Below are positions 1 to 64,000 of a stretch of DNA of 64,000 nt, piece by piece. This DNA is from a virus. Every line of letters begins with the position of its first letter. Positions within the stretch are counted from its first letter, which is position 1. The notes beneath the pieces were generated by a model that made no database searches, had not been told where the DNA came from, and saw only the letters and a program-made list of their open reading frames with translations. Position numbers and translations under genes: made by a program. The stretch lies in IMG/VR virus record IMGVR_UViG_3300050821_003907, positions 96,001 to 160,000 of that record; one strand, written 5' to 3'.

Positions 1-35
1 TCTTGTCATCCGTCATCTAGGTGTATCCTGTAGGC

Positions 36-260
36 ATGCCCCGCAAGCACAAGTACAGCACCCTGAAAGCACTGGCAGCTGCCTATAAGTCGGGTGAGCT
101 TAGCGATGAGCCGCTGTGGCTTGACAACGATTGCGCTTTTGTTTACGTAAACGAAAATCCGGATGACGATGATTCAGGTGTAGCGGTATTCTATAGTGAC
201 CCGTACCAGATTATGTGCGAGGCGCTGGACTTGCTGGGAATCCCACACGAGGGGGTCTGA
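36..260 (+). CDS. hypothetical protein
   Basis: Acidic ORF; ATG at 36 lies 6 nt after TATCCT (24-29), a leaderless-type start; stop overlaps next ATG. Confidence 0.6.
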   Translation: MPRKHKYSTLKALAAAYKSGELSDEPLWLDNDCAFVYVNENPDDDDSGVAVFYSDPYQIMCEALDLLGIPHEGV

Positions 261-499
261 TGAATAATCCTAATTCTTTGTGCGTAAGGCTAAGGCTCTG
301 GCTAGCCCGTAAGCTGGACATCGGTCCTGACGCAGGCGAGGGCTGGTGCATCAAGTGCTCACTGCACGGAGGCAAGACGTTCATCACTTCCGCAGACGGC
401 ATAATGCCTCATGTCAGGCTAGACCATCATGGCGCTACAGTTACCGCTCGTACATCTGTGCCTGTATGCAAGAACGAGGACCCGGATGACCTGGTTTAA
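260..499 (+). CDS. hypothetical protein
   Basis: ATG overlaps upstream TGA (translational coupling). Confidence 0.5.
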   Translation: MNNPNSLCVRLRLWLARKLDIGPDAGEGWCIKCSLHGGKTFITSADGIMPHVRLDHHGATVTARTSVPVCKNEDPDDLV

Positions 500-746
500 T
501 AACGACTGTGTTCGCAGGGCTGTAGCCGCTGAAGTAATCTCACTAGGCATCGAGACAGACCCAGATTTTGAGAAGGCCCTGTACCAGGGCATCCGCGAAG
601 CTTTCATGGATTTCAACTGGCGAGATTACGGGCTTGACTACGTAGCGGAAACAATCGGTGACGCTGAGGAGTGGATGGATGCGCTAGGCAGCGAAGTGTT
701 CTATGCTGTTAAGTACACGACCGAATCCTGGAAGGAAAAGCAGTGA
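486..746 (+). CDS. hypothetical protein
   Basis: Acidic helical ORF; start set at internal ATG 486. Confidence 0.55.
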   Translation: MTWFNNDCVRRAVAAEVISLGIETDPDFEKALYQGIREAFMDFNWRDYGLDYVAETIGDAEEWMDALGSEVFYAVKYTTESWKEKQ

Positions 747-772
747 GCCGGGAATATTTGGGCTATTTGGGG

Positions 773-781
773 TGTTATAAT
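773..781 (+). promoter_or_regulatory. extended -10 promoter element (TGnTATAAT)
   Basis: TGTTATAAT directly upstream of GTG 786; no Shine-Dalgarno. Confidence 0.45.
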
Positions 782-785
782 TTCC

Positions 786-1928
786 GTGAATAATGCTCAA
801 AAATCCGCGCAGGCGGAGGCCAATTTTCGTGCTCGTGTCGCTGTACTCGGTGGAGAATGCTTGTACGAGCATTGGAAGGGTATTAAGGTCCCTCATCACG
901 TGAAGTGTGAAAATGGGCATAATTGCTATCCTTATCCGGGTAACTTGCGTCAGCCTAATAGAGGGCTGTGCGGTAGGTGCATAAGAGTTACCTCTGAGGA
1001 AGCTCATGCCGATTTTCGTAGGCGTATTACGGAATTGGGTGGTACGTGTCTTTTTGAGGTGTGGCTGGGTTCTAATACTCGGCATCACGTGCGTTGCAGT
1101 AACGGTCACGATTGCTATCCCTTGCCAGTTAGTGTGCGAAGTGGAAGTAGTCACCTGTGTAATAGCTGTACGGGCAGGGCGGCAGTAGCCGAAAGAGATT
1201 TTCGAGCACGAGTTGAAGAACTCGGTGGTGTTTGTATTTTTGTAGAATGGCTGGGGTCACAAGAAGGTCATCACGTTCGGTGCGCAGAAGGTCATGACTG
1301 TTATCCACTTCCTAATAAAGTTCAGCAGGGAGCAGGATTGTGCTTCACTTGTTCAGGGCTAGACCCAACAGTGGCGGAAGCTGTTTTTCGGACTCGTGTG
1401 CAGGAACTAGGTGGCACGTGTGTGTTTGATACGTGGGTTAATGCTCATACGGCGCTTCATATAGTATGCCGCGAAGGTCATGATTGCTTCCCTATCCCGA
1501 ATAACGTTCAGCAAGGTCAGGGTATTTGTTATCGATGCGCTGGACGTGAGTGGACAATTTTTTATGTAGTGCGTAATTCAAGAAGAGGCGCAGTAAAATT
1601 TGGTATTACAAGCAACGATGGCTCGGCTAGATTTCGTAGTCACAGGCGGGATGGTTATGACGAAGTGCTGCACTGGCAAACGCTTAGTGATGCTAAGCTC
1701 TTGGAGGATTACGTAAAAGAAGTTCTTGCTCAGCAAGGCTTTGCCCCCGTTAGGGGGCGAGAATATTTTCATGAAACGGCACTTGCGACTATCATAGGCA
1801 GTGTAGAGAAGTGGAATGCAGAATTGGCCCTTGAGAGGAACAGTCGTGTCTTATCGTTATGGGCGTTTGCCCGCACATCCGGAGAGCACTCATCCCCGTG
1901 TTCACCTAGCCGATTACATCCCCGCTGA
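786..1928 (+). CDS. putative homing endonuclease: four Cys/His zinc-binding repeats plus C-terminal GIY-YIG/T5orf172-like domain
   Basis: 4x motif FRxRVxELGGxC..W...HHVxCxxGHxC(Y/F)PxP...G.CxxC, then FYVV..VKFGITS..R..H..E...REYF; AT-richer than flanks. Confidence 0.7.
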   Translation: MNNAQKSAQAEANFRARVAVLGGECLYEHWKGIKVPHHVKCENGHNCYPYPGNLRQPNRGLCGRCIRVTSEEAHADFRRRITELGGTCLFEVWLGSNTRHHVRCSNGHDCYPLPVSVRSGSSHLCNSCTGRAAVAERDFRARVEELGGVCIFVEWLGSQEGHHVRCAEGHDCYPLPNKVQQGAGLCFTCSGLDPTVAEAVFRTRVQELGGTCVFDTWVNAHTALHIVCREGHDCFPIPNNVQQGQGICYRCAGREWTIFYVVRNSRRGAVKFGITSNDGSARFRSHRRDGYDEVLHWQTLSDAKLLEDYVKEVLAQQGFAPVRGREYFHETALATIIGSVEKWNAELALERNSRVLSLWAFARTSGEHSSPCSPSRLHPR

Positions 1929-2613
1929 GCTTCGTGCAGCAACCCTGCCGGGTACCATCGACTGGGCATCGCGCGTGTCCCAGTGGCCGATGTATGCCAA
2001 CGACAGTATTGGCGACTGCACTTGCGCGACTGTTGGTCACGAGATTCAGGCTTTCACGGCTTTCGCGAACAGCGAAGTAACGCTGCCGGTGGCCGATATC
2101 GTGGACCTTTACTCTCAGGTGTCTGGCTATAATCAGCAGACAGGTGCCAACGACAATGGCGCGGTTATCCAGGACGTTCTACAGTACTGGCACGACCATG
2201 GCGTAGCAGGACACAAGATTTCCGCTTTCGCCTCCGTCAACATCGCCAGCGTAACCGACATGCGCCTGGCGCTGCGGTGGTTTGGCAGTGTGTACCTTGG
2301 CGTCAACGTTCCGCAGTCCGCAGAGGACCAGTTCTCTGCGAACCAGCCGTGGACGGTTGACCCGAACGCTAACAACACCATTATCGGTGGCCACGCTATT
2401 CCGATTCAGGAGTGGGACCCGGCCTGGATGCGCATCGTGACCTGGGGCAAGCTCCAGGAGATGTCCTACCAGTGGTTCCAGTCTTACTGCGAGGAGGCTT
2501 GGGTAGTTATTACCCCCGACTTCCTGAAGAAGAGCGGCCTTGAGGCTTCGGGCGTTTCTCTTGCCCAGCTCACTGCTGACTTCAAGGCCCTTGGAGGCAA
2601 CTCTTACACGTAA
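1846..2613 (+). CDS. papain-like (C1-type) cysteine peptidase family protein
   Basis: NDSIGDCTCA (catalytic Cys), GGHAI (His) and VTWG; GAGAGG RBS before GTG 1846. Confidence 0.7.
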   Translation: MSYRYGRLPAHPESTHPRVHLADYIPAELRAATLPGTIDWASRVSQWPMYANDSIGDCTCATVGHEIQAFTAFANSEVTLPVADIVDLYSQVSGYNQQTGANDNGAVIQDVLQYWHDHGVAGHKISAFASVNIASVTDMRLALRWFGSVYLGVNVPQSAEDQFSANQPWTVDPNANNTIIGGHAIPIQEWDPAWMRIVTWGKLQEMSYQWFQSYCEEAWVVITPDFLKKSGLEASGVSLAQLTADFKALGGNSYT

Positions 2614-2624
2614 GGAGGCAGAAC

Positions 2625-2702
2625 ATGGTTACTGGCTGGCTGGCAGTCCTTATCGCTGTCGCTCTCATCCTGCTAATCATCTTTTTCGTCCGGCGTCTAT
2701 AG
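2625..2702 (+). CDS. 25-aa single-pass membrane peptide
   Basis: AAGGAGG RBS; MVTGWLAVLIAVALILLIIFFVRRL. Confidence 0.6.
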   Translation: MVTGWLAVLIAVALILLIIFFVRRL

Positions 2703-2706
2703 CGCT

Positions 2707-2740
2707 AAGGTCCCCGGAACAAGCCGGGGACCTTTTACTT
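2707..2740 (+). terminator. intrinsic terminator
   Basis: AAGGTCCCCGG-AACAAG-CCGGGGACCTT hairpin followed by T-run. Confidence 0.8.
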
Positions 2741-2758
2741 TACGGTATGCTTGCACGC

Positions 2759-2977
2759 ATGAAGTACTTCGTCAAGACTGTGCGCCTGCCACACCTGAAG
2801 CCGGGGGTGGACATGGTTGAATCGCTTGAACTGCACGAGAGCCAGCGTATTGTCAGTGTTGTAGGAGCATCGCCGCCGTTGGCCACGGATTCAAGCATTG
2901 AGCTTATCGTGCTAATCGAGGAGTCTCCTTACTTTGCCAGGGGTGGCCTAGTTCCGTACAGTGTAGGCCCATCTTAA
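2759..2977 (+). CDS. hypothetical protein
   Basis: ATG 7 nt after TATGCT (2746-2751), just after the terminator. Confidence 0.5.
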   Translation: MKYFVKTVRLPHLKPGVDMVESLELHESQRIVSVVGASPPLATDSSIELIVLIEESPYFARGGLVPYSVGPS

Positions 2978-3026
2978 ATATGGGACAGCTGCTAGACTGT
3001 ATTAAAACGCCACTTTAGGAGCTGTC

Positions 3027-5228
3027 GTGACTTACAACACCGTTACGCTGCAAGGCAACGTAATCTACACCAACGGTAGTGGTGACGTTGTCACGGTTAC
3101 GCTGATTCCTACGACATGGTATTACGACATCCCGAATGACACCATTGTCAATCCGCAGTCCCTTTCAGCTACGGCTAACTCTGCGGGTGCGTGGTCTATT
3201 GCCGGGATTATCGACCCGACACCTGACGGCTCAGGTATTCAGTGGACACTTACGGTCAAGGACGCTAACGGCACTACGGTGCTGTACAGTCAGCACGTGC
3301 AAATTGGGTACACTAACGGAGCCACGCAACAGTTCCTGGCGCTTGCCCCTTCGGTAGCTAATACCTCTTTGCTAACTGCCCTTCCCCTTCCGGCAGGCAC
3401 TGCCACAGCTGGGCAGGTTCCCCTTGCCGCAGGCAGTACATCTAATTCCACGTGGGGTAACAACACCGCATTCCTTAACGTCAAGACCATGTACGGTGCT
3501 AAGGGTGACACTAAGAATGTCACTGACGGGGCCATTACGGCCAGCAGCAAGACTCTCACTAGCGCTAGTGCTAACTTCACGTCAGCAGATGTTGGCAAGA
3601 CTGTCATAGTAGCGGGCGCAGGTGCATCAGGTAGTTTCACTACGCTAACCACGACTATCGCGGCTTATGTGTCTTCTACGTCTGTCACGCTTACCGCTGC
3701 TGCGACGAATACGGTTAGCAGTGCAGGCGTATGCTATGGTACTGATGATGTCAATGCTATCCAGAATGCAATTAATGACGCGCTGCTGGCAAGCGTGGGC
3801 ACCCCTAATAACACTAACGGCGCTACGGTTTACCTGCCGCCAGGCCGTTACCTGATAGCTAGCGCGGGCTTGCTTCCCGGTTACTACACCAGCGGGTCCA
3901 CAGTTGGCTACCCGGCTTCTACGGTTACCTTCCAGGGAGCTGACCTGTCCAGTACATCGCTAGTTGCGGGCAGTCAGTTCGTGTTTAACGGGATGATTGC
4001 GTATGGTCGCGGTGGTACGCACATCAACGTATGCCAGATGAATTTTTCAGACATCACGTTTGACGGTAACTGCGCTCAGGGCCTCGGGGGCGCACTGAAC
4101 ATTGACAATGCGGGTGGTGGCGGGCTTGTTGCACTGCCGTGGCCTGGCACGAGTGCCTACACAGGCGCAGGTCTCATAAACAATGTCCGTTCAGGCCGTT
4201 ACCACACGTTCATGCGCTGCAAGTTTTACCGGCCTACAGGCTACGGCTTCCAGCCGACAACAGGCATCAGGCTACTCGGTTGCGAGCTCATGAACATGGG
4301 GCAGTACAACACGGGAGCCGGTGGTTACGATAACCTGGGGTCGGGCCCGGCAGATGCTATTGTAATCGGCTGTAACTGGCACGATTCCAGCGGTAATTTT
4401 TGCGACTTCGTTTCAGGAACTCCCGGTGACTTCATCCGGATGATTATGATTGGCTGTACCAGCACTAACCACACCGCTGGAGGTGCCTGGGGCCTGGGCC
4501 AGGGGTCAGTATTCGTCGGCAACAGCCTGCAAAATAATACCGATGTAGGCTCTGCCGTGTTCTACGATGCGGGAACCGCAGCGGCAAACAGGAGCCGTAA
4601 TGTCGTTACGGGAAACGTGCTGGTTAACATGAACGGCACGGGAACCAATGCTTACGAAGCTTACTGGAACGGGCAGTACGGCGATATTTACACCGCAAAC
4701 TCCATCGGAGACGGCACGCTGGGCACTACTGTTCTTCTGGACAGCACGTCAGGCAATGTTAACAACCTTAACTACGAGCCAGCAGCACTTAATGCGTCTC
4801 TCACGAATGTGGCAATGCCAGGCGCAGGAGATGGTGTTTACACCAGGCTCACCACGTGGGGTAACTCTTCGAGCAGCGTCACGGTCAACATCGCTAACTC
4901 ATCAGGCAACATCTGCATTGCCTTGTATGCCCCGAACTCTACCGGAGGACCTGGTAACCGGATGGCCACTACGGGTTCGGTGGCTTCACCAGGAACAGGC
5001 TTGCAGACGATTAACTTTACCTCGACGGTTATACCCGGAGTAGGCTGGTGGATTGCCATTGCCGCCGATAATAACTCAGTTACATTCAAGGGCTTCGCCT
5101 CTAGTGCAGCTACTGCACCAGACGGGGACTCATATTGCTTCGCTGCTGCCAGCCAGATGCCGTTGCCTTCTACAGCTCCTGCCATTTCATCAGCTATAGC
5201 GCCGAACTTTGTGCTGTTGTCTGCGTAA
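3027..5228 (+). CDS. tailspike/tail fibre with pectate-lyase-like beta-helix (putative depolymerase)
   Basis: Thr/Ser/Gly/Asn-rich; GTDDVNAIQNAINDA..GATVYLPPGRYLI is the typical N-cap of a right-handed beta-helix; AGGAG RBS. Confidence 0.7.
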   Translation: MTYNTVTLQGNVIYTNGSGDVVTVTLIPTTWYYDIPNDTIVNPQSLSATANSAGAWSIAGIIDPTPDGSGIQWTLTVKDANGTTVLYSQHVQIGYTNGATQQFLALAPSVANTSLLTALPLPAGTATAGQVPLAAGSTSNSTWGNNTAFLNVKTMYGAKGDTKNVTDGAITASSKTLTSASANFTSADVGKTVIVAGAGASGSFTTLTTTIAAYVSSTSVTLTAAATNTVSSAGVCYGTDDVNAIQNAINDALLASVGTPNNTNGATVYLPPGRYLIASAGLLPGYYTSGSTVGYPASTVTFQGADLSSTSLVAGSQFVFNGMIAYGRGGTHINVCQMNFSDITFDGNCAQGLGGALNIDNAGGGGLVALPWPGTSAYTGAGLINNVRSGRYHTFMRCKFYRPTGYGFQPTTGIRLLGCELMNMGQYNTGAGGYDNLGSGPADAIVIGCNWHDSSGNFCDFVSGTPGDFIRMIMIGCTSTNHTAGGAWGLGQGSVFVGNSLQNNTDVGSAVFYDAGTAAANRSRNVVTGNVLVNMNGTGTNAYEAYWNGQYGDIYTANSIGDGTLGTTVLLDSTSGNVNNLNYEPAALNASLTNVAMPGAGDGVYTRLTTWGNSSSSVTVNIANSSGNICIALYAPNSTGGPGNRMATTGSVASPGTGLQTINFTSTVIPGVGWWIAIAADNNSVTFKGFASSAATAPDGDSYCFAAASQMPLPSTAPAISSAIAPNFVLLSA

Positions 5229-5314
5229 TAATTGACACATTAACTCTTCGCATGTAAGCTTTCACATACCACCTCGGGATGGACCTGAGGAGCAAGAACC
5301 CACGGAGGGTTATA

Positions 5315-6259
5315 ATGGCGCGAGCCGTCCCGCAGGTTGTACGGAAGTATGAGCAGGTTACCTATGAGCGTGAAGTGCTCGGTAATGAACCTGTCAAGGA
5401 ACATCGCGAACCCAAGCTCATCGATACCAAGATTGACGTCAATTTCTACCTGACTGAAGAAGAAGCCCAGCATCTTTATACCGCCCTGGAAATGGGCATT
5501 GATGCTATGGGTAAGGAAGTCAGGAATTATGGGACTCACCGGTCTATGGTGTTGCCTGGGCGTGAGCCGATTAGCTCCACCGCAGACTGGGATGGAGCAT
5601 TCAAGGCAGGCAAGTCTCTAGCAGACATTCTTTTTGACGCTCTCATCACAGCAGTGGAGCACCGGACGGTCGATGAGGAGCCGGAAGAGCCTAAGAAGAT
5701 ACCGGAAGACCTAATACTGTCTGAACTCCCATTCCGTTTGCTTGAATACTATGCTGGGCACCTAGGGCTAGGCGGTAATAGCAAGAACGGTCGAGAATTC
5801 CTTATCAGGGAAGCTGCTTTCGGACGTACCTTTATTGAAGACCACGTAGAAGAAGCAGAGACAGAGCTAGAATCACTAGGATTCCTGCAATGGGAAGTTG
5901 TACCTAACACACCTGAGGGTCTGATTCTTAAGGTCACTGATGCCGGGCGCGTGTTCTTGAAGGCATCTAAGGCGAATACAGTGAAGTCTTTTGCGCCTAT
6001 TAAGTGGAGGAATTACGACACTAATCTGCTAGGCGTAGGGCGTCCTGCGCACAAGGATTCCTGTACTGTCCAGGCTAATCACCACCTTCCTCATTGCGAG
6101 GCAGTAAATAAGTGTGATGCAAAAGCATGTACGTGTGCGGAGGCATTTCCGGAGCGTAATGTAGTGAAGTGGAAGGACCACACTGAGTGCTTTGAAGGCG
6201 GTGGCTGCTTTAAACTTACTCCTGAGCAGGAGAAGGCAGCAGTACACGACGATAAGTAG
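5315..6259 (+). CDS. hypothetical protein with possible winged-helix and Cys/His-rich C-terminus
   Basis: GGAGG RBS; LESLGFL...LKVTDAGR resembles a wHTH wing; C-terminal C/H clusters. Confidence 0.6.
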   Translation: MARAVPQVVRKYEQVTYEREVLGNEPVKEHREPKLIDTKIDVNFYLTEEEAQHLYTALEMGIDAMGKEVRNYGTHRSMVLPGREPISSTADWDGAFKAGKSLADILFDALITAVEHRTVDEEPEEPKKIPEDLILSELPFRLLEYYAGHLGLGGNSKNGREFLIREAAFGRTFIEDHVEEAETELESLGFLQWEVVPNTPEGLILKVTDAGRVFLKASKANTVKSFAPIKWRNYDTNLLGVGRPAHKDSCTVQANHHLPHCEAVNKCDAKACTCAEAFPERNVVKWKDHTECFEGGGCFKLTPEQEKAAVHDDK

Positions 6260-6303
6260 CAGACAACTTACTCTCTCCCTTGTGGTAGACTCGGTCCTAG
6301 CTC

Positions 6304-6912
6304 ATGAGGAGCACAAGGGAGAGAGTAAACAACATGAAGAATATTATTGTCAACACGTCCGCTAATGGCATGGACCATGTCACGCAAGGTGACTTCTGGA
6401 AGACCACAGCCACCAATGGCGCAGGTCTCGTAGCAGATATCTTCAAGAACCCAGATAAGCTAATGGCTACCTTTGCACACGTGACTGCGGTTAAGTTTGA
6501 GGATGAGCCAGCTCTCGGCGGAGGCGGCGGTGGAGCTATTCCATGGAAGGCATGGGAAGCTTCGTACGAGTACAGGTCTAGTGTAGGCGCTGAAACTAAA
6601 ACTGAGCCAGTAGCGAGTCAAGTGCAGTCTCTTGAAGATGAATGCCGCATTATAGGACTACCTACGTGGCGACTAACCGCACTCCACGAGGGTAATCCTG
6701 TCGTTAATGTATATACCCGCGAAAGTTGTGCGTCAGGGAATATGCTACACGTAGCTACAATCGTCGTTAAACCGGATGATGAGTTTAACATCACAGAAAA
6801 CGCAACGGCTGCTGGTAGTGTGCTTCGGACACACTACACCGACTTCACCAAGTTGGTAGTGGACCTTCTTGACGCCGCCCAAGCTATCAAGGACGCCGGG
6901 AATACCGAGTAG
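6304..6912 (+). CDS. hypothetical protein
   Basis: Long ORF; TAGACT -10 at 6286-6291; start may be 6334. Confidence 0.6.
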   Translation: MRSTRERVNNMKNIIVNTSANGMDHVTQGDFWKTTATNGAGLVADIFKNPDKLMATFAHVTAVKFEDEPALGGGGGGAIPWKAWEASYEYRSSVGAETKTEPVASQVQSLEDECRIIGLPTWRLTALHEGNPVVNVYTRESCASGNMLHVATIVVKPDDEFNITENATAAGSVLRTHYTDFTKLVVDLLDAAQAIKDAGNTE

Positions 6913-6933
6913 CCTGACAACGTTGTAGCGAGG

Positions 6934-7034
6934 GCAGGCGGGAGCAGAGTTCTCCAGCGGTCAAGAGGGCCGTACCCGCGCCACGCGGGATTTGTTTCTT
7001 ACGGGAGAGTTGAACTAGCTCTGCTCCCGCCTGC
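6934..7034 (+). ncRNA. candidate structured ncRNA (about 101 nt)
   Basis: Perfect 16-bp inverted repeat (6934-6949/7019-7034) enclosing further hairpins; intergenic; no U-tail. Confidence 0.45.
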
Positions 7035-7054
7035 ATCTGACCTAGGAGACCGGT

Positions 7055-7471
7055 TTGTCGGGGTTCATGACGCAGTACCTGCGGGGGGACGGGCGTCCTA
7101 CGCATGACCTGAGCAACCTGATGCTTGGCTATAATCCGGAAGTGCGTTATGACCGGGGATGCCGGTTGTCTGACATCGACGGGGTGCTGGATAGTCGCGG
7201 TAAGGTCTGCTTCGTGGAGATGAAGCATCCGCATGAGGGAAGTGACCGGGGCCAGAGGCGTCTGTACGAGGCGCTAGCGCGGCTAGGAGCGGTCATGGAG
7301 CTGACAGAGTACCCCGACAAGCAATGGGCTGGACGCGTCTTCTCGTTGCGCTGGGGCTTTGATTGGGTGCTGCCCGATGTGGCGGCTGTAGAGCAGTTCG
7401 GTTTTTACTGGGCTAAAGACGCTAACATTTACATCAGTCAGGGGAGTACCCCGGAGGGAGCATTGCCTTGA
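7055..7471 (+). CDS. putative PD-(D/E)xK nuclease
   Basis: SDIDGVL...FVEMK and GQ helix; AGGAGA RBS before TTG. Confidence 0.55.
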   Translation: MSGFMTQYLRGDGRPTHDLSNLMLGYNPEVRYDRGCRLSDIDGVLDSRGKVCFVEMKHPHEGSDRGQRRLYEALARLGAVMELTEYPDKQWAGRVFSLRWGFDWVLPDVAAVEQFGFYWAKDANIYISQGSTPEGALP

Positions 7472-7683
7472 GCATTACGCCTAAGATAATTCCTGAGGTC
7501 CTGTGTCCCTGCGGTAGAGCGATGATGCCCTGGAGCACTTGGCTGTGCCGGATATGCTATCTCGAAAAGGAGATAGGCTATGCCCTGTCGGAGCTTGAGC
7601 GCGGGGGAAACGCGCCTAGTTACGACCCTCCGAAGTCATGGCATGAACTGGGTATGGACCGGCTACGGAAGCTGCTAAGCTAG
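7468..7683 (+). CDS. hypothetical zinc-binding protein
   Basis: CPCG and CRIC pairs; overlaps upstream stop. Confidence 0.55.
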   Translation: MSITPKIIPEVLCPCGRAMMPWSTWLCRICYLEKEIGYALSELERGGNAPSYDPPKSWHELGMDRLRKLLS

Positions 7684-7687
7684 GTAG

Positions 7688-7933
7688 ATGAGCGAAAATG
7701 AATGGGACTACAAGCCCGTAACGGTGCCTGCTGAAAAGGCGCAGGATGTTGAGAACCAGGCTGACGAGTCTGTAGAAGAGCCTGACCTTGAGGCGGCATG
7801 GGAGGCTGAGCAGCCCCACCGGGATGCGCGTGATGCTGAGATGGAAGACATTCTCAATGCCCATCACTCAGCAGCGGACCACCACGTATCTGACCGGCAG
7901 CATCACGGTTCCTGGGGTCCTCACCATCATTAG
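7688..7933 (+). CDS. acidic protein with His-rich C-terminus
   Basis: HHSAADHHVSDRQHHGSWGPHHH tail. Confidence 0.6.
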   Translation: MSENEWDYKPVTVPAEKAQDVENQADESVEEPDLEAAWEAEQPHRDARDAEMEDILNAHHSAADHHVSDRQHHGSWGPHHH

Positions 7934-7957
7934 ATGAGTCTTCGCTCATCAGTTTTT
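7933..7957 (+). terminator. possible intrinsic terminator
   Basis: GATGAG-TCTTCG-CTCATC hairpin followed by AGTTTTT. Confidence 0.5.
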
Positions 7958-8008
7958 AAAGCCTTACCCTGATAAGGCAGCCCTTGCATCGCCACCTCTG
8001 GAGGACCC

Positions 8009-10027
8009 GTGTCTTACTTGTTCAATGCCGAATATCTATCCTTCCAGCTAAGCTGGGAATTCCTCCAGGGATACAAGGACAAGAAGCCTAACTGGGGATT
8101 TCAGGCAGGTGCAGGGAATTCACTAGGTGAGTACTCATGGATTTCAAAGTACGCAAGGCGTAAAGATGACGGAACGCGGGAGCGTTTCTGGGAAGGTCTT
8201 GCTCGCGTCATCAACGGCATGTACTCAATCCAGCGGGACCACTGCTCTCAGTACCGACTGCCGTGGGATGAGCGCAAGGCGCAGGAATCCGCAGAAGAGG
8301 CGTACGAGCGGGCATTTGCCGGTAAGTGGTCGCCGCCAGGGCGTGGCCTGTGGATGATGGGCACTGAGCTGGTGAATGGCAAGGGTGATTCCTCGGCTCT
8401 CCAGAACTGCGCGATGGTTAGCACGGAACCTTTCAATGGTGACGCAATACTGCCTTACGTTCGCATCATGGACATGTCCATGATGGGCGTAGGTGTTGGC
8501 TTTGACACCAAAGGAGCAGGCAAGGTAGAGATTCACGAGCCGGGTCAGCCTTTTCCGCATCAGATTGGTGACAGCCGCGAGGGCTGGGTCAAGTCTGTAG
8601 CCGCTTTGCTAAGGGCTTTCTTCACGGGCGCTCGCATGCCTAACTTTGACTACTCCCAGATTCGCCCGGCAGGCGCACCAATCAAGGGCTTCGGCGGTAT
8701 CGCGGCAGGGCCAGACCCTTTGCGCAAAGGTCATGAGACTATCGTCAAGCTGCTGGCAGGGCGTGAGGGCCAGGTTCTCACTAGCACAGACGTAGTGGAC
8801 ATCGCCAATGTAATCGGCAAGCTGGTAGTCAGCGGTAATGTACGGCGCAGTGCCCAGATTGCACTCGGTGACATTCATGACAGGGATTTTCTGAAGCTGA
8901 AGGACTGGGAGCTTAATGTTGAGCGCATGGGCGCTGACGGCTGGGGCCACCTTTCAAATAACAGCATTATCGCGCACAGTGGTGATGACCTTAGCCATGT
9001 AGCTGACGCTATCCGCATGAATGGTGAGCCGGGCGTAGTCTGGCTGGACATGTGCCGCGATTACGGTCGTGTTTCTGATGGCAAGGACGGTAATGACTGG
9101 CGAGTAGCTGGCATTAATCCTTGCGCTGAGCAGCCTCTAGAGAACATGGAATGCTGCACGCTGGTGGAGACTTACCCTACTAACCACAGTGACTACCTGG
9201 ACTACCAGCGCACTCTTAAGTTTGCGTACCTGTACGGCAAGACCGTAACTCTCCTGCCTACTCGCTGGCCTGAGACCAACGCTGTGATGCAGCGTAACCG
9301 ACGTATAGGGCTGTCGATGACAGGACTAGCACAGTTCGCTGAGCATCAGGGCACGCAGGAACTCACGCTATGGCAGGACAACGCCTATGAGCATCTTCGC
9401 ATGCGTGATGCCCAGTACTCCGAATGGCTAGGCGTGCGGGAGTCTATTCGTATCACCACCATAAAGCCGTCCGGTACTGTGTCTCTACTGTACGGCGTAA
9501 CGCCGGGCGTGCACTGGCCGGTGGCCAGCGGATACTACATCCGAACGGTACGAGAGGCTAAGGGCAGCGCGGTTGCACGTGCGTTTGAGGCCGCAGGTTA
9601 CCTCGTTGAGCCGTCTGTCATGGACCCGGATAGCATGGTCGTCATCACATTGCCTGTGCAGACGCCGCCTATGCGCAGTCAGAACGATGTTTCCGTGTGG
9701 GAAAAGGTCAGCCTTGCGGCTAGCTGCCAGCGCTGGTGGTCAGACAATGCCGTGTCCGTGACAGCTACTTTCCGGCCTGATGAGTCTAACCAGATTCCTG
9801 CTGTTCTGCGTGCATTCGATGGCCAGCTAAAGAGTCTTAGCTTCCTGCCTGCTGACACGGAAACCTATCCGCAGATGCCGTACCAGATGTGCAGCCTGGA
9901 GTACTGGGAGAGCCTGCGAGACAACATCATGCCCATTGACTGGGAGGGTCTTTACATGGACGAGTCCCTGCCGGACGCTGAAGGTGAGCGGTACTGCACC
10001 ACAGATGCTTGTGAAATCAAGCGCTAA
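8009..10027 (+). CDS. nrdJ: class II (adenosylcobalamin-dependent) ribonucleotide reductase, monomeric RTPR type
   Basis: PPGRGLW, LQNCA, VGVGFD, GNVRRSA, NPCAEQ (thiyl Cys), TTIKPSGTVS and C-terminal YCTTDACE. Confidence 0.95.
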   Translation: MSYLFNAEYLSFQLSWEFLQGYKDKKPNWGFQAGAGNSLGEYSWISKYARRKDDGTRERFWEGLARVINGMYSIQRDHCSQYRLPWDERKAQESAEEAYERAFAGKWSPPGRGLWMMGTELVNGKGDSSALQNCAMVSTEPFNGDAILPYVRIMDMSMMGVGVGFDTKGAGKVEIHEPGQPFPHQIGDSREGWVKSVAALLRAFFTGARMPNFDYSQIRPAGAPIKGFGGIAAGPDPLRKGHETIVKLLAGREGQVLTSTDVVDIANVIGKLVVSGNVRRSAQIALGDIHDRDFLKLKDWELNVERMGADGWGHLSNNSIIAHSGDDLSHVADAIRMNGEPGVVWLDMCRDYGRVSDGKDGNDWRVAGINPCAEQPLENMECCTLVETYPTNHSDYLDYQRTLKFAYLYGKTVTLLPTRWPETNAVMQRNRRIGLSMTGLAQFAEHQGTQELTLWQDNAYEHLRMRDAQYSEWLGVRESIRITTIKPSGTVSLLYGVTPGVHWPVASGYYIRTVREAKGSAVARAFEAAGYLVEPSVMDPDSMVVITLPVQTPPMRSQNDVSVWEKVSLAASCQRWWSDNAVSVTATFRPDESNQIPAVLRAFDGQLKSLSFLPADTETYPQMPYQMCSLEYWESLRDNIMPIDWEGLYMDESLPDAEGERYCTTDACEIKR

Positions 10028-10076
10028 GAATCCTCTATACTGAAGGTATAAACTCACTACGGTACGGAGATACCTA

Positions 10077-10577
10077 ATGTCGGAATCAGTAAGTGCAAAT
10101 CTTCCTGTAGCCTGGGCGACTAGTGGCCTATTCGCCAGCGGGACTGTCGATATTCCTGTAACCCCCTCTACTACTTGGCTAAATAGCCTCACGCCTTCTA
10201 GTAACGTACCTTTCCTGTACGTAGCCGGGTCTTATCAATTGTTTGCGGAAGTGTTTGATGCAGTTCCTATTGCAGGTTTCGGCAACTGGGACGGTGCTCT
10301 CACTAACCCTGGGCAGACCCTTAGTGCTATTCAGACTGTAGTTGCTGATTTCGTTGCAGCAGCAGGCGGTGGCTGGATGGTTATTGGTGATATCACTACC
10401 GGTGAAGGTGCTCTAGCAGCGGTTAATCTTTCGGCTATAACCGGCATGGGTCAGAGCGGAAACGGTATTTCGTTTAACACAGGTTCGACAGTTACTTCAG
10501 GTTACGCTCCATACGCTAACTATTCGGATGCACAGGCAGCGATTCTATCAGCTATGGGTAATTACAGCTTCCTGTAA
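10077..10577 (+). CDS. hypothetical protein (possibly virion-associated)
   Basis: GGAGA RBS; S/T/G/A-rich. Confidence 0.6.
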   Translation: MSESVSANLPVAWATSGLFASGTVDIPVTPSTTWLNSLTPSSNVPFLYVAGSYQLFAEVFDAVPIAGFGNWDGALTNPGQTLSAIQTVVADFVAAAGGGWMVIGDITTGEGALAAVNLSAITGMGQSGNGISFNTGSTVTSGYAPYANYSDAQAAILSAMGNYSFL

Positions 10578-11128
10578 TGAACGAGTCATCAGCTATAGCG
10601 TGGTTTCTGCACGCGCTAGATACTCCACGTGGCCACGTTATAGCTGATGAGCTAATGACCATGGCACAGTCCGCAGAATTTCCTGTAAAGCCATTCATCA
10701 CCTGGGTAGCGGTAGGGCAATGGGAAGATGTCACACTACGGAAAGCTCATGTCTGGAGCAAGCAAAATCCTACAGGGTCAGTTCTTTATACGCACACCAA
10801 AGGTGCTTTTCACGAATGGGATACCCAAGCTCCGTGGCGCAAGGGGATGGCGGAACGCTTGATGTACCCGTGGATGGCCCGGTTGCAAGACCTTACTGCT
10901 TACGATACCGTGGGCGTCTGGTGTGTTACTCCCGAAGAGTTTCCCGGCTTGGCAGACTGGCCTTATTATCCAGGTAACTTCTGGTGGGCACGAGCGAGTT
11001 ACATGTCACAGCTCACTGAGCTCCCCGTTCTCACAGAAGAGACCCGAGGAAAAGCTGAGGGGTGGGTTACTTCTGGAAACCCTGTGGTGCATGCTTTGCA
11101 GCCTGGTTGGCCTACTTTTCCCGTCTGA
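10577..11128 (+). CDS. conserved viral protein, possible glycosyltransferase-like (HTKG...GNFWW)
   Basis: VLYTHTKG and YPGNFWWARASY motifs; coupled to upstream stop. Confidence 0.45.
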   Translation: MNESSAIAWFLHALDTPRGHVIADELMTMAQSAEFPVKPFITWVAVGQWEDVTLRKAHVWSKQNPTGSVLYTHTKGAFHEWDTQAPWRKGMAERLMYPWMARLQDLTAYDTVGVWCVTPEEFPGLADWPYYPGNFWWARASYMSQLTELPVLTEETRGKAEGWVTSGNPVVHALQPGWPTFPV

Positions 11129-11141
11129 TATACTGAGGGTC

Positions 11142-11642
11142 ATGACTCTACTACGCAGGATTACAATCGCGCTAGGAGCAGTATTCATTCTCGCAGGGTT
11201 CGGGGCAGGCGTGGCATCAGCCGCCACTGTTCCTCCGCACACCCCGCCCTACGCGTTGATTCACGAACGTAATGTCAGCGATGTTCCTGTCTGGCTCAAG
11301 CTGCAAGATGCCGACCCATTCACTGGACGGTACGGCTATGAGCCGCTAGGCAACGGAATGGTATCGCACGTCCGCTGGACTAGCGTAAACAGCACTACCG
11401 TGAACGGCACGGGAGAATGGAACTATGGTTTCATGGGACTGTGCGTCAACGGTCCTGTTAGCATCGCGTTGCACGGCACCGGCTGGAAGTACGGCACCAT
11501 CAGCGTGACGCTTCTACAGTACTGGGTCACTAATACCGGAGGGCATACCGCGTGTCCGCCTGACGGACACGGCACGGCCCATTCCACGGCTCACAGCCAC
11601 CTGGCCACTAACGACCCGACTCTCAACCTGATTCATTTCTAG
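11142..11642 (+). CDS. secreted protein
   Basis: Signal peptide MTLLRRITIALGAVFILAGFGAGVASA; ATG 7 nt after TATACT. Confidence 0.65.
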   Translation: MTLLRRITIALGAVFILAGFGAGVASAATVPPHTPPYALIHERNVSDVPVWLKLQDADPFTGRYGYEPLGNGMVSHVRWTSVNSTTVNGTGEWNYGFMGLCVNGPVSIALHGTGWKYGTISVTLLQYWVTNTGGHTACPPDGHGTAHSTAHSHLATNDPTLNLIHF

Positions 11643-11678
11643 CGGAATAGTCATGCCTCGTTCAACGTTGAACGAGGC

Positions 11679-12347
11679 ATGACTACTAAGTGGACGCCAC
11701 AAGAAGATAGGTATTTGGCTACGGCTGTCACGGTAGGCATGCATTCGTCTAAAATAGCTGAAAAGCTCGGGCGCACAAAAGCGGCTATACACCAGAGAAT
11801 GCAGACTAAAGGACTTAAGTCCACACTAACTTCAGGTTCGCGGCATTCTTCGGCTGTCCCTTACCAGTATAGTGCGAGCGATATAGTCGGTAATTTTGAG
11901 ATTATTAGTCCCTTGCGCCGTGGTAGCGGTGGACATATTTACCTTGTTAAAGATACTAGGTGTCACCATCAAGGTGAACTTTTGCACTTCACACGCAGAC
12001 CCCTTAATGGGCGCGTTAAGTTGTGCGAATGTCCCATACGGCTGCGTACTTCGTATGGATATCTTAAGTGGGTATGGCGGCTACCTTCAGGCAAGCTTAT
12101 TGAAGTTTTTGAGCACCGTATAGTGATGGAAGGTATTATCGGTAGAGAGCTACTGCCACATGAATCTGTTCACCACATAAACGGTGTTCGTGATGACAAT
12201 AGGCCAGAGAATTTGGAACTGTGGGTGGGTGCGGGAAGACAGCCTAGCGGAATCCGGGTCCTGGATTACGTAGCATGGCTACAGGATGAGCTGAAACGGT
12301 ACGAGGGAATACTTCTGACAAGCAACGAGTTATACTCGACGTCATGA
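11679..12347 (+). CDS. HNH homing endonuclease with N-terminal HTH
   Basis: EHRIVME...SVHHINGVRDDNRPENLELW; AT-rich. Confidence 0.85.
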   Translation: MTTKWTPQEDRYLATAVTVGMHSSKIAEKLGRTKAAIHQRMQTKGLKSTLTSGSRHSSAVPYQYSASDIVGNFEIISPLRRGSGGHIYLVKDTRCHHQGELLHFTRRPLNGRVKLCECPIRLRTSYGYLKWVWRLPSGKLIEVFEHRIVMEGIIGRELLPHESVHHINGVRDDNRPENLELWVGAGRQPSGIRVLDYVAWLQDELKRYEGILLTSNELYSTS

Positions 12348-12724
12348 CTACTATTTTGCTACTTGCCCTGCTGATAGCAGGCTTCTTCTGGTACCGAAGA
12401 GCTAGACAGGCTCGGCTGAACCAGCAGCAGGCCATGAGGCGTCTCTACAGAGGCCCTATAAGGCGTGCCAGGCGCGCTGCCTACCGGCAGCGGAAGTCCA
12501 CTCGTGGCGGGCGCTATGTCTCTAAGGAACTGCGTGCGGCCATCCTGCAACGAGACAATTTCACGTGCCAGCACTGCGGCATTAACCGCCAGACTCATCC
12601 AGATGTTCGCCTGGAGCTGGACCACATCACGCCTTATTCCTGGGGTGGCAAGACAACTTACGCTAATCTTCAGGTTCTGTGCAGGCGGTGCAACCAGCTT
12701 AAGGCCAACAAGTTCGCGGGGTAG
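12344..12724 (+). CDS. HNH endonuclease with N-terminal transmembrane/signal anchor
   Basis: Hydrophobic N-terminus; CQHCG..LELDHITP..GG....NLQVLCRRCNQLK. Confidence 0.85.
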   Translation: MTTILLLALLIAGFFWYRRARQARLNQQQAMRRLYRGPIRRARRAAYRQRKSTRGGRYVSKELRAAILQRDNFTCQHCGINRQTHPDVRLELDHITPYSWGGKTTYANLQVLCRRCNQLKANKFAG

Positions 12725-12727
12725 TGG

Positions 12728-13114
12728 ATGAAGAGCAAGCAAATCCTTCTCGGCCTAGTCATAGGTGCGATTGTAGTAGCGCTAATTCAGTTCTATCCAG
12801 ACTGGCAGCACTGGATAGCTTACGAGACCGGCAGTGCCAACACCTCTTCTTCGCCTCCGAATTACGATTACTGGTCGGGCTTCGGCAGTGTCTTCCCGTG
12901 GTCCATGGGAACTCTGGGTTCCTTGCTAGCGCTAATCTGGGTGCACACCAAGAAGGCAAACTGCCACACGCACAAGTGCTTGCGAATCGGCAGTTATCCT
13001 GTCGGTGATTATAAGGTATGTAAGAAGCATCACTTTGAGGCGACAGGTTCACACCCGACTATCGAGCATATTAGAGAGCATTATCAGAGGAAGCATTCGC
13101 TTTCCCAGAAATAA
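12728..13114 (+). CDS. two-TM membrane protein (possible holin)
   Basis: Two hydrophobic helices; basic C-terminus; directly upstream of endolysin. Confidence 0.5.
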   Translation: MKSKQILLGLVIGAIVVALIQFYPDWQHWIAYETGSANTSSSPPNYDYWSGFGSVFPWSMGTLGSLLALIWVHTKKANCHTHKCLRIGSYPVGDYKVCKKHHFEATGSHPTIEHIREHYQRKHSLSQK

Positions 13115-13160
13115 CTAAGCACGGTATCCTTTGAGAGAGTACTCAACCCTGGAGGATACC

Positions 13161-14234
13161 GTGCCTATTGCTCGCTCTCTTAAGACCCTCAAGACGAGGG
13201 TCGCCTCGGCATTCACGCCGCAGCTTGGCGCGCTCAAGGGCACGCCTGTCATCTACATGGAAGACGCTGTAACTGTAGGCGACCTTCAGCCGGGTTATCC
13301 TGCGTACGCTGGTTACTACAACGGCACTTACGCCAACCTGACGGCAATGCGCCAGCGCTTCCCGAATGCTTACATCGTGAGCGTGTCTCCGGACGGCGCT
13401 AACGGTTCCATGTGCATCGACATTGAGCCAGGTGACGCGGTCCCTGGTGATGCTCCCGGCTTCTGGCACAACGCCAGTCACGGCGGCGCAATCAAGCCGT
13501 GGTTCTACGGCAGTGCAAGCTGGACGCAGTCTATCGTCAATGCCCTCACCGCAGCAGGAATCCCGCGTTCTGCTTACTTCATCTGGTCTGCACACTACAT
13601 CGGCGCGCACATCTGCGGACCTGGAAGTTGTGGTTACCCGCAGGCAGACGCTACTCAGTACGGCAGTAACAACGCTTACGACACGTCTATAGTACCGACT
13701 TACATGGTCGGAACTGGACCGCTTCCGCCGCCGCAGGAGCCTACAATCAGTGAAGGCAGCACCGACAAGGCTGCTGTTGACAAGCTGCGCATTCTTCTTG
13801 ACTCGCACAACGCAAAGCTAGGCAACGCTGATGGTGGCCCGGATGTGTTTGGCCCTGTAGTACTAAAGGCTGTGGAAGAATTCCAGTCTGTCAATAAGCT
13901 GGCAGCTGATGGCGTTGTTGGCCCTGTCACCTGGGCAGCCCTGTTCAGCAAGAATTCTAAGCCCATCCCGGATGGTCCCCCGCCCGTACCTCCCACGCCT
14001 GCACCTAAGGCTCTCACAGTGGCTGAGGGCGTAACCGCTACGGTTTCCTGGGATGTAGTGCCGGGCGCTACGCAGTACGTACTGCTTGTTGCTCAGCAGA
14101 ATGGCAAGGTTTCGTCTTACACGGTGGACACGCCCGGTGCTGAGATATTCGTGAACCGTGGCTGGACATACAAGGTTACCGTTCGCGCTAATGTCAAGGG
14201 TTCCCTGATTGCTTACTACACCTTGGTAGTCTAA
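13161..14234 (+). CDS. endolysin: GH25-like muramidase, peptidoglycan-binding domain and FN3-like C-terminus
   Basis: AGYYNG, IDIEPGD, KPWFY, WSAHY, DATQY; DVFGPVV and DGVVGPVTWAAL (PG_binding_1); GGAGG RBS. Confidence 0.8.
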   Translation: MPIARSLKTLKTRVASAFTPQLGALKGTPVIYMEDAVTVGDLQPGYPAYAGYYNGTYANLTAMRQRFPNAYIVSVSPDGANGSMCIDIEPGDAVPGDAPGFWHNASHGGAIKPWFYGSASWTQSIVNALTAAGIPRSAYFIWSAHYIGAHICGPGSCGYPQADATQYGSNNAYDTSIVPTYMVGTGPLPPPQEPTISEGSTDKAAVDKLRILLDSHNAKLGNADGGPDVFGPVVLKAVEEFQSVNKLAADGVVGPVTWAALFSKNSKPIPDGPPPVPPTPAPKALTVAEGVTATVSWDVVPGATQYVLLVAQQNGKVSSYTVDTPGAEIFVNRGWTYKVTVRANVKGSLIAYYTLVV

Positions 14235-14431
14235 CGCACACCGTGCAAATCGATACCATATTCGATAGCTGCATACTCAATCATGTCGCGGACGCGCTCC
14301 AGGGCTTCCCAGCAGTCGTCTCCAAGCTTGTCTTGGAGCGCTCCGTGATACATCTGAGTGTTGACCAGTCGCCACGCTGTCCTGACATCTTGCGCTGACC
14401 TGATAGGCGGGTTCTCAATATCGTTAGGCAT
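14231..14431 (-). CDS. hypothetical protein
   Basis: Coupled to upstream gene; converges on endolysin. Confidence 0.5.
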   Translation of the reverse strand: MPNDIENPPIRSAQDVRTAWRLVNTQMYHGALQDKLGDDCWEALERVRDMIEYAAIEYGIDLHGVR

Positions 14432-14673
14432 TAATCTTCCCAACCATCAGGATAAGGGCAGTGGTCGAGGGCATTGCGAAGGTAATTATCCACTAGTTCG
14501 AAATCTTCCTTAGCATCTATGCACCGGATAACAGCATCGCGAATGTAACCAGGCAGGTCGTCAGGCAATGAATTCAGGCTTAGTCCGTACTCTAGCACCA
14601 GTCCGGAGAACCCACCTTCCCAGTCAGCCTTAGCTGCCATGTCGTAACTGTTACGGTACTTGTCAGCAGTCAT
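14431..14673 (-). CDS. hypothetical protein
   Basis: Acidic ORF in - strand cluster. Confidence 0.55.
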   Translation of the reverse strand: MTADKYRNSYDMAAKADWEGGFSGLVLEYGLSLNSLPDDLPGYIRDAVIRCIDAKEDFELVDNYLRNALDHCPYPDGWED

Positions 14674-14807
14674 CTATGCACTCACTTCCTTCTTTTGGGT
14701 CTACTTCGCAGCAGTTCTTGCAGATAGAAGTTCCGAGAGAATCAGAATAGCTTACGACGATATGACCTTCTGGATGAAATCCTGTTCCAGCCATTATAAG
14801 CCCCCCG

Positions 14808-15350
14808 CTATATACGTTTATTACCATTGCGATAGGGCCTCGTGGCATTGTATTCCATCTTGCGCAGGTAATCCAGTTCCAGGTTCAGGTCAAATAGCTG
14901 AGCGCAAGCATCCACAGTCCCAAGTAGCAGTCCCAGGCCACGACCTATTTCCTGCTCACCTGTAATCCTGTAAGACTCTGTGACACCGGCAGCGCAAGCA
15001 TGCATGTCGTTCAGGCAGCGGCTAACCATGTCATATTCATCTCGGGTGTCCATGTCCCAGGTAACGTGAGGCACAAGGTCGTGGGAAATCCGGACTTCAT
15101 AACGCCCGATATTGTCCATGGTGCGGATGAAGACATCGGCTAGCTCAATGCCAAACCCGTCAGGACCGCCAGAGTCAGACTGGTAAGGGATGAAGCGAGC
15201 GTTCTTGTATGCCTGCCAGGCTTCTGCAATCTCCGTGTGGATTAGCGCCATGGCTTCAGGTACCTGGACGACCATGTCGTCCCAGCCGTGCTTGGCACAC
15301 CAGGTCCTGACTTCATCCTTGATTTCAATCAAGCGTATCGTAGTGAACAT
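14808..15350 (-). CDS. MazG-like nucleotide pyrophosphohydrolase
   Basis: ALIHTEIAEAW..., IELADVFIR, C-terminal NATRPYRNGNK. Confidence 0.8.
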   Translation of the reverse strand: MFTTIRLIEIKDEVRTWCAKHGWDDMVVQVPEAMALIHTEIAEAWQAYKNARFIPYQSDSGGPDGFGIELADVFIRTMDNIGRYEVRISHDLVPHVTWDMDTRDEYDMVSRCLNDMHACAAGVTESYRITGEQEIGRGLGLLLGTVDACAQLFDLNLELDYLRKMEYNATRPYRNGNKRI

Positions 15351-15535
15351 TACAGTCCCAGTTCTCTAAGAATCTTGTCGGCAAAGTCTAGTCCCTCGCG
15401 GGTGTACTCGCCAACAGGTACCCACGTATCTACATTAAACCATCCGTCGTCCCGGACGTATTCCTGAATTCTGACAGTTCCCCTGCTAACGAATGCGCGA
15501 TAACGTCCGTCTTCAGATTCCCAGTCAGCGCTCAC
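15350..15535 (-). CDS. hypothetical protein
   Basis: Coupled ORF. Confidence 0.5.
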   Translation of the reverse strand: MSADWESEDGRYRAFVSRGTVRIQEYVRDDGWFNVDTWVPVGEYTREGLDFADKILRELGL

Positions 15536-15805
15536 CGGTGTCTCCTACTGTCGCTGGTAGGCTTCTGCGAAGCGCTCGTAGTCTTCTTGCTTAATCTTGC
15601 CGTCCGGAAGTGGGCCGAACTTGGCCACTATCCACTGAACGAATTCCGGGTACTGTATTGCCAGGTGCTTCCAGGTAATGTTGGTGCTCACAGTGTCTTC
15701 CTTCCTGCTGTCTTCCAGTAGTGGCGGGCCATTACTTTTTCCTTAAGCCTCATGGGCAGTAGCCAGAACCACCAGGATTCCATGTACGCGAAACTGTCCT
15801 TGTTC

Positions 15806-16159
15806 TTAGCCATCGTCTACCACCTTCCACTGCTTGCCGTCCTTTATCTCAATGCGCAGGTTGTTGTCCTGCATGTCTTTCTCAACCCGCTGTTCAGGAG
15901 ACTCACCTTTAAACCATAGCTGCCTGTTTACCCACAGTTTGAACAAGGCGTGCTCGGTCATGCGGCGGAATGCACGTCGCTTGTTCATTAGCTGGGAGCG
16001 CTCTTCTCGCGACTCGCCACGTGCACCGGACGGGTGGTGGATGATTCTGATGCCTGTGTTGCTCGTATTCTGGTGTTGTCCACCTGGACCGCCAGCAGAG
16101 AAGTCCTGAACTTCACAGTCTTTTATGGTCACGGAGAACACGTGCTCTTTCTTAGGCAA
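15806..16159 (-). CDS. peptide chain release factor-like (RF-1 GGQ domain; ArfB/PrfH-like peptidyl-tRNA hydrolase)
   Basis: FSAGGPGGQHQNTSNTGIRIIHHPSG...ERSQLMNKRRA. Confidence 0.9.
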   Translation of the reverse strand: MPKKEHVFSVTIKDCEVQDFSAGGPGGQHQNTSNTGIRIIHHPSGARGESREERSQLMNKRRAFRRMTEHALFKLWVNRQLWFKGESPEQRVEKDMQDNNLRIEIKDGKQWKVVDDG

Positions 16160-16349
16160 GCTTATACTCCATGCCGTCCTTGTAGCCTGTCTCGTAAGCC
16201 TCTCCCAGCACGTCCATTAGCGCGATGGGGATGCCCTTGTGCTGAGTCTTCTGCCACTTCTTGCACATTTCCCAGACAATTTCGTCGCGACGCTTCTCGT
16301 ACTCTGACTTCATGTCCATACCAACGCTGAGCCATGGTACGATATTCCT

Positions 16350-16598
16350 ATGAACGAACTGATTCTTCGCCTTAAGGCCCTGTTCCTCGGAGTCGAGAAG
16401 GTTGCCAAGTCCGACGAGCAAATCGTCGCGAACATCGTCGCCAAGGACCGGGTGGCAGTCATGGCTGCCCTCCAGGCCGCAGAGGACGCCGCTATCGCTG
16501 CCGTCAAGGCAGACACCCCCGAGGTAGAGGCGCTAGTAAAGGCTGCCGTCAAGGACGTTGTAGACGCCCTGCTGGCCAAGCTGCCGACCATCCTCTAG
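16350..16598 (+). CDS. hypothetical helical protein
   Basis: Ala/Val-rich; ATG 6 nt after TACGAT. Confidence 0.6.
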   Translation: MNELILRLKALFLGVEKVAKSDEQIVANIVAKDRVAVMAALQAAEDAAIAAVKADTPEVEALVKAAVKDVVDALLAKLPTIL

Positions 16599-16617
16599 CA
16601 TGCGGTAGGCTAGGGGC

Positions 16618-17010
16618 ATGAACGAGAATTTCGGTGCTCCTGGTGGTTACTCTCCGGAAGAGATGATGGCTCTTGAAGGCTACACGCCGGAGAGGCTAGA
16701 GTCATTCCGTGAAGAGACTAAAGCGCGTGTTGAAGAGGCGCACCGCAAGTCACTAACGGATAAATTGCGTACCCAGAAGCCTGTAGTCCTGGCTGAGCAA
16801 GAGAAGCCTTTGCGTAACGTCACGGTCCTGCTGGGCAACGGCAAGCTCATCACTTTCCGCAAGGTGTCTGACCTTGACTTCGGCGTTAAGGGTGATGACG
16901 GATTCAGTGCCTTGTACTTGCTAGGTGAAGACGGTAATGTCATTGCCCAGTTCGAGCCTACAACATGGGCAGCTTACTACTACGCCGAGCACTGCCAGGG
17001 AATACAGTAA
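16618..17010 (+). CDS. hypothetical protein
   Basis: ATG 6 nt after TAGGCT. Confidence 0.6.
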   Translation: MNENFGAPGGYSPEEMMALEGYTPERLESFREETKARVEEAHRKSLTDKLRTQKPVVLAEQEKPLRNVTVLLGNGKLITFRKVSDLDFGVKGDDGFSALYLLGEDGNVIAQFEPTTWAAYYYAEHCQGIQ

Positions 17011-17173
17011 GCCGCTCGGCTGTTATCGTTGTCATGACTGTGCAGCAGCTACTCACTCAGCTCACCGGACTCGGCCTGGGCGGTCTTGACGAGAGCGATT
17101 CTCAAGTCGTGTTCAAGGACGGCACTCCGCTCACCACAGTGGCCACGGACCTTACCGGCAAGGTGATACTCTC

Positions 17174-17386
17174 ATGAAGCGAACTGACCGAGAAAAGCAA
17201 GCACGAGACGTAGAGCGCCTGTATAAGCTTACAGAGCTGAACCAGGAGATGTACGGCATCACAGGTGATAGTGACCTGACTCATACGGATTACATTCACC
17301 TCGAAGTCCTTATCGAGAAGGCTTTCAGCCAAGGTGAGATGTTCGGTTACGATGACGGCTGGGCAGATGCCCCGGATGGATGGTAA
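17174..17386 (+). CDS. hypothetical protein
   Basis: Coupled ORF in + strand cluster. Confidence 0.5.
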   Translation: MKRTDREKQARDVERLYKLTELNQEMYGITGDSDLTHTDYIHLEVLIEKAFSQGEMFGYDDGWADAPDGW

Positions 17387-17799
17387 TCATGGAACTGCGT
17401 TATGCATTGTTCAGCTTCGCTGCGTTTGTCTGCGCGATGTCATCAATAATTACACTCGCCACGCAGAAGAACTCAGCAATCCGGGTGATTGCCACCATCC
17501 TGAACATGTTCATTATCTGGCTGCTAATCTGGGGCGCGTTGTCCTGATGTTGCATCCAGAACCCTACGATGTGTGCCGGGACTGCAATCACCCGCGTTCA
17601 GCTCATGGTTCTGCCACAGTAGACACAACTAGCAGTTGCTTCAGGTGCGGTTGCTGGGGATTTGAGGAAGAATGAACAAGTGTGATTACAACTTGCACAG
17701 GCCAGATGGCACGTGGGGACCTTGCAAGCAAGAAGCTGATTATGAACTAGCCTGGTGCAGCACTAAGATATACCTTTGTCGCGACCACTGGAGTAACTG

Positions 17800-17994
17800 A
17801 TGGCGGCTCATCCCGAGGTAGGCACTCCCGGTACTTGCCAGCGGCATGTTTACTGGGCGGGTGATAACGTAAGTTATCCTTGCGGTCAGCCGGGAACTCT
17901 TCAGCGCGACCCGTTCACCCGTGAAATCTGGGAGAGCGAAGACTACGTGTACTTCTGTGACTACCATTTCTCGGAGCGAGCAGATGATATATAA
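17800..17994 (+). CDS. small Cys/His protein
   Basis: GTCQ..PCG..FCDYH; GGAG RBS. Confidence 0.5.
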   Translation: MAAHPEVGTPGTCQRHVYWAGDNVSYPCGQPGTLQRDPFTREIWESEDYVYFCDYHFSERADDI

Positions 17995-18178
17995 CCAGGA
18001 CGGCAAGCTGAAGCTAGCCGGACGCTATCTCGCCACTAACGAGAAGTACGAGCAGTTCGTGACTGACGATGTTGATGAGCTGCACGAGTGGGTGAACGCA
18101 CAGCAGGGTCCGTGCCACATGCAAGACATCGGATTCTACCTAGGCCCTATCCTAGAGGACATGAACCGTGAACGTTGA
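17984..18178 (+). CDS. hypothetical protein
   Basis: GGAG RBS; overlaps the namH-like start. Confidence 0.5.
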   Translation: MIYNQDGKLKLAGRYLATNEKYEQFVTDDVDELHEWVNAQQGPCHMQDIGFYLGPILEDMNRER

Positions 18179-19556
18179 GCACATAGGCCACGCCGGTTTC
18201 ATCGTCACGTCAGGTGACAAGAAGCTAGTATGCGACCCGTGGTTTAACCCTGCGTTCCTTAAATCCTGGTTTCCGTGGCCTGATAACAGGCACCACATGG
18301 ACGCAGCGCGCACCGCTGACGCCTTGTACATCTCGCATGCACATGAGGACCACTTCGACCGTGAGTTCCTGAAGACGATGCCTGACAAGGGCATTGAGGT
18401 GCTGGTTCCCAGGTTCAGGTCTAGCTATCTTACTAAGGAAATCAAGGAGCTAGGCTTCATTAACGTCCACGAAATGGTCCACGGTTCTACGTACTGGCTG
18501 TTCAAGAACCTTGACGTGAAGATGCTCATTGACCAGTCACACAAGGAAGACTCTGCCCTTCTGTGTGAGGACCTTGAAACAGGTTATCGTTTTCTGAATA
18601 GCAACGATTGCGAGCTAGCTGCAAATGACTGGCCGCAGGACATAGACCTCCTGGCTGCTCAGTATTCTGGGGCGTTCTGGTATCCTCACTGCTATGATTA
18701 CACGCAGTCCCAGCAGGTTGCCAAGGCAAAGGAAGTCGTCAAGAACAATATCGACAGGCTTTGCCGTCGAATCAAGCTCACGGGCGCTAAGAAGTACTTG
18801 CCATCGGCTGGACCAGCTGTATTCCTGGACCCTGAACTGCGGCACTATAACTTCAGCGGTATCTTTCCTCAGTTTGTTGATGTAGAAGAGGAAATTGAGC
18901 GGCAATGCCCGGACATTACATTTCACAGCGCTATGCACGGCGGAATTTACTTCTTTGCTGATTACCTCCATGACCGGCGTCATGAGTGGCAGTCCTGGTT
19001 TTACGAAGACTATGCTCCGGCTGAATCTCACGAACTGGCAGCACATTTCCGTAATCTTGAGCGGACTAACAGCGTGTTCCTGCAAGATTATCGCACCGAC
19101 CTGGCTATCTACTCCGGACGAGATGACTGGCAGGTACAGCTAGGCGTGGTGAAGGGTGAGCTTGAGGAAAGCTTTGACCCGCACTATTTCATGAACGTGC
19201 CACCGCGTGTGCTGCGAGCTGTGCTGGACGGACGGGCTACGTGGGAGACGGCGCTGCTGTCCAATCGCATTAAGCTCAAGCGCAACCCTGATAAGTACGA
19301 TTATAAGCTCATGGGACTGCTTAGCTTCGGAGACCGGCCTGCTCAGACTCGTGCCATGCACCGAGCGCAGCGGGCTAGCGAGACCATTACCCGCGACGGC
19401 CTTATCCTGCCCAGGTATTGCCCCCATGCTGGGGAGGATTTGTCTATCGCAACTATCTGCGATGGTGTTATTGAATGCCCTCGGCATAACTGGTCTTGGA
19501 CAACCTCAGGTGAATGTATTACCGCGCAAATTCCCATTGAGGTGAGAAAAGCATAG
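18168..19556 (+). CDS. namH: NamH-like hydroxylase (MBL fold plus C-terminal Rieske 2Fe-2S); putative UDP-MurNAc hydroxylase
   Basis: GHAGF..CDPWFNPAFLKSWFPWPDN, SHAHEDHFD, QYSGAFWYP..YD, PSAGP..FLDPELRH, WET..LS.R, CPHAG..CPRHNW; collinear with M. tuberculosis Rv3818/NamH as I recall it. Confidence 0.8.
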   Translation: MNVEHIGHAGFIVTSGDKKLVCDPWFNPAFLKSWFPWPDNRHHMDAARTADALYISHAHEDHFDREFLKTMPDKGIEVLVPRFRSSYLTKEIKELGFINVHEMVHGSTYWLFKNLDVKMLIDQSHKEDSALLCEDLETGYRFLNSNDCELAANDWPQDIDLLAAQYSGAFWYPHCYDYTQSQQVAKAKEVVKNNIDRLCRRIKLTGAKKYLPSAGPAVFLDPELRHYNFSGIFPQFVDVEEEIERQCPDITFHSAMHGGIYFFADYLHDRRHEWQSWFYEDYAPAESHELAAHFRNLERTNSVFLQDYRTDLAIYSGRDDWQVQLGVVKGELEESFDPHYFMNVPPRVLRAVLDGRATWETALLSNRIKLKRNPDKYDYKLMGLLSFGDRPAQTRAMHRAQRASETITRDGLILPRYCPHAGEDLSIATICDGVIECPRHNWSWTTSGECITAQIPIEVRKA

Positions 19557-19565
19557 AATTGGGGT

Positions 19566-19994
19566 ATGAACTTCGCGTGGTACTTCGTCGTTTACCACTG
19601 GCTGGAGCTGAATGGCTTCTACAGGGACATCCTGGCCAGTGTTATTGGCCTTGGCGCTGCGCGTACCATAGCGGCACGTCCCCTGCGGGGCGTAAAGGCA
19701 TCTCAGGCACGTCAAGAGGACCTTCTGGATACCAAAACCCCTGGCGGTCTTGCTGAGGTTCACGCGGAACTCAAGGCTTTGCGTCACCTTCTGAGTGACA
19801 CCAGCGAAACCAGTCAAGGGCATGAAGACGAAGACGAGACGCCGGAAATGGACGACAAGGACAAGGGCGGGGAATCTAGCGGCAAGCGAGGCTGGCTTAC
19901 CCAGTATCGCAGGTCCCGTAAGGGACACGGTGGAGCGGGCGTTCCTGAGGCTCCCCGGGAGCCTCCGCATTTTCTGCCGCCAGGGCACCGCTAA
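19566..19994 (+). CDS. membrane protein
   Basis: Hydrophobic N-terminus; ATG 6 nt after TAGAAT. Confidence 0.55.
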   Translation: MNFAWYFVVYHWLELNGFYRDILASVIGLGAARTIAARPLRGVKASQARQEDLLDTKTPGGLAEVHAELKALRHLLSDTSETSQGHEDEDETPEMDDKDKGGESSGKRGWLTQYRRSRKGHGGAGVPEAPREPPHFLPPGHR

Positions 19995-20731
19995 TGACTT
20001 CTAAGTACGAAAAATTGTGCGTCAGATGTAATCAAGTATTTACTACTCTGGATAAAAGACAACGTTATTGCAGTAAAGAGTGTTGGTACTCACATAATAG
20101 TACTGAGGTACTAACTTATACAGAAGCTAAGATTTATTTGAGCAGTATAAAGGCTGCACGAGGTTGCGAGAATTGCGGTTACTGTAATCCGATTGCCTTG
20201 GATTTTGACCACGTTGACCGCTCAACCAAGCTAGCTCCTCTAGCACGTTTGTCTAGAACTAGCGTGAAACAATCAGTGTTGCAGGAAGAATTGGCTAAAT
20301 GTATGGTCTTGTGTGCGAACTGTCACGTCATTAAGACAAGGGATAATCAAGATTGGCGCCGTCCCAGTAAGCGCATTATTTGCGGATTCCTTATAGCAGG
20401 AACAGACTTGTGCCAGTTGAGTTCAGGACATAGTGGCGGTCATAGGCGAATTAGTTCTAGCACTAATACTAATAGTCGCAGAAAGGAGCGCCGTATTTGG
20501 GTAGACGCGCTTAAACTAGCGGCGGCCTGTACAGACTGCGGCTACGATACTGATGCTAGGGCGCTACAGTTTGACCACGTAAATCGTGGTGATAAACTAC
20601 TACCGGTGGCGTCGATGCTTCATTATGACGAAGAGCGTTTGCGCGCTGAAATCGCTAAATGTGTAATTCGCTGTGCTAACTGTCACAGGCTTAAGACAAA
20701 GGCAGGAGGTGAGTATAGGCATGGCTTCTAA
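19994..20731 (+). CDS. endonuclease with tandem HNH domains
   Basis: CENCG..ALDFDHV..LCANCH and CTDCG..ALQFDHV..RCANCH; AT-rich. Confidence 0.85.
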   Translation: MTSKYEKLCVRCNQVFTTLDKRQRYCSKECWYSHNSTEVLTYTEAKIYLSSIKAARGCENCGYCNPIALDFDHVDRSTKLAPLARLSRTSVKQSVLQEELAKCMVLCANCHVIKTRDNQDWRRPSKRIICGFLIAGTDLCQLSSGHSGGHRRISSSTNTNSRRKERRIWVDALKLAAACTDCGYDTDARALQFDHVNRGDKLLPVASMLHYDEERLRAEIAKCVIRCANCHRLKTKAGGEYRHGF

Positions 20732-21086
20732 GTATGCTTCCGGTTCTGTTTACAGGCGGATGGCAAAGTTCGTTTTCGAGCGCTGGGGAGACCGTTGCCA
20801 CTTACACCTTTGCACGCACCACAATGCCCGGCACCTGGACCATGTTGAGCCGCAGACTGAGAACGAAGCACGCAAGCATGACGTGACTAACCTACGGCCA
20901 GTGCATGGCTCGCCAGGGAATCCCTGCCGTGAGTGCTCACAAGCTGCGGGCAAGAACATCTACTGTAATCAAATCAGGGGTGGGTACACCATTGACCGGG
21001 CCATACGGAAGCTGCGAGAGCTTACGGGGCTGCCGATTCCTGACTACGGAAAACCTGCTCAGCAGCCCCGTGCACGCGAGTGGTAA
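20721..21086 (+). CDS. HNH-like endonuclease
   Basis: CHLHLC..LDHVEP..NLRPVHG..CREC..CNQIRG; AGGAGG RBS. Confidence 0.7.
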   Translation: MASKYASGSVYRRMAKFVFERWGDRCHLHLCTHHNARHLDHVEPQTENEARKHDVTNLRPVHGSPGNPCRECSQAAGKNIYCNQIRGGYTIDRAIRKLRELTGLPIPDYGKPAQQPRAREW

Positions 21087-21409
21087 CTAGATTGCTACTA
21101 GCGTGGGTACGCCGTACTCATCACTGAGGTCAATCCAGTAGCCGCGAAGGCAGCCGATGATAATTCCGGCCTGCTCAGGATGTGCACGCTGCACGTCCTT
21201 CAGCCACGCCTCACTCATGTGCCAGCGCTGCGCGACCACCTAGAGGATGAGCTGGAAAAAGCTGCTGACGAAGGACTCCGTTGGCTGGACGACAGCTTTC
21301 GCCACGTAGAATTCAATCTCGTCCTTGGTATACCAGTAAGGCCCAACGTACTTCCGGTAGACGCAGTTCTTGTCAGCAGCCTTGAATTCCTGGGGCCTGA
21401 TGCGTGCCA

Positions 21410-21778
21410 TCAGGCGATGTCTCTGTACGTCTTGCCTGTGATGACCTGGCGAATTGAGCTGCGTGACGGCATGTTCGGCTGCTTGGAAATCTGCCAGTCG
21501 CTCAGCCCTTGAGAATTCAGCCGCTTGATTTCCCGCACGGTATCATCACTCATCGCACGGTCCTTGCGCGCCTTAATTGGCTTGCTGTGACTAATGCCAT
21601 TAAGCACGTTGTAGATTGTAGACGGGTTCACGTCATACTCCCTGGCGAGTGCCGTTACCCCGGCAGCTTGTCGCAGGACCTTAATCATTTCGGCGTCATT
21701 TGTAGTAAGCTTACGGCTCATGTCACGAAACCCTTCCTCATCCGCAATAGTTAATTCCCTGTGGTAGGCTTGCGCCAT
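21410..21778 (-). CDS. tandem HTH DNA-binding protein
   Basis: KLT..IK.L..LAREYDVNPSTIYNVLNG and V.EIK.L..ISKQ..SIRQVITGKTY; start may be 21722. Confidence 0.65.
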   Translation of the reverse strand: MAQAYHRELTIADEEGFRDMSRKLTTNDAEMIKVLRQAAGVTALAREYDVNPSTIYNVLNGISHSKPIKARKDRAMSDDTVREIKRLNSQGLSDWQISKQPNMPSRSSIRQVITGKTYRDIA

Positions 21779-21986
21779 GGATGTAATGCACTTGGTTCAG
21801 AACCCTGTGATGGACCCCATTGACCTTTGTGAATACCCCGTGGAAGTGTCGCAGAACATAGGACTCAGGCTTGCGGCTGCTGAAGGACTTACTGAAGCAG
21901 AGGCACTAGACGCTTTCATTGAAGCCCTTCCTGACACCGTGACCACCGATAAAGGTGACATCCGCCTTATGTTCGTGGTGAGCTAG
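21777..21986 (+). CDS. hypothetical protein
   Basis: ATG 6 nt after TAGGCT (21765-21770). Confidence 0.55.
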   Translation: MDVMHLVQNPVMDPIDLCEYPVEVSQNIGLRLAAAEGLTEAEALDAFIEALPDTVTTDKGDIRLMFVVS

Positions 21987-21993
21987 GAGCGAC

Positions 21994-22305
21994 ATGAGCG
22001 ATACTCTTGACGACAATCCCGGTGGCGCAACTAAGTTCACGCTGCCGTACATAGAAAAGGTGCTAGGGAAGTTCCCGTTCATCGGAGTCAGTGAGCGTGA
22101 CCAGATTCTGGCTAACCTCAAGGATGGTAAGCAAGTGCTCATGCACCTGGAGGGACGTCCTGACAAGGAATGCTTCCTGATGATTGTCAAGGTAGGTGAC
22201 GGGCTTTACGGCGCTAAGACGATGCCTCATGACATCGGGCAAGCACTACTTGCAGCCAACGAAATCCTGTTTTCCCTAGAGCAACCTGATGAGCCTGAAG
22301 AGTAA
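21994..22305 (+). CDS. hypothetical protein
   Basis: AGGAG RBS. Confidence 0.6.
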   Translation: MSDTLDDNPGGATKFTLPYIEKVLGKFPFIGVSERDQILANLKDGKQVLMHLEGRPDKECFLMIVKVGDGLYGAKTMPHDIGQALLAANEILFSLEQPDEPEE

Positions 22306-22500
22306 TTCACAGGGACGCGTATCCACTTTCCGTAGAGCCTCACATGCCAGCAACGATTCTCAACTCAGTCAGTTCATCCTGCTCAGCAAAGCAGGTGGCA
22401 CCGAACTAACGAGGAAAACCTTCACCGATACTTTCCCTACCCGAAGCAAGTGGCTGTTGTAAGCGGCGAAAGGAGGAAGACCGCCCGCGCCCCTGTGAAT
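22305..22500 (-). ncRNA. candidate structured ncRNA (about 196 nt)
   Basis: 15-bp closing stem plus nested stems; three stem mismatches become G-U wobbles on the - strand. Confidence 0.55.
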
Positions 22501-22514
22501 ATTAACCCAGCTTG

Positions 22515-22892
22515 TTAGCTGGAAGCATCGCGACGGTAAACTAGCGTCGGCTTATGGACTTCAAAAAACTTCTCGATGGGACGAGCTCCGACTACAGCGG
22601 GCACGGAACTGTAGGTAACCGAGCAAGACGTGAAGCACTCAATGACAAATCCATCACAACTAGCCCACGCCTTGCGCACGTACCAGTCAATGCCTCCGCT
22701 GCCGCGCCAGACATCGCCTACCTTGACCTCAGGCTGGACTTTATCCATCATGGCGTAAGGCAGAAACGCTTGGCGAGGCGCAGTTTCGGAATGGGAAACA
22801 GTAACCCAGGCACCGGTACTGCCAGGCATGTCAATCTTAGTGCGAAACTCCTTGATGACGACCTCGTCACCTTCGCTGAATGCGTCTGTCAT
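22515..22892 (-). CDS. hypothetical protein (SH3/KOW-like modules)
   Basis: FSEGDEVVI and VKVGDVW motifs; start overlaps upstream TGA. Confidence 0.55.
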   Translation of the reverse strand: MTDAFSEGDEVVIKEFRTKIDMPGSTGAWVTVSHSETAPRQAFLPYAMMDKVQPEVKVGDVWRGSGGIDWYVRKAWASCDGFVIECFTSCSVTYSSVPAVVGARPIEKFFEVHKPTLVYRRDASS

Positions 22893-23134
22893 GATTGCTC
22901 CCCTTCTAGCATTACTTCCCCATCCGCGCCAAATCGCTTGACCAGGACCCTCTCGCCACCGTACAACGCGAAGATGACCTGGCTTATTCCGGCGTTCTTG
23001 GCTAGCATCTGCGCGTCCCTGAGGGCCTGCGTGACGCCCTTGAGCGTGCCGGGGTATATCGTGACGCTCGGCCATGGACAGGGCTTCTCCGTGCCGCTAC
23101 GACGCATGTATCGGTCAGGCTTAGACTCCGACAC
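22889..23134 (-). CDS. hypothetical protein
   Basis: Coupled ORF. Confidence 0.5.
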   Translation of the reverse strand: MSESKPDRYMRRSGTEKPCPWPSVTIYPGTLKGVTQALRDAQMLAKNAGISQVIFALYGGERVLVKRFGADGEVMLEGEQS

Positions 23135-23501
23135 GCGCCAGCTCGTCCGGTACTAGCTCTCCGTCACGGAAGCGCCAGTTCTGCCCGTAGTAATTGGCGT
23201 ACTTCTCAGGACCCTCATTATCCAGCATCTCTTCAATAGCTAGCATCACCTCTAGGGCCTCTTCAACGATGAAGCCCATGACCGATACCTGCCACAACTC
23301 ATGCTCTAGGCCGCCAGCACGGTTCCAGCGCTTGCTGCTGGAATGGATGAACACCGTTGGACCGCCCCAGATATTGTTGGATATGTCTGCCGCGTAATCG
23401 TAGGAAACTTCTGCCGTGCGCACGTTAATAGCTTGCAGGTGCCCAGTGCATGAGTCCCATAGGCTGGAAAGAACAGGTGCACGGAACATGCGTTCAGTCA
23501 T
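23121..23501 (-). CDS. hypothetical protein
   Basis: Coupled ORF. Confidence 0.5.
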   Translation of the reverse strand: MTERMFRAPVLSSLWDSCTGHLQAINVRTAEVSYDYAADISNNIWGGPTVFIHSSSKRWNRAGGLEHELWQVSVMGFIVEEALEVMLAIEEMLDNEGPEKYANYYGQNWRFRDGELVPDELARVGV

Positions 23502-23743
23502 TAAAACGGATATCCAATCGGGAATACCTTCTTGAAAAGCTCTCGTGCTTCGGTAATAGGCTCAGGCGCGTGAGTGTGAGGATTGAATGTACGGTCTGAA
23601 CGAATCAGATTGTCGGCTACACACATGTCGTATGCCTTAGCTAGTTCGTGCAATCGCCTACGGATAAGTGCGGCATCATTGCCTGCGCTACGGTTACCGT
23701 GTGGCTTTACGCGAATAATGATGTAGCACTCTTCGTTAGTCAC
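23501..23743 (-). CDS. hypothetical protein
   Basis: AAGGAG RBS. Confidence 0.5.
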   Translation of the reverse strand: MTNEECYIIIRVKPHGNRSAGNDAALIRRRLHELAKAYDMCVADNLIRSDRTFNPHTHAPEPITEARELFKKVFPIGYPF

Positions 23744-23893
23744 GGTAGCTCCTTAATGCCCAATGCCGCTACCCAGCCATCAAACTCCCTGTGCCACGAG
23801 GGTGCGTTGGACCGGGAGCTGAACTCAGCACTGATGTCAATATAGTCTTCTCTTGCCTGCGCAAGCAATCTCGCAAGAGCTTCTTTGTCAACG

Positions 23894-24136
23894 CTAACGC
23901 GACTCATTTGCACTCCTCAGTCGCTTGGTAAGTTCTTCTTGCATGTACTCGTAGCCTCGTGGCAGTGGACGCGTCAGGCTGTGTTCCTTTAGCATGTGCA
24001 CGCACAGCTCTACTTCACAGTCAGCATCACTTTGAAAACGTCCGCACTGCCAGTCCCAGTCACACTGCTGTATACCGTTATCATCTTCACTAAGGTCACA
24101 GTAGGCTTCATACGCGGTGTAAGGCTCAACAGGCAT
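23894..24136 (-). CDS. hypothetical Cys/His protein
   Basis: AGGAGA RBS. Confidence 0.55.
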   Translation of the reverse strand: MPVEPYTAYEAYCDLSEDDNGIQQCDWDWQCGRFQSDADCEVELCVHMLKEHSLTRPLPRGYEYMQEELTKRLRSANESR

Positions 24137-24143
24137 GATTCTC

Positions 24144-24623
24144 CTAATTACAGTACTTGTAGCCCGACACTTCCACCAGGAAACCGCCTTGGACAGCGCG
24201 CTCCATCAGGTAGTCCACCGTGCCAGCTTCTGAATACTCGTCCAGGCCAGCAGGGATTCGCAGGTTACGGCTAGTGGTGCTGTTGACAATGCCCGGCGCG
24301 GAGAACGCTACGTTGATTGTCTTGACGTTCTCAGTGAGAGACAACGGCTCATCACATCCGCAATTCTGACAGGTGAAACCCTCAGGTGGCAGGTAAAAGC
24401 ACTTATGGCACGATGCCTTGACTTCCCACTCACGTACATCAAAGGCGCTAGCGATGGCTGCCAGCGGCGGCGGGTAGCGCGTGCCCTTTTCCATGCGCAG
24501 GATGTGGCTCTTGTGCACGCCACCTAGCAGCATTCCTACAGCCGCCAGTGACATCTTGTTCTCAGTGCGCAGACGCCGCAGGGAACGACGTGCCAGCTCT
24601 TGGTCTTGCTGAAGCTTATCCAT
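24144..24623 (-). CDS. XRE-family HTH regulator with zinc finger
   Basis: LRRLR..MSLAAVG....HKSHILRMEKG..P; CHKC....FTCQNCG. Confidence 0.75.
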   Translation of the reverse strand: MDKLQQDQELARRSLRRLRTENKMSLAAVGMLLGGVHKSHILRMEKGTRYPPPLAAIASAFDVREWEVKASCHKCFYLPPEGFTCQNCGCDEPLSLTENVKTINVAFSAPGIVNSTTSRNLRIPAGLDEYSEAGTVDYLMERAVQGGFLVEVSGYKYCN

Positions 24624-24634
24624 AGTGGTCCTTA

Positions 24635-24952
24635 TTACATGCCGTGAGTGAGTCCGTCTGCGGTTCTTACAGTAAGCTTCAAACCCGACGGCATCGTTTT
24701 TAGCTCTATGAGGGTAAAGTCTCCGTAATCCATCACGAGGTCTAGGTAGGCTAGTAGACTGCTGACTTTTTGTCGAATTTCCAGGTCGTAACTGTACCAG
24801 TCATACGCCACGAATTCCGTGTCAGGCAAGTCATCGTCACCATGCACGGGACTGAAAAGTACCGCAGCGCCTTGAGGTGCATTATGCGAGATGCCGTTAT
24901 CGTCTACACCCCCAACATGGAACCCGAACTGGTATTTCACCAGCTCTATCAT
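24635..24952 (-). CDS. hypothetical protein
   Basis: Coupled ORF. Confidence 0.5.
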   Translation of the reverse strand: MIELVKYQFGFHVGGVDDNGISHNAPQGAAVLFSPVHGDDDLPDTEFVAYDWYSYDLEIRQKVSSLLAYLDLVMDYGDFTLIELKTMPSGLKLTVRTADGLTHGM

Positions 24953-25130
24953 TCGAACTTCTCCACTCCGAGGAACAACGGGCCTAGCTCAATGTGAAGC
25001 CAGTACACCGAACTGTTAAAGCTGATGTAGAGGTGGACCCAGTCGCGCCAGCTTCTGTTACGAACAGGACTCGTAGCCAGAGGTGACCAGTACGCGTAAG
25101 AGTGCCCTTTAGTGAGGACAATTTCAGGTT

Positions 25131-25355
25131 TCACGTTAGCGCTTTCCTTCCCTCAGTGCCCAGCACCGCTATCTCCACGAGCCGCATGGTGTAGACGTGC
25201 TCCAGGGCACCGCGCATAGTGCGCTTCCAGTAATCACTCACGCCGTACTGGTTGCACTCAGGGTTAACGCAGAACCACTCCCAGCGCATTCCCGGCTTGT
25301 ACCGTTCACCCCGGCGCTTGCGCACATGACAGTGGTGCTCGTGGTCCCAGTGCAT
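25131..25355 (-). CDS. hypothetical protein
   Basis: Coupled ORF with Cys/His. Confidence 0.5.
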   Translation of the reverse strand: MHWDHEHHCHVRKRRGERYKPGMRWEWFCVNPECNQYGVSDYWKRTMRGALEHVYTMRLVEIAVLGTEGRKALT

Positions 25356-25792
25356 TACTGCACATCCCAGGGTAGCTCTTCCTGGTTCTCCAGGAGCCGC
25401 TTGATGGCAGGTTCTGCGGGCATGTAATTCGGGCCCTTGAGAATCTTGCCGTCATCGCGCAGGAGAGGCTGGCAGTCTGGCCCAATCTTAGACATGTTCG
25501 ACAGGTGGACTAGCCGCAGGACTTCATCCAGGTTAATGCCGTAAGTAATCGCAGTCCCGTAGGCTACGTACACGACGTCAGCTAGTTCCTTGGCAATAGC
25601 CACGAGTTCATCTGACTCAAGAGCCTCAACAAGCTCACGCGTTTCCTCCCACTGAAGAGATGAACGCAGGCTTATCTCCTGGTTGTCAATGTTTGCGGGC
25701 TGCGCGGGCGTGTTGCGCATGGGCAGGTCGAACATCGCGTGGAAGTTAGCGACTTCCCAGGCCACATCGGACACACCATCTGGTGTAGGCAT
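25355..25792 (-). CDS. MazG/PRA-PH-like nucleotide pyrophosphohydrolase
   Basis: EETRELVEA..KELADVVYVAYG..VHLSNMSK...DGKILKGPNY. Confidence 0.85.
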   Translation of the reverse strand: MPTPDGVSDVAWEVANFHAMFDLPMRNTPAQPANIDNQEISLRSSLQWEETRELVEALESDELVAIAKELADVVYVAYGTAITYGINLDEVLRLVHLSNMSKIGPDCQPLLRDDGKILKGPNYMPAEPAIKRLLENQEELPWDVQ

Positions 25793-26862
25793 TAGTATCC
25801 TCCTTCTATGTCAAGGGCGTGCTTAAGTGCTTTTGCAACACATGTAGCGAGCGTCGGCGGCACGGCATTACCGATTAGCCGGTAGGCTGAGCTGGCAGGG
25901 ACCGCGTTCCACGGCAGGTCCACCGGAAAGGTCTGCAACGCAGCAGCTTCCTGCGCGGTAATCCTGCGGTGAACATAACCACTGTCTCCGCGATAAGGAC
26001 GGGCACCATCTACGAGAAAGGGGTGGTACCACTCTACCCACGGAGATACACTACCACCCGAGTTCAAGCTGAGAGAATCAATGAACGGAGTCTTGTTACC
26101 TCCCATTATTGCTGGAAGGGTATAAGCAGGTGCGTCTAGGTTCAGCGGTCGTGCTCCGTTGAATAGCATTCCACTGTACGGACTACTGCGAAGCACAGGA
26201 TTGCGGGCGAATGTAATCTTTGCGTTCGACTTAATGTCGTTGCCCAGCGCTCCGTAAACAGGCATTTCCGATAGGACACTGCGAACTGTGCCGCCCCGCA
26301 TGCGCTGGTCAAACATAGCACACGTAAACGGTATGGAAATGCTGGAATTCTTGGGGAATCCTGCCAGGAACAAGCGCTCGCGGTGCTGGGGCACGCCGTA
26401 TTCTGCGGCATCAACCACTAGCGCGCACAAGTCGTAAGACTCCCGGAGGAAACTTTTCAGGCGCTGAAAAGCTGAAGCATGCCGGGAACTTGTAAGGTCC
26501 TTTACGTTCTCCATGAGGAATGCACGAGGCTTCTTTGCATACACCACTGCTGAAAATGCGAATATCATCTGGCTTCGAGGGTCGTCAGGGTCTTGATTGC
26601 CTGCCCTGCTGAATCCCTGGCACGGCGGCCCACCGATGATTACGTCGGAGTCAGGGATTTCCTCTTCCCAGTTAGCGTGCATGATGTTGCCGGTAGAAAA
26701 ATGAGAATCACGCTGGGACATGTAGTTACGTTGCATGGCAGCATCGTGAATCACCTTGGCGTGAGGGTCGGTATCGTTAGCCCACTGCACATCGAACCCG
26801 GCATTCGTAAAGCCAATGTCAAGTCCGCCTGCTCCAGAGAACAAGCTTGTAACGGTAGTCAT
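25792..26862 (-). CDS. DNA (cytosine-5) methyltransferase
   Basis: Motif I FSGAGG, IV GGPPCQGFS, VI ENV, VIII PQHRERLF, IX RRIT..EAAALQTFP, X IGNAVP. Confidence 0.95.
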   Translation of the reverse strand: MTTVTSLFSGAGGLDIGFTNAGFDVQWANDTDPHAKVIHDAAMQRNYMSQRDSHFSTGNIMHANWEEEIPDSDVIIGGPPCQGFSRAGNQDPDDPRSQMIFAFSAVVYAKKPRAFLMENVKDLTSSRHASAFQRLKSFLRESYDLCALVVDAAEYGVPQHRERLFLAGFPKNSSISIPFTCAMFDQRMRGGTVRSVLSEMPVYGALGNDIKSNAKITFARNPVLRSSPYSGMLFNGARPLNLDAPAYTLPAIMGGNKTPFIDSLSLNSGGSVSPWVEWYHPFLVDGARPYRGDSGYVHRRITAQEAAALQTFPVDLPWNAVPASSAYRLIGNAVPPTLATCVAKALKHALDIEGGY

Positions 26863-27146
26863 CAGGTGTCCACCCCCTTTTCCTTACTGCCCGCCAGGTG
26901 CGACGTATGAAGCCTGCCAAGTATCCACTCTTCACCTTGGCGCATTGCTTTCTTGCGGAATTTCTCGCACCCTATCAGCATTCCAGACTGAGACTGGACA
27001 ATCCAGCCTCGAACAGGCCCACGGCTGACGGCAGCAAGCTTCTCGTATCTTCCCCCGGACTTCCTGAGCATGAGAATCCTTGAGCCGTCAGCCTCATGTT
27101 CCCAGAACATCGAGCTCTCACCGGGGTTTAGCTTAACGCGGCGCAC
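26862..27146 (-). CDS. hypothetical protein
   Basis: Coupled ORF. Confidence 0.5.
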   Translation of the reverse strand: MRRVKLNPGESSMFWEHEADGSRILMLRKSGGRYEKLAAVSRGPVRGWIVQSQSGMLIGCEKFRKKAMRQGEEWILGRLHTSHLAGSKEKGVDT

Positions 27147-27480
27147 TGGCTTGCCAGATGAGCGTTAGTGCTCCGGTAGCACAGCTACGTGAGTACTGGC
27201 CAACGTCTCCGAACCTGCGAAGCGGAGTGCTAGTGTTAGTTTTACAGTCACTGGTGGCCTGCCAGACCACACCTGCGTCATCGCGGTAGATAGCCCCCGG
27301 AATAAGCGTGTCAGGAATGCGCACTACCATCGTGATGTGAGCCGGGTGAACGTAGGATGATGTGTTAGCGACACCTCCCCTGACTTCAAAGCCATTTGCG
27401 TCTGACCGCGTAACGCGACCCCGGATTGTAACCTCTACAAGCTCATCATCACGAGGGTAAATGAATGCGTTGTTAGACAT
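27133..27480 (-). CDS. hypothetical protein
   Basis: AAGGA RBS. Confidence 0.55.
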   Translation of the reverse strand: MSNNAFIYPRDDELVEVTIRGRVTRSDANGFEVRGGVANTSSYVHPAHITMVVRIPDTLIPGAIYRDDAGVVWQATSDCKTNTSTPLRRFGDVGQYSRSCATGALTLIWQASAPR

Positions 27481-27668
27481 CTTTACGAGACTCCTGTCGT
27501 GCTCGCTCGATTACCTTGAGGGACAGTTCCGGGAACAGTTTGTCACCCTTGTGGAACAGTTCCATGTCAAGGTAACGTTCGAATGCTTTAAGCGCATTAC
27601 GGTAGAGGACCGGATTAGCGTCCCCTGCTGACTGGTTCTTGCTCATCCGGTCCTCCACGTATGTGCTG

Positions 27669-28601
27669 CTACTTACTGGGAATTACGATTCCGCTGCTGC
27701 TACCTGGCCAGCAAGAGAACCCGGCAGGCGGGTTAAGCTGACCATCAGAGATGGCGTTCATGCACTGCTGCACTAGCACCAGCGGGTTATTGGCGACAGA
27801 CTGCTCGATGATGTTGTTCGCCTTGGCTTGCGCCTGGGCAGTCTTCTCTGACTGCTGTGCGACATCAGTCTTAGCCGTCTGGGCCAGCACTGTGTTGATG
27901 CGATTCCGGACGGTCTGGTCGTACGTCAGCGGCTCAACGATGAGCGTGTCAATATGCACATCATTGCCGATGCGGGCAGTCAGCGCGCTGGCAACCTCAG
28001 CCGATAGCTGAGCCGTGCTCGGGTTGCCGGGCGTTCCCGGTGCCGCATTGGTGGCGAGCAGCTTAATGGGGTCGTACCCATCATAGACGCTGTTCATCGC
28101 GACGTTCAGTTCCGGCTGAACCAAAGCCGTAGCCACGTTAGCGGTGTTGCCCTTGTACGCACGGAACAGGGTGTCCGTCGCGCTCGGGACTAGCTGCCAG
28201 CGGAGCTTGACGTCTGCCTGAGCAGTCTGCTGCCCGGCAACGCGGACAGTAAGCGTGTAGTTCATGTTCTGGACGCTCTCGTCCATTAGTGACATGTTCT
28301 CCCACGGGGCAATCCAGTGAGGACCAGGGCCGTCGTAGCTAAGTACCTTCCCGAAGGAAGTTGTCACGCCGATATCGTAGGTTCCCACTGCATTGAACGA
28401 GCTGACAGCCAGCATGATGGCCGCCATGACACCAGCGAACGCGCCGATGCCTGTAGCCCAGTAGCCGATGAAGCGCATGTCTTGCGCATCAGTCGGATGC
28501 GTGTTGGGAGAAGCTGCGCCCTTCCGCAAGAGGACGGTTGTGATTACCATCGCAACCAGGAGTGCTGCGAAGAGAATCGCAAGGATGAAAGTGACAGGCA
28601 C
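27669..28601 (-). CDS. SPFH/band-7 (prohibitin-like) membrane protein
   Basis: Two N-terminal TMs; GVTTSFGKV...GPHWIAPW; AQA coiled coil. Confidence 0.85.
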   Translation of the reverse strand: MPVTFILAILFAALLVAMVITTVLLRKGAASPNTHPTDAQDMRFIGYWATGIGAFAGVMAAIMLAVSSFNAVGTYDIGVTTSFGKVLSYDGPGPHWIAPWENMSLMDESVQNMNYTLTVRVAGQQTAQADVKLRWQLVPSATDTLFRAYKGNTANVATALVQPELNVAMNSVYDGYDPIKLLATNAAPGTPGNPSTAQLSAEVASALTARIGNDVHIDTLIVEPLTYDQTVRNRINTVLAQTAKTDVAQQSEKTAQAQAKANNIIEQSVANNPLVLVQQCMNAISDGQLNPPAGFSCWPGSSSGIVIPSK

Positions 28602-28802
28602 TTAAGATTCCTTAGGCCGGGACGGGTTCGCGGGCAGGCTCGGGAGCAGCAGGCTCAGTGACAGGAGTCTCCGCTGGCTCTTCCAGCGGCTCCAGTTCAA
28701 TCTTGCGGAGAGGTCGCCCTATGTCTCCGTTGCGTGGTGTGGGTACCATGTCTACCTCCGTAGTATCGTACGGTGTAACAAGTTGCCAAGGGCACGTATT
28801 CC

Positions 28803-29063
28803 CTAGGCTGGCGCGTGAGGCGGCCCTGGCTGGGAGAAGTCAGCGTAAGGAAGTCGTTCCTCACAGCCGTTTTGTCCCCGCCACATCTGGTAATCGTACT
28901 TGACCTTAGGCAGGTAACCATCTTTGTCACATGCCCTTGCAATCCAGATGACATCACACGTCGGGCAGTGCAGCATGTAGTTAAGCGCCTCGTAGCGCTC
29001 TCCGTTATTGCCGCAAAGCCAGCAGGTAAGGAGGCATTCCCCAGTGCCAGTAGCAGGACCCAC
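28803..29063 (-). CDS. small zinc-ribbon protein
   Basis: AGGAGG RBS before GTG; CWLCG..HCPTCD. Confidence 0.55.
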   Translation of the reverse strand: MGPATGTGECLLTCWLCGNNGERYEALNYMLHCPTCDVIWIARACDKDGYLPKVKYDYQMWRGQNGCEERLPYADFSQPGPPHAPA

Positions 29064-29258
29064 GGGGAACACCTCCTTAGTAGTGGTGAGGCTAGGCACT
29101 CTGGAACCGTCGCACGGGTGGTGCGAAGAATGCGCCAGGCGTGTACTCATCCTCAATGTCCAGCAAGAAGCCCTGCGTTTGTATCCAGTCTTGCAGGGTC
29201 CTGTTGCTAAGACCATCACACGGGAACTCTTCATCGAACGTCGAGTCGTCCATGTCGT

Positions 29259-29591
29259 CTACTTAGGTTCGTAGACAGTGACGGTCTTAGGCTTTGCCTG
29301 TACCTCTTCAAAGGTACCGTCCCAGTCGTAGCCGTAGTGAGAAGCGTAGTAACCTTCCTTGCGGAATAGCTGGTCACCGATGCGAATAACCATCCAGGCT
29401 TCCGACCCCAGGTCAGTGCCGCCGTAGTTCTCTTCACCCTTAAGGCGAACTTCCTTACCCCGCAAGGTGATGGTGTACTGATTACGACTGCCGTAGCTGC
29501 TGTACAGGTCGGAGTTCAGCTCGCCCCAGCCAACATCGTCAAGGATTTCCTGAAGAGCTTCCAGTACTTCCGCGCGTGTGTAGTCAGTCAT
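29259..29591 (-). CDS. conserved phage protein (paralog of 29601-29930)
   Basis: GDQLFRKEGYYASHYG.DWDG..EV.AK.KTVTVYEPK. Confidence 0.7.
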   Translation of the reverse strand: MTDYTRAEVLEALQEILDDVGWGELNSDLYSSYGSRNQYTITLRGKEVRLKGEENYGGTDLGSEAWMVIRIGDQLFRKEGYYASHYGYDWDGTFEEVQAKPKTVTVYEPK

Positions 29592-29600
29592 CAGCTTCTC

Positions 29601-29930
29601 CTAGTCGCTCTTAGGCTCGTAGACGGTGGTGTACTTCTTGGATGCCTTTACCTCAGTAACGTCACCCTCCCATTCAGAGTCTCCATAAGAGTCAGCCCAG
29701 CCCTCCTTCTTGAAGAGCTGATTGCCCACCTCGAAGATTACGAAGTTCTCTTGCGAGTCCTGCTCGTAACCATCATAGGAACTCCCTAGCTTGGTTTCCA
29801 CGATAGTGAAGGTAACAGGCTCATCGTGCAGCCAGATAGCACCGAGGTATCCGACGCCACGCCGTGCCACCTGCTCCCAGTTGATGACTTCAGCGGCGTC
29901 CTTGACTTCAGTCAGGGAATAACTAGTCAT
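29601..29930 (-). CDS. conserved phage protein (paralog of 29259-29591)
   Basis: GNQLFKKEGWADSYG.SEWEG..EVKA.KK.TTVYEPK. Confidence 0.7.
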   Translation of the reverse strand: MTSYSLTEVKDAAEVINWEQVARRGVGYLGAIWLHDEPVTFTIVETKLGSSYDGYEQDSQENFVIFEVGNQLFKKEGWADSYGDSEWEGDVTEVKASKKYTTVYEPKSD

Positions 29931-30705
29931 TGACCTCTCCCGTTAGTTGCAGCTTGTGCTTGTTCTCCAGGTGCCTGCTCACGTAAGCACAGTCTGGCTT
30001 CATCAGCAAGTCCAGGTTCCGCATCAAGAACAGCGCCCATTCCCCTTTAAACAGGCTGGTAGCCGTGCGCCGTAGCGCCCAGTGGTAGGCCGCCCGTGGC
30101 GACCCCCGGTACTGCTGAGGAATCAGGATGCGCTCCAGCGCGGTCGTGTAGATTTCCTCGCGTACCAGCTTAACCTGAGTCTCGAAGTTCATCGACCAGA
30201 ACTTGGTGTTGTCCACGAGTACGTCAGAGCCGTCCTGCAAGATGGCCTCGTACAGCGGGCGCTCGCCGTAGGCGACAGAATCGTGGACTGAGTCATGAAC
30301 GTACTTGCGCACTACAGCGTCCGCAAAGAACTTATCAGAAGACTGGTTAAGGTTTGTTGAGTGTTTCTTGTAGTGGTCTTTCCAGACCGGCAAGACGATG
30401 TCGTACAGCTCACGGATAAACGTGCAGTTCTTACGAGACAGGAAGATGATATCGTAAGCGTGCTTGTCCCAGTCTTGCGGGCCGTTGATTTCCCAGAAGC
30501 CATGAGAAATTTTAAGCGTGTACAGTTCGTCAGGCGTAGCGATGTTACTCCACGGCCATTGTCCCAGGCGCTTATCCCAGAAGCAGTCATTGCGTCGTGC
30601 ATCGAAGTTTACAGGGTAAGGACTTAGCCAGTCCCAGTCTCCGTTAGGCTCTCGGGCATCGGGAAACCAGTGCTTCAGCGCACGTGAACCTGTCAAGGTC
30701 GCCAT
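29923..30705 (-). CDS. conserved large-phage protein, possibly nucleotidyltransferase-like
   Basis: N-terminal GSRAL..DWD (GS..DxD), ELYTLKISH, YVHDSVH. Confidence 0.55.
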   Translation of the reverse strand: MATLTGSRALKHWFPDAREPNGDWDWLSPYPVNFDARRNDCFWDKRLGQWPWSNIATPDELYTLKISHGFWEINGPQDWDKHAYDIIFLSRKNCTFIRELYDIVLPVWKDHYKKHSTNLNQSSDKFFADAVVRKYVHDSVHDSVAYGERPLYEAILQDGSDVLVDNTKFWSMNFETQVKLVREEIYTTALERILIPQQYRGSPRAAYHWALRRTATSLFKGEWALFLMRNLDLLMKPDCAYVSRHLENKHKLQLTGEVND

Positions 30706-31160
30706 CAGGCGAGTCTCCTATTTCTCGGCTACATTAACGATGAAGGTCTGCGTGTTGCGAAGCTTTACCTCAAACTGAAAGACATTTCCTACCTGTCCCA
30801 GGAAGTAAGTAGCCTTAACCACTGTCAATTGCTCAACCGCTGCTGCCATTACAGCGGCCATGTCTCTTTCAGACCACTGAGCCATCTATCCCCCGATTTG
30901 CTCTATGAGATGCTTGATTAGGGTGCGCGCTGACTCTGATGACGCAGTTTGATGGAGTACGAAAGGCTGTTGCGGGCCTACCACAGAAGCGCACACTTCC
31001 CAGACACCACGTGTGACGTTCTCCCTGAAGAACAAGCGGGCAATGTGGTCTACGCCGATGAAACTACCGTCAAGTGCGGGGATGAACTTCATGACCGGGA
31101 CAACGCTGTCCCGGTCATGAGTATTCCCTAGTGTCCTAGCGCGTGAGACGCCGGGCCCCA

Positions 31161-31454
31161 TCATAGCCGGATTTCTTTGCCCCACTTAAGTTCCGCTAGG
31201 CGGAACTGAGATTGGGGCCACTCATTAGGGTGCACACGGTAAGGAACTATAGCTATGTGATTTTCCTGCACAAGGTCATCCACGATGCCCCACGCATTGA
31301 AGTCTTCAGGAAAGAGCATAGGATAAGCCTCTACTGTGTCTTCAGCTAGACCACTCATTGCTCCCTCCTCGTATACAGGGGTGTTCTGAGCAACATAAAT
31401 AACAACGGCACTCCGTCGTGCCAGTTGCAAAGTGTTTTCCCGAATGTCATCCAT
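31161..31454 (-). CDS. hypothetical protein
   Basis: Coupled ORF. Confidence 0.5.
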   Translation of the reverse strand: MDDIRENTLQLARRSAVVIYVAQNTPVYEEGAMSGLAEDTVEAYPMLFPEDFNAWGIVDDLVQENHIAIVPYRVHPNEWPQSQFRLAELKWGKEIRL

Positions 31455-32208
31455 GATTAGCCGCCTCTCGTTTAGCTGCGATTTCTTCTTGCAACATCAG
31501 CACCGTTTCCGTAAACTTGTCTAGGTCATCTACGACAAACCACTCCGAAACGCGCATCTTATGCGGGAAAAGATTGGGTACACCTAGGAGCGCTAGGCTG
31601 CTCTGGATATAGGCTTCTTCGGCCTGAGAAGCACCCCGCATCATGAGTACGCTCTTCGCTCCCGTGAGCCGTTCAGGATAACCGTTGCGTTTAGCTACAT
31701 CTCTAGCCGATGAAGGTGTATCACGCCAACGACCGGTTGAGTAGCCTACTTTAGCTACGCCTTGTTCGGGAAATACAATCACGTATACAACGGCACCTGA
31801 AGAGTCTTCTATGTCGATAGAGGAATCCCACATAGCATTGCCGACACCTGGTTGGCCTCCAGGCTTTCGTCGCCTAGTAACATCCCGGAGGCTTCCACAA
31901 CTACGGATATTTCCGGACTTAAATTCTTTAGCGACTACTGTAAATGCCGATTTTAGGCCATTACATTCCGGGCAATTACAGACAACTTCTACACAATTAC
32001 GGGAAACTTCGCCCCGCGAAGTCATAACTACACCTTTAAAGGTGTCACTAGCAGCCTCTAGGTACCCGTCAGGCTGACGGGTACCTCGGCTAATTACTAT
32101 CCGGTCGCCCTTGGCGTTACTCACACCACGAATAACGCCTGACTGACCGCCTGTATTCCTTAGTGACCTAGGACATGTGTGGCGGGTCCGCCGCCATAAT
32201 TCAACCAA
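31447..32208 (-). CDS. putative GIY-YIG/T5orf172-like homing endonuclease
   Basis: CNCPECNG..SGNIRSCG; VYVIV..VAKVGYS..R..E..SEWF; AT-rich; start uncertain. Confidence 0.65.
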   Translation of the reverse strand: MVELWRRTRHTCPRSLRNTGGQSGVIRGVSNAKGDRIVISRGTRQPDGYLEAASDTFKGVVMTSRGEVSRNCVEVVCNCPECNGLKSAFTVVAKEFKSGNIRSCGSLRDVTRRRKPGGQPGVGNAMWDSSIDIEDSSGAVVYVIVFPEQGVAKVGYSTGRWRDTPSSARDVAKRNGYPERLTGAKSVLMMRGASQAEEAYIQSSLALLGVPNLFPHKMRVSEWFVVDDLDKFTETVLMLQEEIAAKREAANHG

Positions 32209-33047
32209 ATTCCGAAGCCCAGCAGGAACGTGAGCACCGGGATGGCGATGAACAGCACGACCTTCAGGACCTTGCTCTGGTTAGCCACGCGAAGCGCAGC
32301 TTCCTGCTGGTCGGTGTACTTGTCCTCAAGGTAGTCGTAACGGTGCCTGTAGTTCGGCGGGAACCACTTAGGCGGCGGGGACTTGCGGGCAAGTCGCTTC
32401 TCCGCTTGCATGGTCTGGAACGTGCCGAACACCGGAGCCAGAATTTTGTGGGCAGGAATACCAGCGGCGATACCAATGATGGTTAGCTGCCACGAACCCT
32501 TGTTCACCCAGTCAGCAACCCACGGGTTACCGCTCTTGGTGCCCCAGTGCTCAGCGAACGCAAGCCCATGAGACAGCAGGACAATCATGACGGCAGCGAC
32601 AGCAGCCGAAGCCAGGAACGCAAGGACAAGGTGTCCCAGCATCTGATGCCACTTAAGCTTCTTAACGTACTTGAAGCCCACCATGATGCCCAGCACGAGC
32701 AAAGTACCCAGGAAACCGATAAGCACATGTCGTGCGTCGTGCCGAGCAGTAACCCACCACAACGGAGCCGACTGGCTGTGCAGCCCGAACGCCTGGTGTG
32801 CATGACCCAGGTACTTGTTGTGCAGGAGGTTCTGAACGTGAACAGGGAGACGGTCCCACGTGTCCTTCAGGCCGATGAAGGTAGTAGTAGTGTTACCATA
32901 CTTAGTCTGGTACGCGACCTGCGTGACCAGGAAGTAGATGGCCGAGCCAATAGGCACAGCCACCTGCGACAGCAAGGCTCCCCACATCAGCAGCAAGCCA
33001 CGGTCAGTGACCCTGAGCTTGTGCTTCTTCAGCAGTGCATCAGACAT
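32160..33047 (-). CDS. multi-pass membrane protein
   Basis: About five hydrophobic helices; AAGGAG RBS. Confidence 0.7.
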   Translation of the reverse strand: MSDALLKKHKLRVTDRGLLLMWGALLSQVAVPIGSAIYFLVTQVAYQTKYGNTTTTFIGLKDTWDRLPVHVQNLLHNKYLGHAHQAFGLHSQSAPLWWVTARHDARHVLIGFLGTLLVLGIMVGFKYVKKLKWHQMLGHLVLAFLASAAVAAVMIVLLSHGLAFAEHWGTKSGNPWVADWVNKGSWQLTIIGIAAGIPAHKILAPVFGTFQTMQAEKRLARKSPPPKWFPPNYRHRYDYLEDKYTDQQEAALRVANQSKVLKVVLFIAIPVLTFLLGFGIWLNYGGGPATHVLGH

Positions 33048-33202
33048 GCTAACTCCTTACCAGATAATGTAACTACGTGAACCGAACCGAAAACACAGGC
33101 CGTAATTGTCTACGGAAAAAGAGATGCCGAATGCGTAATGGTTAAGCACCGACAACTGCAATCGTTTGCGCCTAGCCCGCAGGTCACTGGCCAGTACTTT
33201 CA

Positions 33203-33631
33203 TTACCCCCTCACAATCTTGCTACCAGTAAGCGCAGCGAACCCTAGCACGTCAGCAGGACTGACGCTAGCCGTAGAACAGGTCCAGCCGTCTAGCCGGA
33301 TGCCGCCTTGCGCGTCAAGAGTGAATCCCTTGCCGGGGTAGCAGGTCCACTTAGTGCCGTCCAGGTCAGCCACGATATAAGGAGTACCCTGCGCATCAAC
33401 CTTGATGACAGGACTCAGCCCGTCCGTGCGGAACACGGACATCAGGACACCGGGCTTTACTGGCTTAGGCTGGGGGTGAACCTTCGGGTGCTGCTGGGTT
33501 GTCGTCTTCGTGGCCGTAGGGGTCGTCGTCGGAGAAGGAATCGAGTGATGCCAGCCAGGAACGGAACAACCGGCCAAACACGCTATAGCTCCAATCGGGA
33601 TGAGAGGATAGATGAGGTTACGCAGCTTCAT
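33203..33631 (-). CDS. lipoprotein
   Basis: Lipobox LAGC; Pro/Thr linker; GGAG RBS. Confidence 0.7.
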   Translation of the reverse strand: MKLRNLIYPLIPIGAIACLAGCSVPGWHHSIPSPTTTPTATKTTTQQHPKVHPQPKPVKPGVLMSVFRTDGLSPVIKVDAQGTPYIVADLDGTKWTCYPGKGFTLDAQGGIRLDGWTCSTASVSPADVLGFAALTGSKIVRG

Positions 33632-33903
33632 TAAGACTCCTTCCAGGTGTAGTGTCCTTGCCTGTCGCACTTCCTGCACCTAACGAGTCCATACTTCAAC
33701 CCGCTGAGGCAGTAGTCACATACGAACATGAACTTCACGTGACCGCACTCGCACTTGAACATCACCCGGCAGGAAGCAAATTCTCGGCAGTCAAGGTAAG
33801 CACGTTCATCGTCGTACATGATGGTTCGTTGCATTTGACATGGTGGTGCGCTGTCGAGGGACGGAAGCTCAAGCCTCTCAACTTCAGCTATGCTTACGCT
33901 CAC
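33631..33903 (-). CDS. Cys-rich zinc-binding protein
   Basis: GGGGAGG RBS; LD..PPC..C..CECG..CDYC..CRKC. Confidence 0.6.
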   Translation of the reverse strand: MSVSIAEVERLELPSLDSAPPCQMQRTIMYDDERAYLDCREFASCRVMFKCECGHVKFMFVCDYCLSGLKYGLVRCRKCDRQGHYTWKES

Positions 33904-33914
33904 GTATCCTCCCC

Positions 33915-36275
33915 TTAAGGCTTCATTCCACGGTGTCGTCGCAGGATTCGCTTGACCATCATCAGGCACTGCAATGCGGTCAGCACAGCCAGGATTCGCC
34001 ATCCTGTGAGGAGGGTGTAGTCCTGCCACGCACCGGGAAGGTGTTGCCATGCAGTGACGATTCCGTAGATGAACCCAATGATGAGCAGCGAGAATCCGAA
34101 AATCTTAGGACCGAAGCCCATTGACTTACCGGATTCTGCCTTCTTCTGCGCAGCCCAGCCATCACTGCCCGTGCCTGTAAGGACCTTGAACGTCGCAACG
34201 GTCATGGACGTTGCCCGGAAGATAAGGTAAAGCTCTACCGGAACCAGCGTTGCTGCTGATACGACATCCAGCGGAGTCCTGTTAGGCATGCGCATTGTCT
34301 GCCGTATGTTAAGCAAGATTGCCAACGCTGGCGGAATCAGCCAGTACCAGGACCAGTCGAACTTGTGCACGGACAACGACGCGGTTAGCATGACGGCGAA
34401 CATCAGGCGCATGAACCCGTTGAATAGCAGTCCCGCTACCTGAGTAGCCAGGGTTGCCGTCCACTTGTTCAGCCCCGATGTCATGATGAGACGCGCGATG
34501 CCCTGGTCCCACTTCTGGCGCTGTGCCCAGAGGGACTTGAGGTTGTGCATGGCACCGGGGTACGCACGCGCCTCAGGGTTAACCGTGGTCTTGTAGCCAA
34601 GCCCTCGCAGGTCACCGGTGAGCTGCATGTCCTCGACCTGGCTGGAGGTGTCCCACGGGACGCCCATGCGCTTCTCTGCCACCTTCAGCAGCGCGCTGGC
34701 ACGGAACAGGCTGAGCTGACCGCCAAGGACGTAGGTGTTGCGCTTGTTGTGCAATAGCGAGTCAGTCCAGTCACTGAACTCCACCCGCTGCATGCGGACA
34801 AGCATTCCCCCCTCTTGGTGGAACGTGTAGCGTGCCATGACGCCCCCGACGTTCCGGTCCTCGCGCAGTTCCGTCTCCAGGTGCTGCAACGCATCTGGCT
34901 CAAGAACGGTGTCAGCATCGACACCCGCAATGTACTCGAAGCCTTTGTGGTGGTGTTCCCATCCCTGGTTAAGAGCGCCGGTCTTCTTGTCGCGGTTGCC
35001 GACAGTCTCCATCACAGTCGCGCCATACTGGCGTGCGATGCCAGCGGTGTTGTCCCCGCAGTTTCCTGTGAGGATTCCCCCGGAAAGTGTGAATTCGTGT
35101 TGTTCGGGAACAACGGCACAGCCTACGGTGAGGTAGGCTTCCGTGTCTCTAACATCAGTGACCATCCATTTGATATTCTCTGCCTTCTTCAGAGAAGCGC
35201 GGTAGGCTGTAGTTTCTTTTCCGTCACTGTAGTTTCGCACGTAAGTTTCCTCCCATCGTCCTATCACCATTAGCCCACCGAAGGGAGCGTAATCTTCTAG
35301 CCAGTCAATGATGTCTGACCTCATCGACGCAGGGTGATTAGACCCGGTGCGCTTGTTCACGTAACCATCGGCCGCTAGATACCCGTGAGTAAATCCTGCT
35401 GCGTAGTTAGCCGTAGGGCTGATTGGTAGGTCCTTAAGATTAGCGGTGTCCTTTACGTATAGAGTTCCTCGGTACTGCGGCGTAGCTTCAGCTTGCGACT
35501 TCACTTGACGAACTTCTTCTTCAAAGAAATCCGCCATGCGAATCTTGTCTGCGTAAAAAGAGACTCGATAAGTACGGACATTGTCTAGGTTGTGGTAAGT
35601 CTGAGTACCGTCTCCAAAAATAAACCCATGTCGAACGCCTGCACGATAATCCTCACTAGCAGTGTCGGCTGACACATCGGTAGACGTGGGAATTACATCG
35701 CCCTTCGTGATGTCAGTAACAACACCTCTTTCGGTAATCCAGCGGTGGTCGGGCGTAACTCGCACTGTCCTACGATAAGTCGTACGAGAAGGTACTCGCC
35801 ATCCTTGCTTTCCGTTACGATAAGTGACGGATTGCGCGGGACCTAGTTCGACTTCTTGAATCCTCTGAACGCCGAACTTTTTAATTTCCGCCTTTTGCCA
35901 CCCACTGCTTGTTAGGATTTCTTGAACCGTACCTGCGGTTTCCCGGAAAGACTTGATGCCTTCACGAGTAAGGTACCTTTCGTCCAGAGCGAAACAGTTG
36001 TCAGCAATGACTACGATGCGGTCTGGCGTTCGCGTCTGCCGCTTAAGTGCGGTGATGGTGATGCCGATGGAATCCTGCTCGTCGTGAGCGGGAATCATCA
36101 CCAGCACGCGGCCGGTCTTGACAGCCTTAACCGGGTCACGATAGCGAATCTTGTCTACCGCACGGGAGACTTCGCCTACTAGAATGCGGGCAGACTGCTT
36201 TAGCTTCTCAGCCGGGCGAAGCCGTGGCGCTCTGGCTGCCGGGGGCTGCCACAACATTACATCTGTCCCTGGCAT
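33915..36275 (-). CDS. processive GT2 polysaccharide synthase (PgaC/chitin/hyaluronan-synthase-like) containing an intein
   Basis: IPAHDE, ADN|C, VDADT (DxD), VEDM (TED-like), QRQKW (QxxRW), multiple C-terminal TMs. Confidence 0.9.
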   Translation of the reverse strand: MPGTDVMLWQPPAARAPRLRPAEKLKQSARILVGEVSRAVDKIRYRDPVKAVKTGRVLVMIPAHDEQDSIGITITALKRQTRTPDRIVVIADNCFALDERYLTREGIKSFRETAGTVQEILTSSGWQKAEIKKFGVQRIQEVELGPAQSVTYRNGKQGWRVPSRTTYRRTVRVTPDHRWITERGVVTDITKGDVIPTSTDVSADTASEDYRAGVRHGFIFGDGTQTYHNLDNVRTYRVSFYADKIRMADFFEEEVRQVKSQAEATPQYRGTLYVKDTANLKDLPISPTANYAAGFTHGYLAADGYVNKRTGSNHPASMRSDIIDWLEDYAPFGGLMVIGRWEETYVRNYSDGKETTAYRASLKKAENIKWMVTDVRDTEAYLTVGCAVVPEQHEFTLSGGILTGNCGDNTAGIARQYGATVMETVGNRDKKTGALNQGWEHHHKGFEYIAGVDADTVLEPDALQHLETELREDRNVGGVMARYTFHQEGGMLVRMQRVEFSDWTDSLLHNKRNTYVLGGQLSLFRASALLKVAEKRMGVPWDTSSQVEDMQLTGDLRGLGYKTTVNPEARAYPGAMHNLKSLWAQRQKWDQGIARLIMTSGLNKWTATLATQVAGLLFNGFMRLMFAVMLTASLSVHKFDWSWYWLIPPALAILLNIRQTMRMPNRTPLDVVSAATLVPVELYLIFRATSMTVATFKVLTGTGSDGWAAQKKAESGKSMGFGPKIFGFSLLIIGFIYGIVTAWQHLPGAWQDYTLLTGWRILAVLTALQCLMMVKRILRRHRGMKP
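35061..35996 (-). mobile_element. intein (312 aa) with LAGLIDADG-type homing endonuclease
   Basis: Starts CFALDERYL, block B VTPDHRWIT, GFIFGDG and GYLAADG, ends ILTGN followed by +1 Cys; AT-richer than exteins. Confidence 0.9.
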
Positions 36276-36298
36276 CTTATTTACCTTTCGCCTTATTG

Positions 36299-37912
36299 TT
36301 ACGGGTTGAGGGTACCGAACCAGGACTGAAGGTCCTGGCCCGCACCTTGAGTGGGACCATCTGGGAGAACGCAGGAGTATGTTCCCGCATCATAACTGTT
36401 AGCCGTGGCAGGACCGCTATTGTCCTGGTTCAGGATTCCAGCGCCGTTAACGTCACCCGTGCCAAGCGTCCAGGCAAGCAAACCTATTCCCTCATCTTGC
36501 AAGTAGCGCAAGTACGCGGGCACTGAAGCAGGGGCATCACCCCAGCACTCACCCACATCACCGAGAGAACCAGGGTTGCCGCTGGTAACTGTCCTGTTAG
36601 TCCACTCTCCGTCAACTACAGGTGCTTGCAGGTGCTTGACGAGCTGCCCGAATTCAGCATCCCAGTTAGCAGTAGTGCGAGCCACACCATCTACAGTTGG
36701 GTGATGGAACTCATACACTGTAAGCTTGTCCGGGTCCGTAACGTGCCACGAGCTAAAGTTAGACGCAACACGGCCAAGCCCCAGCTCACCCATGACTCCG
36801 GGGAATTGCGGTGTCTCGTCCCACAGCATGTTCGTGTAACCGTTAGCGCGAAGCGTTACCGTTAGCTGGTTCATGCCGATGTAGGTGGTGTCGCCTGAGT
36901 ATCCGCCGTTAAGCCACAAGCTCCACATGGAGTTATCAGTCATGGAATCATCCGAACGCGGCTCGTTAAACGGGTCAATGATTACAGACTTGTCACCTGC
37001 TATAGTAGGGGCTAGTGCTTTCCACACGTTGACTGTAGTTTGCGTGGGCAGCGGCTGATTGTCGTGAGCAATAGGGTCGGGTTCTGTTTGGTCAACAATG
37101 ACCACCATAAGCCCGTCAGACTGAGCATGGCTGATAACTTGCTGTAGACCGGAAAGGTAAGCGGAGTCCACATCTCCGGTAGCAGGGTCAACAAGCGTAT
37201 CCTGGCTGATGAAGATGCGAACGGTGTTGGCGTGCCACGAACTAGCGCTAACATCTTCCTGGTCTTCTGCCTGGCTAATCCATGAGTCATACTGCGGCTG
37301 CCCAGAACCATCCAGGTACCACTTGTTGTCAGGCTCGCCGGGGTCAGTGCCGTACGGGTACTGCGTGCCGTTGAGGTTCATTCCCAGCGGCAGGTACAGC
37401 TTGCCGCCCACGACCATGTTCACGCCGCTTAGAGAAACGTCACCGCGTGCATTGCTGAAGCCGGGGAACGCCACGCCGTTCATTACCCAGTGCCCGTGAA
37501 AGCCCGCACCTGCGGTCTTAGCCGTGATGATGCCGGGAAGCGCATAGCTCCAGTGCTGTGCGTTATCCTCGTTACACTGCCACATCTGGCCTTTAATGGG
37601 GTTACGGTTTCCTGCGTTGTCCAGGCAGTAAGCACCACCGCTAGCCCGCATGGTGAGAGTCCCGTCCAGGGACATGTTCCACTGCTGCTCGTTAGTGCCG
37701 TTACAGGTTTTGCCTGCCACTGCAACGCCGTCCTTTGGCGTCCCTGTAAGGCACTTCCCACCGCTGGTGATGGTACCCCAAGGCATGGAGTTGACAGGCT
37801 TGTAGTGCAGCGGGGGACGGTGCTTAGACGGGGAACTGTACGCTGGCGTGGCAGCGCATGCTGACAGCAATATGCTAGGCAGCAAAGCCGCTGCTAGCCA
37901 GCGCATCTTCAT
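36299..37912 (-). CDS. lipoprotein with ricin-B lectin domain and GH5 (cellulase-family) glycoside hydrolase
   Basis: Lipobox LSAC; (Q)xW repeats GKCL..CNGTNEQQW and CNEDNAQHW; GH5 motifs NTVRI, FNEP, EFHHP, VDGEW, GLLAW. Confidence 0.9.
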   Translation of the reverse strand: MKMRWLAAALLPSILLSACAATPAYSSPSKHRPPLHYKPVNSMPWGTITSGGKCLTGTPKDGVAVAGKTCNGTNEQQWNMSLDGTLTMRASGGAYCLDNAGNRNPIKGQMWQCNEDNAQHWSYALPGIITAKTAGAGFHGHWVMNGVAFPGFSNARGDVSLSGVNMVVGGKLYLPLGMNLNGTQYPYGTDPGEPDNKWYLDGSGQPQYDSWISQAEDQEDVSASSWHANTVRIFISQDTLVDPATGDVDSAYLSGLQQVISHAQSDGLMVVIVDQTEPDPIAHDNQPLPTQTTVNVWKALAPTIAGDKSVIIDPFNEPRSDDSMTDNSMWSLWLNGGYSGDTTYIGMNQLTVTLRANGYTNMLWDETPQFPGVMGELGLGRVASNFSSWHVTDPDKLTVYEFHHPTVDGVARTTANWDAEFGQLVKHLQAPVVDGEWTNRTVTSGNPGSLGDVGECWGDAPASVPAYLRYLQDEGIGLLAWTLGTGDVNGAGILNQDNSGPATANSYDAGTYSCVLPDGPTQGAGQDLQSWFGTLNP

Positions 37913-38610
37913 TACATGAACTCCTTCAGTTTCTCTACGTCGTCTACGATGGGCACGCCCGGAGCAATTTCGCTAACTAGCCGGGTTAGTTCTTCAACTA
38001 CCTCTGTGCTTGTCTTGCCGAGAAACCGCTGAACGGTAGTGTCAAATACAGGGTGCGGTTGCGGTTCCACCACAGCGATAGCGAGCATTCGCATCTTCTG
38101 GGAACGGAAGCCCTTCTCACCGATGATGGTGCGGCCAGCTCCCTCACCGACTCCCCGAAGGTGAGCCTTAACCCAAGCGGGCTTGTCACGCAGCGAGAAC
38201 TCTGCCCAGTAACCATCCAAGGTAAACGCGGGGTAGCTGAAATCTACCGGACCCCTTACGTGGTTGCTCTTTGACTGCTCCCAGAAAGCCCAGAAACCAC
38301 ACCCGCACTGCTCTGTGGGAATTTCAGAAAGAGGATGCCAGAATTTGACGCCTCCGGGCAACATTGCCACCTCTGATTCGTGCAGCTTAGCCATCGTCTC
38401 AGAAATATCGCAGCGTGCGACTTGCCAGTCGCTGCCGTGCCACTGACCACCCCAGTGTCCCATGAGATGCTTATCAGGCACGAGTGGCAGTTCCGGCATC
38501 TTACGAGAGAATTTAAGCTGCCATTCCCGGTAGCCCTTTACTGTTCCGGCCGCGAATTCCCACTCACCTTGCTCACTGAAACCATCCATGCCAGAAACGC
38601 GTGCGGACAC
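37912..38610 (-). CDS. GYRxW/CGCGxWA/IGEKGFR family protein, copy 1
   Basis: Motifs shared with 40894-41673 and 42928-43689. Confidence 0.75.
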   Translation of the reverse strand: MSARVSGMDGFSEQGEWEFAAGTVKGYREWQLKFSRKMPELPLVPDKHLMGHWGGQWHGSDWQVARCDISETMAKLHESEVAMLPGGVKFWHPLSEIPTEQCGCGFWAFWEQSKSNHVRGPVDFSYPAFTLDGYWAEFSLRDKPAWVKAHLRGVGEGAGRTIIGEKGFRSQKMRMLAIAVVEPQPHPVFDTTVQRFLGKTSTEVVEELTRLVSEIAPGVPIVDDVEKLKEFM

Positions 38611-38618
38611 AGTATCTC

Positions 38619-39134
38619 CTAGAAGAATGAAACCAGCGCCAGCACTCTGGGTCCTGGCTGCTCAGCAGGGTCGAACTCCAGTTGCATGAGCGCGATGGCG
38701 CGCTTGAGGATTGAGTCGTAAGAATGCAGGGTAGCGGGGTCGAACCATGCCCTGTCGATTTCCAGGATGTCGTAACCCGAGCCGAGTTTTACTCCAAAGG
38801 CCCACTGGTCATAATCGTATGATGCGCCCCGGCTATCGAAAACCAGCCTGTCCAGGCCGACTGCCTGCTCGGCTGCTTTCTTGCGCGTGAAATAACCACT
38901 GTCTGATGAATCGTCCCACTCTTCCGTGAAGCCTGCCATCTCCCGTAGAAGATATTCGTCTGCCTGGTGAGCAAAGCCCTCATCCTCAGAATCGTCTGGG
39001 TAACCCTCGTCGTTCAGCTTTACCCAGGACGGCCACGCCGTCTCGTACTTACCAGCCTTGTTGAACTTCCAGCCGTCTTCCGGCCCGCCAAGGTCGTAGC
39101 CATACAGAATCGTCACGTCCAGGGAGCGCCCCAT
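38619..39134 (-). CDS. hypothetical acidic protein
   Basis: AGAGGA RBS; ILYGYDLG. Confidence 0.65.
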   Translation of the reverse strand: MGRSLDVTILYGYDLGGPEDGWKFNKAGKYETAWPSWVKLNDEGYPDDSEDEGFAHQADEYLLREMAGFTEEWDDSSDSGYFTRKKAAEQAVGLDRLVFDSRGASYDYDQWAFGVKLGSGYDILEIDRAWFDPATLHSYDSILKRAIALMQLEFDPAEQPGPRVLALVSFF

Positions 39135-39525
39135 GTCAGTCCTCTCGTAGTCTCGACCGATGCCAACACCCTGTCAGTCCGGGTTATTCCCGTAGTTGTA
39201 CACGACGTAGTCAAGTACTTCCTTAATCGCTACGAGCGCACCGCAGTTGTAGGCTGTAGTCACTTCGTCTTCAGCAGCACGGGCAGCGGGCAGTTCATTC
39301 GCGTAGCGGTTCTTCGCTTGCTCTAGAAAATCAATAAGGTACTGGTTCATTACAGGTCCTTAACATCGGTCATGTCATCCGGGTAAATTTCCCCGAAGAC
39401 GTACGGAGGTAGCTGGTTAGCCAGGTCTTCTAGCGTGCCGAGCCCAATCTGGCTATTGTCCGGGTCTGCGGTAAACCCTGAGCACATCACGCTGATGAAC
39501 TTAGCCGTGACATTCTTCATGTCAC

Positions 39526-39555
39526 AATCCTCCCCTAAAAACGCTATCAGTCAAC
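39526..39555 (-). repeat. intergenic direct repeat copy A (RBS-containing)
   Basis: AATCCTCCCCTAAAAACGCTATCAGTCAAC; near-identical to 39949-39977. Confidence 0.75.
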
Positions 39556-39947
39556 TAGTTGTCATTGAACTTGTCTAGCAGGTCCCTAGGGAAGTACACG
39601 AACAGGTCGTCCAGGTAGTTCTCGTGGAACCGCCAGCCTACTGGGTAAACTGCTTCCACACCTAGCAGGTCTCGCAAGACCTGAACTCCTAGTTCACGGT
39701 TTTCTGTGCGTTCTCCCAGGAACACAACCTGAACCTTGCCATCTTCTGTGAAGTGCCCGTACGGGTTGTACTCACAACTCCACTCGTTCCAGCGCTCACA
39801 AGAGAACCGCGTGACGATTCCTTGCTTCCACAGGGCCTTGAGCAGCTTTACCATGCCGCTGTCCACGCGAATGCGCTTGTATGGCGACCACGACGGAGCT
39901 GCGACTCTTGACTGCTCGTGTTGCCAGCCATTAATTGCTAGTGACAT
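39555..39947 (-). CDS. hypothetical protein
   Basis: GGGGAGG RBS; VKLLKALW..GI.TRFSCE. Confidence 0.6.
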   Translation of the reverse strand: MSLAINGWQHEQSRVAAPSWSPYKRIRVDSGMVKLLKALWKQGIVTRFSCERWNEWSCEYNPYGHFTEDGKVQVVFLGERTENRELGVQVLRDLLGVEAVYPVGWRFHENYLDDLFVYFPRDLLDKFNDN

Positions 39948-39948
39948 G

Positions 39949-39977
39949 AATCCTCCCCTAAAGCGCTATTAGTCAAC
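39949..39977 (-). repeat. intergenic direct repeat copy B
   Basis: AATCCTCCCCTAAAGCGCTATTAGTCAAC. Confidence 0.75.
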
Positions 39978-40131
39978 AAGTGAACAGATTAGGGTCGCCG
40001 TATCTCGATAACAAGGCGAGCCATGGGAATAATCAGCAGCAGGAACCACGGGCTGTGCGTCATGACGACCATCGTGACCATAGTCGCGTACAGGGCTACC
40101 ATGAGAATCGCGCAAGCCCAGGGCTTGGTAA

Positions 40132-40374
40132 TCACATGACCTCCAGCATCATGCTCGCGATGTCATCGCTAGACATTTTCAGCAGCATCGCCGCTACCTG
40201 CATGAGCACGCCGCTGACTGTAAGGGTTCCTCTCAGCATTTCAATGACGCGTTCAGGGTCCTCTATGAACGTGGCCAGCTTATCCCTGACGGCGCTATCG
40301 TCGTCATTGGCTATCATCAGGATAAGGCCGAGCGCTTCGCGGTCTACGGCGTCCTGGTGCTCATCATCACTCAT
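40132..40374 (-). CDS. hypothetical protein
   Basis: Coupled ORF. Confidence 0.5.
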   Translation of the reverse strand: MSDDEHQDAVDREALGLILMIANDDDSAVRDKLATFIEDPERVIEMLRGTLTVSGVLMQVAAMLLKMSSDDIASMMLEVM

Positions 40375-40643
40375 TAGCCCTCCAGTATCGTGAAAGAGCT
40401 ACGGCGCACGTAGAGTAGCGCATTATCGCGCAACCCGAACTTACGCTCCATGCCGTCTGGCCACAGTTCGTAAGCAACGCCATCGGGCCAGTGCTCTTCG
40501 ATATGAGAATCGGTCAGGTCGTATCGCTGGTGAGGGTCACAGTAACCCGAAACACGGTAATCACCATGCGCATAGCCGATGCTGCCGTGGTAACGAACCA
40601 GTGTCTCCAGGGGGACGCGTTCTGTCATTACAAGTACTCCCAT
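40374..40643 (-). CDS. hypothetical protein
   Basis: Coupled ORF. Confidence 0.5.
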   Translation of the reverse strand: MGVLVMTERVPLETLVRYHGSIGYAHGDYRVSGYCDPHQRYDLTDSHIEEHWPDGVAYELWPDGMERKFGLRDNALLYVRRSSFTILEG

Positions 40644-40894
40644 GTGATTAGAAGGCCCTTAATACCTGACCCATGGCGCGGGCACCAGACTTTACCGTCT
40701 AGCAGTTTAGCGTGGCAGTCATCGCAAAGGAACTTAGCGGTAAGCCAGCCACAATCCGCGCATCTAGGACGAACATGATAGGTACTAGGTTTTCCGCATA
40801 TCCCATCCGTCAATAGCCGAACCGGCAGATTGCAAGGCGGGACCCTGTCAAGGTCAATGCCCTCGATTGCGATTTCTTCTACAGTTGCTGTCAT
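40628..40894 (-). CDS. Cys-rich zinc-binding protein
   Basis: LD..PPC..CG..CADC..CDDC..CPRH; similar to 33631-33903. Confidence 0.6.
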   Translation of the reverse strand: MTATVEEIAIEGIDLDRVPPCNLPVRLLTDGICGKPSTYHVRPRCADCGWLTAKFLCDDCHAKLLDGKVWCPRHGSGIKGLLITWEYL

Positions 40895-41673
40895 CAGAAT
40901 CCCGTAATTGCCCTAACTGCCTTCCGCCATGACGGGTCATTAACGCGCCATTTAGGCCCGTACATAGGGTCAGGCTCAGTATTTCGCTTGATTAGGTCAT
41001 GGACAGGGTTAGTGAATGGCCGGTGCGGGTCCGCTACCAGAACGGGAATACTGAATGTTTTTTCCAGCTCGTCAGTAACGTCCTTGGGCGTATCATGCAC
41101 CACGAACAGGTGAGTTAGCGTGGCCTTTTCACACCGGAAGCCCTTTTCACCGATTACCACGCGCTCGCTGCCTTCAACGCGCCCGGCGACAGGCCAGTAT
41201 ACGGTGCTATAGTCCCTGTCCATGTTGAAGTCAGAGTCTGTGGGCAACTGCCAGTAAGCCCAGATACCACAACCGCACGCATCAGGGTTGTCCAGTACTC
41301 GCTCACAGTTAATCATCGATGCCAAGCGAGGAGTCAGCATCATCCTGTAGTTAGGCCACGCCGAGTCATCACGCGCGCACTGAGCTTTCGTGACGGTAGA
41401 GTGCCATTTCTGGCCCCACTTTCCGTACAGCCCGTAAGAGCAGTAGCAGCCTGTTGACGGGGTATAGTCGTAACCTAGCTGCTTCAGCAACGCGTAAGAA
41501 CTGTACTCCCCCATGGTGTAATGTGGGTTAATGGCGATTGGATTGGCTTTACGCGTGAGCGCACAGGACTTGCCGTGACGGCGGAAAGTCCAGGCTCGGT
41601 AGCCGATTACCTTGCCTAGTCCCATGTCCCAGTCTTCAGGCTCATGCTTCTCAGTGAAGCCGTCTAGCGGCAT
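40894..41673 (-). CDS. GYRxW/CGCGxWA/IGEKGFR family protein, copy 2
   Basis: GYRAW, CGCGIWAYW, VVIGEKGFRCEKA. Confidence 0.75.
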   Translation of the reverse strand: MPLDGFTEKHEPEDWDMGLGKVIGYRAWTFRRHGKSCALTRKANPIAINPHYTMGEYSSYALLKQLGYDYTPSTGCYCSYGLYGKWGQKWHSTVTKAQCARDDSAWPNYRMMLTPRLASMINCERVLDNPDACGCGIWAYWQLPTDSDFNMDRDYSTVYWPVAGRVEGSERVVIGEKGFRCEKATLTHLFVVHDTPKDVTDELEKTFSIPVLVADPHRPFTNPVHDLIKRNTEPDPMYGPKWRVNDPSWRKAVRAITGF

Positions 41674-41690
41674 TACTCCCCCTCTTCGAG

Positions 41691-42128
41691 TTACTTAGCG
41701 AAAGCCTTGCAGAACTGCTTGCCAGCAGCATCGCTCAGCGCGTTGTCGGAGTACACAGTAACCGTGTAGCCCTTGGCCGAGGTAGCCGAGCATACCGACT
41801 TGTAAGCAGTCGGGATATCGGTTACCTGCGTGACCGTGACGTGCTTCTGGCGCGTGGCAGCCTTGGTCAGCTCGTGGCACTGGGAACTAGCCGTAAGGCC
41901 GTCTACGGTGCCGTGGAAGTCCAGGTAGGCGGTAATGCCCTTGGCGGTCAGGCTCACAGCACAGTCAGCGGCGGGAACCGTCCCGCCAGCAACGCCCACG
42001 TTGCCTAGTGTGACCTTGTGCGCCGGGCTAGCGCTGTAGCCATTGTGCTTAGCAGGACCGCACGCAGTAAGCGAGATAGCCGCGATTCCCGCGACAACGA
42101 ATCCACCGATGGCAATCTTGCGGTTCAC
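41691..42128 (-). CDS. lipoprotein
   Basis: Lipobox LTAC; paired Cys. Confidence 0.7.
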   Translation of the reverse strand: MNRKIAIGGFVVAGIAAISLTACGPAKHNGYSASPAHKVTLGNVGVAGGTVPAADCAVSLTAKGITAYLDFHGTVDGLTASSQCHELTKAATRQKHVTVTQVTDIPTAYKSVCSATSAKGYTVTVYSDNALSDAAGKQFCKAFAK

Positions 42129-42927
42129 TTCTGTCCCCTAAGCTTGTTAAGGCGCTCAATGCGCGCCGCTCTAATCTTGTCACGACGGTACTTAGTGTGC
42201 AGTACTGATATGTCGAGTCGGCCCAGTGCAAGGTGAAACAGGTAAATCTCGCTCCAGAAGCCGAGGTAAAACCAGCCCTTGTCAATCTTTACCGGTTTCA
42301 TGTCCCCTCTCGAAGCGTTAACAACATGTTGCGCCGAGTTATTCCTACCGGTCTGGTACAGGCGGTCCCGGTGGCACGTCACGCGACAACCACGCGTCTG
42401 AGCCGTCAGCGCCACGTCGCCAGGTCTCGCGCCCTAGCTGAGGGTCTGTGCCCTGCGGTGAAGGACCGGTAGCACGGTGCTTGCCGCTGCTGTCCACGTC
42501 TACCCACGGTTCCTCTAGGCTTTCGAGATGAGGGTCACGCCGGAACGGTCGCGGCTCAACGTCAGCCAGGCCACGGCTGGCGTCCCTGTAATTGAGCTGG
42601 TGATGGGTAATAGCCGCAGAATCTGGCAAGAGCAAGCCAGCCTCACGCAGGGCAATTACAATTTCTTCTGCCACCGCTTGCACGCCAGTAACGTCCATCT
42701 CCCGAAGAGTGTCACGGACAATCGCCTTGGCGATTAGGTCAATGTTCACGCTATCACCTTAAAATCGTGGATGAGGGTAATAGGGATGCCTACTGTGTTT
42801 TCCTTATTTCGCTCCATAATCCGGATGAGCAGGAATCCGTTGCTGAGATTCCATGAGACCACGTTCTTGTACACGGCAGCCGCGTTGTTAGGCGGCTTAG
42901 GGAGGGGCATTACCTTAATCGTGTTCA

Positions 42928-43689
42928 TTAAACCCCTTTGTACGATTCGTACGCACTATTCAGTTCTTCGCGGGAATCAAAGAGCGGGATGTCAATCCCG
43001 GCTTGCGTAAGACCGTGAGCAGCAAGAACTCGCAGGCTAATACCTGTTAGTTTCTCAATTTCTGCCCTGATTTTTTCTTGCTGGTTCGTGCCGCCTATAC
43101 GAGGCAGTACAAGAGGATTATCATCTACGAGAATGAGATTCTTGATGATTGCTTTCTCGCAGCGAAATCCCTTTTCGCCGATAATGGTGCGGCCGAATCC
43201 TTGGATGATGCCCTCTACCGGAATTTCAACTGCCAGAATAGGGCACCTGTACCAAGCAGCATTAAGGGCTCGCACCCACTCTTCGTCACTGTAATTAGCT
43301 TTACCTGTCTCAAGACTGAGATATTCGTCACTGAGCTGGCGATGCGGGTAAATATACCAGGCTACGGAGGGTGATTCCCAGTAAGCCCAGAAACCGCACC
43401 CGCACTTTTCATCAGGGATTATCACGTCACCGTTTTCGTGCAGTACGGGAATACTTCTGGCAAGTCCGGCGGCGTTAAGAAAGTCCGAGTTGCGACTGTA
43501 CTTGCACTCAGCTTGCTGGGTTCCGGAAGTCCAATTACCTCCCCAGTTACCTGTTAGCTTGAAGGTGCTTTGGTCCAGCTCGGGACTGGGATTACTCATT
43601 TCAAGTGTCCAGGAGCGGTAACCGTAAACGCTTCCCGCTGCGAAGTCCCACTCGCCATTCTCACTAAACCCGTTCATTCCGGTTGTCAC
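42928..43689 (-). CDS. GYRxW/CGCGxWA/IGEKGFR family protein, copy 3
   Basis: GYRSW, CGCGFWAYW, TIIGEKGFRCEKA. Confidence 0.75.
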   Translation of the reverse strand: MTTGMNGFSENGEWDFAAGSVYGYRSWTLEMSNPSPELDQSTFKLTGNWGGNWTSGTQQAECKYSRNSDFLNAAGLARSIPVLHENGDVIIPDEKCGCGFWAYWESPSVAWYIYPHRQLSDEYLSLETGKANYSDEEWVRALNAAWYRCPILAVEIPVEGIIQGFGRTIIGEKGFRCEKAIIKNLILVDDNPLVLPRIGGTNQQEKIRAEIEKLTGISLRVLAAHGLTQAGIDIPLFDSREELNSAYESYKGV

Positions 43690-43885
43690 GGCAGTACCCG
43701 CTCTCCGTCTTGTCGCAGCTCGAACTGACCACCCGGATACCGGAGGGTATAGGCACCTCCCTTAGCCGTGAAGTCGATTGCGTCGATTGGCTGCCAGGTC
43801 TCCAGGAGGTCCAGCATTTCGTATACCACGTCTTCCGGAACTTGCAGAAGCGCTTTCAGGTACTCGTACATTGCAGCGTATTCCA

Positions 43886-44164
43886 CTAGTCACCACCTGC
43901 CTTACGGTGTGCTTTCAGTTGCTCCAGCAGTTCCTTGCGCCAGGCGAACAAGATGACTTCACAGTCTTCCAGCGCGTACAACTTGTCGTAGTAATCGTCT
44001 ATAGCCGCAGAACGAGCCAGGTAGTGTTGAATGAGCTTGCCTATTAGCAGGCGCGTAGCCTCATCGTCCAGTCCTCGGGCCAAGTTAAGCAACGAGGTAG
44101 TCACGATGTCTGCATCGTCCACGGTCTGGAAAGTCTCACGCATTGGCCGGTAGCGCTCATTCAT
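43886..44164 (-). CDS. hypothetical protein
   Basis: Coupled ORF. Confidence 0.5.
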   Translation of the reverse strand: MNERYRPMRETFQTVDDADIVTTSLLNLARGLDDEATRLLIGKLIQHYLARSAAIDDYYDKLYALEDCEVILFAWRKELLEQLKAHRKAGGD

Positions 44165-44370
44165 TTACAGGACTTCCTCCAGCATGATGCCCGTAACTCG
44201 GTAGCGCTTGGCATTGCCGTAACTGTCCAGCACCTGGCGAACTCCACCTTCAAGGCGCTCGTAGACTGTCCACTCGCCGTTAGGGCCTGCGAGCCACATG
44301 AAGCCGTCTTCCTCACGACTGTCACCGGGCTTGAAAGCGCCACCGGAAAGGACTGCGTTCTTGGGGGGTG

Positions 44371-44592
44371 TCATTTCTGCTCCTGTATGTACTCGATGTG
44401 GGAACGCCTTAGGTAACGAGTGCAGCCATCTCGGATGACGAACTCATTACCGTAGTCAGCACGCTCAAGGATACCCTCATAAACAAGGGCAACACGAACG
44501 CGCTTACCTTCGTAGTGCTTCAGTTCTTCGAGTGGGATGGCAGACAGGTCGTTGCACGGGCCACCCCGCTCTCGAATCCAGAATTGAGTCAC
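44371..44592 (-). CDS. hypothetical protein
   Basis: AGGAGG RBS before GTG. Confidence 0.5.
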   Translation of the reverse strand: MTQFWIRERGGPCNDLSAIPLEELKHYEGKRVRVALVYEGILERADYGNEFVIRDGCTRYLRRSHIEYIQEQK

Positions 44593-44696
44593 TACACCTC
44601 CTTGCTCTTGTTCTTACTGCACTCGGCGGATAGCCAGTGAGCTTCAAGGAACATAGTGCTAATTCCACAGAAGCAGCAAATTCTCGTGGACAGCAT

Positions 44697-45527
44697 TTAG
44701 GCGACACTCTTCCGGCGAGACTTAGGCTTGCTCTCGTTCTTGGCATCGATGGTCTGCTGGATTGCAGTCATCATGTCGGTGAACGCAGCAACGCCCTGGT
44801 CCGGAACCGCCGCATCAGCAGTAACATGCGTGGGACCGTCCTGAATCTTGGCCATGACCAGCTTCTCAAGGCGCTCAGCACTTTCGTCCTTGTGCTGCGA
44901 GAAATCAAACTCGTCATCAGACAGAGTCTCGATAAGCTGGTCAGCCAGCGAGTTTTCCTTGTCCGAGAACGTAGCGCTGGGGGCCTCAAAATCTGGCCGC
45001 GTCACGTCATTGCCCCAATGGAGCTGGGACAGAACCAGGTAGCCCTCCGCGTCCGGCGACAGGATGGCCAGGTGAACGCTGTCGCGCATCGCGAAGCGAA
45101 GCACCCCGACCTTTCCAGCGCGCTTCAGCGCGGCGTGCAGCAGGGCGTAGCCCTTGTCACCGCCATCACCGGGCTTGACGTGATAGGACTTGTCGATAGC
45201 CTGAGCGGGAATGTCAGACGCCTTGGCGAACGTTACTATTTCCCCGCAGTGCCGCTCATCCCCCTTGATTTCCTCTAGTTCCGAGTCCGTGAGCAGGACG
45301 TTGCCACCGGGAATCTCGAAGCCACGCCCGATGTCCTCCCAGCGAACCTCGTTAAGGTCGCCCTTCTCCCGGTCAGCCTTGGCAACACGCACGTACTCGA
45401 TACGAGAGCCGTCAGACTTCCGCAGCATGTGCAGGCCGCCGTTCTTGTTGCTCGGGACTACAGAGCCAAGCCGGACGGGCAGGGAGAAGGGACCGAAGGA
45501 AAAAACACCCTTGAATGCGGTATGCAT
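44697..45527 (-). CDS. ku: Ku DNA end-binding protein (NHEJ)
   Basis: FKGVFSFG..SLPVRL, LHM..DGSRI.Y, WEDI.RGFE, DKSY...P.GG.KGYALL..AL....KVGV.RFAMR, L.L.QLHW..DV. Confidence 0.92.
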   Translation of the reverse strand: MHTAFKGVFSFGPFSLPVRLGSVVPSNKNGGLHMLRKSDGSRIEYVRVAKADREKGDLNEVRWEDIGRGFEIPGGNVLLTDSELEEIKGDERHCGEIVTFAKASDIPAQAIDKSYHVKPGDGGDKGYALLHAALKRAGKVGVLRFAMRDSVHLAILSPDAEGYLVLSQLHWGNDVTRPDFEAPSATFSDKENSLADQLIETLSDDEFDFSQHKDESAERLEKLVMAKIQDGPTHVTADAAVPDQGVAAFTDMMTAIQQTIDAKNESKPKSRRKSVA

Positions 45528-45549
45528 TTAAGCTCCTTTATCTGATTAC

Positions 45550-47553
45550 TTAGTTAGCCAGTCGCATGCCGAGCGTTCGCAGCTCGCTAATCGGGTAACG
45601 GTACTCGTAACGGCCGGGGCTTCGCCTGTCGTTCTCAGCGTAGAAACTGACCATGGGGTTACGAGCCGTGCCATTCCAGTCAACGTTAGTGACGTGGTAG
45701 CGCATGGAACCGTTGAACTGGATGATGTTCCCGATTACGGGAATCCAGGTGTTGTTAACAACGCGCTGGTGAATCACCAGCCCCGCAGCTCCCAGCTCCG
45801 GAACTGTGCGCTCGAACTGGTAGCCCGTCCCATTCTGGACACGGAATCGCACTTCCCTGTCCCTGCCGTAAGTGCTCTCACTCGTGCCTGTCACCTCGAA
45901 AACCGTGTCGGAGTTAAGCAGGTTATCGATAACCTGCATTGCACGCGTGCACCGGAAAGTGTCTCCTGCCTCAAGAGGCGCGTCTGCGGACACCTCAGGC
46001 GCGGGCGGCGGGGCAACGTCTTCCCGGTCAGTCGGTCGCATGCCGATGCTTCGCAGTCGCGCAACACGGCGCGTCCACGAGCTGTCAGGCGCGGCAGCCG
46101 ACGTAAGGCGGATGTTGGGGTTGGGCCGTCCATCGCCATCGAACACGGTAGTCTCTGGCGTGACGTGGTTCACCGTGAACACGGTGATGTCGGTCGGGTC
46201 GTTACCGGTGATGCCGTTAGGCAACTCGATAACGTCACCCTCACGCGGGGTGTAGAACTGCGGAAGCATTTGCAGTTCCTCATCAGTCGCCTTGGCAAGG
46301 CCGTTAAGGCGCATCCACCCTAGGCTACGCTCGTAAGACATTCCACCCTGCTCGGAGAACAGGACACTAGCGTGCTCAAGGCTACTCGGCGTGCCAGAGC
46401 TGGGAACAACCTGCACGATGCGGCACGGAAGCGACGAGATGCTTTGCACCATCACGTAGTCCTCCACAGCAGGCACATATTCAGTGCTAGCGGCAACAGC
46501 TTCCGCGAATGCAAGCTCACGCTCTTCCCGCTGCGCTTCAGAGCGCTCGTTCATGATTCGGGTAGTCTCAGCCGCCAGGTTACGCGACTGCCGGACCATG
46601 TTCGTGAAGATAGCGGGAGCAGGGTTGATTGAACGCGCAGCGCGAGACAGGTTCTCTCGCACGCCCCGGACAATGTACTTGCAGTCTTCAATAGTAGTCG
46701 TGGTGATTTCCTCTTCCCGCAGGTAGCCAGCGGCCTCCCGGAGGGAGTTAAGCGCCCGGTCCATCTGGGTGATTGCAGAGTCAACCTGCTGACGCACTTC
46801 GCGCTTACGGTCGTCAAGGTCAATCTTAAGTCGCTCGACAAGGGTTGGCTGAACGGCAAGACGGGGCATCTCATTTCCTTCCGGGTAGTAGTTGACATCC
46901 CACGACAGGTTAAGTCGGGTACTAGGCGTAATTGCTGTTGTGTTGCTACTGTACGCGTTTATGTAGGGAGCGCAGTCAACGCGACCGATTGGGGCTGGAA
47001 CGTGGTCGTCACCGGAATGGTCCCGGTAAACCGTACCCCCGCTATTGCGGAGACGGCCACCCCGAAACATAGGACGAGGCTGAATGTACGAATAGCGGTT
47101 AGGGTCTGGAGGGGGAGGATAGTCGTTGTTTCCAGTAACGTCGTTACTGGAAACGCGCCATTCAGGGTTGCAGTTACTAAAACTCCACGAATTGGCACTC
47201 CCTATTGGCTCAGACTGGTTACGACCTGTAGTAGGAAGCCCTAGCCTTTCCCGTACTTCGTCAATGCTGTGCAGGCTAGGGCTATCCGGGATACTGATAT
47301 TGAGCAGGCGGTCCCGCAGTTCAATCTGCTCCGGAGTTAGCGGCAGCACATCAGTAGGGGAAAGTGGCGGGTATTCCCCTTGCGGGATAAAGTCATTGAA
47401 GTTCCACTCCTGCGGAGACGGTCCAGGCTCAACGGGTTCAATGAGCTCGTCAGCGTTAAGACGCTCTCGCAGGTTATTCAGTGCTTCAAGCGTCTCCTGG
47501 TAGCGCTCATCGTTTTCATCGAAAAGGAACTCTCTGCTAGAGTTATTCGGCAT
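45550..47553 (-). CDS. 667-aa protein with coiled coil and four C-terminal SH3/KOW-like repeats
   Basis: Repeats begin P..GD/GN.(I/V) and end L..(L/I)G(M/L)R. Confidence 0.7.
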   Translation of the reverse strand: MPNNSSREFLFDENDERYQETLEALNNLRERLNADELIEPVEPGPSPQEWNFNDFIPQGEYPPLSPTDVLPLTPEQIELRDRLLNISIPDSPSLHSIDEVRERLGLPTTGRNQSEPIGSANSWSFSNCNPEWRVSSNDVTGNNDYPPPPDPNRYSYIQPRPMFRGGRLRNSGGTVYRDHSGDDHVPAPIGRVDCAPYINAYSSNTTAITPSTRLNLSWDVNYYPEGNEMPRLAVQPTLVERLKIDLDDRKREVRQQVDSAITQMDRALNSLREAAGYLREEEITTTTIEDCKYIVRGVRENLSRAARSINPAPAIFTNMVRQSRNLAAETTRIMNERSEAQREERELAFAEAVAASTEYVPAVEDYVMVQSISSLPCRIVQVVPSSGTPSSLEHASVLFSEQGGMSYERSLGWMRLNGLAKATDEELQMLPQFYTPREGDVIELPNGITGNDPTDITVFTVNHVTPETTVFDGDGRPNPNIRLTSAAAPDSSWTRRVARLRSIGMRPTDREDVAPPPAPEVSADAPLEAGDTFRCTRAMQVIDNLLNSDTVFEVTGTSESTYGRDREVRFRVQNGTGYQFERTVPELGAAGLVIHQRVVNNTWIPVIGNIIQFNGSMRYHVTNVDWNGTARNPMVSFYAENDRRSPGRYEYRYPISELRTLGMRLAN

Positions 47554-47715
47554 CGCTCACCTCCAGGTCAAATTTCTCGTCGCGACCGCACGTGACGCAC
47601 GCGCCAATCAAGTACTCCTTGAATCCCGCACTGCCCGCATTACGAACGTCCTTGCCCATTGACGCCCATGCGTGGCGCCTTTCCTTCTTGGGCAGGTCAC
47701 TACGGTTACCGCAGG

Positions 47716-48171
47716 TTACGGGTGCCGGTTGCGAAAGCGGGAAGTGATTGAGGTCCACCATGATGAACGAGGCTTTTCGCTTGCTGATGGCACTTCTCCT
47801 TCCGGCTCAGGTTCTGGTTGCGGCTCGGGGTCTGGATACTCGCGATGACTAGCGATAATTTCCACGGCTCCGTCATAACGGTTCTTGCCGACAAGAAATA
47901 CAGGTGCCTCTACAGGAATGCCCAGCAGGTTCAAGAACTCTGCCTTGCTGAATTCCCATGTCTCGTGGGAATTAGCTTGTATCTCCCGGCCCCAGGCATC
48001 CTTGGTCTTATTGGTCTTCACGTTGACGTGAACGATGAACTTCTGCGCGCAAGACTGCCAGGTCACGTCAAAGAAAGGCGTTCCAGCAGGCATGCCCAGT
48101 CGCTTGACAAAATCCTGATTGGAGAACGTCCACTTATCATGCGCCCACTTATTGACCTTGTGCTCAGGCAC
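47716..48171 (-). CDS. hypothetical protein with internal duplication
   Basis: WTFSNQDFVKRLGMP versus WEFSKAEFLNLLGIP. Confidence 0.6.
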   Translation of the reverse strand: MPEHKVNKWAHDKWTFSNQDFVKRLGMPAGTPFFDVTWQSCAQKFIVHVNVKTNKTKDAWGREIQANSHETWEFSKAEFLNLLGIPVEAPVFLVGKNRYDGAVEIIASHREYPDPEPQPEPEPEGEVPSASEKPRSSWWTSITSRFRNRHP

Positions 48172-48385
48172 TGCTATTCCTGTTCACGAATTCTTCGACC
48201 TTACCAACTAGCGCGAAGTCCTCGATATTGAACAGGTCAGGTCCCATCGTCCCTGGCGGTCCCATCACATTCACGAGTAGCTGTCCGAGCCGCATTGCAG
48301 GCTGCTTTTTCCACGCCAGTTCCAGCCTGCGCATTGCTCGCTCTTTGTCACGTTCTGTTGCGGCACGCTGGTATATGTACGGCAT
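48164..48385 (-). CDS. conserved phage protein
   Basis: GGAGG RBS; LELAW..P.MRLGQLL. Confidence 0.6.
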   Translation of the reverse strand: MPYIYQRAATERDKERAMRRLELAWKKQPAMRLGQLLVNVMGPPGTMGPDLFNIEDFALVGKVEEFVNRNSSA

Positions 48386-48781
48386 TTAATCCTCCATGCG
48401 AAGAAGGTGAGCAAGGAAACCTCGCTGGGTTCCAGAGAACTCACTGTTCTCGTCTGCCTGTTGCAGTGCGGCGTCCAGCTCTTCGTCATTCATCAGATGC
48501 CCTCGCGGCTCTCGTCCCAGCCGATGTCACTGTTAAGCAGGTTCACCACAGCCTTGGCGCGTGACTCATCCTCCAGGCGGATTACGAGCCGCTTGTCACC
48601 CTCCGGGGTGATGCCAACGACATCGTGAGAATCCGTCAGGGTACTGTAAGTGCACTCGTAGTGGGTGTAACCGTGCTCGCGTCCTAGTTCGCTCAAAGCA
48701 GCTAGTTCCTTAAGTTTGCCCATCACTGACCCCATCTGTAGTCCTCGTCCCTCATCCTTGTCAACAAGTGCCCCGCCCCGG

Positions 48782-49027
48782 TTATTCCCGCACCCAGTCT
48801 CGCGTGAACGCATCCAGCGGCTTCGGGACCGCGCAAGGGTCACTGAGTACCTGGTGGTACCAGGCGGCGAGAGCTTTGAGCAGGAAATTACTCTTGGCGT
48901 TGTAATCCAGCTTGCGGTACCAGTCTTCGTCTTTAACTATGCTGTCGATACGGTTTTTGAAGTAATAGATAGAGTCTTCTGAAAATGATTCCAGTTGCTC
49001 TTCTATGAAGGTGCTCATCGCGCCCAT
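48782..49027 (-). CDS. hypothetical protein
   Basis: Weakly similar to 49015-49272. Confidence 0.5.
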   Translation of the reverse strand: MGAMSTFIEEQLESFSEDSIYYFKNRIDSIVKDEDWYRKLDYNAKSNFLLKALAAWYHQVLSDPCAVPKPLDAFTRDWVRE

Positions 49028-49272
49028 TCCTCTACGAAATGCCGGATGTGAATCCGTGGTACCTGACCTTCAGTCTTTTGCCTGTCCATGTCTTCGAACA
49101 TGGCTTGCAGGGCCTTGTCCACTGCACGAAACTTAGCTTCGGGGTCCATGAGCACAAACCATTCGTGCTTCTCAAGCACGGATTCGACTTTCGTTAGCAA
49201 GTGCCGGTTGAACGCCGTCTTCTCCATTACCCCATTCGATTCCGAAAGAAAGATTGTCCTTGTCAAACACAA
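49015..49272 (-). CDS. hypothetical protein
   Basis: Weakly similar to 48782-49027. Confidence 0.5.
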   Translation of the reverse strand: MCLTRTIFLSESNGVMEKTAFNRHLLTKVESVLEKHEWFVLMDPEAKFRAVDKALQAMFEDMDRQKTEGQVPRIHIRHFVEEWAR

Positions 49273-49396
49273 TTTCTGTGTCCTTAAGAACAGCGATGCC
49301 TGTCATCATTGCCTGACCGACTGCGATTACCGCAACGTCCCGGTTGAACTTCCGGGTTAGCAGGGTTACCGCGTAATCAAAGTTTCCGACGTGCAT

Positions 49397-49624
49397 TTAC
49401 CACTCCGGGTCTGGTGCGTTTTCACTCCACTGCTTACCGTCTGTGCCTTTCTTCAGCTCCTTGAGCAGCAGGCTTCCTAGTGCCGAGGCAACCTCGGTCT
49501 CCACGTCGTAAATCATGGAGCCGTCGTAAGCACGGTAAGCGAATTCCGTGCCGTTAATAGTCAGGTTGTAGCCGCTATAGCCGTCGCCAGAAATACCAAG
49601 GATGATACTGAACGTGCGTGCCAC
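49397..49624 (-). CDS. hypothetical protein
   Basis: Coupled ORF. Confidence 0.5.
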   Translation of the reverse strand: MARTFSIILGISGDGYSGYNLTINGTEFAYRAYDGSMIYDVETEVASALGSLLLKELKKGTDGKQWSENAPDPEW

Positions 49625-49876
49625 TATTCTCCCTCGTACTCACTATTAGGGGAAACGTTTACCTGGAAAACGCTCTCGTCAAATTCACGACCGAAACTAT
49701 TCGGGTTCGAAGGAAAGCCAACCAGCACTCTCCCTGGCAAGTCGGGTGTAGCCATGCGAGTCGCTATCTTAAAAAGCCAAGCGAGTCCTTGAAGGTCCAG
49801 CAGAATATCGCCTGGTTGGATAACAGCGCCAGTCACGTCACGAGCTATAAGGCGAGGTGTGTACGCCATTACTCTC

Positions 49877-50098
49877 CTAACCTAGTTCTACAGTAACCTT
49901 AAGCACCCGGTATTCCTGGTCAGTAATGAACTCATTCCACTGCCAGGTTTTCTTGAATGCCTCGTCGCGCTTGTCTTCGGGGAAACGCGCATAGCCAATA
50001 GGTCGCCATGCTTGCCCGTACTCTTTAGCGCGACACTGAATGACGTAGAAGACTTCCCCCGGCTCTCCGGAGATGCAGTACTCAGGAGTTGCCATCAT
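49877..50098 (-). CDS. hypothetical protein
   Basis: GAGGGG RBS. Confidence 0.5.
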   Translation of the reverse strand: MMATPEYCISGEPGEVFYVIQCRAKEYGQAWRPIGYARFPEDKRDEAFKKTWQWNEFITDQEYRVLKVTVELG

Positions 50099-50585
50099 TT
50101 CCCCTCTAGCGAACTACCTCTAGGCAGCAATCAGGAACGCATGTCTCCTGGTCGTGGAATATAATCCACCAGCTTGCGCCTGAACCGCTTGTCCTAATGA
50201 GCTCATAAACGTGGTCAGTAGTTGTTTCCCAGTAGCGAGCGTACATCTCACGAAACCTGACCTTCGTCCGCAGGTAATCCTCCATTGTCCCTCTTAGCGT
50301 AGTCGCGCTCTATACTGCCAATGCAATCGTAAAAGCGCTTGTACAAAGGCTCAAGTCCCGGATTAAGGCGTGACCACCTGTTTAGCTGGTTGATGCAGTC
50401 ACGCAGTTCATGGAGGGGAGTCAGCTCGCCTTTGAGCTGTTCCCCGTGACCATATGACATCTACTTGCTTTTCTTCTTGTTGTAGCGCTTGTAAGCGAAC
50501 TTAAGGGCAAGGAACGCCAAGCGCAGTGCCAGGATTCGCATTTCCTTCAGGTCCTCATCTTCGTCTTTACGAGCCAGGAACATGA

Positions 50586-50864
50586 TTAGTGGTCGCTTCC
50601 CTGAAGCTTGTTCTCGTTGGCCAGTGACGGGTGCTGGTGCGGCTCGAAGCCGAACGCGCGACCGTGATGCCCGCAAAGGCTCAGTGAGCCACCCTCCGGG
50701 AGCTTGTCCGTGGGAGGCAGGCAGACCTCAATGAGAGCCACAACAGCAGGACCGCAGCCGTCGCAAGTGTGGTCGGTAACCGTGTCAAGCATGGTGAAAA
50801 CCGGTTGGGTGGTGACTTCCGGCTTCTCGGCGGGCAGGTCAAGAGTGGTAACTTCAGTCATCAT
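50586..50864 (-). CDS. small zinc-binding protein
   Basis: CDGCG...L.LCGHHG; AGGAGA RBS. Confidence 0.6.
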   Translation of the reverse strand: MMTEVTTLDLPAEKPEVTTQPVFTMLDTVTDHTCDGCGPAVVALIEVCLPPTDKLPEGGSLSLCGHHGRAFGFEPHQHPSLANENKLQGSDH

Positions 50865-51097
50865 GGTCTCCTGTCTGGGTACTGCTGTTGTCGCTAGTTT
50901 ACCGCGTGTTACGTGTACAGAACGCTCTTAAGGCCGTTTTCCAGCTTGAGCAGGGTGTCCTTAGTGCCATCGGCCACCAGGGCGGCAATCAGAGGAACTA
51001 CTGTGCGATTTCGGTGCAGGGCAGTCTTGAGCCGGAAAGCCTCCTCTTCAGTGAGGACGATTGTGATTGTCTTCTGTGTCTTTGCGCCGATTTCCAT

Positions 51098-51364
51098 TTA
51101 TCCTCCTAGTTGGTGAGCGCCCTCTTCAATGAGAGCCATTACCATTGTCGAAGCATTCGTTTCCCGGTACTCACCTAGTAGCCATCGCTTGAGCATTCCC
51201 TCGCTCGTACGCTCAGGGTCATACGGTGCCAGGTCGTAAAAGCGAATAATGAAAATAGCCAGCACTTCTGCTGTGCTCTCAGCCTCTGGCCCCTTGCATG
51301 AATTCACCTGCTCTTGCGCAACCTGAAAAGAATCTACCAGATAACGGTTACGGTGGAACGTCAC
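51098..51364 (-). CDS. hypothetical protein
   Basis: Coupled ORF. Confidence 0.5.
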   Translation of the reverse strand: MTFHRNRYLVDSFQVAQEQVNSCKGPEAESTAEVLAIFIIRFYDLAPYDPERTSEGMLKRWLLGEYRETNASTMVMALIEEGAHQLGG

Positions 51365-51822
51365 AGCGTGTCCCCTTCACCCAGAAGTGCCGTCAGGCCC
51401 TCGTCAAGGTTCAGGTACTCCAGTTCCTCGCCAGCGGGCACTAGCTTGTAGATGTCGTTGATGAAAGCGTCAACTAGCTTCTCGTTCATGACGAACTGGG
51501 CAACGCCGTAAGGCGAAGTTAGCGTCATGGAAATGAGCTTTCCTGCACCAGTCAGCGAGAACAGTGCGCTCTTGTCCTGAATCAGGCCAGCCGGTGATAT
51601 CTTAACGTCCCCATCACCACTGGGCTTAGTCAGGCCGTCCCTGAGCAGGTCACGCGAGAACGTCCACACGACAGGGCCATCCATACCGGTGTTGAAAGTG
51701 ACTTCCACGGCATGGGGGTCGGCAGTGGTGTAAACGAAATGCGCGCTGAGGACAACAGCAGCCTCATTCATGAGGAGGCGAACAGGAACATCCTTGCGCA
51801 CGACCACAGGACTACTCATCAT
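51361..51822 (-). CDS. ssgA: SsgA-like sporulation/cell-division protein (SALP)
   Basis: YTTADPHAV...F..G...V.W.FSRDLL.DGL..PSG.GDV.I.P...L.SP.G.A....F....VP.GEE...LNLD. Confidence 0.9.
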   Translation of the reverse strand: MMSSPVVVRKDVPVRLLMNEAAVVLSAHFVYTTADPHAVEVTFNTGMDGPVVWTFSRDLLRDGLTKPSGDGDVKISPAGLIQDKSALFSLTGAGKLISMTLTSPYGVAQFVMNEKLVDAFINDIYKLVPAGEELEYLNLDEGLTALLGEGDTL

Positions 51823-52150
51823 AAGTTTCCTCTTCTCCTAGTTCCGGCGAGCTACCCGACAGTGAAAGGATAAGCTTCCGGAATTCCCAGGGGGTGATTC
51901 CTGCCTCTTGCAGGCAAGCCTCGGGGACTACCGCGTTCACCAGCTCAGCAAAGCCAAGCCATGTCATCGCGAACAACCCGCCCTCTGAGAAGTCCAGGTG
52001 AACGCGAGTAGCGGTTGTTCCCACGGCAAGCTCAACATTCGGGCAGCGTGAAGTAGCGCGGTTGTTCTTCCTGCTTAGCTTTCGTGTTCCCTTAATTATT
52101 ACCATCGCGTCTTCCGCTCTCACGACTCTCTGCAACCAGGATTGACGCAC
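51812..52150 (-). CDS. hypothetical protein
   Basis: Overlaps ssgA-like start. Confidence 0.45.
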   Translation of the reverse strand: MRQSWLQRVVRAEDAMVIIKGTRKLSRKNNRATSRCPNVELAVGTTATRVHLDFSEGGLFAMTWLGFAELVNAVVPEACLQEAGITPWEFRKLILSLSGSSPELGEEETYDE

Positions 52151-52255
52151 GAATGCGCGCTATGCGCTCGAAGTCACTACGCTCATTAGCGGACATCTTG
52201 GCCATGCGCTCTTCCAGCGTTCCGAGCTTGGCGTTAAGGTACTCGCGTAGTGTCA

Positions 52256-52690
52256 TTACCTAACCTCATTATCACAGTCGTACCAGGGTGGGTCAGGTTG
52301 CAGCAAGCGAAGGTTTGCGTTTACCTTGGCCAGTTCCAGTTCAGCATTCTTGATGTCGTCGTTAAGCTTGTCCAGCCTTTCATTCTTGCGAGCAGCCTTG
52401 CGCTCAGCGCGCGGCATTGGCTTGGTGTTGAACCAGCGTCCTAGTCCGGTGCCGATAATGGTGTTCTTGATGCCAAGAACCGCGAGTGTAGGAGGTGCGC
52501 ATATCGGCCACGTAAGCGCGAAAAGCGCAACGGGAATCCATGCCTCCTCAAGGTCAGCTAGGTCCTCCATGCAGTAATCGCCGTTAATAAACCACCAGCC
52601 GACACGCTTAACTGAAACACCAGCACCGACGATGTACGCGACAACAGAGAATACCCACCAGAAGATTGTAAGCGTCACACCCTGCTCCAT
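52256..52690 (-). CDS. membrane protein with coiled-coil tail
   Basis: Two TMs, WP motif, coiled coil. Confidence 0.6.
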   Translation of the reverse strand: MEQGVTLTIFWWVFSVVAYIVGAGVSVKRVGWWFINGDYCMEDLADLEEAWIPVALFALTWPICAPPTLAVLGIKNTIIGTGLGRWFNTKPMPRAERKAARKNERLDKLNDDIKNAELELAKVNANLRLLQPDPPWYDCDNEVR

Positions 52691-52871
52691 TCTTGAATAG
52701 GCTCAATGGTCACCAGGAACTTGCCGCCATCAACGGTCTGGAGAATGAGCTTGTGACTGTTGCCCGTAACGAAATTTTGTCCCGGATGCGCATCGCGAAT
52801 GCGAGAGAACCTATGGTCAGACGACAGGGCGTGCTTGATGTTATTACTTATGTTCTTAACGCTCCATGCAG

Positions 52872-53414
52872 TCATTCGCTTACCCTCCTGCCGTTAGGTG
52901 CATGCTTGTTAGCATTTTGCTCGGCTTGAGTGGCCCAGCGAACATTACCCGGTTCGTAGTTACCGTTGTTGTCCAGGCGGTCTAGTGTATGACCTTTAGG
53001 TCTAGGCCCTAGATTAGCCTCTAGCCACGTTACGAACGCTAGCGCATCTTCACGCCATTCCTCACACACCTGAATACCGCGTCCGCCATAGTGCTTATAG
53101 TTGTGCGCACCGACATCGTAACAACGCCTGCGCATGTTAAGCCATGTTTTGTAGAGAGGATGCTTACTGCTAAGCCCATGTGCTTCACCGAAGCCTTTGA
53201 AGCTGAGAAGTTCCCCGTCCACATAATCTTCTTTCCAGCAACCGCAACTCTTAGAGTGCCCGTTATTTAGCTGGAAAGCTAGAATGTCGCGTTCAGTTCC
53301 GCATTTACACCTACACGGTACCCAGCGGCGGAAGTGCCCCCGCTTATCAGGGAGCGTGTAACTATCACCGATGACAGTCCATCTATTGAACTCATCACCA
53401 ATAAGCGGGGGCAT
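52872..53414 (-). CDS. HNH homing endonuclease
   Basis: CRCKCG..SKSCGC..YKTWLNMRRRC..YGGRGIQVC..W..TLDRLDNNGNYEPGNVRWAT. Confidence 0.9.
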   Translation of the reverse strand: MPPLIGDEFNRWTVIGDSYTLPDKRGHFRRWVPCRCKCGTERDILAFQLNNGHSKSCGCWKEDYVDGELLSFKGFGEAHGLSSKHPLYKTWLNMRRRCYDVGAHNYKHYGGRGIQVCEEWREDALAFVTWLEANLGPRPKGHTLDRLDNNGNYEPGNVRWATQAEQNANKHAPNGRRVSE

Positions 53415-53431
53415 ATCCCCTACCTAACTAC

Positions 53432-54022
53432 TCAGGTACCGGGGCAGCCGTCTGCTTGCCAAGCGCCACCACCGGAGTTGGCGTAAATCTGGCCCGCAAC
53501 CTGCTCCTGCTGAGCAAGGCTGTCACCCGAAACGTTATACCCACTCGCCGGGATGATGCCGAACACGTTACCGCCAGCGGCGGGGTTAGTGCCGTTCGTG
53601 GACTCGCGGTAGGCGATGCAGTTCGCCATGGACGAGGACATGCCGGGGATGTTGTAGCCACCCGAGCCACCGCTAGAGCTACCGCCAGACGACGAGCCGT
53701 CGCTAGGCGCGGGAGCGCTGCTCTGGGAGCTGCCCGATGAGGACGAGTCTCCCGAGACGATGGCCGACGAATCACCGGAGGTGTCCGTGCTCACCGACGA
53801 CGGGGACGGGGAAGACTCAGCAGGCGCGCTAGCGCTGCCACCGCCTGAAAGGTTAATCGACTCGCCGATGTAAATGAGATTGGGATTGCCAATCTGAGGA
53901 TTGGCCGCTTCGAGCTGGCTCAGCGAGACGCCGTTGCTAGCAGCGATGCCGCTTAGCGTGTTGCCCGACTGAGTCGTGTAGACAGAAGCAGCAAGTGCGA
54001 GTGCATGAAACATGAAAAGCAT
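53432..54022 (-). CDS. LysM plus Rpf-like/transglycosylase-like secreted muralytic enzyme
   Basis: LysM YTTQSGNTLSGIA..NPNLIYIGESINL; Ser/Gly linker; CIAYRES..G.FGI..QQEQVA..IY..GGGAW..C. Confidence 0.75.
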   Translation of the reverse strand: MLFMFHALALAASVYTTQSGNTLSGIAASNGVSLSQLEAANPQIGNPNLIYIGESINLSGGGSASAPAESSPSPSSVSTDTSGDSSAIVSGDSSSSGSSQSSAPAPSDGSSSGGSSSGGSGGYNIPGMSSSMANCIAYRESTNGTNPAAGGNVFGIIPASGYNVSGDSLAQQEQVAGQIYANSGGGAWQADGCPGT

Positions 54023-54111
54023 TCCTATCTTTAGGGTATGTAGGTACTGCGCTGTCGAATAGGCGTATCACCTCCCTTAAGGCCCCTGGCTTCCCCTGCC
54101 GTCAACAGGGC

Positions 54112-54393
54112 TTACAGCACGCGCCGGTAGGCGGCAAGATTCGAAAGGGCTTTATCTAGGCGTGGGACAGCCGTGTGTATTTCCCGCATTGCCTCGTTCA
54201 GGATGTTTTCCATTCGCTGAATGTCGTCAGCAGTAGTGTTGCGGATGCCGAAAGCAATCTCTTCTAGCGCTTCGCAGGCTTGCGCGATAACGAAATTAGC
54301 TTTGCTAGTGTGCTCACTAGCCTCATCGAGAGGGTTATAAGCTTCCATTCCCAGCCGGATTTGCTCTTTCCAGTTATCATTCATTTCAGTCAT
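54112..54393 (-). CDS. hypothetical helical protein
   Basis: Coupled ORF. Confidence 0.55.
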   Translation of the reverse strand: MTEMNDNWKEQIRLGMEAYNPLDEASEHTSKANFVIAQACEALEEIAFGIRNTTADDIQRMENILNEAMREIHTAVPRLDKALSNLAAYRRVL

Positions 54394-55081
54394 TTCGTTG
54401 CGCCTTTACAGGTACGTCGCGAGTCTTCAGCTTCATCACAAGGCGCTCACCGCCGCGCGTGAAGAGCGGAACAGCAGGCGTGCCCACTACTCCCTCAATC
54501 ACAACGCCGCGCTTGTGCCAGTACGACAGGAACGTGCCGCTCTTGATGGCTTCCCACGCTTCTACCGGAGAATATATCCAGTAAATTTCGGGAACCAGGC
54601 CGATTTCGAAGTAACGCGCTACGTCCTTAACGTCTTCAGGGGTGAGCCACCACTTACCGACGCGCACGTCGAACAGGATGAAGCTAACGTTATCCCGGTA
54701 CAAGCCACCGCCCTTCTGAATTCGTGGCCCGTAGCCCTCACCGTAAAGCGTGACAGACGGCTTCTCGCCGTCAGTGAACAGGAATTTCTTCTCCCACTTA
54801 CTGGCGTCAAGCAGGCCCAGGTTGCGGATTGCTTCTGTCAGGTGCGCGGGCATCTGCGCGTTGTCGGTTCGTCCACCGAGAACTACGCTCTCGCCGTTCC
54901 AGTAAAGACGGGTGTTCGTGCCGTCAATTTTCTCTGTCCAGCGCCAGGGGCGGTCCTTCAGGTACGCGAATTCCGGCAGGGACCAGTCCCATTCAATGAT
55001 GGGGTTGTTCTTGGCGTCGGTGTCCCGCTTGAACGCTGTGTGGATTTTGTGGTATGGAGGACCAAAGGGCGAATCCGTCAT
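54386..55081 (-). CDS. RNA ligase-like nucleotidyltransferase (Rnl2-like)
   Basis: YHKI..FKR, TEKIDGTN (motif I KxDG), LYGEGYG, FILFDV, EGVV, MKLK. Confidence 0.85.
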   Translation of the reverse strand: MTDSPFGPPYHKIHTAFKRDTDAKNNPIIEWDWSLPEFAYLKDRPWRWTEKIDGTNTRLYWNGESVVLGGRTDNAQMPAHLTEAIRNLGLLDASKWEKKFLFTDGEKPSVTLYGEGYGPRIQKGGGLYRDNVSFILFDVRVGKWWLTPEDVKDVARYFEIGLVPEIYWIYSPVEAWEAIKSGTFLSYWHKRGVVIEGVVGTPAVPLFTRGGERLVMKLKTRDVPVKAQRND

Positions 55082-55306
55082 GGCAATCTCCTGTCTTTCT
55101 TGTCCTTGCGGTAGCGGAAGTACAGCCTGGTGAGCGCGTAAGCCGTCAGGGCCAGTCCTACCCAGAACAACGGAGTCACTTGCGGTTATTCCCGCTCTCT
55201 CGTTTCTTGCGAGCTTTCTCAGCTCGCTCTCGCCACAGCCACAGGCTGAACATTGCCGCCCAGAAGGACACGAACGCTACCCAGAAAAGCACATCGAAGA
55301 CTAGCA

Positions 55307-55513
55307 TCACGTCTCATAGTCAGGATAGAACTCCAGGACCTCTTCGTACAAGCGCCTAGAGGCAACAGGCAACAGCTCTCGCAATGCCCATACAACGCTG
55401 TCCACTGCTTCAACGGGCTGACTGGGATTGCCATCAATCGCTGAATCAGATTCCTTCTGCTTGACCTCGCGCAGCTTGGCGATTAGCAGGTCAACGTCGA
55501 TGGTGGTATCCAT
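55307..55513 (-). CDS. hypothetical protein
   Basis: Short ORF. Confidence 0.5.
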   Translation of the reverse strand: MDTTIDVDLLIAKLREVKQKESDSAIDGNPSQPVEAVDSVVWALRELLPVASRRLYEEVLEFYPDYET

Positions 55514-55515
55514 TT

Positions 55516-55899
55516 TTACACTCCCAAAGATGCAGCGAAGTTAAGCAGGTCAGTACCGCTGTCAGCGTTAACCACAAGAAAGCCCTGCGAGCAGTTAACT
55601 GAAATCTTACCGCTGTCGTGCAGCGTGGTGATGGCTTGCCTGAATCCGCTCTCGCCCGCGCATCCCTGGCTAGCCCATTCCGCGCGGCCAGCGACGTTAA
55701 GGCCGATGTCTGATGCAGAGTTGTTGCTGATGCCGGGTGCTTGCGAGTACCCGTCGTGCTGAAGCTTCTGGAGTGGCGTGGCAGGCGGCTTGGGTGAGCT
55801 ACCGCTCAGCAGCAGGGCTGAGATGCCCGCGATAGCGCCTATCAGGATGATGATTATCCCGATTGCGATGGCCTTGGCCGGGTGCTTGAAGATGCTCAT
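55516..55899 (-). CDS. membrane-anchored or secreted protein
   Basis: N-terminal TM; AAGGA RBS. Confidence 0.6.
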   Translation of the reverse strand: MSIFKHPAKAIAIGIIIILIGAIAGISALLLSGSSPKPPATPLQKLQHDGYSQAPGISNNSASDIGLNVAGRAEWASQGCAGESGFRQAITTLHDSGKISVNCSQGFLVVNADSGTDLLNFAASLGV

Positions 55900-56220
55900 T
55901 GTTTCGTCCTTACAGGCTCAGGGTAAGAACCTACGTAGTTACTGCTCGAAGTTATGGCACTTGTCAGGGTAAAGGCATTCACCACGAGCAAGGCAAGCGC
56001 AGTGCGCATACCAGGCTTGGTGACAGTTCTTGCACTTGTCTACGGGATGCGGCAATGTATTACCTCCGGTTTGAGTCTAGCCATATGCCGAATGTGGTGC
56101 ATGCACCGCCGCATGCCAGCCCTATCAGAATCGCAGCGAAATCTGAATGCACGTGAGCAAAGGCAGTTATCAGCACGGCTGATACGATGCCTGTTATGAT
56201 GCCGATGAACGTGAACGGCA

Positions 56221-56517
56221 TTAGCCTCCCTTCCTGATTTCGAGAAGCTCGTACTCACCAACGCGCGCTTCCTTGAACAGGGCCATAGCCTCATCAAAGG
56301 ACTCAACGTCGATTAGCGTGTGGAATGGTGTCTGCGCACTGTGCGCCTTGTACTTAATGGCGTAAGTGTTCTTCGCAAGCCTGTTGTTAGCTGCTGATGG
56401 CGTAAGCCCCTCTAGCCGCAGCTCAAGGAAACGGGTTAGCTTCTCCATCGCCAGCTTGGAAGGGTTTTGCTCTCGCAGCGTCTTAAGCGCTATCTCGTCT
56501 GTCCATACGTACGTCAT
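56221..56517 (-). CDS. hypothetical protein
   Basis: AAGGA RBS. Confidence 0.55.
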   Translation of the reverse strand: MTYVWTDEIALKTLREQNPSKLAMEKLTRFLELRLEGLTPSAANNRLAKNTYAIKYKAHSAQTPFHTLIDVESFDEAMALFKEARVGEYELLEIRKGG

Positions 56518-56670
56518 GTTAATATCCTTCTGGTCCGGGGAAAACGAAACTCGCGATTATTATGAGGATGGCCGGGATGAACAGCGGTGCGAACCACCAG
56601 CTGTGCAGGCCAATCTCCACGTACAAGCCCGCGCCCATGCAGGCAAGCGCGAACAGCCCGAACATGGCCA

Positions 56671-57252
56671 CTACAGGCCCCTCGCACGGAGCTTAGCGGC
56701 CATGTCCAGTGCTCCCGCCGCGTGCATGCGCATCTGCGCGCTCTCGCGGGCGAGAACAGCCTGCTTGCTAACGACAGGTGCCGGACGGGCACTGACCTTA
56801 GCCGCGCTCTTGCTCTTGCCGGTAGCCGACTCAACGCCCTTAGCGAGTGCCCAGATGCCGAATGCCATCCCGATGACCAGCACGAACCAGGCAGCGCCAT
56901 GCGACTCAGGGTAGGGACGCGCGATAGCGAAGGTCACCAGCGACAGGATGATAGCGCCGACGCCACCAAAGATGCCAGTCAGGCCAGGGTGAGTCTGAGC
57001 AGGGCTTCCGCCCCACTTCTCTTCCTCCTTGTTGATGTACCAGGCAGCGCCCATGACGCCAGCGGCGGCAACAGCCTCACTAGCGGCCATGCCAGCGCCA
57101 CCAGCGCGCATGATGGGACCAGCGAGGTTGGGACCGCCCCCGCCTAGGCCCTTGGTGATGACGGCGTTCATGGCGTTGCCAGCGGTGCCCATGGCACGAG
57201 TCTGGCCCCGCATGACGTAACGCGCTGCGAACAGCGGCCAGATGCGAATCAT
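56671..57252 (-). CDS. membrane protein
   Basis: Gly/Ala-rich amphipathic N-terminus plus TMs. Confidence 0.6.
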   Translation of the reverse strand: MIRIWPLFAARYVMRGQTRAMGTAGNAMNAVITKGLGGGGPNLAGPIMRAGGAGMAASEAVAAAGVMGAAWYINKEEEKWGGSPAQTHPGLTGIFGGVGAIILSLVTFAIARPYPESHGAAWFVLVIGMAFGIWALAKGVESATGKSKSAAKVSARPAPVVSKQAVLARESAQMRMHAAGALDMAAKLRARGL

Positions 57253-57485
57253 AAGGATAGTCTCCGTTCTCGGTGCCCGTCAGGATGCAGGATGTAAACC
57301 CAGTCTTGAATACCGCCCTGCCCGCCACTAGAGCGTGACGGCTGGTACTCTTCCAGCTCATTCAGTCTAGCGCTAGCCGCTGCCTTGGCTTCTGCGTACG
57401 TGGGATAGGACGCCTTATAGGGCCGGGTGCTGATGTAGTAAAACTCCCCGTCGAACCGGTCCATGCCCATCAAGCGGTATTCCAT
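57249..57485 (-). CDS. hypothetical protein
   Basis: GGAGG RBS. Confidence 0.55.
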   Translation of the reverse strand: MEYRLMGMDRFDGEFYYISTRPYKASYPTYAEAKAAASARLNELEEYQPSRSSGGQGGIQDWVYILHPDGHRERRLSL

Positions 57486-57537
57486 ATGCCCTCCATCTGC
57501 GTAAGGAACCGAAAATCTGCGTAATGTGCGTAAGGAA

Positions 57538-57810
57538 TCAGGACTCGCCTACAGCGATAGCCCAGATAACAGACCCGATTACGGAGATGAACAGGGGAAT
57601 CAGGAACACGAATCCAACCTGCCCGTTCTGGTGAACAGCCTGATGCAGGGAAAATGACGCGTGTTGGTGCTGACCGTCCTCAATCATGAACTTAACAGCC
57701 ATGTAGGTAGACCAGATAAACCAGAGACCGATAATCTCGCCGGTAAACCACATGCCGAACTTCTCCACAGACCCACTCCTGGTAATCGCTGTTAAAGGTT
57801 CAGCCCGCAA
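57538..57810 (-). CDS. two-TM membrane protein
   Basis: Two hydrophobic helices. Confidence 0.55.
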   Translation of the reverse strand: MRAEPLTAITRSGSVEKFGMWFTGEIIGLWFIWSTYMAVKFMIEDGQHQHASFSLHQAVHQNGQVGFVFLIPLFISVIGSVIWAIAVGES

Positions 57811-58227
57811 GCTGAGCTTGGATGCCCCGCAGGCATGCTACAACGCGCTCACGCGCCGCCTGATTCCCCGCAGGGAAGACTTAAGCAGTCAGGATGATGG
57901 TCTGGAGGGTAAGGGTCTAGCGGGTCAGGACAGCACCACGGGTCACCGGAGTCTAGCGGAGCAAACCACTGACCGGTCCTGTCACGCACCACGTACTTGC
58001 CGCAGCCCGCGCACGTTTCCCAGTCGGTGAGCCAGTAGTCAAGGAAATGCGTCATCACTGCCCCGTTGTAGGGTCGTCGTCAGGCGCAACGGAAGACTCA
58101 CCCGGTAGTGTCCCGGCAGGGTTGCCCGCGAACGGCCAAGTGGCATTCCACGGGTTAACCTGAAGCTTCTGGCGCTCCTTCTCCTTGTCAAACTGCTCCC
58201 AGTATTCCTCATCAAACATATCGTCCA

Positions 58228-58677
58228 TTACATGTCCTTAAGGAGTGTCCTGATGGTTTCCAGGCGCGTTAGCGCGTGACGCAAGTACATGTTTTCCATG
58301 GCATCAAGCTTAATTCGCACGCCACTGTAGTCATTCTGGTTCGATAGCGCGTAAATGCTATCGGCTTGCATGGCAGTCCCGTCAAGCAAGTCACGGAATT
58401 CCCCGGTAAGCTTCTGCACGCGAGTGCGCTTATGGTCAAGCACTGTAACCTCAATGCGCTCAACCGCGCCTTTGATGTAGTTGTCGCTGCGAATCGTCGT
58501 CCTGACCAGTTCCTCTAGCTCACTGAGCAAAGGCAGCTCGAACATTCCGAAAATCAGGTCGGACAAAGCCGCACGGTAATTGTCACGCTCAGCAGCCGGG
58601 GCCATTGAGGAATCGAATTCGGCGTTAAGGTTACGCGCGTTCTGAAGCGCCTTTACAAGCAGGTCCTTGTCAATCAA
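58228..58677 (-). CDS. hypothetical helical protein
   Basis: Coupled ORF. Confidence 0.55.
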   Translation of the reverse strand: MIDKDLLVKALQNARNLNAEFDSSMAPAAERDNYRAALSDLIFGMFELPLLSELEELVRTTIRSDNYIKGAVERIEVTVLDHKRTRVQKLTGEFRDLLDGTAMQADSIYALSNQNDYSGVRIKLDAMENMYLRHALTRLETIRTLLKDM

Positions 58678-58970
58678 AGCTCTAGCCCTTCTCCTGCCGA
58701 GAGACCCGCGTCATAGCCGTCGCTATAACCATCGTCGTAACCGCTATAGGCTTCCGCAGCCTCATCGTAAGCGTTCTGGCTACCAGCGTCGTACCCGGTT
58801 TGATACGCAATCTCGCGTACCTCTTCCACGAGCGCCCACATGGCAAGCTGCCGGTCTACCACAAGCAGGTCAGGGTCAGTGATGTCGGCAATGGCAACGG
58901 CAATAGCCGTGCTATCAAGCTTTCCCCACCGGTCTGTCAGGTTCCTCACTTGCTGTTCCTCCATCGCCAT
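58674..58970 (-). CDS. hypothetical protein
   Basis: AYxxGYDAG repeats. Confidence 0.55.
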   Translation of the reverse strand: MAMEEQQVRNLTDRWGKLDSTAIAVAIADITDPDLLVVDRQLAMWALVEEVREIAYQTGYDAGSQNAYDEAAEAYSGYDDGYSDGYDAGLSAGEGLEL

Positions 58971-59488
58971 GCGTCTATTTCAGCCCCCAAGATTGCCCCT
59001 ACAAGCAAGCCCACGCCTGAAAAGAGAATTCCCCAGAATGCTGATAGTGCCACGCTAGCGTGCGACGATGATGCTAGCCACACACCGCACAAGCTTCCGC
59101 CAATCCAGCCATACAGCGCGAACATTACATAATGCAGAAAGAAGTTCCTAATCCTTTTCATTAGCATCCTCTTTCGGCTCAGGCTTGACAGGCACCTTTC
59201 GGCCTAGCGTCCCGTGAAAGGGATTACGCCCGTACTCAGTTATTGGGCACCACCAGTTTCCGTTGCCCCCACGATTAGCAGGCTTGCTGTAGTCGCTACT
59301 CTTGGCCATTAACGGAAGAACCTTCTCACGTTGCGGATTAGGACTCGGGTGGTGAAGAGGACCGTTACGATAACGGTCCCCTCCACGCTCATTATCAGCA
59401 GGTCCATTACAGGACCTTGCGAAGCACCCGCCGTAGGGCAAAGCCCACGACCATGCCGAGAACCACGCGGATTAGCATGCGCATCTTG

Positions 59489-60823
59489 TTACCTCCCCAT
59501 CATCTTGTTCAGGCGGTCCTGCGCAGTCTCCTGACTGGCAGGTTCAGGAACGGGTTTAGCCGGTCCCGGCTCTGTAACGGGCTCAGACGGCTTGGACACC
59601 TCAGCCTTGGGCGTGGCCGCGCGTGAGCGCTTCAGCCCGTCAGCGTTGGCCTTGGGGTCGTCTGCAAGCCCTAGCTCAATCTCCCACTGCTCAGGCTCAT
59701 CGCTGGTAACCTCTGGCTCGGGATACTTTGCCTTGAGCAGCGCGTTCGCAGCGGGAACGACATCATCACGGAATCGCACGCGCACGGTCTTGCCCTGGCT
59801 GCCGTCCCACTTGGGAGTGGAGTCACAGTCAGCCGCGCGGTGCATCAGGTCAACCAGTCCCTTGCTCGTCAGCCCGTCGTAGACCTCACCAGCGTGCGGC
59901 ATGGTCAGCAGCCCGTCAAACAGGGTCTTGACTGGCAGGTGCTTCGCGCCCTTGTTAGCCCGGAACACATCGGCCATGTCCAGTAGCGCCTGCTCACGCG
60001 GGGTGAGCACCGGACGGTCAGACTCATCTAGCGCCAGTTCCTCGAACGCCATGAGGCACCGAACCGGCCACTCGCCGCCAGCAGCAGCGGCAACGGCAAA
60101 GAGAGGCATGAACACCTCAGCCTTACGGTTGACCAGCTTGGGGTGCATGCGACGGCTAGGCGTGTTACGCGCCCAGTTCTTAAGGTCGTCCTTAGTGGAC
60201 CGCACCCAACGGTGCAGAGACTTACTGTACGCCTCACCAAGTACGATAGTGTCATCCGCTCCCGTGGGGCGAAGGTCCATTGAACCAGGCTTAGGGTCCA
60301 TGTCGATGACGATGCACCGCGAGAGAAGGTCACTGGGAACAGCGTTACCCAGTCCCGCGAGGAAACACATGCCGTAAATGCTCACTAGGTTAGCGTTATG
60401 GCCAGAACTGAACAGGTGGGTTGCGTTATTCCGGTAACCACGCAAGAACGGGTCATACAGCGGATGCGATTGACCACCAAGACCATTACGGCCAAAGATG
60501 TGGTGAATCTCATCCTTAACGACGGACAGTGCAGGCTTACCGTCATTGTTGATGTACGCACTCGACAGACCGGGAGTAGTGCCAGAGCCATCAAGGGGGT
60601 TGCCCGCTAGAAGCTTGGCGATGTCTAGCGCCGTAGTCTTACCACTCTGAGCCGAACGCCCACGGAACATAACACGGGGAACCGCCGTGAACGCATCGCA
60701 CGCATGGCTAACAGCCAACGCAAGCGTAAAGGCGTCCAACTTAGCCGGGGAAGCGTAAAGAATTTCTGACACGAAACCGTGAACTTCGTCCAGAACAGTG
60801 CTATCAAAAGTAACGTCCGTCAT
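59489..60823 (-). CDS. DUF3631-type P-loop ATPase (putative replication/helicase-like protein)
   Basis: Walker A GRSAQSGKTT, Walker B KDE, SRCIVI.M, P....R....PL.AVA..AGG.WP. Confidence 0.7.
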   Translation of the reverse strand: MTDVTFDSTVLDEVHGFVSEILYASPAKLDAFTLALAVSHACDAFTAVPRVMFRGRSAQSGKTTALDIAKLLAGNPLDGSGTTPGLSSAYINNDGKPALSVVKDEIHHIFGRNGLGGQSHPLYDPFLRGYRNNATHLFSSGHNANLVSIYGMCFLAGLGNAVPSDLLSRCIVIDMDPKPGSMDLRPTGADDTIVLGEAYSKSLHRWVRSTKDDLKNWARNTPSRRMHPKLVNRKAEVFMPLFAVAAAAGGEWPVRCLMAFEELALDESDRPVLTPREQALLDMADVFRANKGAKHLPVKTLFDGLLTMPHAGEVYDGLTSKGLVDLMHRAADCDSTPKWDGSQGKTVRVRFRDDVVPAANALLKAKYPEPEVTSDEPEQWEIELGLADDPKANADGLKRSRAATPKAEVSKPSEPVTEPGPAKPVPEPASQETAQDRLNKMMGR

Positions 60824-60848
60824 TTCAGCTCCAACCTAATCGACGGGT

Positions 60849-61454
60849 TTAACGAAAGTGCGCCAATGGGCGACTAGCTAGGTACGCCTCCAACAGCGGG
60901 ATGCGCATTGCAATGCTTACCCTGATTCGTTCGTACTCCGGTAGGAATCGGAGATTGCAGGCTTCGCAAGTGAATCCCCTGAAACATTTAACGCACCCCC
61001 TATTGTCATGGTTGCATTCGTTAATATGTGCGTGGTCTAGGTGCACACCTCTATAAGAGAACCAGTCAACCGACTCAGCACACACTGCGCACACTGAACC
61101 GCTTTCGGCAAAGGCTGCGTAGATGCCTAGCTCATCTTTATTCGTCATGTTGAGTGCTTTACGCGCTGAGAAACAGCGCATGCAAAACGGGTGGTATTGG
61201 TCGCGCAATCCATCTTTAGACTTCTGACGAAAAGCAACCGGTGTTATCTCGCACTCTAGGCAAAGGTGGTTAGCTTGACGAGTAATGCGGGTGGCTCCCC
61301 AACACACTTTGCATTGAGAAACTTCACCTTTAAGGAACTTATAGTACCCTACCGCTTTTTCATCTCCGCAATCACACCGCGTGAGAATCATTTTCTGTGG
61401 GCGCTTACCCGTGTGGATGAGGTAGGGTTCGCCAATAGCAACGCGATTACCCAT
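60849..61454 (-). CDS. endonuclease VII-like homing endonuclease
   Basis: CAVC....HLDHAH..C..CFRGFTCEACN; AT-rich. Confidence 0.75.
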   Translation of the reverse strand: MGNRVAIGEPYLIHTGKRPQKMILTRCDCGDEKAVGYYKFLKGEVSQCKVCWGATRITRQANHLCLECEITPVAFRQKSKDGLRDQYHPFCMRCFSARKALNMTNKDELGIYAAFAESGSVCAVCAESVDWFSYRGVHLDHAHINECNHDNRGCVKCFRGFTCEACNLRFLPEYERIRVSIAMRIPLLEAYLASRPLAHFR

Positions 61455-61481
61455 CTGTAACCTCCAACCTCACGGACGCGC

Positions 61482-61634
61482 TTATCGTTGGCGCGTTGTC
61501 CTGTACATCATGTACAGGCAAAGCATTTCCGGTAGCAAGAACGCTACCGACCATGCGTGAATGAACGGTGCACTGGCAATAAGCGCGACCATGGACACAG
61601 CCAGGCCGACGAACCACCATACGGGTGCTTTCAT
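61482..61634 (-). CDS. 50-aa membrane protein
   Basis: MKAPVWWFVGLAVSMVALIASAPFIHAWSVAFLLPEMLCLYMMYRTTRQR; start overlaps upstream TGA. Confidence 0.55.
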   Translation of the reverse strand: MKAPVWWFVGLAVSMVALIASAPFIHAWSVAFLLPEMLCLYMMYRTTRQR

Positions 61635-61795
61635 TGGCACTTCCTCATTACCATGCTGTAACGGGCAAGGCAGAAGAACTCAGGCACGAGGAAAGGCGTG
61701 CCCCAGATATGGGGATGGAAAGCAAAGTCCACGGCAAAGATTCCGGCAATGCAGAGCATCGCGCCTGCAAACCAGAACATGGCTTCCCTGCTCAT
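61631..61795 (-). CDS. 54-aa membrane protein
   Basis: GAGGGGG RBS; MSREAMFWFAGAMLCIAGIFAVDFAFHPHIWGTPFLVPEFFCLARY... Confidence 0.55.
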   Translation of the reverse strand: MSREAMFWFAGAMLCIAGIFAVDFAFHPHIWGTPFLVPEFFCLARYSMVMRKCQ

Positions 61796-62254
61796 CAACG
61801 TCCCCCTCTTAAAGTCTATTGGCCGCAGGCCGGGGCGGCGTTGTCGCCGCTCCCAGCCTGCAATTTGCTTATTCAGTTGTTTCTGAGTGCAGAGTGTTTG
61901 CTAACCGCATCAAGTACGGAGTCAACTCTAACTGCATCTATTTGTTTTATGCGAGACTACTAGTCCCTGTTCCTGATGGTCTTAACCGGGTAGGTCCCCC
62001 GGCCATCGTTGCGGAAGCGTCGGACGGCGGTCACGACGATGGGAGTGTCCTCGCCAGCGGCAGCCTGAGCAGCGGCGGCAGCGCTGAAAGCGCCGTCAGC
62101 CTCAACCTCAACGGTGTCGGTGGAAAGAACCTTGAAATCAACCTCGTAGCGGTTGGCAGCCATTTTACGGCCTTTCTGTTTGGGTACATGAACGTTCACG
62201 TCTGCTTATTCCGTTATTATTCACTTGTACTACTCCCGCTTCCCAGCGGGAAGC

Positions 62255-62467
62255 CTATCCGCTGAAGCCAGCGGACTCCATGAAACGCTCACGGTCGAAC
62301 GAGTCATTATCGAAAGCGAAGTACGCAGCGAAGTCCTCAGCAACCCGCTTGAGCGCTACCGCGCCGCGCGTGTCAAAGGTCGTGTGACCCACGATGTCGC
62401 GTTGCTCCCGCTCAACCTGCGTTCGCAGGATGCGCGCCACGTCCTGAAACTGCTTTCTCGTATACAT
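62255..62467 (-). CDS. conserved phage protein
   Basis: TRKQF..VA..L...FA.DN..FDRERF..AG pattern. Confidence 0.6.
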   Translation of the reverse strand: MYTRKQFQDVARILRTQVEREQRDIVGHTTFDTRGAVALKRVAEDFAAYFAFDNDSFDRERFMESAGFSG

Positions 62468-62624
62468 TTAAGTGACCTTCCAGTCGTCATAGTGAATCCA
62501 GAAGTCCAGTACGCAACCGCGTACCCGAACCCAGCCGATTTCGTTGGTCTCTGGCTCATCATCTGACAGGCACACTCTCGTCCCTCCATCTGTTACAACC
62601 ACGCGGGGCACCGGGGTATTCCGG

Positions 62625-64000
62625 CTAGCCGCGCTTGCTGTAGTCGTTACCGTCAGCGCGAGCCAGGACTTCCGACGCGATGTCGTCGGCAATCTGCTCA
62701 AGCTCGTCTTGGGTCATCGGCTTGTCACTGCCACGACGGTTACCGGGGTAAGGCAGGTCAGGCATGGGCTTGGCAGGCCGCATCACGAGCTTGATACCGG
62801 CTCGCCGCCAGTTGGCTAGACTGTCACTGGTGATGCTTCCCTTACCTTCACTCTGAAGGGACACGCGGTCACCCTCAACCACGATGACAGTGCTAACGCC
62901 CTTTGGCCACTCCCGGATGTCCAGCCTTACGCGGTCTCCCACCATAGGCTCATACACGTTCGGAAGTACCTCAACCGTAAACGTGATGTCGTCATCAGGC
63001 AGGCAACCAGACTCACCGCACCAGGACTGGCACGCGCAACCCCACGATTCCCCGCACGTAAGCTCAAGGAACTCGCCATACGACAATTCTCCTGCCTTGA
63101 ATGCGGCGTGAGCAGCCTCCTTTTCATCCGGTGAGCAAATCGCGGGCGAGTACGCGGCGTTACTGTCGTCATCCTCAACGCGGTCCAGTAGCGCGCGGTC
63201 CTGCGCTAGCATGCGTCGCATCCATTCCGGCTGCCATCCGCCATCGTCATCATCGTAGTTACGCGCGGGAACCTTGCTACCAGCAGGAGTGAAGCACGAG
63301 CATTCAGAAGCGGTCATGTAGCAGTCCTGGCAGGAGTCGCACGCGGCGCACAGCAGCGTAACGATGTCTACCCTAGGCTGACCGCAAAGGCAGCAAATGA
63401 CGTTCTCGCGCTCTGACGCGCCCTCTTCAGCATCACGGAACTGCGTGCCAAGGCCGCACGTGTCAGGCGCACCAGACGCCCAACTGCCCTCATTAGACGA
63501 CCACGTGCCATCTTCCTTTCGCGTCCACTCACCACTCTGGTAATCCCACGTAGCGCCGGTGTAGGCACTACGACGGGGCACGATGTAGCCGGTGTTGCTG
63601 TGCCATGCCCCGTCACGGGTCCAGATACCCGCATCCTCGTTGTAAATCTTGTACTCCCACGGCGCACCGGCAGCACGAGCAGCAGGCGACATCGCGTCAG
63701 GATTCACGGTGATGATGGCGACCTTGTTGCCACCGCCAAGGTAACTCTCGATTTTCCTGGTTCCGCGCTTGGACCACAAGCTAGCAGGCTGATGAAACTT
63801 CGCCTTGATAAGGTCACTCGGGTCAGTGACCTTCACGATTCCCTTGAGGATATCCGGCATTAGCACTTCCGCGAAGATTCGCGTGTCACTACGCCAGTCA
63901 CCCGCGTGCGGCGAGAAAAAGACACCGTTATGACCTAGAACAGTCTTGGGGTCAGCGCCCGCACCGCTCCAGTTCACGTCAAACGGGTGACACCCGCGCG
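62625..64000 (-). CDS. class II glutamine amidotransferase with Cys-rich C-terminal extension (5'-truncated by window edge)
   Basis: CHPF (read from last bases), LGHNG, SDTRIF; C-terminal CxxC clusters and an SH3-like module. Confidence 0.8.
   Translation of the reverse strand, partial: RGCHPFDVNWSGAGADPKTVLGHNGVFFSPHAGDWRSDTRIFAEVLMPDILKGIVKVTDPSDLIKAKFHQPASLWSKRGTRKIESYLGGGNKVAIITVNPDAMSPAARAAGAPWEYKIYNEDAGIWTRDGAWHSNTGYIVPRRSAYTGATWDYQSGEWTRKEDGTWSSNEGSWASGAPDTCGLGTQFRDAEEGASERENVICCLCGQPRVDIVTLLCAACDSCQDCYMTASECSCFTPAGSKVPARNYDDDDGGWQPEWMRRMLAQDRALLDRVEDDDSNAAYSPAICSPDEKEAAHAAFKAGELSYGEFLELTCGESWGCACQSWCGESGCLPDDDITFTVEVLPNVYEPMVGDRVRLDIREWPKGVSTVIVVEGDRVSLQSEGKGSITSDSLANWRRAGIKLVMRPAKPMPDLPYPGNRRGSDKPMTQDELEQIADDIASEVLARADGNDYSKRG

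Follow-up and report, generated by a model that had tools for sequence, protein, structure and literature searches.

The window analysed here is a stretch of 64,000 nucleotides (positions 96,001 to 160,000 of IMG/VR record IMGVR_UViG_3300050821_003907), and it carries on its plus strand a complete gene for an oxygenase of the NamH/CMAH superfamily, here called the hydroxylase, in which an MBL-fold domain is joined to a Rieske domain. Our argument draws on the following features:

13131-14234: endolysin gene
18155-18159, plus strand: GAGGA, a ribosome-binding site 8 nt ahead of the GTG start, visible in the sequence itself
18168-19556, plus strand: gene for a NamH/CMAH-superfamily Rieske and MBL-fold oxygenase (clade A, phage branch), complete, 462 aa, from the ORF list, translation, Pfam, homologs, dN/dS and AlphaFold2
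18168-18872, plus strand: catalytic domain of MBL fold (UlaG-like) at the N-terminus, about residues 1-235 with an approximate boundary, from Pfam Lactamase_B_3, conserved residues and Foldseek
18873-19367, plus strand: helix/sheet domain in the middle of the protein, about residues 236-400 with approximate boundaries, from alignments, Pfam and the secondary structure of the model
19368-19553, plus strand: Rieske [2Fe-2S] domain, short and C-terminal (about residues 401-462), its ligands being C418, H420, C437 and H440, from Pfam, PDB sequence matches and conservation

The ORF list and the translation agree on an intact reading frame of 462 aa, opened by the GTG. A sequence-only reading of this DNA had noticed an MBL-fold HxHxDH motif and a C-terminal Rieske CxH...CxxH in the gene, and the ORF, the Pfam matches and the conserved ligands bear this out: both lie on one polypeptide, as expected of the superfamily. 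Between the window and its 91% relative L005, dN/dS is 0.081 at a dS of 0.755, and the gene is thus under strong purifying selection. We collected 568 homologs, and the AlphaFold2 model of the 462-aa protein reached a pLDDT of 88.4 and a pTM of 0.88.

Domains, conserved motifs and fold

Two Pfam domains pass the curated cut-offs, Lactamase_B_3 (residues 3-88, E 2e-7) and Rieske (residues 416-453, E 3e-6), whilst the PDB sequence matches of the Rieske region are the Rieske parts of SxtT, KshA and NdmA. The MBL domain holds the HxHxDH metal motif (H57, H59, D61, H62; HAHEDH at 57-62), D64, D128, N146-D147, CDPWFNPAFLKSWFPWPDN at 22-40, QYSGAxWYP (QYSGAFWYP, 165-173) and PSAGP (212-216); the Rieske ligands lie in CPH (418-420) and CPRH (437-440). 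All the motifs quoted in the sequence-only reading (CDPW.NPA..SWFP.PDN, QYSGA.WYP and PSAGP) are present, and they read as family signatures rather than chance resemblances. Indeed, H57, H59, D61, H62, S167-P173 (except F170), P212-P216, C418, H420, C437 and H440 are invariant in 35 of 35 homologs and, S213 excepted, at least 95% conserved over both subfamilies - clade A, in which the hydroxylase falls, and clade B, that of canonical NamH.

The middle domain aligns with the SCP2_Rv3818 region of canonical NamH and is strongly diverged from it, and in the alignment of both clades this domain and the SHKED segment are strongly unlike NamH. There is no Pfam match to SCP2_Rv3818 (PF25451) in the phage protein at E<=1, nor is one recorded for any clade-A protein looked up; since the region still aligns with NamH, we regard it as diverged and not absent. 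The phage protein also lacks a 25-30 residue insertion seen here in cellular clade-A proteins.

For the MBL domain, the top Foldseek matches are FrsH (8a90) and CmlA (4jo0, 5kik), which are MBL-fold diiron hydroxylases and show that an MBL fold of this kind supports O2-activating iron chemistry. The likeness is one of fold, as these enzymes share only 13-16% identity with the hydroxylase, lack a Rieske domain and take as substrates amino acids bound to carrier proteins. Best matches to unrelated MBL hydrolases, named beforehand as the outcome that would count against a NamH-like enzyme, were not seen, because FrsH and CmlA are oxygenases. A hydrolase function was considered and rejected, given that the closest folds are oxygenases and that a Rieske domain is present. 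In NCBIfam, the sole match was a sub-threshold one, with a model for generic metal-dependent hydrolases; in PHROGs, nothing meaningful matched.

A paralogue of canonical NamH

The hydroxylase aligns over its full length with the Mycolicibacterium septicum protein, an Rv3818 ortholog by synteny and by its PF25451 domain, at 30% identity over 511 columns (BLASTP, E 2e-51). The order of MBL before Rieske that the sequence-only reading had ascribed to NamH (Rv3818, or M. smegmatis namH) is borne out by the literature (PMC10050696), and the hydroxylase shares it: the UlaG/MBL fold comes first, the middle domain next and the Rieske domain last. In each of the two clades, 51 residues are at least 95% conserved, amongst them HxHxDH, QYSGAxWYP, P-AGP and the two pairs of Rieske ligands. 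The contrast then drawn with CMAH also agrees with the literature: this deuterostome enzyme likewise combines Rieske and MBL-fold iron centres and converts the N-acetyl of a nucleotide-activated sugar to N-glycolyl, but its Rieske domain is N-terminal (PMC5767959), its substrate is a CMP-nonulosonic acid, and it is eukaryotic.

Calling the gene NamH-like was therefore right as regards full-length homology and domain order, and went too far if orthology was meant. The hydroxylase is about 55 residues shorter than NamH, and its identity is 28-31% to clade B against 42-47% to cellular clade A. The split between the clades has a support of 100 both in FastTree (96 rows) and in IQ-TREE LG+C20 (40 rows), and both trees put the hydroxylase outside the clade of Mycobacterium, Nocardia and Rhodococcus proteins. 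These alignments and trees make it a member of the NamH/CMAH superfamily but not an ortholog of Rv3818. Because Gordonia rhizosphera carries clade A alongside canonical NamH, the clades are paralogs; in the tested genomes of Amycolatopsis, Kitasatospora, Embleya and Sphaerisporangium, clade A is the sole family copy.

The nearest cellular relatives, at 42-47% full-length identity, are the clade-A proteins of Kitasatospora (47%), Embleya, Amycolatopsis, Pseudonocardiaceae, Streptosporangiaceae, Gordonia rhizosphera and a Gemmataceae, and they are longer than the phage form (about 500-520 aa). Databases label them 'MBL fold metallo-hydrolase / UDP-MurNAc hydroxylase'. Their genes lie in nucleotide amino-sugar operons with DegT and SDR enzymes adjoining, as in the phages, although the cellular operons pair the gene with a GFO/MocA oxidoreductase plus an SDR, and the phages pair it with RmlB and GNAT; some of the clusters also hold large surface proteins and glycosyltransferases. 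Within 5 kb, a GFO/MocA oxidoreductase occurs at 11 of 14 cellular clade-A loci and at 0 of 66 clade-B loci, an SDR epimerase/dehydratase at 11 of 14 against 2 of 66, and DegT at 7 of 14 against 1 of 66. Canonical NamH of M. septicum, on the other hand, sits among cell-wall genes (UbiA/PAP2/GlfT2/Glf/Rv3811-like), a context not found for clade A.

A phage-borne branch

The genome that carries the hydroxylase is 181 kb long (CheckV 98% complete) and encodes a terminase, portal, prohead protease, major capsid protein, adaptor and DNA polymerase, and these virion and replication hallmarks uphold the earlier claim that this is a phage gene. All nine of the short clade-A proteins examined (window, L005, L087-L092, L103) are on phage contigs or on contigs syntenic with the window, so far as the sequences go a distinct and largely phage-borne branch within clade A. 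It is this branch that is new. A tblastn search with the protein found no NamH/CMAH-family gene in 50,697 deposited phage genomes, a megablast search of deposited phage genomes with the 4 kb around the gene matched nothing, and the endolysin of the window had no tblastn match there; in IMG/VR, the hydroxylase has one close relative (L005), one distant (L006) and no others. The apparent links between NamH and phages in the literature were false matches to the species names namhaensis and namhicola.

Which host such a phage would infect is suggested by its terminase, which is similar to those of actinophages and, as the sole indication, points to an actinobacterium. As neither WhiB nor a cutinase-type LysB was found in the phage genome, a mycolata host is not indicated.

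An amino-sugar cassette beside the capsid gene

In five relatives (L088-L092), the hydroxylase gene lies between virion genes, within a capsid-proximal cassette of GT1/4, GT2, GNAT, DegT and hydroxylase. An RmlB-like dehydratase belongs to four of the five cassettes - directly after the hydroxylase in L089-L091, where the start and stop codons of the hydroxylase gene overlap the adjoining genes, and in L088 close by on the opposite side. The window phage has an orthologous cassette, located between the capsid and connector genes and containing three methyltransferases, with identities to the relatives of 50-57% for DegT, 55-57% for the dehydratase and 39-50% for GT1 (capsid 45-68%, hydroxylase 48-55%). 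Its dehydratase is nearest to RmlB (E 1e-44) and its aminotransferase to the C4-aminotransferases TlmJ and ArnB; in the coordinates of L001, the cassette has the dehydratase at 15831-16973, DegT at 13579-14739 and GNAT at 13115-13582. The acetyltransferase is a GNAT for which no close characterised relative was found, so that the N-acetyl step of the cassette is itself presumptive.

In the window phage, this cassette is about 74 kb from the hydroxylase gene. The same holds for L005 and L087 (about 72-74 kb across the three), the gene being set amid small ORFs, which in the window have no Pfam domain, and the closely related genome G006 (CheckV 100% complete) shows the identical split layout. 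At such a distance, the linkage between hydroxylase and cassette in the window phage is historical and not physical. Could the gene be a decaying leftover that lost its function once out of the cassette? Its position far from its partner genes is what such decay might look like, yet the frame is intact, every catalytic ligand is present, dN/dS is 0.08 over a dS of 0.755, and the layout is found again in another complete genome as well as in a 70% relative; we find this explanation scarcely credible, and pseudogene status was rejected on the dN/dS. The relocation could, however, accompany a change of substrate.

Discussion

What would this enzyme do? From its membership of the superfamily, we infer that it hydroxylates an N-acetyl group. 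The C-terminal Rieske [2Fe-2S] cluster would receive electrons from a host donor for transfer to the non-heme iron site of the MBL-fold domain. There O2 would be activated and the methyl of the N-acetyl group hydroxylated, so that the N-acetyl of a nucleotide-activated amino sugar would become N-glycolyl. CMAH depends on cytochrome b5, and searches of the phage genome for a Fer2 ferredoxin, cytochrome b5, flavin reductase or RmlA-type nucleotidyltransferase found none. The ancestral place of the gene appears to be the capsid-proximal cassette, which would comprise GT1/4, GT2, GNAT, a DegT C4-aminotransferase, the hydroxylase and an RmlB-type dTDP-glucose 4,6-dehydratase, and the likeliest substrate is therefore the predicted product of that cassette, a dTDP-4-acetamido-4,6-dideoxyhexose. 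We lean, with modest confidence, towards an enzyme that acts on the N-acetyl of this phage-made sugar, probably for glycans of the virion.

The sequence-only reading had instead proposed a conversion of host UDP-MurNAc to UDP-MurNGlyc during infection, altering the peptidoglycan and, for example, its sensitivity to lysozyme or endolysin. Several observations do sit well with a functional NamH: the full-length homology, the shared domain order and the conserved metal ligands; the 'UDP-MurNAc hydroxylase' label that automatic JGI annotation gives to close relatives; a terminase pointing to an actinobacterial host; and the departure of the gene from the sugar cassette to a place about 4 kb downstream of the endolysin gene. 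That place means less than it seems to, as three minus-strand genes lie between the two, for which reason we rejected co-transcription of the hydroxylase gene with the endolysin gene, and the source names are automatic labels and not tests. More weight, we think, goes to the fully supported separation from the Rv3818 clade at 30% identity, to the coexistence of clade A with a true NamH in Gordonia, to the undetected SCP2_Rv3818 domain, to amino-sugar rather than cell-wall neighbours in phages and cells alike, and to a phage with no sign of a mycolata host. The genera tested in which clade A is the only copy tell the same way: N-acetyl muramic acid is the form described for Amycolatopsis, Kitasatospora, Embleya and Sphaerisporangium. 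The rewriting of host peptidoglycan is thus unsupported and, to our minds, distinctly unlikely. As a separate branch tied to phage sugar-making genes, the hydroxylase would more probably decorate a phage-made glycan.

A different oxidation is unlikely too, though Rieske and MBL-fold iron oxygenases are chemically versatile, and a C-H elsewhere on the sugar, the demethylation of a methylated sugar or a non-sugar substrate might each be envisaged. FrsH and CmlA, the closest solved folds, hydroxylate amino acids; the SHKED segment and middle domain differ strongly from NamH; and the cassette contains three methyltransferases. Against this, NamH and CMAH, both characterised members of the architecture, carry out the conversion of N-acetyl to N-glycolyl on nucleotide sugars (PMC6378297, PMC5767959), and the gene consistently co-occurs with the GNAT acetyltransferase and DegT aminotransferase that would jointly create an N-acetyl group.

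If the N-acetyl of the cassette sugar is indeed the target, the cassette glycosyltransferases would attach the N-glycolyl sugar, possibly also O-methylated, to a phage-directed glycan. Where would this glycan be displayed? Two mycobacteriophages, Che8 and Rita, are reported as established cases of virion glycosylation (PMC11256854 and PMC12582341, which cite Freeman et al. 2023). Che8/Rita-type cassettes, like that of the window lineage, combine phage-encoded glycosyltransferases with sugar-modifying genes; they place glycans on capsid proteins, as the cassette of the window lineage may do. By this analogy, and from the position of the cassette, we suggest that the glycan is most probably carried by virion proteins and not by a polymer of the host surface.

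The infected cell could nevertheless be the destination, its surface remodelled, perhaps for superinfection exclusion, through hydroxylation of the N-acetyl sugar of a cell-surface polymer - either the product of a phage membrane GT2 synthase and GH5 module or a host wall glycopolymer. The window does encode a processive-type GT2 and a ricin/GH5 protein (33915-37912), the hydroxylase gene lies in the non-structural part of the genome, and some cellular clade-A genes cluster with large surface proteins and glycosyltransferases. We consider this rather unlikely, however, because the hydroxylase has no physical or phylogenetic link to the GT2/GH5 module and because five relatives have its gene inside the capsid-proximal cassette, amid virion genes. 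In the window sublineage, the gene moved some 74 kb off its cassette and yet has stayed intact.

Conversion of N-acetyl to N-glycolyl is a rare sugar modification. To our knowledge, only two enzymes carry it out, NamH for the peptidoglycan of mycobacteria and CMAH for the sialic acids of animals, and the products of both have strong immunological effects. This family, as the gene shows, has a distinct, largely phage-carried branch with no representative in the deposited phage genomes, and the branch keeps company with a self-contained cassette of amino-sugar and glycosyltransferase genes adjoining the capsid gene. A further point concerns annotation: the label 'UDP-MurNAc hydroxylase' is given automatically to a paralogous clade of phages and actinobacteria whose substrate probably differs.

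More tentatively than for the enzyme itself, and as a proposal that may well prove wrong, we suggest that large, probably actinobacterial phages make an N-glycolylated 4-amino-4,6-dideoxyhexose and display it on their virions, with a phage branch that would be sister to a cellular clade in actinobacterial amino-sugar operons. Were the predicted chemistry true, phages would make an N-glycolyl deoxy-amino sugar as yet undescribed in viruses, by what would be the first virus-encoded N-glycolylation system, and NamH/CMAH enzymes would have a third substrate class after UDP-MurNAc and CMP-Neu5Ac. Such a system would bear on the glycan shields of virions, on the recognition of phages by hosts and antibodies, and on enzymatic routes to N-glycolyl sugars.

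An intact gene in a large phage

The hydroxylase gene lies exactly where the sequence-only reading had placed it, all the motifs quoted there are present, and Pfam confirms both the MBL-type and the Rieske domain, each match exceeding the curated cut-off:

18168-19556, + strand: hydroxylase ORF, GTG start, 462 aa
8 nt upstream of the start: ribosome-binding site GAGGA, read from sequence
Residues 3-88, N-terminal: Lactamase_B_3 domain (Pfam, E 2e-7)
Residues 416-453, C-terminal: Rieske domain (Pfam, E 3e-6)

The MBL part carries CDPWFNPAFLKSWFPWPDN (22-40), HAHEDH (57-62), QYSGAFWYP (165-173) and PSAGP (212-216), and the Rieske part CPH (418-420) and CPRH (437-440). Across 35 aligned homologues, H57, H59, D61, H62, H105, D122, K126-E127-D128 and N146-D147-C148 are invariant, as are S167-P173 except F170, P212-P216, C418, H420, C437 and H440; judging from this alignment, the motifs are true family signatures. 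A 91% identical protein is encoded by an IMG/VR relative, L005 (163.5-kb genome, CheckV 100% complete), and comparison of the two genes (dS 0.755, dN 0.061, dN/dS = 0.081) indicates strong purifying selection, which contradicts the extremely improbable reading of a decaying gene.

Modelling with AlphaFold2 on the 35 aligned sequences gives a confident fold (mean pLDDT 88.4, pTM 0.88) in which an MBL sandwich spans roughly residues 1-235, a helix/sheet middle domain roughly 236-400 and a short Rieske domain roughly 401-462. The top PDB fold matches of the catalytic domain are the MBL-fold diiron hydroxylases FrsH (8a90) and CmlA (4jo0, 5kik), with generic MBL hydrolases ranking lower, while the Rieske part has sequence matches to SxtT, KshA and NdmA; no solved structure in the PDB covers the whole MBL, middle and Rieske architecture. 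The enzyme family and its MBL/Rieske architecture are themselves already known.

The phage genome, an IMG/VR virus record whose bases 96001-160000 form the window, is a single 181,160-bp contig of 54.7% GC (CheckV 98% complete), with PHROGs hallmarks including a large terminase, portal, prohead protease, major capsid protein, head-tail adaptor and DNA polymerase; the window also encodes HNH endonucleases and a class II ribonucleotide reductase. Among 50,697 deposited phages, the closest matches to its terminase are without exception actinophage terminases (Arthrobacter, Rhodococcus, Mycobacterium, Gordonia), at only ~33% identity, so this is a new large phage whose host is probably an actinobacterium. 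Neither WhiB nor a cutinase-type LysB was found in it, and there is therefore no pointer to a mycolic-acid-containing host. Other genes of the window include:

13131-14234, + strand: putative endolysin, in which the only recognised parts are a PG_binding_1 domain (residues 230-271) and, across the C-terminal half, weak matches to endolysins in PHROGs; its N-terminal ~190 residues have no family match, and tblastn finds no match in the 50,697 phage genomes
15806-16159, - strand: 117-aa RF-1-domain protein, GGQ-type, resembling the ArfB peptidyl-tRNA hydrolase / ribosome-rescue factor, conserved at the syntenic position in L087, the 70% relative
33915-37912, - strand: 786-aa membrane GT2 glycosyltransferase (Glyco_trans_2_3) beside a 537-aa ricin-lectin and GH5 cellulase-family protein
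59489-60823, - strand: DUF3631-domain protein, 444 aa

Two paralogous clades

A search of 5.8 billion proteins returned 568 homologues of the hydroxylase, the cellular ones at 42-47% identity coming from Kitasatospora, Amycolatopsis, Microbispora, Pseudonocardiaceae and a Rhizobium. The automatic label 'UDP-MurNAc hydroxylase' is attached to several of them; indeed, cellular genes of this group are widely auto-annotated so, or as MBL hydrolases. A scan of 185,579 species genomes separated two identity classes. One, at ~42-45%, comprises Amycolatopsis, Pseudonocardiaceae, Sphaerisporangium, Kitasatospora, Embleya, Frankia, Gordonia rhizosphera, Rhizobium subbaraonis and a Gemmataceae, and forms clade A with the phage protein. 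The other, at only 28-31%, comprises Mycobacterium, Mycolicibacterium, Nocardia, Rhodococcus and Acidimicrobiia (clade B) and is canonical NamH. In Mycolicibacterium septicum, UbiA, PAP2, GlfT2, Glf and Rv3811-like cell-wall genes lie upstream of the family member, which carries SCP2_Rv3818 (PF25451), a Pfam domain named after Rv3818, for which the phage hydroxylase gives no match at E<=1.

The earlier description of the phage protein as NamH-like holds in that it is a NamH homologue sharing the conserved ligands (51 residues are conserved at >=95% in both clades, every putative metal ligand among them), but the protein falls outside the Rv3818 clade. The clades separate with 100% support in both FastTree (96 rows) and IQ-TREE LG+C20+F+G4 (40 rows), at a distance of ~2.8 substitutions per site in the latter, and differ strongly both in the middle domain and around the SHKED segment. 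The phage hydroxylase is 30% identical to M. septicum NamH (E 2e-51) versus 47% to the clade-A protein of Kitasatospora terrestris (E 1e-148). Gordonia rhizosphera holds a clade-A gene as well as a canonical NamH, the latter sharing 73% identity with the M. septicum protein, so the two clades are paralogues able to coexist. Amycolatopsis sacchari, Kitasatospora, Embleya and Sphaerisporangium have clade A alone; in these four genera muramic acid is described as N-acetylated.

Genomic context divides the clades too: whereas canonical NamH of M. septicum sits among cell-wall genes, clade-A loci hold amino-sugar genes. Within ~5 kb of cellular clade-A genes we find GFO/MocA oxidoreductases and SDR epimerase/dehydratases (each at 11/14 loci) and DegT aminotransferases (7/14), against 0/66, 2/66 and 1/66, respectively, for clade B. 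In Kitasatospora terrestris (L093 6605-12609) the order is GFO/MocA, SDR, DegT, clade-A gene, DegT, and stops overlap starts; Amycolatopsis (L094 7948-21506) has GFO/MocA, SDR, clade-A gene, large surface protein, GT1, DegT, GT4, DegT, hexapeptide acyltransferase. The operon of GFO/MocA, SDR, sometimes DegT, and hydroxylase recurs at 11/14 loci, including a Planctomycetota (Gemmataceae) genome.

A second viral family member (L006 1-15488, IMGVR_UViG_3300037991_008248) is very divergent, at 28% identity and on a long branch on the clade-B side. Its neighbours, a KdsA-like DAHP_synth_1, CMP-sugar cytidylyltransferase, methyltransferases, UDP-sugar dehydrogenase, epimerase/dehydratase and AdoHcy hydrolase, recall a CMP-ulosonic acid pathway.

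A phage-borne branch and its sugar cassette

The closest clade-A kin of the phage hydroxylase are ~40 short (460-480 aa) metagenomic proteins, which lack a 25-30 residue insertion present in the cellular forms of the 35-homologue alignment. Of the nine short loci examined (eight looked up plus the window), every one is on a phage contig or on a contig with synteny to the window. Synteny is seen in L005 and L087; the other six looked up (L088-L092, L103) bear capsid, portal, protease or terminase genes. In L103 (5112-7430), an intein with an HNH endonuclease interrupts the prohead protease (Peptidase_S78) gene.

In L088-L092 the capsid gene is followed, a few kb downstream, by a single cassette that contains the hydroxylase, in the order GT1/4, GT2, GNAT acetyltransferase, sometimes methyltransferases, DegT aminotransferase, hydroxylase. 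In L089-L091 the next gene is an SDR 4,6-dehydratase, which L088 has close by on the opposite flank; in L092 none directly follows the hydroxylase. In L089 and L091 the DegT stop overlaps or directly adjoins the start of the hydroxylase, whose own stop overlaps the dehydratase start in L089-L091; such overlaps suggest translational coupling with the cassette neighbours. None of the 50,697 deposited phage genomes contains this branch, and we found no mention of it in the searchable literature; by gene content and synteny, it is a new, coherent phage-borne branch of the NamH/CMAH family, linked to a capsid-proximal deoxy-amino-sugar cassette. The amino-sugar context of cellular clade A tells the same story.

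The window phage has its own copy of the cassette, flanked by the capsid and adaptor genes, at 35.6-42.7 kb of the genome (listed in coordinates of L001, a segment of that genome):

10630-11118 (genome 35630-36118): VIT1-like ORF, heading the cassette
11327-12382: GT1/4
12201-13115: GT2
13115-13582: GNAT
13579-14739: DegT
14739-15912: two methyltransferases
15831-16973: dehydratase
17123-17719: third methyltransferase

Identities to the L088-L092 counterparts (DegT 50-57%, dehydratase 55-57%, GT1 39-50%, GT2 38-46%, GNAT 36-50%) mark these proteins as orthologues, beside 45-68% for the capsid and 48-55% for the hydroxylase, which has diverged at about the same rate as the cassette proteins. 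The hydroxylase is single-copy in the window phage, and the split layout recurs in G006, a closely related complete genome. The simplest history is that the gene once sat in the cassette and moved ~74 kb away in the window/L005/L087 sublineage. Just downstream of it (19994-21086, + strand), two overlapping ORFs (245 and 137 aa) with no Pfam match at E<=0.01 carry repeated CxxC...CANCH motifs typical of HNH endonucleases, and such mobile genes could be linked to its move. The VIT1-family (iron transporter-like) ORF, 50% identical to the same-position ORF L092 4105-4551, is an odd partner for a cassette ancestrally holding an iron enzyme.

This layout bears on the earlier proposal that the phage enzyme hydroxylates host UDP-MurNAc and so rewrites host peptidoglycan. 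In the window phage the gene does lie outside the cassette and some 4 kb away from the endolysin. Yet three genes on the minus strand come between the two, and as tests of orthology and context all speak against NamH proper, we consider this reading quite unlikely.

Proposed chemistry and destination of the glycan

The cassette dehydratase is closest to dTDP-glucose 4,6-dehydratases (RmlB, E 1e-44) and the aminotransferase to the C4-aminotransferases TlmJ and ArnB, while the GNAT acetyltransferase has no close characterised relative. The standard deoxy-amino-sugar route runs through RmlB, WecE/VioA and WecD-type steps. On this model the cassette should convert host dTDP-glucose into a dTDP-4-acetamido-4,6-dideoxyhexose, and we infer that the hydroxylase would turn the N-acetyl methyl of this product into N-glycolyl, because both characterised members of this architecture do so, NamH on UDP-MurNAc (PMC6378297) and CMAH on CMP-Neu5Ac (PMC5767959); a different oxidative chemistry seems rather unlikely. 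As the window phage has no gene of its own for a ferredoxin, cytochrome b5 or flavin reductase, a host donor would supply the electrons, by way of the Rieske cluster.

The cassette glycosyltransferases would then transfer the N-glycolyl sugar, which the methyltransferases might further modify. We posit virion proteins as its most likely destination, by analogy: the cassette has capsid and connector genes on either side, and two papers (PMC11256854, PMC12582341, both citing Freeman et al. 2023) document glycosylated capsids for mycobacteriophages Che8 and Rita. Perhaps a host-surface polymer is modified instead, for example via the GT2 synthase and GH5 pair at 33915-37912, a second glycan module separate from the capsid-proximal cassette, though we think this unlikely. 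Gene integrity, ligands, selection, clade membership, cassette linkage and orthology are results of the analysis, whereas the reaction, its substrate and the place where the sugar ends up are predictions. For the whole chain, from N-acetyl hydroxylation of the cassette product to transfer onto virion proteins, we put the chances slightly above even. If true, N-glycolylation by a virus-encoded pathway would be a novelty, and the idea can be tested directly.

Follow-up and report, generated by a model that had tools for sequence, protein, structure and literature searches.

Where the two gene arms of a large soil phage converge, the gap between the facing stop codons is taken up by 196 nt whose ends pair with each other. 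A preliminary description, made from the letters of the sequence, had proposed that this is a structured RNA read from the minus strand. We asked whether the proposal holds and, if so, what such an RNA might do at this place. The window that we analysed, a stretch of 64,000 nt, covers bases 96001-160000 of a 181,160-bp IMG/VR soil virus record (IMGVR_UViG_3300050821_003907), which derives from an uncultured phage and has an estimated completeness of 98%. Unless stated otherwise, positions refer to the window.

Genomic setting of the element

In the gene listing of the window, genes lie on the plus strand up to 22305 and on the minus strand from 22515 onward, and the cumulative GC skew turns at the same junction. 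Because the switch of coding strand and the turn of the skew coincide here, we take the element to lie at the main point where the two gene arms converge. It fills the space between the plus-strand stop codon (22303-22305) and the minus-strand stop codon (22515-22517), as had been proposed. Base 22305 is both the last base of the former and part of the 3' half of the closing stem; 15 nt separate the element from the latter.

Both neighbouring genes are orphans. Neither product belongs to a Pfam or PHROG family, and the product of the upstream, minus-strand gene has no Atlas match either; its AF2 model has a pLDDT of 38.7, too low for a fold search. The 186-aa ORF that can be drawn for this gene (22515-23075) extends too far, the start of the conserved protein being the Met of 22892. 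The only homologue is 124 aa long, aligns from residue 62 of the 186-aa ORF onward and lacks the 61 Arg-rich residues at the N-terminus.

Two further features of the genome were recorded in passing. A stretch of about 2.5 kb (48844-51360) contains no ORF of at least 100 aa on either strand. Outside the window, at G000:C1:5384-6499, the phage encodes an RtcB RNA ligase, for which the Pfam match falls in two stretches (model positions 1-86 and 141-426) of one 402-aa open frame.

Architecture of the element

The coordinates of the element, its parts and its neighbours are collected in Table 1.

Table 1. Features at the convergent junction (window positions).
Feature	Position	Strand	Remarks
Convergent gene	21994-22305	+	103 aa, orphan
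Whole structured element, 196 nt	22305-22500	-	Assessed by MFE and z; conserved in the related phage (L002:3314-3506)
Closing stem, 3' half	22305-22319	-	Complementary to 22486-22500
Long imperfect arm, about 30 bp, several G-U	22349-22426	-	Folds in both phages
Apical hairpin capping the long arm	22378-22395	-	Perfect CCTGCT/AGCAGG
Side hairpin P2, 5-bp stem stacked on closing stem	22465-22485	-	Folds; identical in both phages
Closing stem, 5' half, 15 bp	22486-22500	-	Pairs with 22305-22319; pair probabilities 0.87-1.0
Small hairpin directly upstream, CCAGCU-AACA-AGCUGG	22506-22523	-	Identical in the related phage
Upstream gene, orphan	22515-22892	-	About 125 aa; gene calls on identical contigs give 125 aa

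The stems of the preliminary description are real, and so is its observation on their mismatches. The closing stem is present; its single mismatch reads A.C on plus and G.U on minus. Inside it we found CCACTT/AAGTGG (22323-28/22448-53), GTAGAG/CCCTAC (22332-37/22435-40, one mismatch), GTCAGTTC/GAACTAAC (22368-75/22403-10, one mismatch), the perfect apical hairpin and the GCGG/CCGC side hairpin (22463-66/22481-84). The three mismatches read A.C or C.A on the plus strand, and all are G-U on the minus strand.

The arrangement of the nested helices needs more care. In the minimum free energy (MFE) structure the element is a four-way junction, and the helices CCACUU/AAGUGG and GUAGGG/CUCUAC instead build a rod-like fold that, when enforced, has only small asymmetric internal loops. 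In the window this alternative comes to within 0.3 kcal/mol of the MFE; in the related phage introduced below it is 6 kcal/mol worse. The closing stem, P2, the long arm and the apical hairpin are common to both folds. The closing stem (15 bp) is coaxial on P2 (5 bp), and its 5' strand is thereby paired over 20 consecutive nucleotides. The loop of P2, UCUUCCUCCUU (11 nt, 22470-22480), runs into UUCG and contains CCUCCUUUC; read as UCUUCCUCCUUUCG with CCUCCUUUC inside, it is the only long hairpin loop of the element. Inspection by eye revealed no conserved pseudoknot partner of this loop inside the element. BLAST, and a covariance model built from the two available sequences, found the element as a single copy in the 181-kb genome.

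Coding potential, promoters and terminators

No conserved ORF crosses the element. A 22-aa plus-strand ORF (22450-22518) that is kept in both phages was rejected, as each of its four nucleotide differences alters an amino acid and it is not preceded by a ribosome-binding site. We also rejected a -10-like TAATAT (22499-22504) as the element's own promoter, for the start would fall inside the closing stem and the motif reads TAAGAT in the related phage.

The loop of the small hairpin directly upstream contains the TAA with which the upstream gene stops. This hairpin occurs once in the genome and is unchanged in the related phage, against only about 65-72% identity in the adjacent coding sequence. 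The closing stem begins seven nucleotides after it, and the sequence upstream of it is the least conserved nearby. Given this low conservation and the mere 15 nt to the upstream stop, no conserved promoter of the element's own is visible. As a promoter would find no space here and none is conserved, the simplest view is that the element is co-transcribed with the upstream gene.

A promoter and terminator scan flagged only the small hairpin as terminator-like in the window. Its U-rich tail is not conserved (UUAAUAUU in one phage, CUAAGAUU in the other), and we therefore do not regard it as a conserved terminator. The element itself was rejected as an intrinsic (Rho-independent) terminator: no U-tract follows the closing stem on either strand, in keeping with what the preliminary description had remarked.

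Folding energy and chance expectation

Folded as RNA, the minus strand of the element reaches an MFE of -81.4 kcal/mol (z -4.04), and 0 of 200 dinucleotide shuffles were as good. The plus strand is unremarkable (-54.3 kcal/mol, z -1.10). The identical domain fold is obtained inside 266 nt of context.

We weighed these values against the possibility that the element has no specific function and is a leftover spacer, folded and conserved by chance. Using a scan of the window as the genome background, we obtained for random 196-nt windows a mean z of -0.45 (sd 1.32), with 2 of 90 at -3.9 or lower, and several coding windows reached -4.5 to -6; the fold of the element stands in the top 1-3% of genome windows and not beyond. 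The terminal repeat is no rarity either, since by calculation 64 kb, the length of the window, should contain about one 15-bp inverted repeat with one mismatch within 400 nt. The preliminary description had read the three G-U mismatches as a sign of selection. Alone they do not show it, and folds of comparable score are found elsewhere in the genome.

Chance accounts less easily for the position and the strandedness of the fold. The closing stem exactly bounds the intergenic position, and the asymmetry between strands recurs in both phages. Three of about 36 intergenic pieces of the window, the element included, are strongly structured, and the element is the only one of them in which the two strands differ. 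The other apparent convergent junctions in the window are unstructured, which indicates that the element is not a general device of the phage.

Structured places were noted in other parts of the window as well. Four minus-strand 200-nt windows (31906-32205, 39506-39705, 44406-44605 and 61706-61905) have z values of -4.6 to -6.1, at least as strong as that of the element, and a further minus-strand stretch (56606-56805; 67% GC, -114.7 kcal/mol, z -4.4) lies inside overlapping ORFs. Positions 27481-27668 fold exceptionally well on either strand (z -5 to -8). An 18-bp hairpin within them (27602-27658) seems to occlude an ATG together with a GGAGG ribosome-binding site. What follows this ATG reads like a protein start, and the gene start in this region is probably mis-set by the simple ORF list. 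Two perfect inverted repeats lie between plus-strand genes, one of 17 bp with a 27-nt spacer (6268-6328) and one of 16 bp with a 69-nt spacer (6934-7034; z about -3.6 on both strands). Both are likely terminators or operators.

Conservation in a related phage

The only distinct relative that we reached is a 163,509-bp soil phage contig (IMGVR_UViG_3300021404_000005), which carries the element at the same junction; six further contigs have a copy identical to that of the window. A search of 50,697 phage records with the element and its neighbours (blastn and tblastn) gave no match. Exact-pattern and protein-based scans of IMG/VR and a scan of metagenome contigs yielded nothing beyond the 163.5-kb contig, and two viral contigs matching a looser two-part pattern were rejected by the covariance model. 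More distant relatives were found of the neighbouring 126-aa gene, namely P0003 (73% identical, on a 76.8-kb Logan contig) and P0004.

Two genes of the window are absent from the otherwise collinear relative: an HNH endonuclease gene (19994-20731), with the alignment broken exactly at 20009-20721, and a DNA methyltransferase gene (25792-26862), with the break exactly at 25794-26868. The pattern suggests that both are mobile or exchangeable cassettes.

The element is 90.3% identical between the two phages with indels counted as mismatches, compared with 81.9% for the whole aligned region (12 kb around the site), 80-87% for other intergenic stretches and 72-88% for flanking genes. An excess of only 3-10 points over other intergenic regions could also be met in a spacer of no function. 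The structure is the same in the relative, with an MFE of -84.8 kcal/mol and a z of -4.74 on the minus strand, and the terminal repeat there is perfect over 14 bp.

In the RNAalifold consensus structure of the two sequences (67 pairs), three pairs change on one side with pairing kept (G-U to A-U, G-U to G-C and C-G to U-G); in the closing stem the relative has A-U in place of the G-U at 22490/22315. At the seventh and closing pair of the apical stem both sides change, from U-G to G-C. The C-G to U-G change belongs to this stem as well. The stem has 7 bp in both phages, maintained despite four nearby changes, and its loop varies in sequence and length. All four indels lie in loops, and they and the remaining substitutions fall at unpaired positions. 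Confinement of this kind is not what we would expect of a spacer folded by chance.

We redistributed the 11 substitutions and 4 indels that distinguish the two elements at random over the sequence of the window. The simulated minus strands had a mean MFE of -69.2 +/- 5.7 kcal/mol, and the stability of the real relative was equalled in 0.75% of trials (p = 0.0075), against 18% (p = 0.18) on the plus strand. In the reverse direction the result was not significant on the minus strand (16%, p = 0.16), as a structure without function would have it; the plus strand gave 73%.

The collection of homologues for a covariation test, which the preliminary description had proposed, thus yielded one distinct relative in which the structure is kept, two sequences being too few for covariation statistics. 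Judged from this pair, a conserved and strand-specific RNA structure has moderate support, short of proof, and to interpret the element as an RNA is reasonable. That it is a spacer serving no purpose we consider unlikely.

A proposed 3' domain of the leftward operon

The element is probably a structured RNA that ends the leftward transcript. As to its role there, our tentative preference is for a cis-acting domain at the 3' end of the leftward operon RNA that serves processing, stability or insulation, a reading that we regard as possible and rather less than probable. The element would be co-transcribed with the 125-aa gene that ends 15 nt upstream. Its 15-bp helix would join both ends of the domain and stack on the 5-bp P2, giving a near-continuous duplex of about 20 bp that carries the long arm. 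So closed, the domain might fix and protect the 3' end of the operon RNA, either by blocking 3' exonucleases or as a processing site for a double-strand-specific (RNase III-type) enzyme. It may also keep the leftward arm apart from the rightward genes that converge on it. A cut in the closing helix would free an RNA of roughly 190 nt whose pyrimidine-rich loop is exposed. What the analysis establishes is a conserved, strand-specific fold in a non-coding, single-copy element at this position; co-transcription, processing and an effect on stability or termination are inferences.

Several results already given lead to this reading: the minus-strand z values in the two phages (-4.04 and -4.74, against -1.10 on the plus strand); the higher identity, the unpaired indels, the changes that keep pairs and the simulation (0.75% against 18%); and the lack of an ORF across the element and of a promoter of its own, its position at the junction, and the RNA-library contigs described below that enter it from both flanks. 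The predicted duplex downstream of the gene, 15 + 5 bp, is also of about the 20 bp that an RNase III-type site calls for. Counting against the reading are the small number of distinct sequences (two), the 16% of the reverse simulation, the similar z values in coding parts, the lack of a recognisable terminator after the element and the unstructured state of the other convergent junctions. So does the absence of an RNase III gene from the phage, and the cutting enzyme would be a host RNase III-type one.

The P2 loop and the sequencing libraries

The main rival to a 3'-terminal domain is a trans-acting small RNA. In such a scheme the released domain would pair its loop with the Shine-Dalgarno regions of host or phage mRNAs and alter their translation. 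The loop invites the idea. It is the only long single-stranded hairpin loop of the element and is identical in both phages, the other unpaired parts being variable, and it contains CCUCCUUUC, which resembles the anti-Shine-Dalgarno tail of Gram-positive-type 16S rRNA. The phage genome offers no extended target complementarity, however, and the exact complement of P2 occurs nowhere else in it. Conservation of an 11-nt loop across two close sequences is, moreover, weak evidence.

We turned to sequencing libraries, all as assembled contigs: two soil metatranscriptome runs (X2 and X8) and one DNA run (X3). Stretches lacking cover in these runs were left out of the interpretation. The element sequence is present in the RNA libraries, in contigs that carry no strand. 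In X2, contigs from each of the two flanking genes extend into the element. Its depth there resembles that of the flanks, and it is not enriched over them, as a separate small RNA might be. X8 gave only element contigs, of both variants and with nothing from the flanks, as a released RNA would. However, the ends of these contigs (22315/6-22486) recur in the DNA run X3, together with excess depth, so that X8 may reflect assembly and a mixture of strains. Since the X8 ends match the DNA ends, which are those of an assembly bubble between two variants, we do not take X8 as evidence of a discrete RNA. In X3 the window-type element has about twice the depth of the left flank, an excess that fits additional strains sharing the element and lends weak support to constraint. 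A trans-acting RNA would, besides, lack any visible promoter or terminator of its own. With roughly as much doubt as we hold toward a spacer of no function, we rate a trans-acting role as the lesser prospect beside the 3'-terminal domain.

A possible function at the level of DNA

The same sequence might act as DNA, as an inverted repeat bound by a protein, a replication or terminus site, or a single-strand initiation signal that folds in one strand. The 14-bp perfect repeat of the relative and the place of the junction at the skew turn would suit such a site, as would a small HTH_7 (resolvase-type HTH) protein encoded 0.5 kb away. Annotation of the neighbouring genes, on the other hand, found no integrase or replication initiator next to the element. 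With DNA parameters the minus strand is still favoured (z -2.0 against -1.2 for the plus strand), but the signal is much weaker than with RNA parameters. The strands differ through G-U pairs, which turn into C.A mismatches on the opposite strand and have no bearing on duplex DNA, and conservation extends to the internal stems as well as the ends. We hold a DNA-level role to be improbable.

A conjectural decoy of the 16S rRNA tail

More improbable still is that the RNA mimics the 3' tail of 16S rRNA in trans, serving as a decoy for host nucleases that attack the ribosome or as a Shine-Dalgarno sponge. The P2 loop contains both UUCCU and UCCUU. These are pentads cut by the anti-Shine-Dalgarno- and rRNA-targeting toxins MazF-mt6 and MazF-mt3 (PMC5408214). 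A decoy would then go together with the RtcB ligase gene among the translation-rescue genes of the phage.

Known RNA families, CRISPR repeats and mobile elements

This conserved, minus-strand-folding element belongs to no known family. No Rfam 15 family matched the window at the gathering threshold, and at E <= 10 there was nothing meaningful in 22200-22620. In line with the preliminary description, we found no tRNA or tmRNA (ARAGORN) and no match to SRP, RNase P or riboswitch models (Rfam 15). Ribozymes, Y RNA and phi29 pRNA were rejected as well for lack of an Rfam 15 covariance model match, and the genome has no Ro/TROVE gene as a Y RNA partner. A retron or other reverse transcriptase-associated RNA was likewise rejected: there is no RVT_1 match above the cut-off in the genome, and the neighbours are orphans.

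A search of bacterial and archaeal genomes with the two-arm terminal-repeat pattern found a single match, a CRISPR array in a Phycisphaeraceae MAG. We rejected the idea that the element mimics a CRISPR repeat. It shares 15 nt with the type I-C-like repeat, 14 of them forced by the search pattern, and has neither a local hairpin nor an ATTGAAAC-type handle. Matches of more than 15 nt between the array's spacers and the phage numbered 0 of 38. The array itself, on contig CAZXGL010000036.1 and of 40 repeats, contains one aberrant unit (noted at L013 7300-7335), in which half a repeat is inverted to give a perfect palindrome with 12-bp arms and a 100-nt 'spacer'.

The dimensions of the element (15-bp terminal inverted repeats, about 200 bp, non-coding) also recall a MITE or its relic, as might its DNA depth in X3 (10.3 + 4.5, against 5.4 in the left flank). 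It is nevertheless a single copy in the 181-kb genome and occupies the same site in the relative, with no target-site duplication at its ends in either phage, and its terminal-repeat pattern finds no copy in 596 Gb of bacterial genomes, the chance CRISPR array aside. The plus strand, too, folds poorly, unlike that of a symmetric MITE. An origin of this kind seems to us scarcely plausible. Least credible is the loose likeness to 6S RNA, as an RNA that binds RNA polymerase, drawn in the preliminary description: the length (about 190 nt), the stem that closes the ends and the near-isoenergetic rod-like fold speak for it, but there is no 6S hit at E <= 10 and no large central bubble in either the MFE or the rod-like fold, and the element, with no room for its own promoter, is not an independent gene.

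Significance

If real, the element is an uncatalogued structured RNA that marks the meeting point of two transcription arms in a 181-kb soil phage. It would be a concrete case of how large phages may end and insulate long operons without canonical terminators or, alternatively, a phage RNA that presents an anti-Shine-Dalgarno sequence. Because it is known from one narrow lineage, in two sequence variants, its general importance is small at present.

Comparison with known systems

Set beside 6S RNA (RF00013 and related), the element shares the length and the closing stem of 5' and 3' ends, but differs in having no model match, no central bubble resembling an open promoter and no promoter of its own. 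The packaging RNA of phi29 (RF00044) similarly has a long helix of its 5' and 3' ends that leads into a multi-way junction with exposed loops. It sits, however, behind an early promoter at the genome end, whereas our element lies at an operon end, lacks a model match and belongs to a 181-kb genome, far larger than those of phi29-like phages. With RNAIII and RsaE of S. aureus and the actinobacterial 6C RNA (RF01066) the element has in common, by analogy, a C/U-rich apical loop that could pair with GGAGG-type sites; there is no homology, and it has one such loop in place of repeated C-rich loops.

Small RNAs from bacterial 3' UTRs, of the CpxQ, SroC and DapZ type, offer another analogy, being located at the operon 3' end without a promoter of their own and released by processing with an exposed seed, as the element may be. 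They end in a Rho-independent terminator with a U-tail and measure about 60-100 nt; the element, at twice that length, lacks a U-tail and is closed by its own ends.

The sib retroregulator of lambda and the RNase III sites of phages, such as R1.1 of T7, act on the stability of the upstream message. The sib structure consists of one hairpin, about 50-60 bp long and overlapping a terminator, whereas the element, at 196 nt, is branched and has a side hairpin. It bears no sequence similarity to sib or R1.1, and its cleavage by RNase III is putative. What it has in common with them is a structured RNA placed immediately 3' of the last gene of an operon, built by the pairing of distant segments and lacking a U-tract, and by analogy it too may act on the stability of the message upstream.

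Follow-up and report, generated by a model that had tools for sequence, protein, structure and literature searches.

An SsgB-like SALP in a lineage of large soil actinophages and its possible role in host septation

Genome setting and conserved neighborhood of the SALP gene

The DNA analyzed here (the window, 64,000 nucleotides) comprises bases 96001-160000 of a virus genome of 181,160 bp that is 98% complete (IMG/VR record IMGVR_UViG_3300050821_003907). On its minus strand lies a gene of the SsgA-like (SALP) family (Table 1), the only SALP gene detected in a search of the whole genome. It belongs to an unbroken run of small genes in the leftward arm, which occupies about 118 kb to about 178 kb of the genome; up to about 117 kb, the genes point rightward. 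The genome has a GC content of 54.7% and a bank of 34 tRNA genes (genome positions 9.3-14.1 kb), and it encodes a large terminase, portal, major head protein, head-tail adaptor, primase, and DNA polymerase, together with a tape measure (a 2843-aa open reading frame in the tail region). It also carries a ribonucleotide reductase gene and a GT2 synthase/GH5 module. The relatives of its terminase are overwhelmingly from actinophages (Mycobacterium, Gordonia, Arthrobacter, and Rhodococcus) at identities of 35% or less, and no close DNA-level match was obtained among cultured phages.

Tyrosine and serine integrases were sought in the genome and none was found, so a temperate lifestyle was dropped, and the proposal of an earlier sequence-only reading that the phage might persist in spores cannot rest on lysogeny. 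The phage lineage is apparently large, soil-dwelling, and lytic. A search of the same genome for WhiB, Lsr2, Rpf, and tubulin/FtsZ revealed no recognizable development gene of these kinds that would support a wider development-hijack program.

Both immediate neighbors overlap the SALP gene (Table 1), which, as these junctions read, is predicted to be translationally coupled to them. The overlap with the upstream 97-aa gene recurs, with a length of 8-11 nt, in three related phage contigs (L002, L004, and L006), where the orthologs of the 97-aa protein are 87, 44, and 41% identical. This protein matched no Pfam or PHROG family, is represented by only two clusters among 5.8 billion proteins, with no relatives outside this phage lineage, and yielded a poor AlphaFold2 model (pLDDT, 61). 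A reading of this protein as a second, degenerate SALP was rejected, as the profile-profile comparison with the SALP alignment was not significant (probability, 0.25%). The 97-aa orphan protein is a possible partner of the SALP. For the downstream 88-aa protein, which had no Pfam matches, orthologs occur in L002 (64% identity), L006 (40%), and L004 (32%), and orthologs of the LysM protein are found at the corresponding place in L002, L004, and L006 (60-62%) and in a fourth related phage contig, L007 (44%). Three long contigs share one gene order: the LysM gene, a few orphans, the 97-aa gene overlapping the SALP gene, the 88-aa gene, and, later, Ku. In L007, a ricin-GH5 glycanase gene directly precedes the SALP gene. 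Promoter and terminator consensus sequences near the SALP gene were as numerous as in shuffled sequences and so give no indication of the timing of its expression.

The interval upstream also contains genes that vary among these contigs. The HNH endonuclease gene is missing from this place in L002 and L004 and has a 77% identical copy at that position in L006; it resembles a mobile, homing-type insertion. The 144-aa orphan occurs in L002 as two diverged copies in tandem.

Table 1. Features at and around the SALP locus (window coordinates unless another contig is named; motif positions are residues of the window protein)
Feature	Position	Strand	Remarks
Ku homolog	44958-45500	minus	Pfam, 103 bits; same leftward arm as SALP gene
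Downstream 88-aa orphan gene	51098..51364	minus	GTG start overlaps SALP TGA (GTGA, 4 nt)
SALP gene	51361..51822	minus	153 aa plus stop; predicted SsgB-like fold; Pfam SsgA match
Motif DPHAV	35-39
Motif WTFSRDLLRDGL	53-64
Motif GDGDV	69-73
Motif LTSPYG	100-106
Motif VPAGEE	128-133
Clade-variable loop insertion, residues about 78-95	51538..51591	minus	From alignments; between two strands, not in SsgB
Shine-Dalgarno-like AGGAGAAGAGGA stretch	51826..51840	minus	Few bases 5' of SALP ATG; read from sequence
Upstream 97-aa orphan gene	51812..52105	minus	3' end overlaps SALP start by 11 nt
Ortholog of 97-aa gene	L002:9718-10011
Ortholog of 97-aa gene	L004:5742-6008
Ortholog of 97-aa gene	L006:5730-6008
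144-aa orphan gene	52256-52690
Tandem copies of 144-aa orphan	L002:8653-9569		74% and 41% identical
HNH endonuclease gene	52872-53414	minus	PHROG 374, E 3e-51; between LysM gene and 66-aa gene
LysM/transglycosylase-like protein	53432..54022	minus	Pfam LysM; PHROG transglycosylase/endolysin
RNA ligase	54386-55081	minus	33% identical to Sham gp198; leftward arm
Sham gp205 (SALP)	L014:107377-107748

An exhaustive HMMER search of 1.84 billion representative proteins retrieved 1684 SALPs at E ≤ 1e-3, only four of which are more than 45% identical to the window protein (83, 50, 49, and 46%). All four are encoded on phage-like metagenomic contigs, 163.5, 76.8, 52.3, and 4.5 kb long, that originate from several soil samples, the 83% ortholog being that of the 163.5-kb relative L002. 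Comparison of the window gene with this ortholog gave a dN/dS of 0.10 at a near-saturated dS of about 1. The shared position and this low ratio show vertical inheritance in the phage lineage under purifying selection. A word-based homolog search returned only the window protein itself and one ortholog, and a search of viral contigs with the window protein alone found nothing outside its own lineage.

Family membership and predicted structure

The window protein matches Pfam PF04686 (SsgA) with an E value of 7.1e-25 and 87.2 bits, against a cutoff of 25, and covers profile positions 2-98 of 98. All five SALP motifs are present (Table 1), and sequence matches extend to the SsgB proteins of T. 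fusca (PDB 3CM1; E 4e-20) and S. coelicolor (6SLC; E 8e-18). The SALP match is far above chance; in PHROGs, no family matched. The sequence-only reading had described a phage-encoded, SsgA-like regulator of septation or sporulation, and the family match, the five motifs, and the genuine phage genome bear out a phage-encoded SALP. "SsgA-like" is correct as a statement of family membership, with the qualification that the SsgB/SsgG type is nearer than SsgA itself. The protein has the small, single-domain format of the family, at 153 aa versus the usual 130-145 aa or so, and shares the acidity of cellular SALPs (pI 4.5; net charge about -9). SALPs are also characterized by a chromosomal location in a morphologically complex actinomycete, whereas this gene sits on a phage genome, which is a feature of distribution and not of the protein.

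An AlphaFold2 model built with 113 homologs (pLDDT, 90.7; pTM, 0.84) consists of seven strands plus helices; the SsgB fold is recognized by a beta-sheet covered by three helices. The top eight Foldseek matches in the PDB were all SsgB chains, with target-normalized TM scores of 0.83-0.89 (0.85-0.89 against 6SUJ, 6SLC, and 3CM1). From this model, the window protein is predicted to share the SsgB fold. The lowest model confidence within the domain falls on the loop at about residues 78-95 (block means of 65 and 85), whose length in the five members of the phage clade described below ranges from 0 to about 14 residues.

SsgB is the archetypal SALP, which recruits FtsZ. The window protein resembles it (S. 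coelicolor 6SLC/6SUJ; T. fusca 3CM1) in its predicted fold, acidity, and single domain and in conserving the equivalents of V37, R55, L57, V115, G118, and E120. In contrast, the two share only 31-33% identity, and the window protein is phage-encoded and carries about 14 extra residues in an inserted loop. In S. coelicolor SsgB numbering, all residues conserved across the family are kept (Y29, D33, P34, V37, F41, W51, R55, L57, L58, G67, G69, D70, V71, P75, P91, G93, V115, G118, and E120). The departures from SsgB are at Y35 (His), L96 (Gln), and H121 (Leu), all outside this family-wide set. The position of Y35 holds Tyr or Phe in every cellular SALP aligned here and H, Y, C, L, and Y in the five clade members, the His being that of the window protein. 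The position of L96, hydrophobic in cellular SALPs, is polar in all five (Q, N, N, T, and S).

The functional residues of S. coelicolor SsgB were mapped by Xiao et al. in 2021 (PMC8061694). In that work, Y35H, V37A, L57P, and L97P each abolished sporulation, and L96P, V115G, G118V, and E120G tilted the septa (PMC8061694). Additionally, L96P weakened binding to SsgB and SsgA, and the angle of helix alpha3 was found to be fixed by R55, V115, E120, and Y35 (PMC8061694). The effect of L96P may come from the proline itself rather than from the lost hydrophobicity. The FtsZ-binding surface of SsgB is unmapped, and so retention of FtsZ binding by the window protein is not readable from its sequence.

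Relation to cellular and phage-borne SALPs and the probable host

The seven SALPs of one genome, Streptomyces sp. NPDC006551, served as the reference, and four of them were labeled. SsgB was labeled by its sequence match to the 6SLC alignment and SsgD by the NCBIfam equivalog NF052496 (236 bits against a 185-bit cutoff). SsgA was labeled by an IclR-type gene directly upstream, in keeping with the established ssgR-ssgA arrangement, in which ssgR is the IclR-type gene immediately upstream of ssgA. "SsgG-like" is an inferred name for the paralog closest to SsgB. The window protein scored highest against the SsgG-like reference (90 bits; 36% identity), followed by SsgB (82 bits; 32%), SsgA (72 bits; 32%), and SsgD (66 bits; 33%). 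An SsgD identity, suggested by the only NCBIfam match, was rejected at 77.3 bits on the SsgD model against the cutoff of 185. Orthology to SsgA was likewise rejected, as SsgA scores below SsgG-like and SsgB and the phage gene is flanked by orphans and not by an IclR-type ssgR. SsgB orthologs are near-identical within Streptomyces and 46% identical between S. coelicolor and T. fusca; the window protein is 32% identical to Streptomyces SsgB and has no supported place within the SsgB group.

In a 47-sequence maximum-likelihood tree, the five SALPs from uncultured phages formed one clade (UFBoot 99; SH-aLRT 88) that branches from the unresolved SsgB-like backbone without a supported sister, and a 145-sequence tree agreed. 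Judged by these comparisons, the clade is closest to the SsgB/SsgG type (32-40% identity) and appears to be an ortholog of neither SsgA, SsgB, nor SsgD. Of the placements that the earlier reading had set out for a SALP phylogeny (SsgA, SsgB, or a phage clade), a separate clade of these five phage proteins was recovered and orthology to a named paralog was not. Among the known phage SALPs, those of Sham and Ankus grouped together and that of Dagobah stood alone on a long branch. Forcing all nine phage SALPs into one clade cost 53 log-likelihood units and was rejected (AU p = 0.003), in a test that involves long branches and a constrained group chosen after the first tree. Consequently, SALPs have probably been captured by phages more than once.

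A homolog of ssgA in the Streptomyces phage Dagobah was described by Hardy et al. in 2020 (PMC7650747), and ssgA was listed among actinophage development genes by Luthe et al. in 2023 (PMC10117723). Dagobah gp31 (HUN42_00031, QMP84409.1), named "SsgA family sporulation/cell division regulator" in GenBank, is, like the window protein, a phage SALP with one domain and about 150 aa, encoded among small nonstructural genes. However, Dagobah is a 47-kb phage, and a tblastn search with the window protein did not pick up its SALP. The window phage also resembles the BE-cluster phages (Stanwilliamsviridae; SALPs Sham gp205, Patelgo gp216, and Faust gp210) and Ankus, Byblos, and DekoNeimoidia, which are lytic actinophages of large size (about 120-130 kb) and low GC content, rich in tRNA genes, with the SALP in a small-gene block. 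The SALP gene of Sham, like that of the window phage, has an RNA ligase gene about 3 kb upstream (33% identity between the ligases). In contrast, the SALPs of the BE cluster and related phages are only 27-35% identical to the window protein, form a separate clade, have a far stronger acidic character, and are shorter, that of Sham having 123 aa. In about 25 BE-cluster and related Streptomyces phages, these proteins are named only "hypothetical protein" in GenBank, and a search of the literature turned up no functional work on a phage SALP. In Sham, an Lsr2-like gene lies about 1 kb downstream of gp205.

Other viral SALPs were also encountered. A strict DNA pattern for WxFxRDLL...GxGDV run over IMG/VR retrieved five SALP-bearing viral contigs, a lower bound on viral SALPs. 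Four of the five, contigs L045-L047 and L049 (IMG/VR; 37, 55, 104, and 119 kb), have 68-74% GC and SALPs only 28-33% identical to the window protein. The SALP of MT838510.1 ("Bacteriophage sp.," 5175 bp, from a human fecal sample; L016) clusters with the only SALP of a Nocardioides metagenome-assembled genome (MAG; L022), the phage and gut origin of MT838510.1 being unverified.

Of 401 Actinomycetota genomes sampled, 14 gave a SALP match, most of these 14 being 7-10 Mb in size, in agreement with the restricted distribution that the sequence-only reading had given for the family. Every cultured phage found with a SALP infects Streptomyces, and the nearest cellular proteins are metagenomic sequences plus one protein of a Streptosporangiaceae MAG. 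A filamentous actinomycete with SALPs of its own is the most likely host. The expected narrowing of host range therefore extends to SALP-bearing actinomycetes and stops short of a single genus.

Possible roles in host septation

SALPs are positive regulators of FtsZ placement in filamentous actinomycetes. We consider it reasonably probable that the window gene encodes a functional SsgB-like SALP, captured by a phage ancestor, that mimics host SALPs to alter septation, probably by interference. Capture would have taken place in the ancestor of the large, roughly 54% GC soil actinophage lineage, and purifying selection would have retained the gene. Mimicry would rest on the predicted SsgB fold and on the kept core that sets the alpha3 angle (equivalents of R55, V115, G118, and E120), combined with changes at surface or interface positions (L96 polar clade-wide, Y35 variable, and the added loop). 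We infer that the protein would engage the FtsZ/SsgA/SsgB septation machinery of the host and alter the site or occurrence of septa in infected hyphae. Sporulation septation or cross-wall formation may be blocked in this way, which would keep a large, metabolically active compartment and prevent host escape into spores. The GC content of the phage, far under that of typical SALP-bearing hosts, counts against the host-mimic reading.

The earlier reading had left the direction of the effect as either a push or a block. Activation of septation by the phage SALP, as with SsgA overexpression, would fit equally well. Blocking nevertheless looks more likely than promotion. Interference is favored because the scaffold is kept while positions of SsgB-SsgB and SsgB-SsgA contact are changed and because large nonsporulating compartments would benefit a phage. 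The interplay of phage infection and Streptomyces development is known (PMC10117723, PMC7650747): development aids the containment of infection (PMC10117723), and a phage WhiB that blocks septation offers a precedent (PMC7650747). Such a WhiB, that of mycobacteriophage TM4, is a phage copy of a host developmental or division regulator that interferes with septation (PMC7650747), although it is an unrelated Fe-S transcription factor acting on whiB2 transcription and not a member of an FtsZ-recruiter family.

The protein might act more specifically as a decoy SsgB, a proposal that we regard as tentative and rather doubtful. Such a decoy would have kept the fold and probably FtsZ binding, would have lost localizing contacts, and, coproduced with its coupled orphan partner, would inhibit sporulation septation in a dominant-negative manner. 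The change of L96 to polar residues, the relaxed Y35, and the added loop would have cost the contacts that localize SsgB. If true, the decoy would be a phage countermeasure to the developmental containment of infection in Streptomyces.

Some cellular SALPs, SsgD-G, act in spore-wall synthesis and autolytic separation, and an action of the phage SALP on cell-wall remodeling instead of FtsZ placement has to be weighed. Together with the LysM/transglycosylase-like protein and polysaccharide genes, the SALP would then direct peptidoglycan synthesis or hydrolysis, whether to bring about lysis, to fragment and thereby disperse infected hyphae, or to change the surface against superinfection. The LysM/transglycosylase-like gene always lies a few genes upstream of the SALP gene, the ricin-GH5 glycanase gene of L007 immediately before it, and a GT2 synthase/GH5 module in the same genome; wall-related SALP paralogs have also been described (PMC8061694). 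This role seems unlikely all the same, since the window protein scores higher on SsgB/SsgG-like paralogs than on SsgD and reaches only 77 bits against the 185-bit cutoff of the SsgD model, the LysM-SALP linkage spans more than 1.5 kb with several orphan genes in between, and no mode of SALP action on wall enzymes is known.

Even less credit can be given to a repurposing of the whirly-like fold, by which the protein would bind single-stranded nucleic acid or a phage protein in replication or repair. Distant Foldseek matches to the Whirly/PBF-2 and Pur-alpha nucleic-acid binders (E about 3e-3 to 1e-2), the presence of Ku and RNA ligase in the same arm, and the conserved tight coupling to an orphan partner gene are consistent with it. 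However, this reading is weakened by the strong acidity of the protein and by the poor quality of these structural matches (TM about 0.3), and the retention of all SALP-specific motifs argues for a SALP-like set of partners. Finally, a recently captured passenger without a role for the phage, as might be imagined in a region with many small orphan genes that also takes up mobile HNH genes, is ruled out by purifying selection at near-saturated dS and by a position shared by five contigs diverged to 46% identity, and the intact frame, Shine-Dalgarno stretch, and coupling, together with a phage-like composition of about 54% GC unlike that of a high-GC host, make it still harder to entertain.

Phage SALPs have been in the published record since 2020 (Dagobah), and the SsgB-like SALP of the window represents one more lineage. 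What is added here is a conserved synteny with predicted translational coupling, purifying selection of considerable strength, evidence of repeated acquisition by phages, and clade-specific changes at functionally mapped SsgB positions. Sporulation and compartmentalization are now viewed as part of the multicellular defense of Streptomyces against phages. Under the favored reading of interference with septation, phage-borne SALPs would be natural variants selected by phages to act on the septation machinery. Since the clade changes fall at positions relevant to SsgB function, these proteins may provide ready-made separation-of-function variants for the contacts of SsgB with FtsZ, SsgA, and the membrane.
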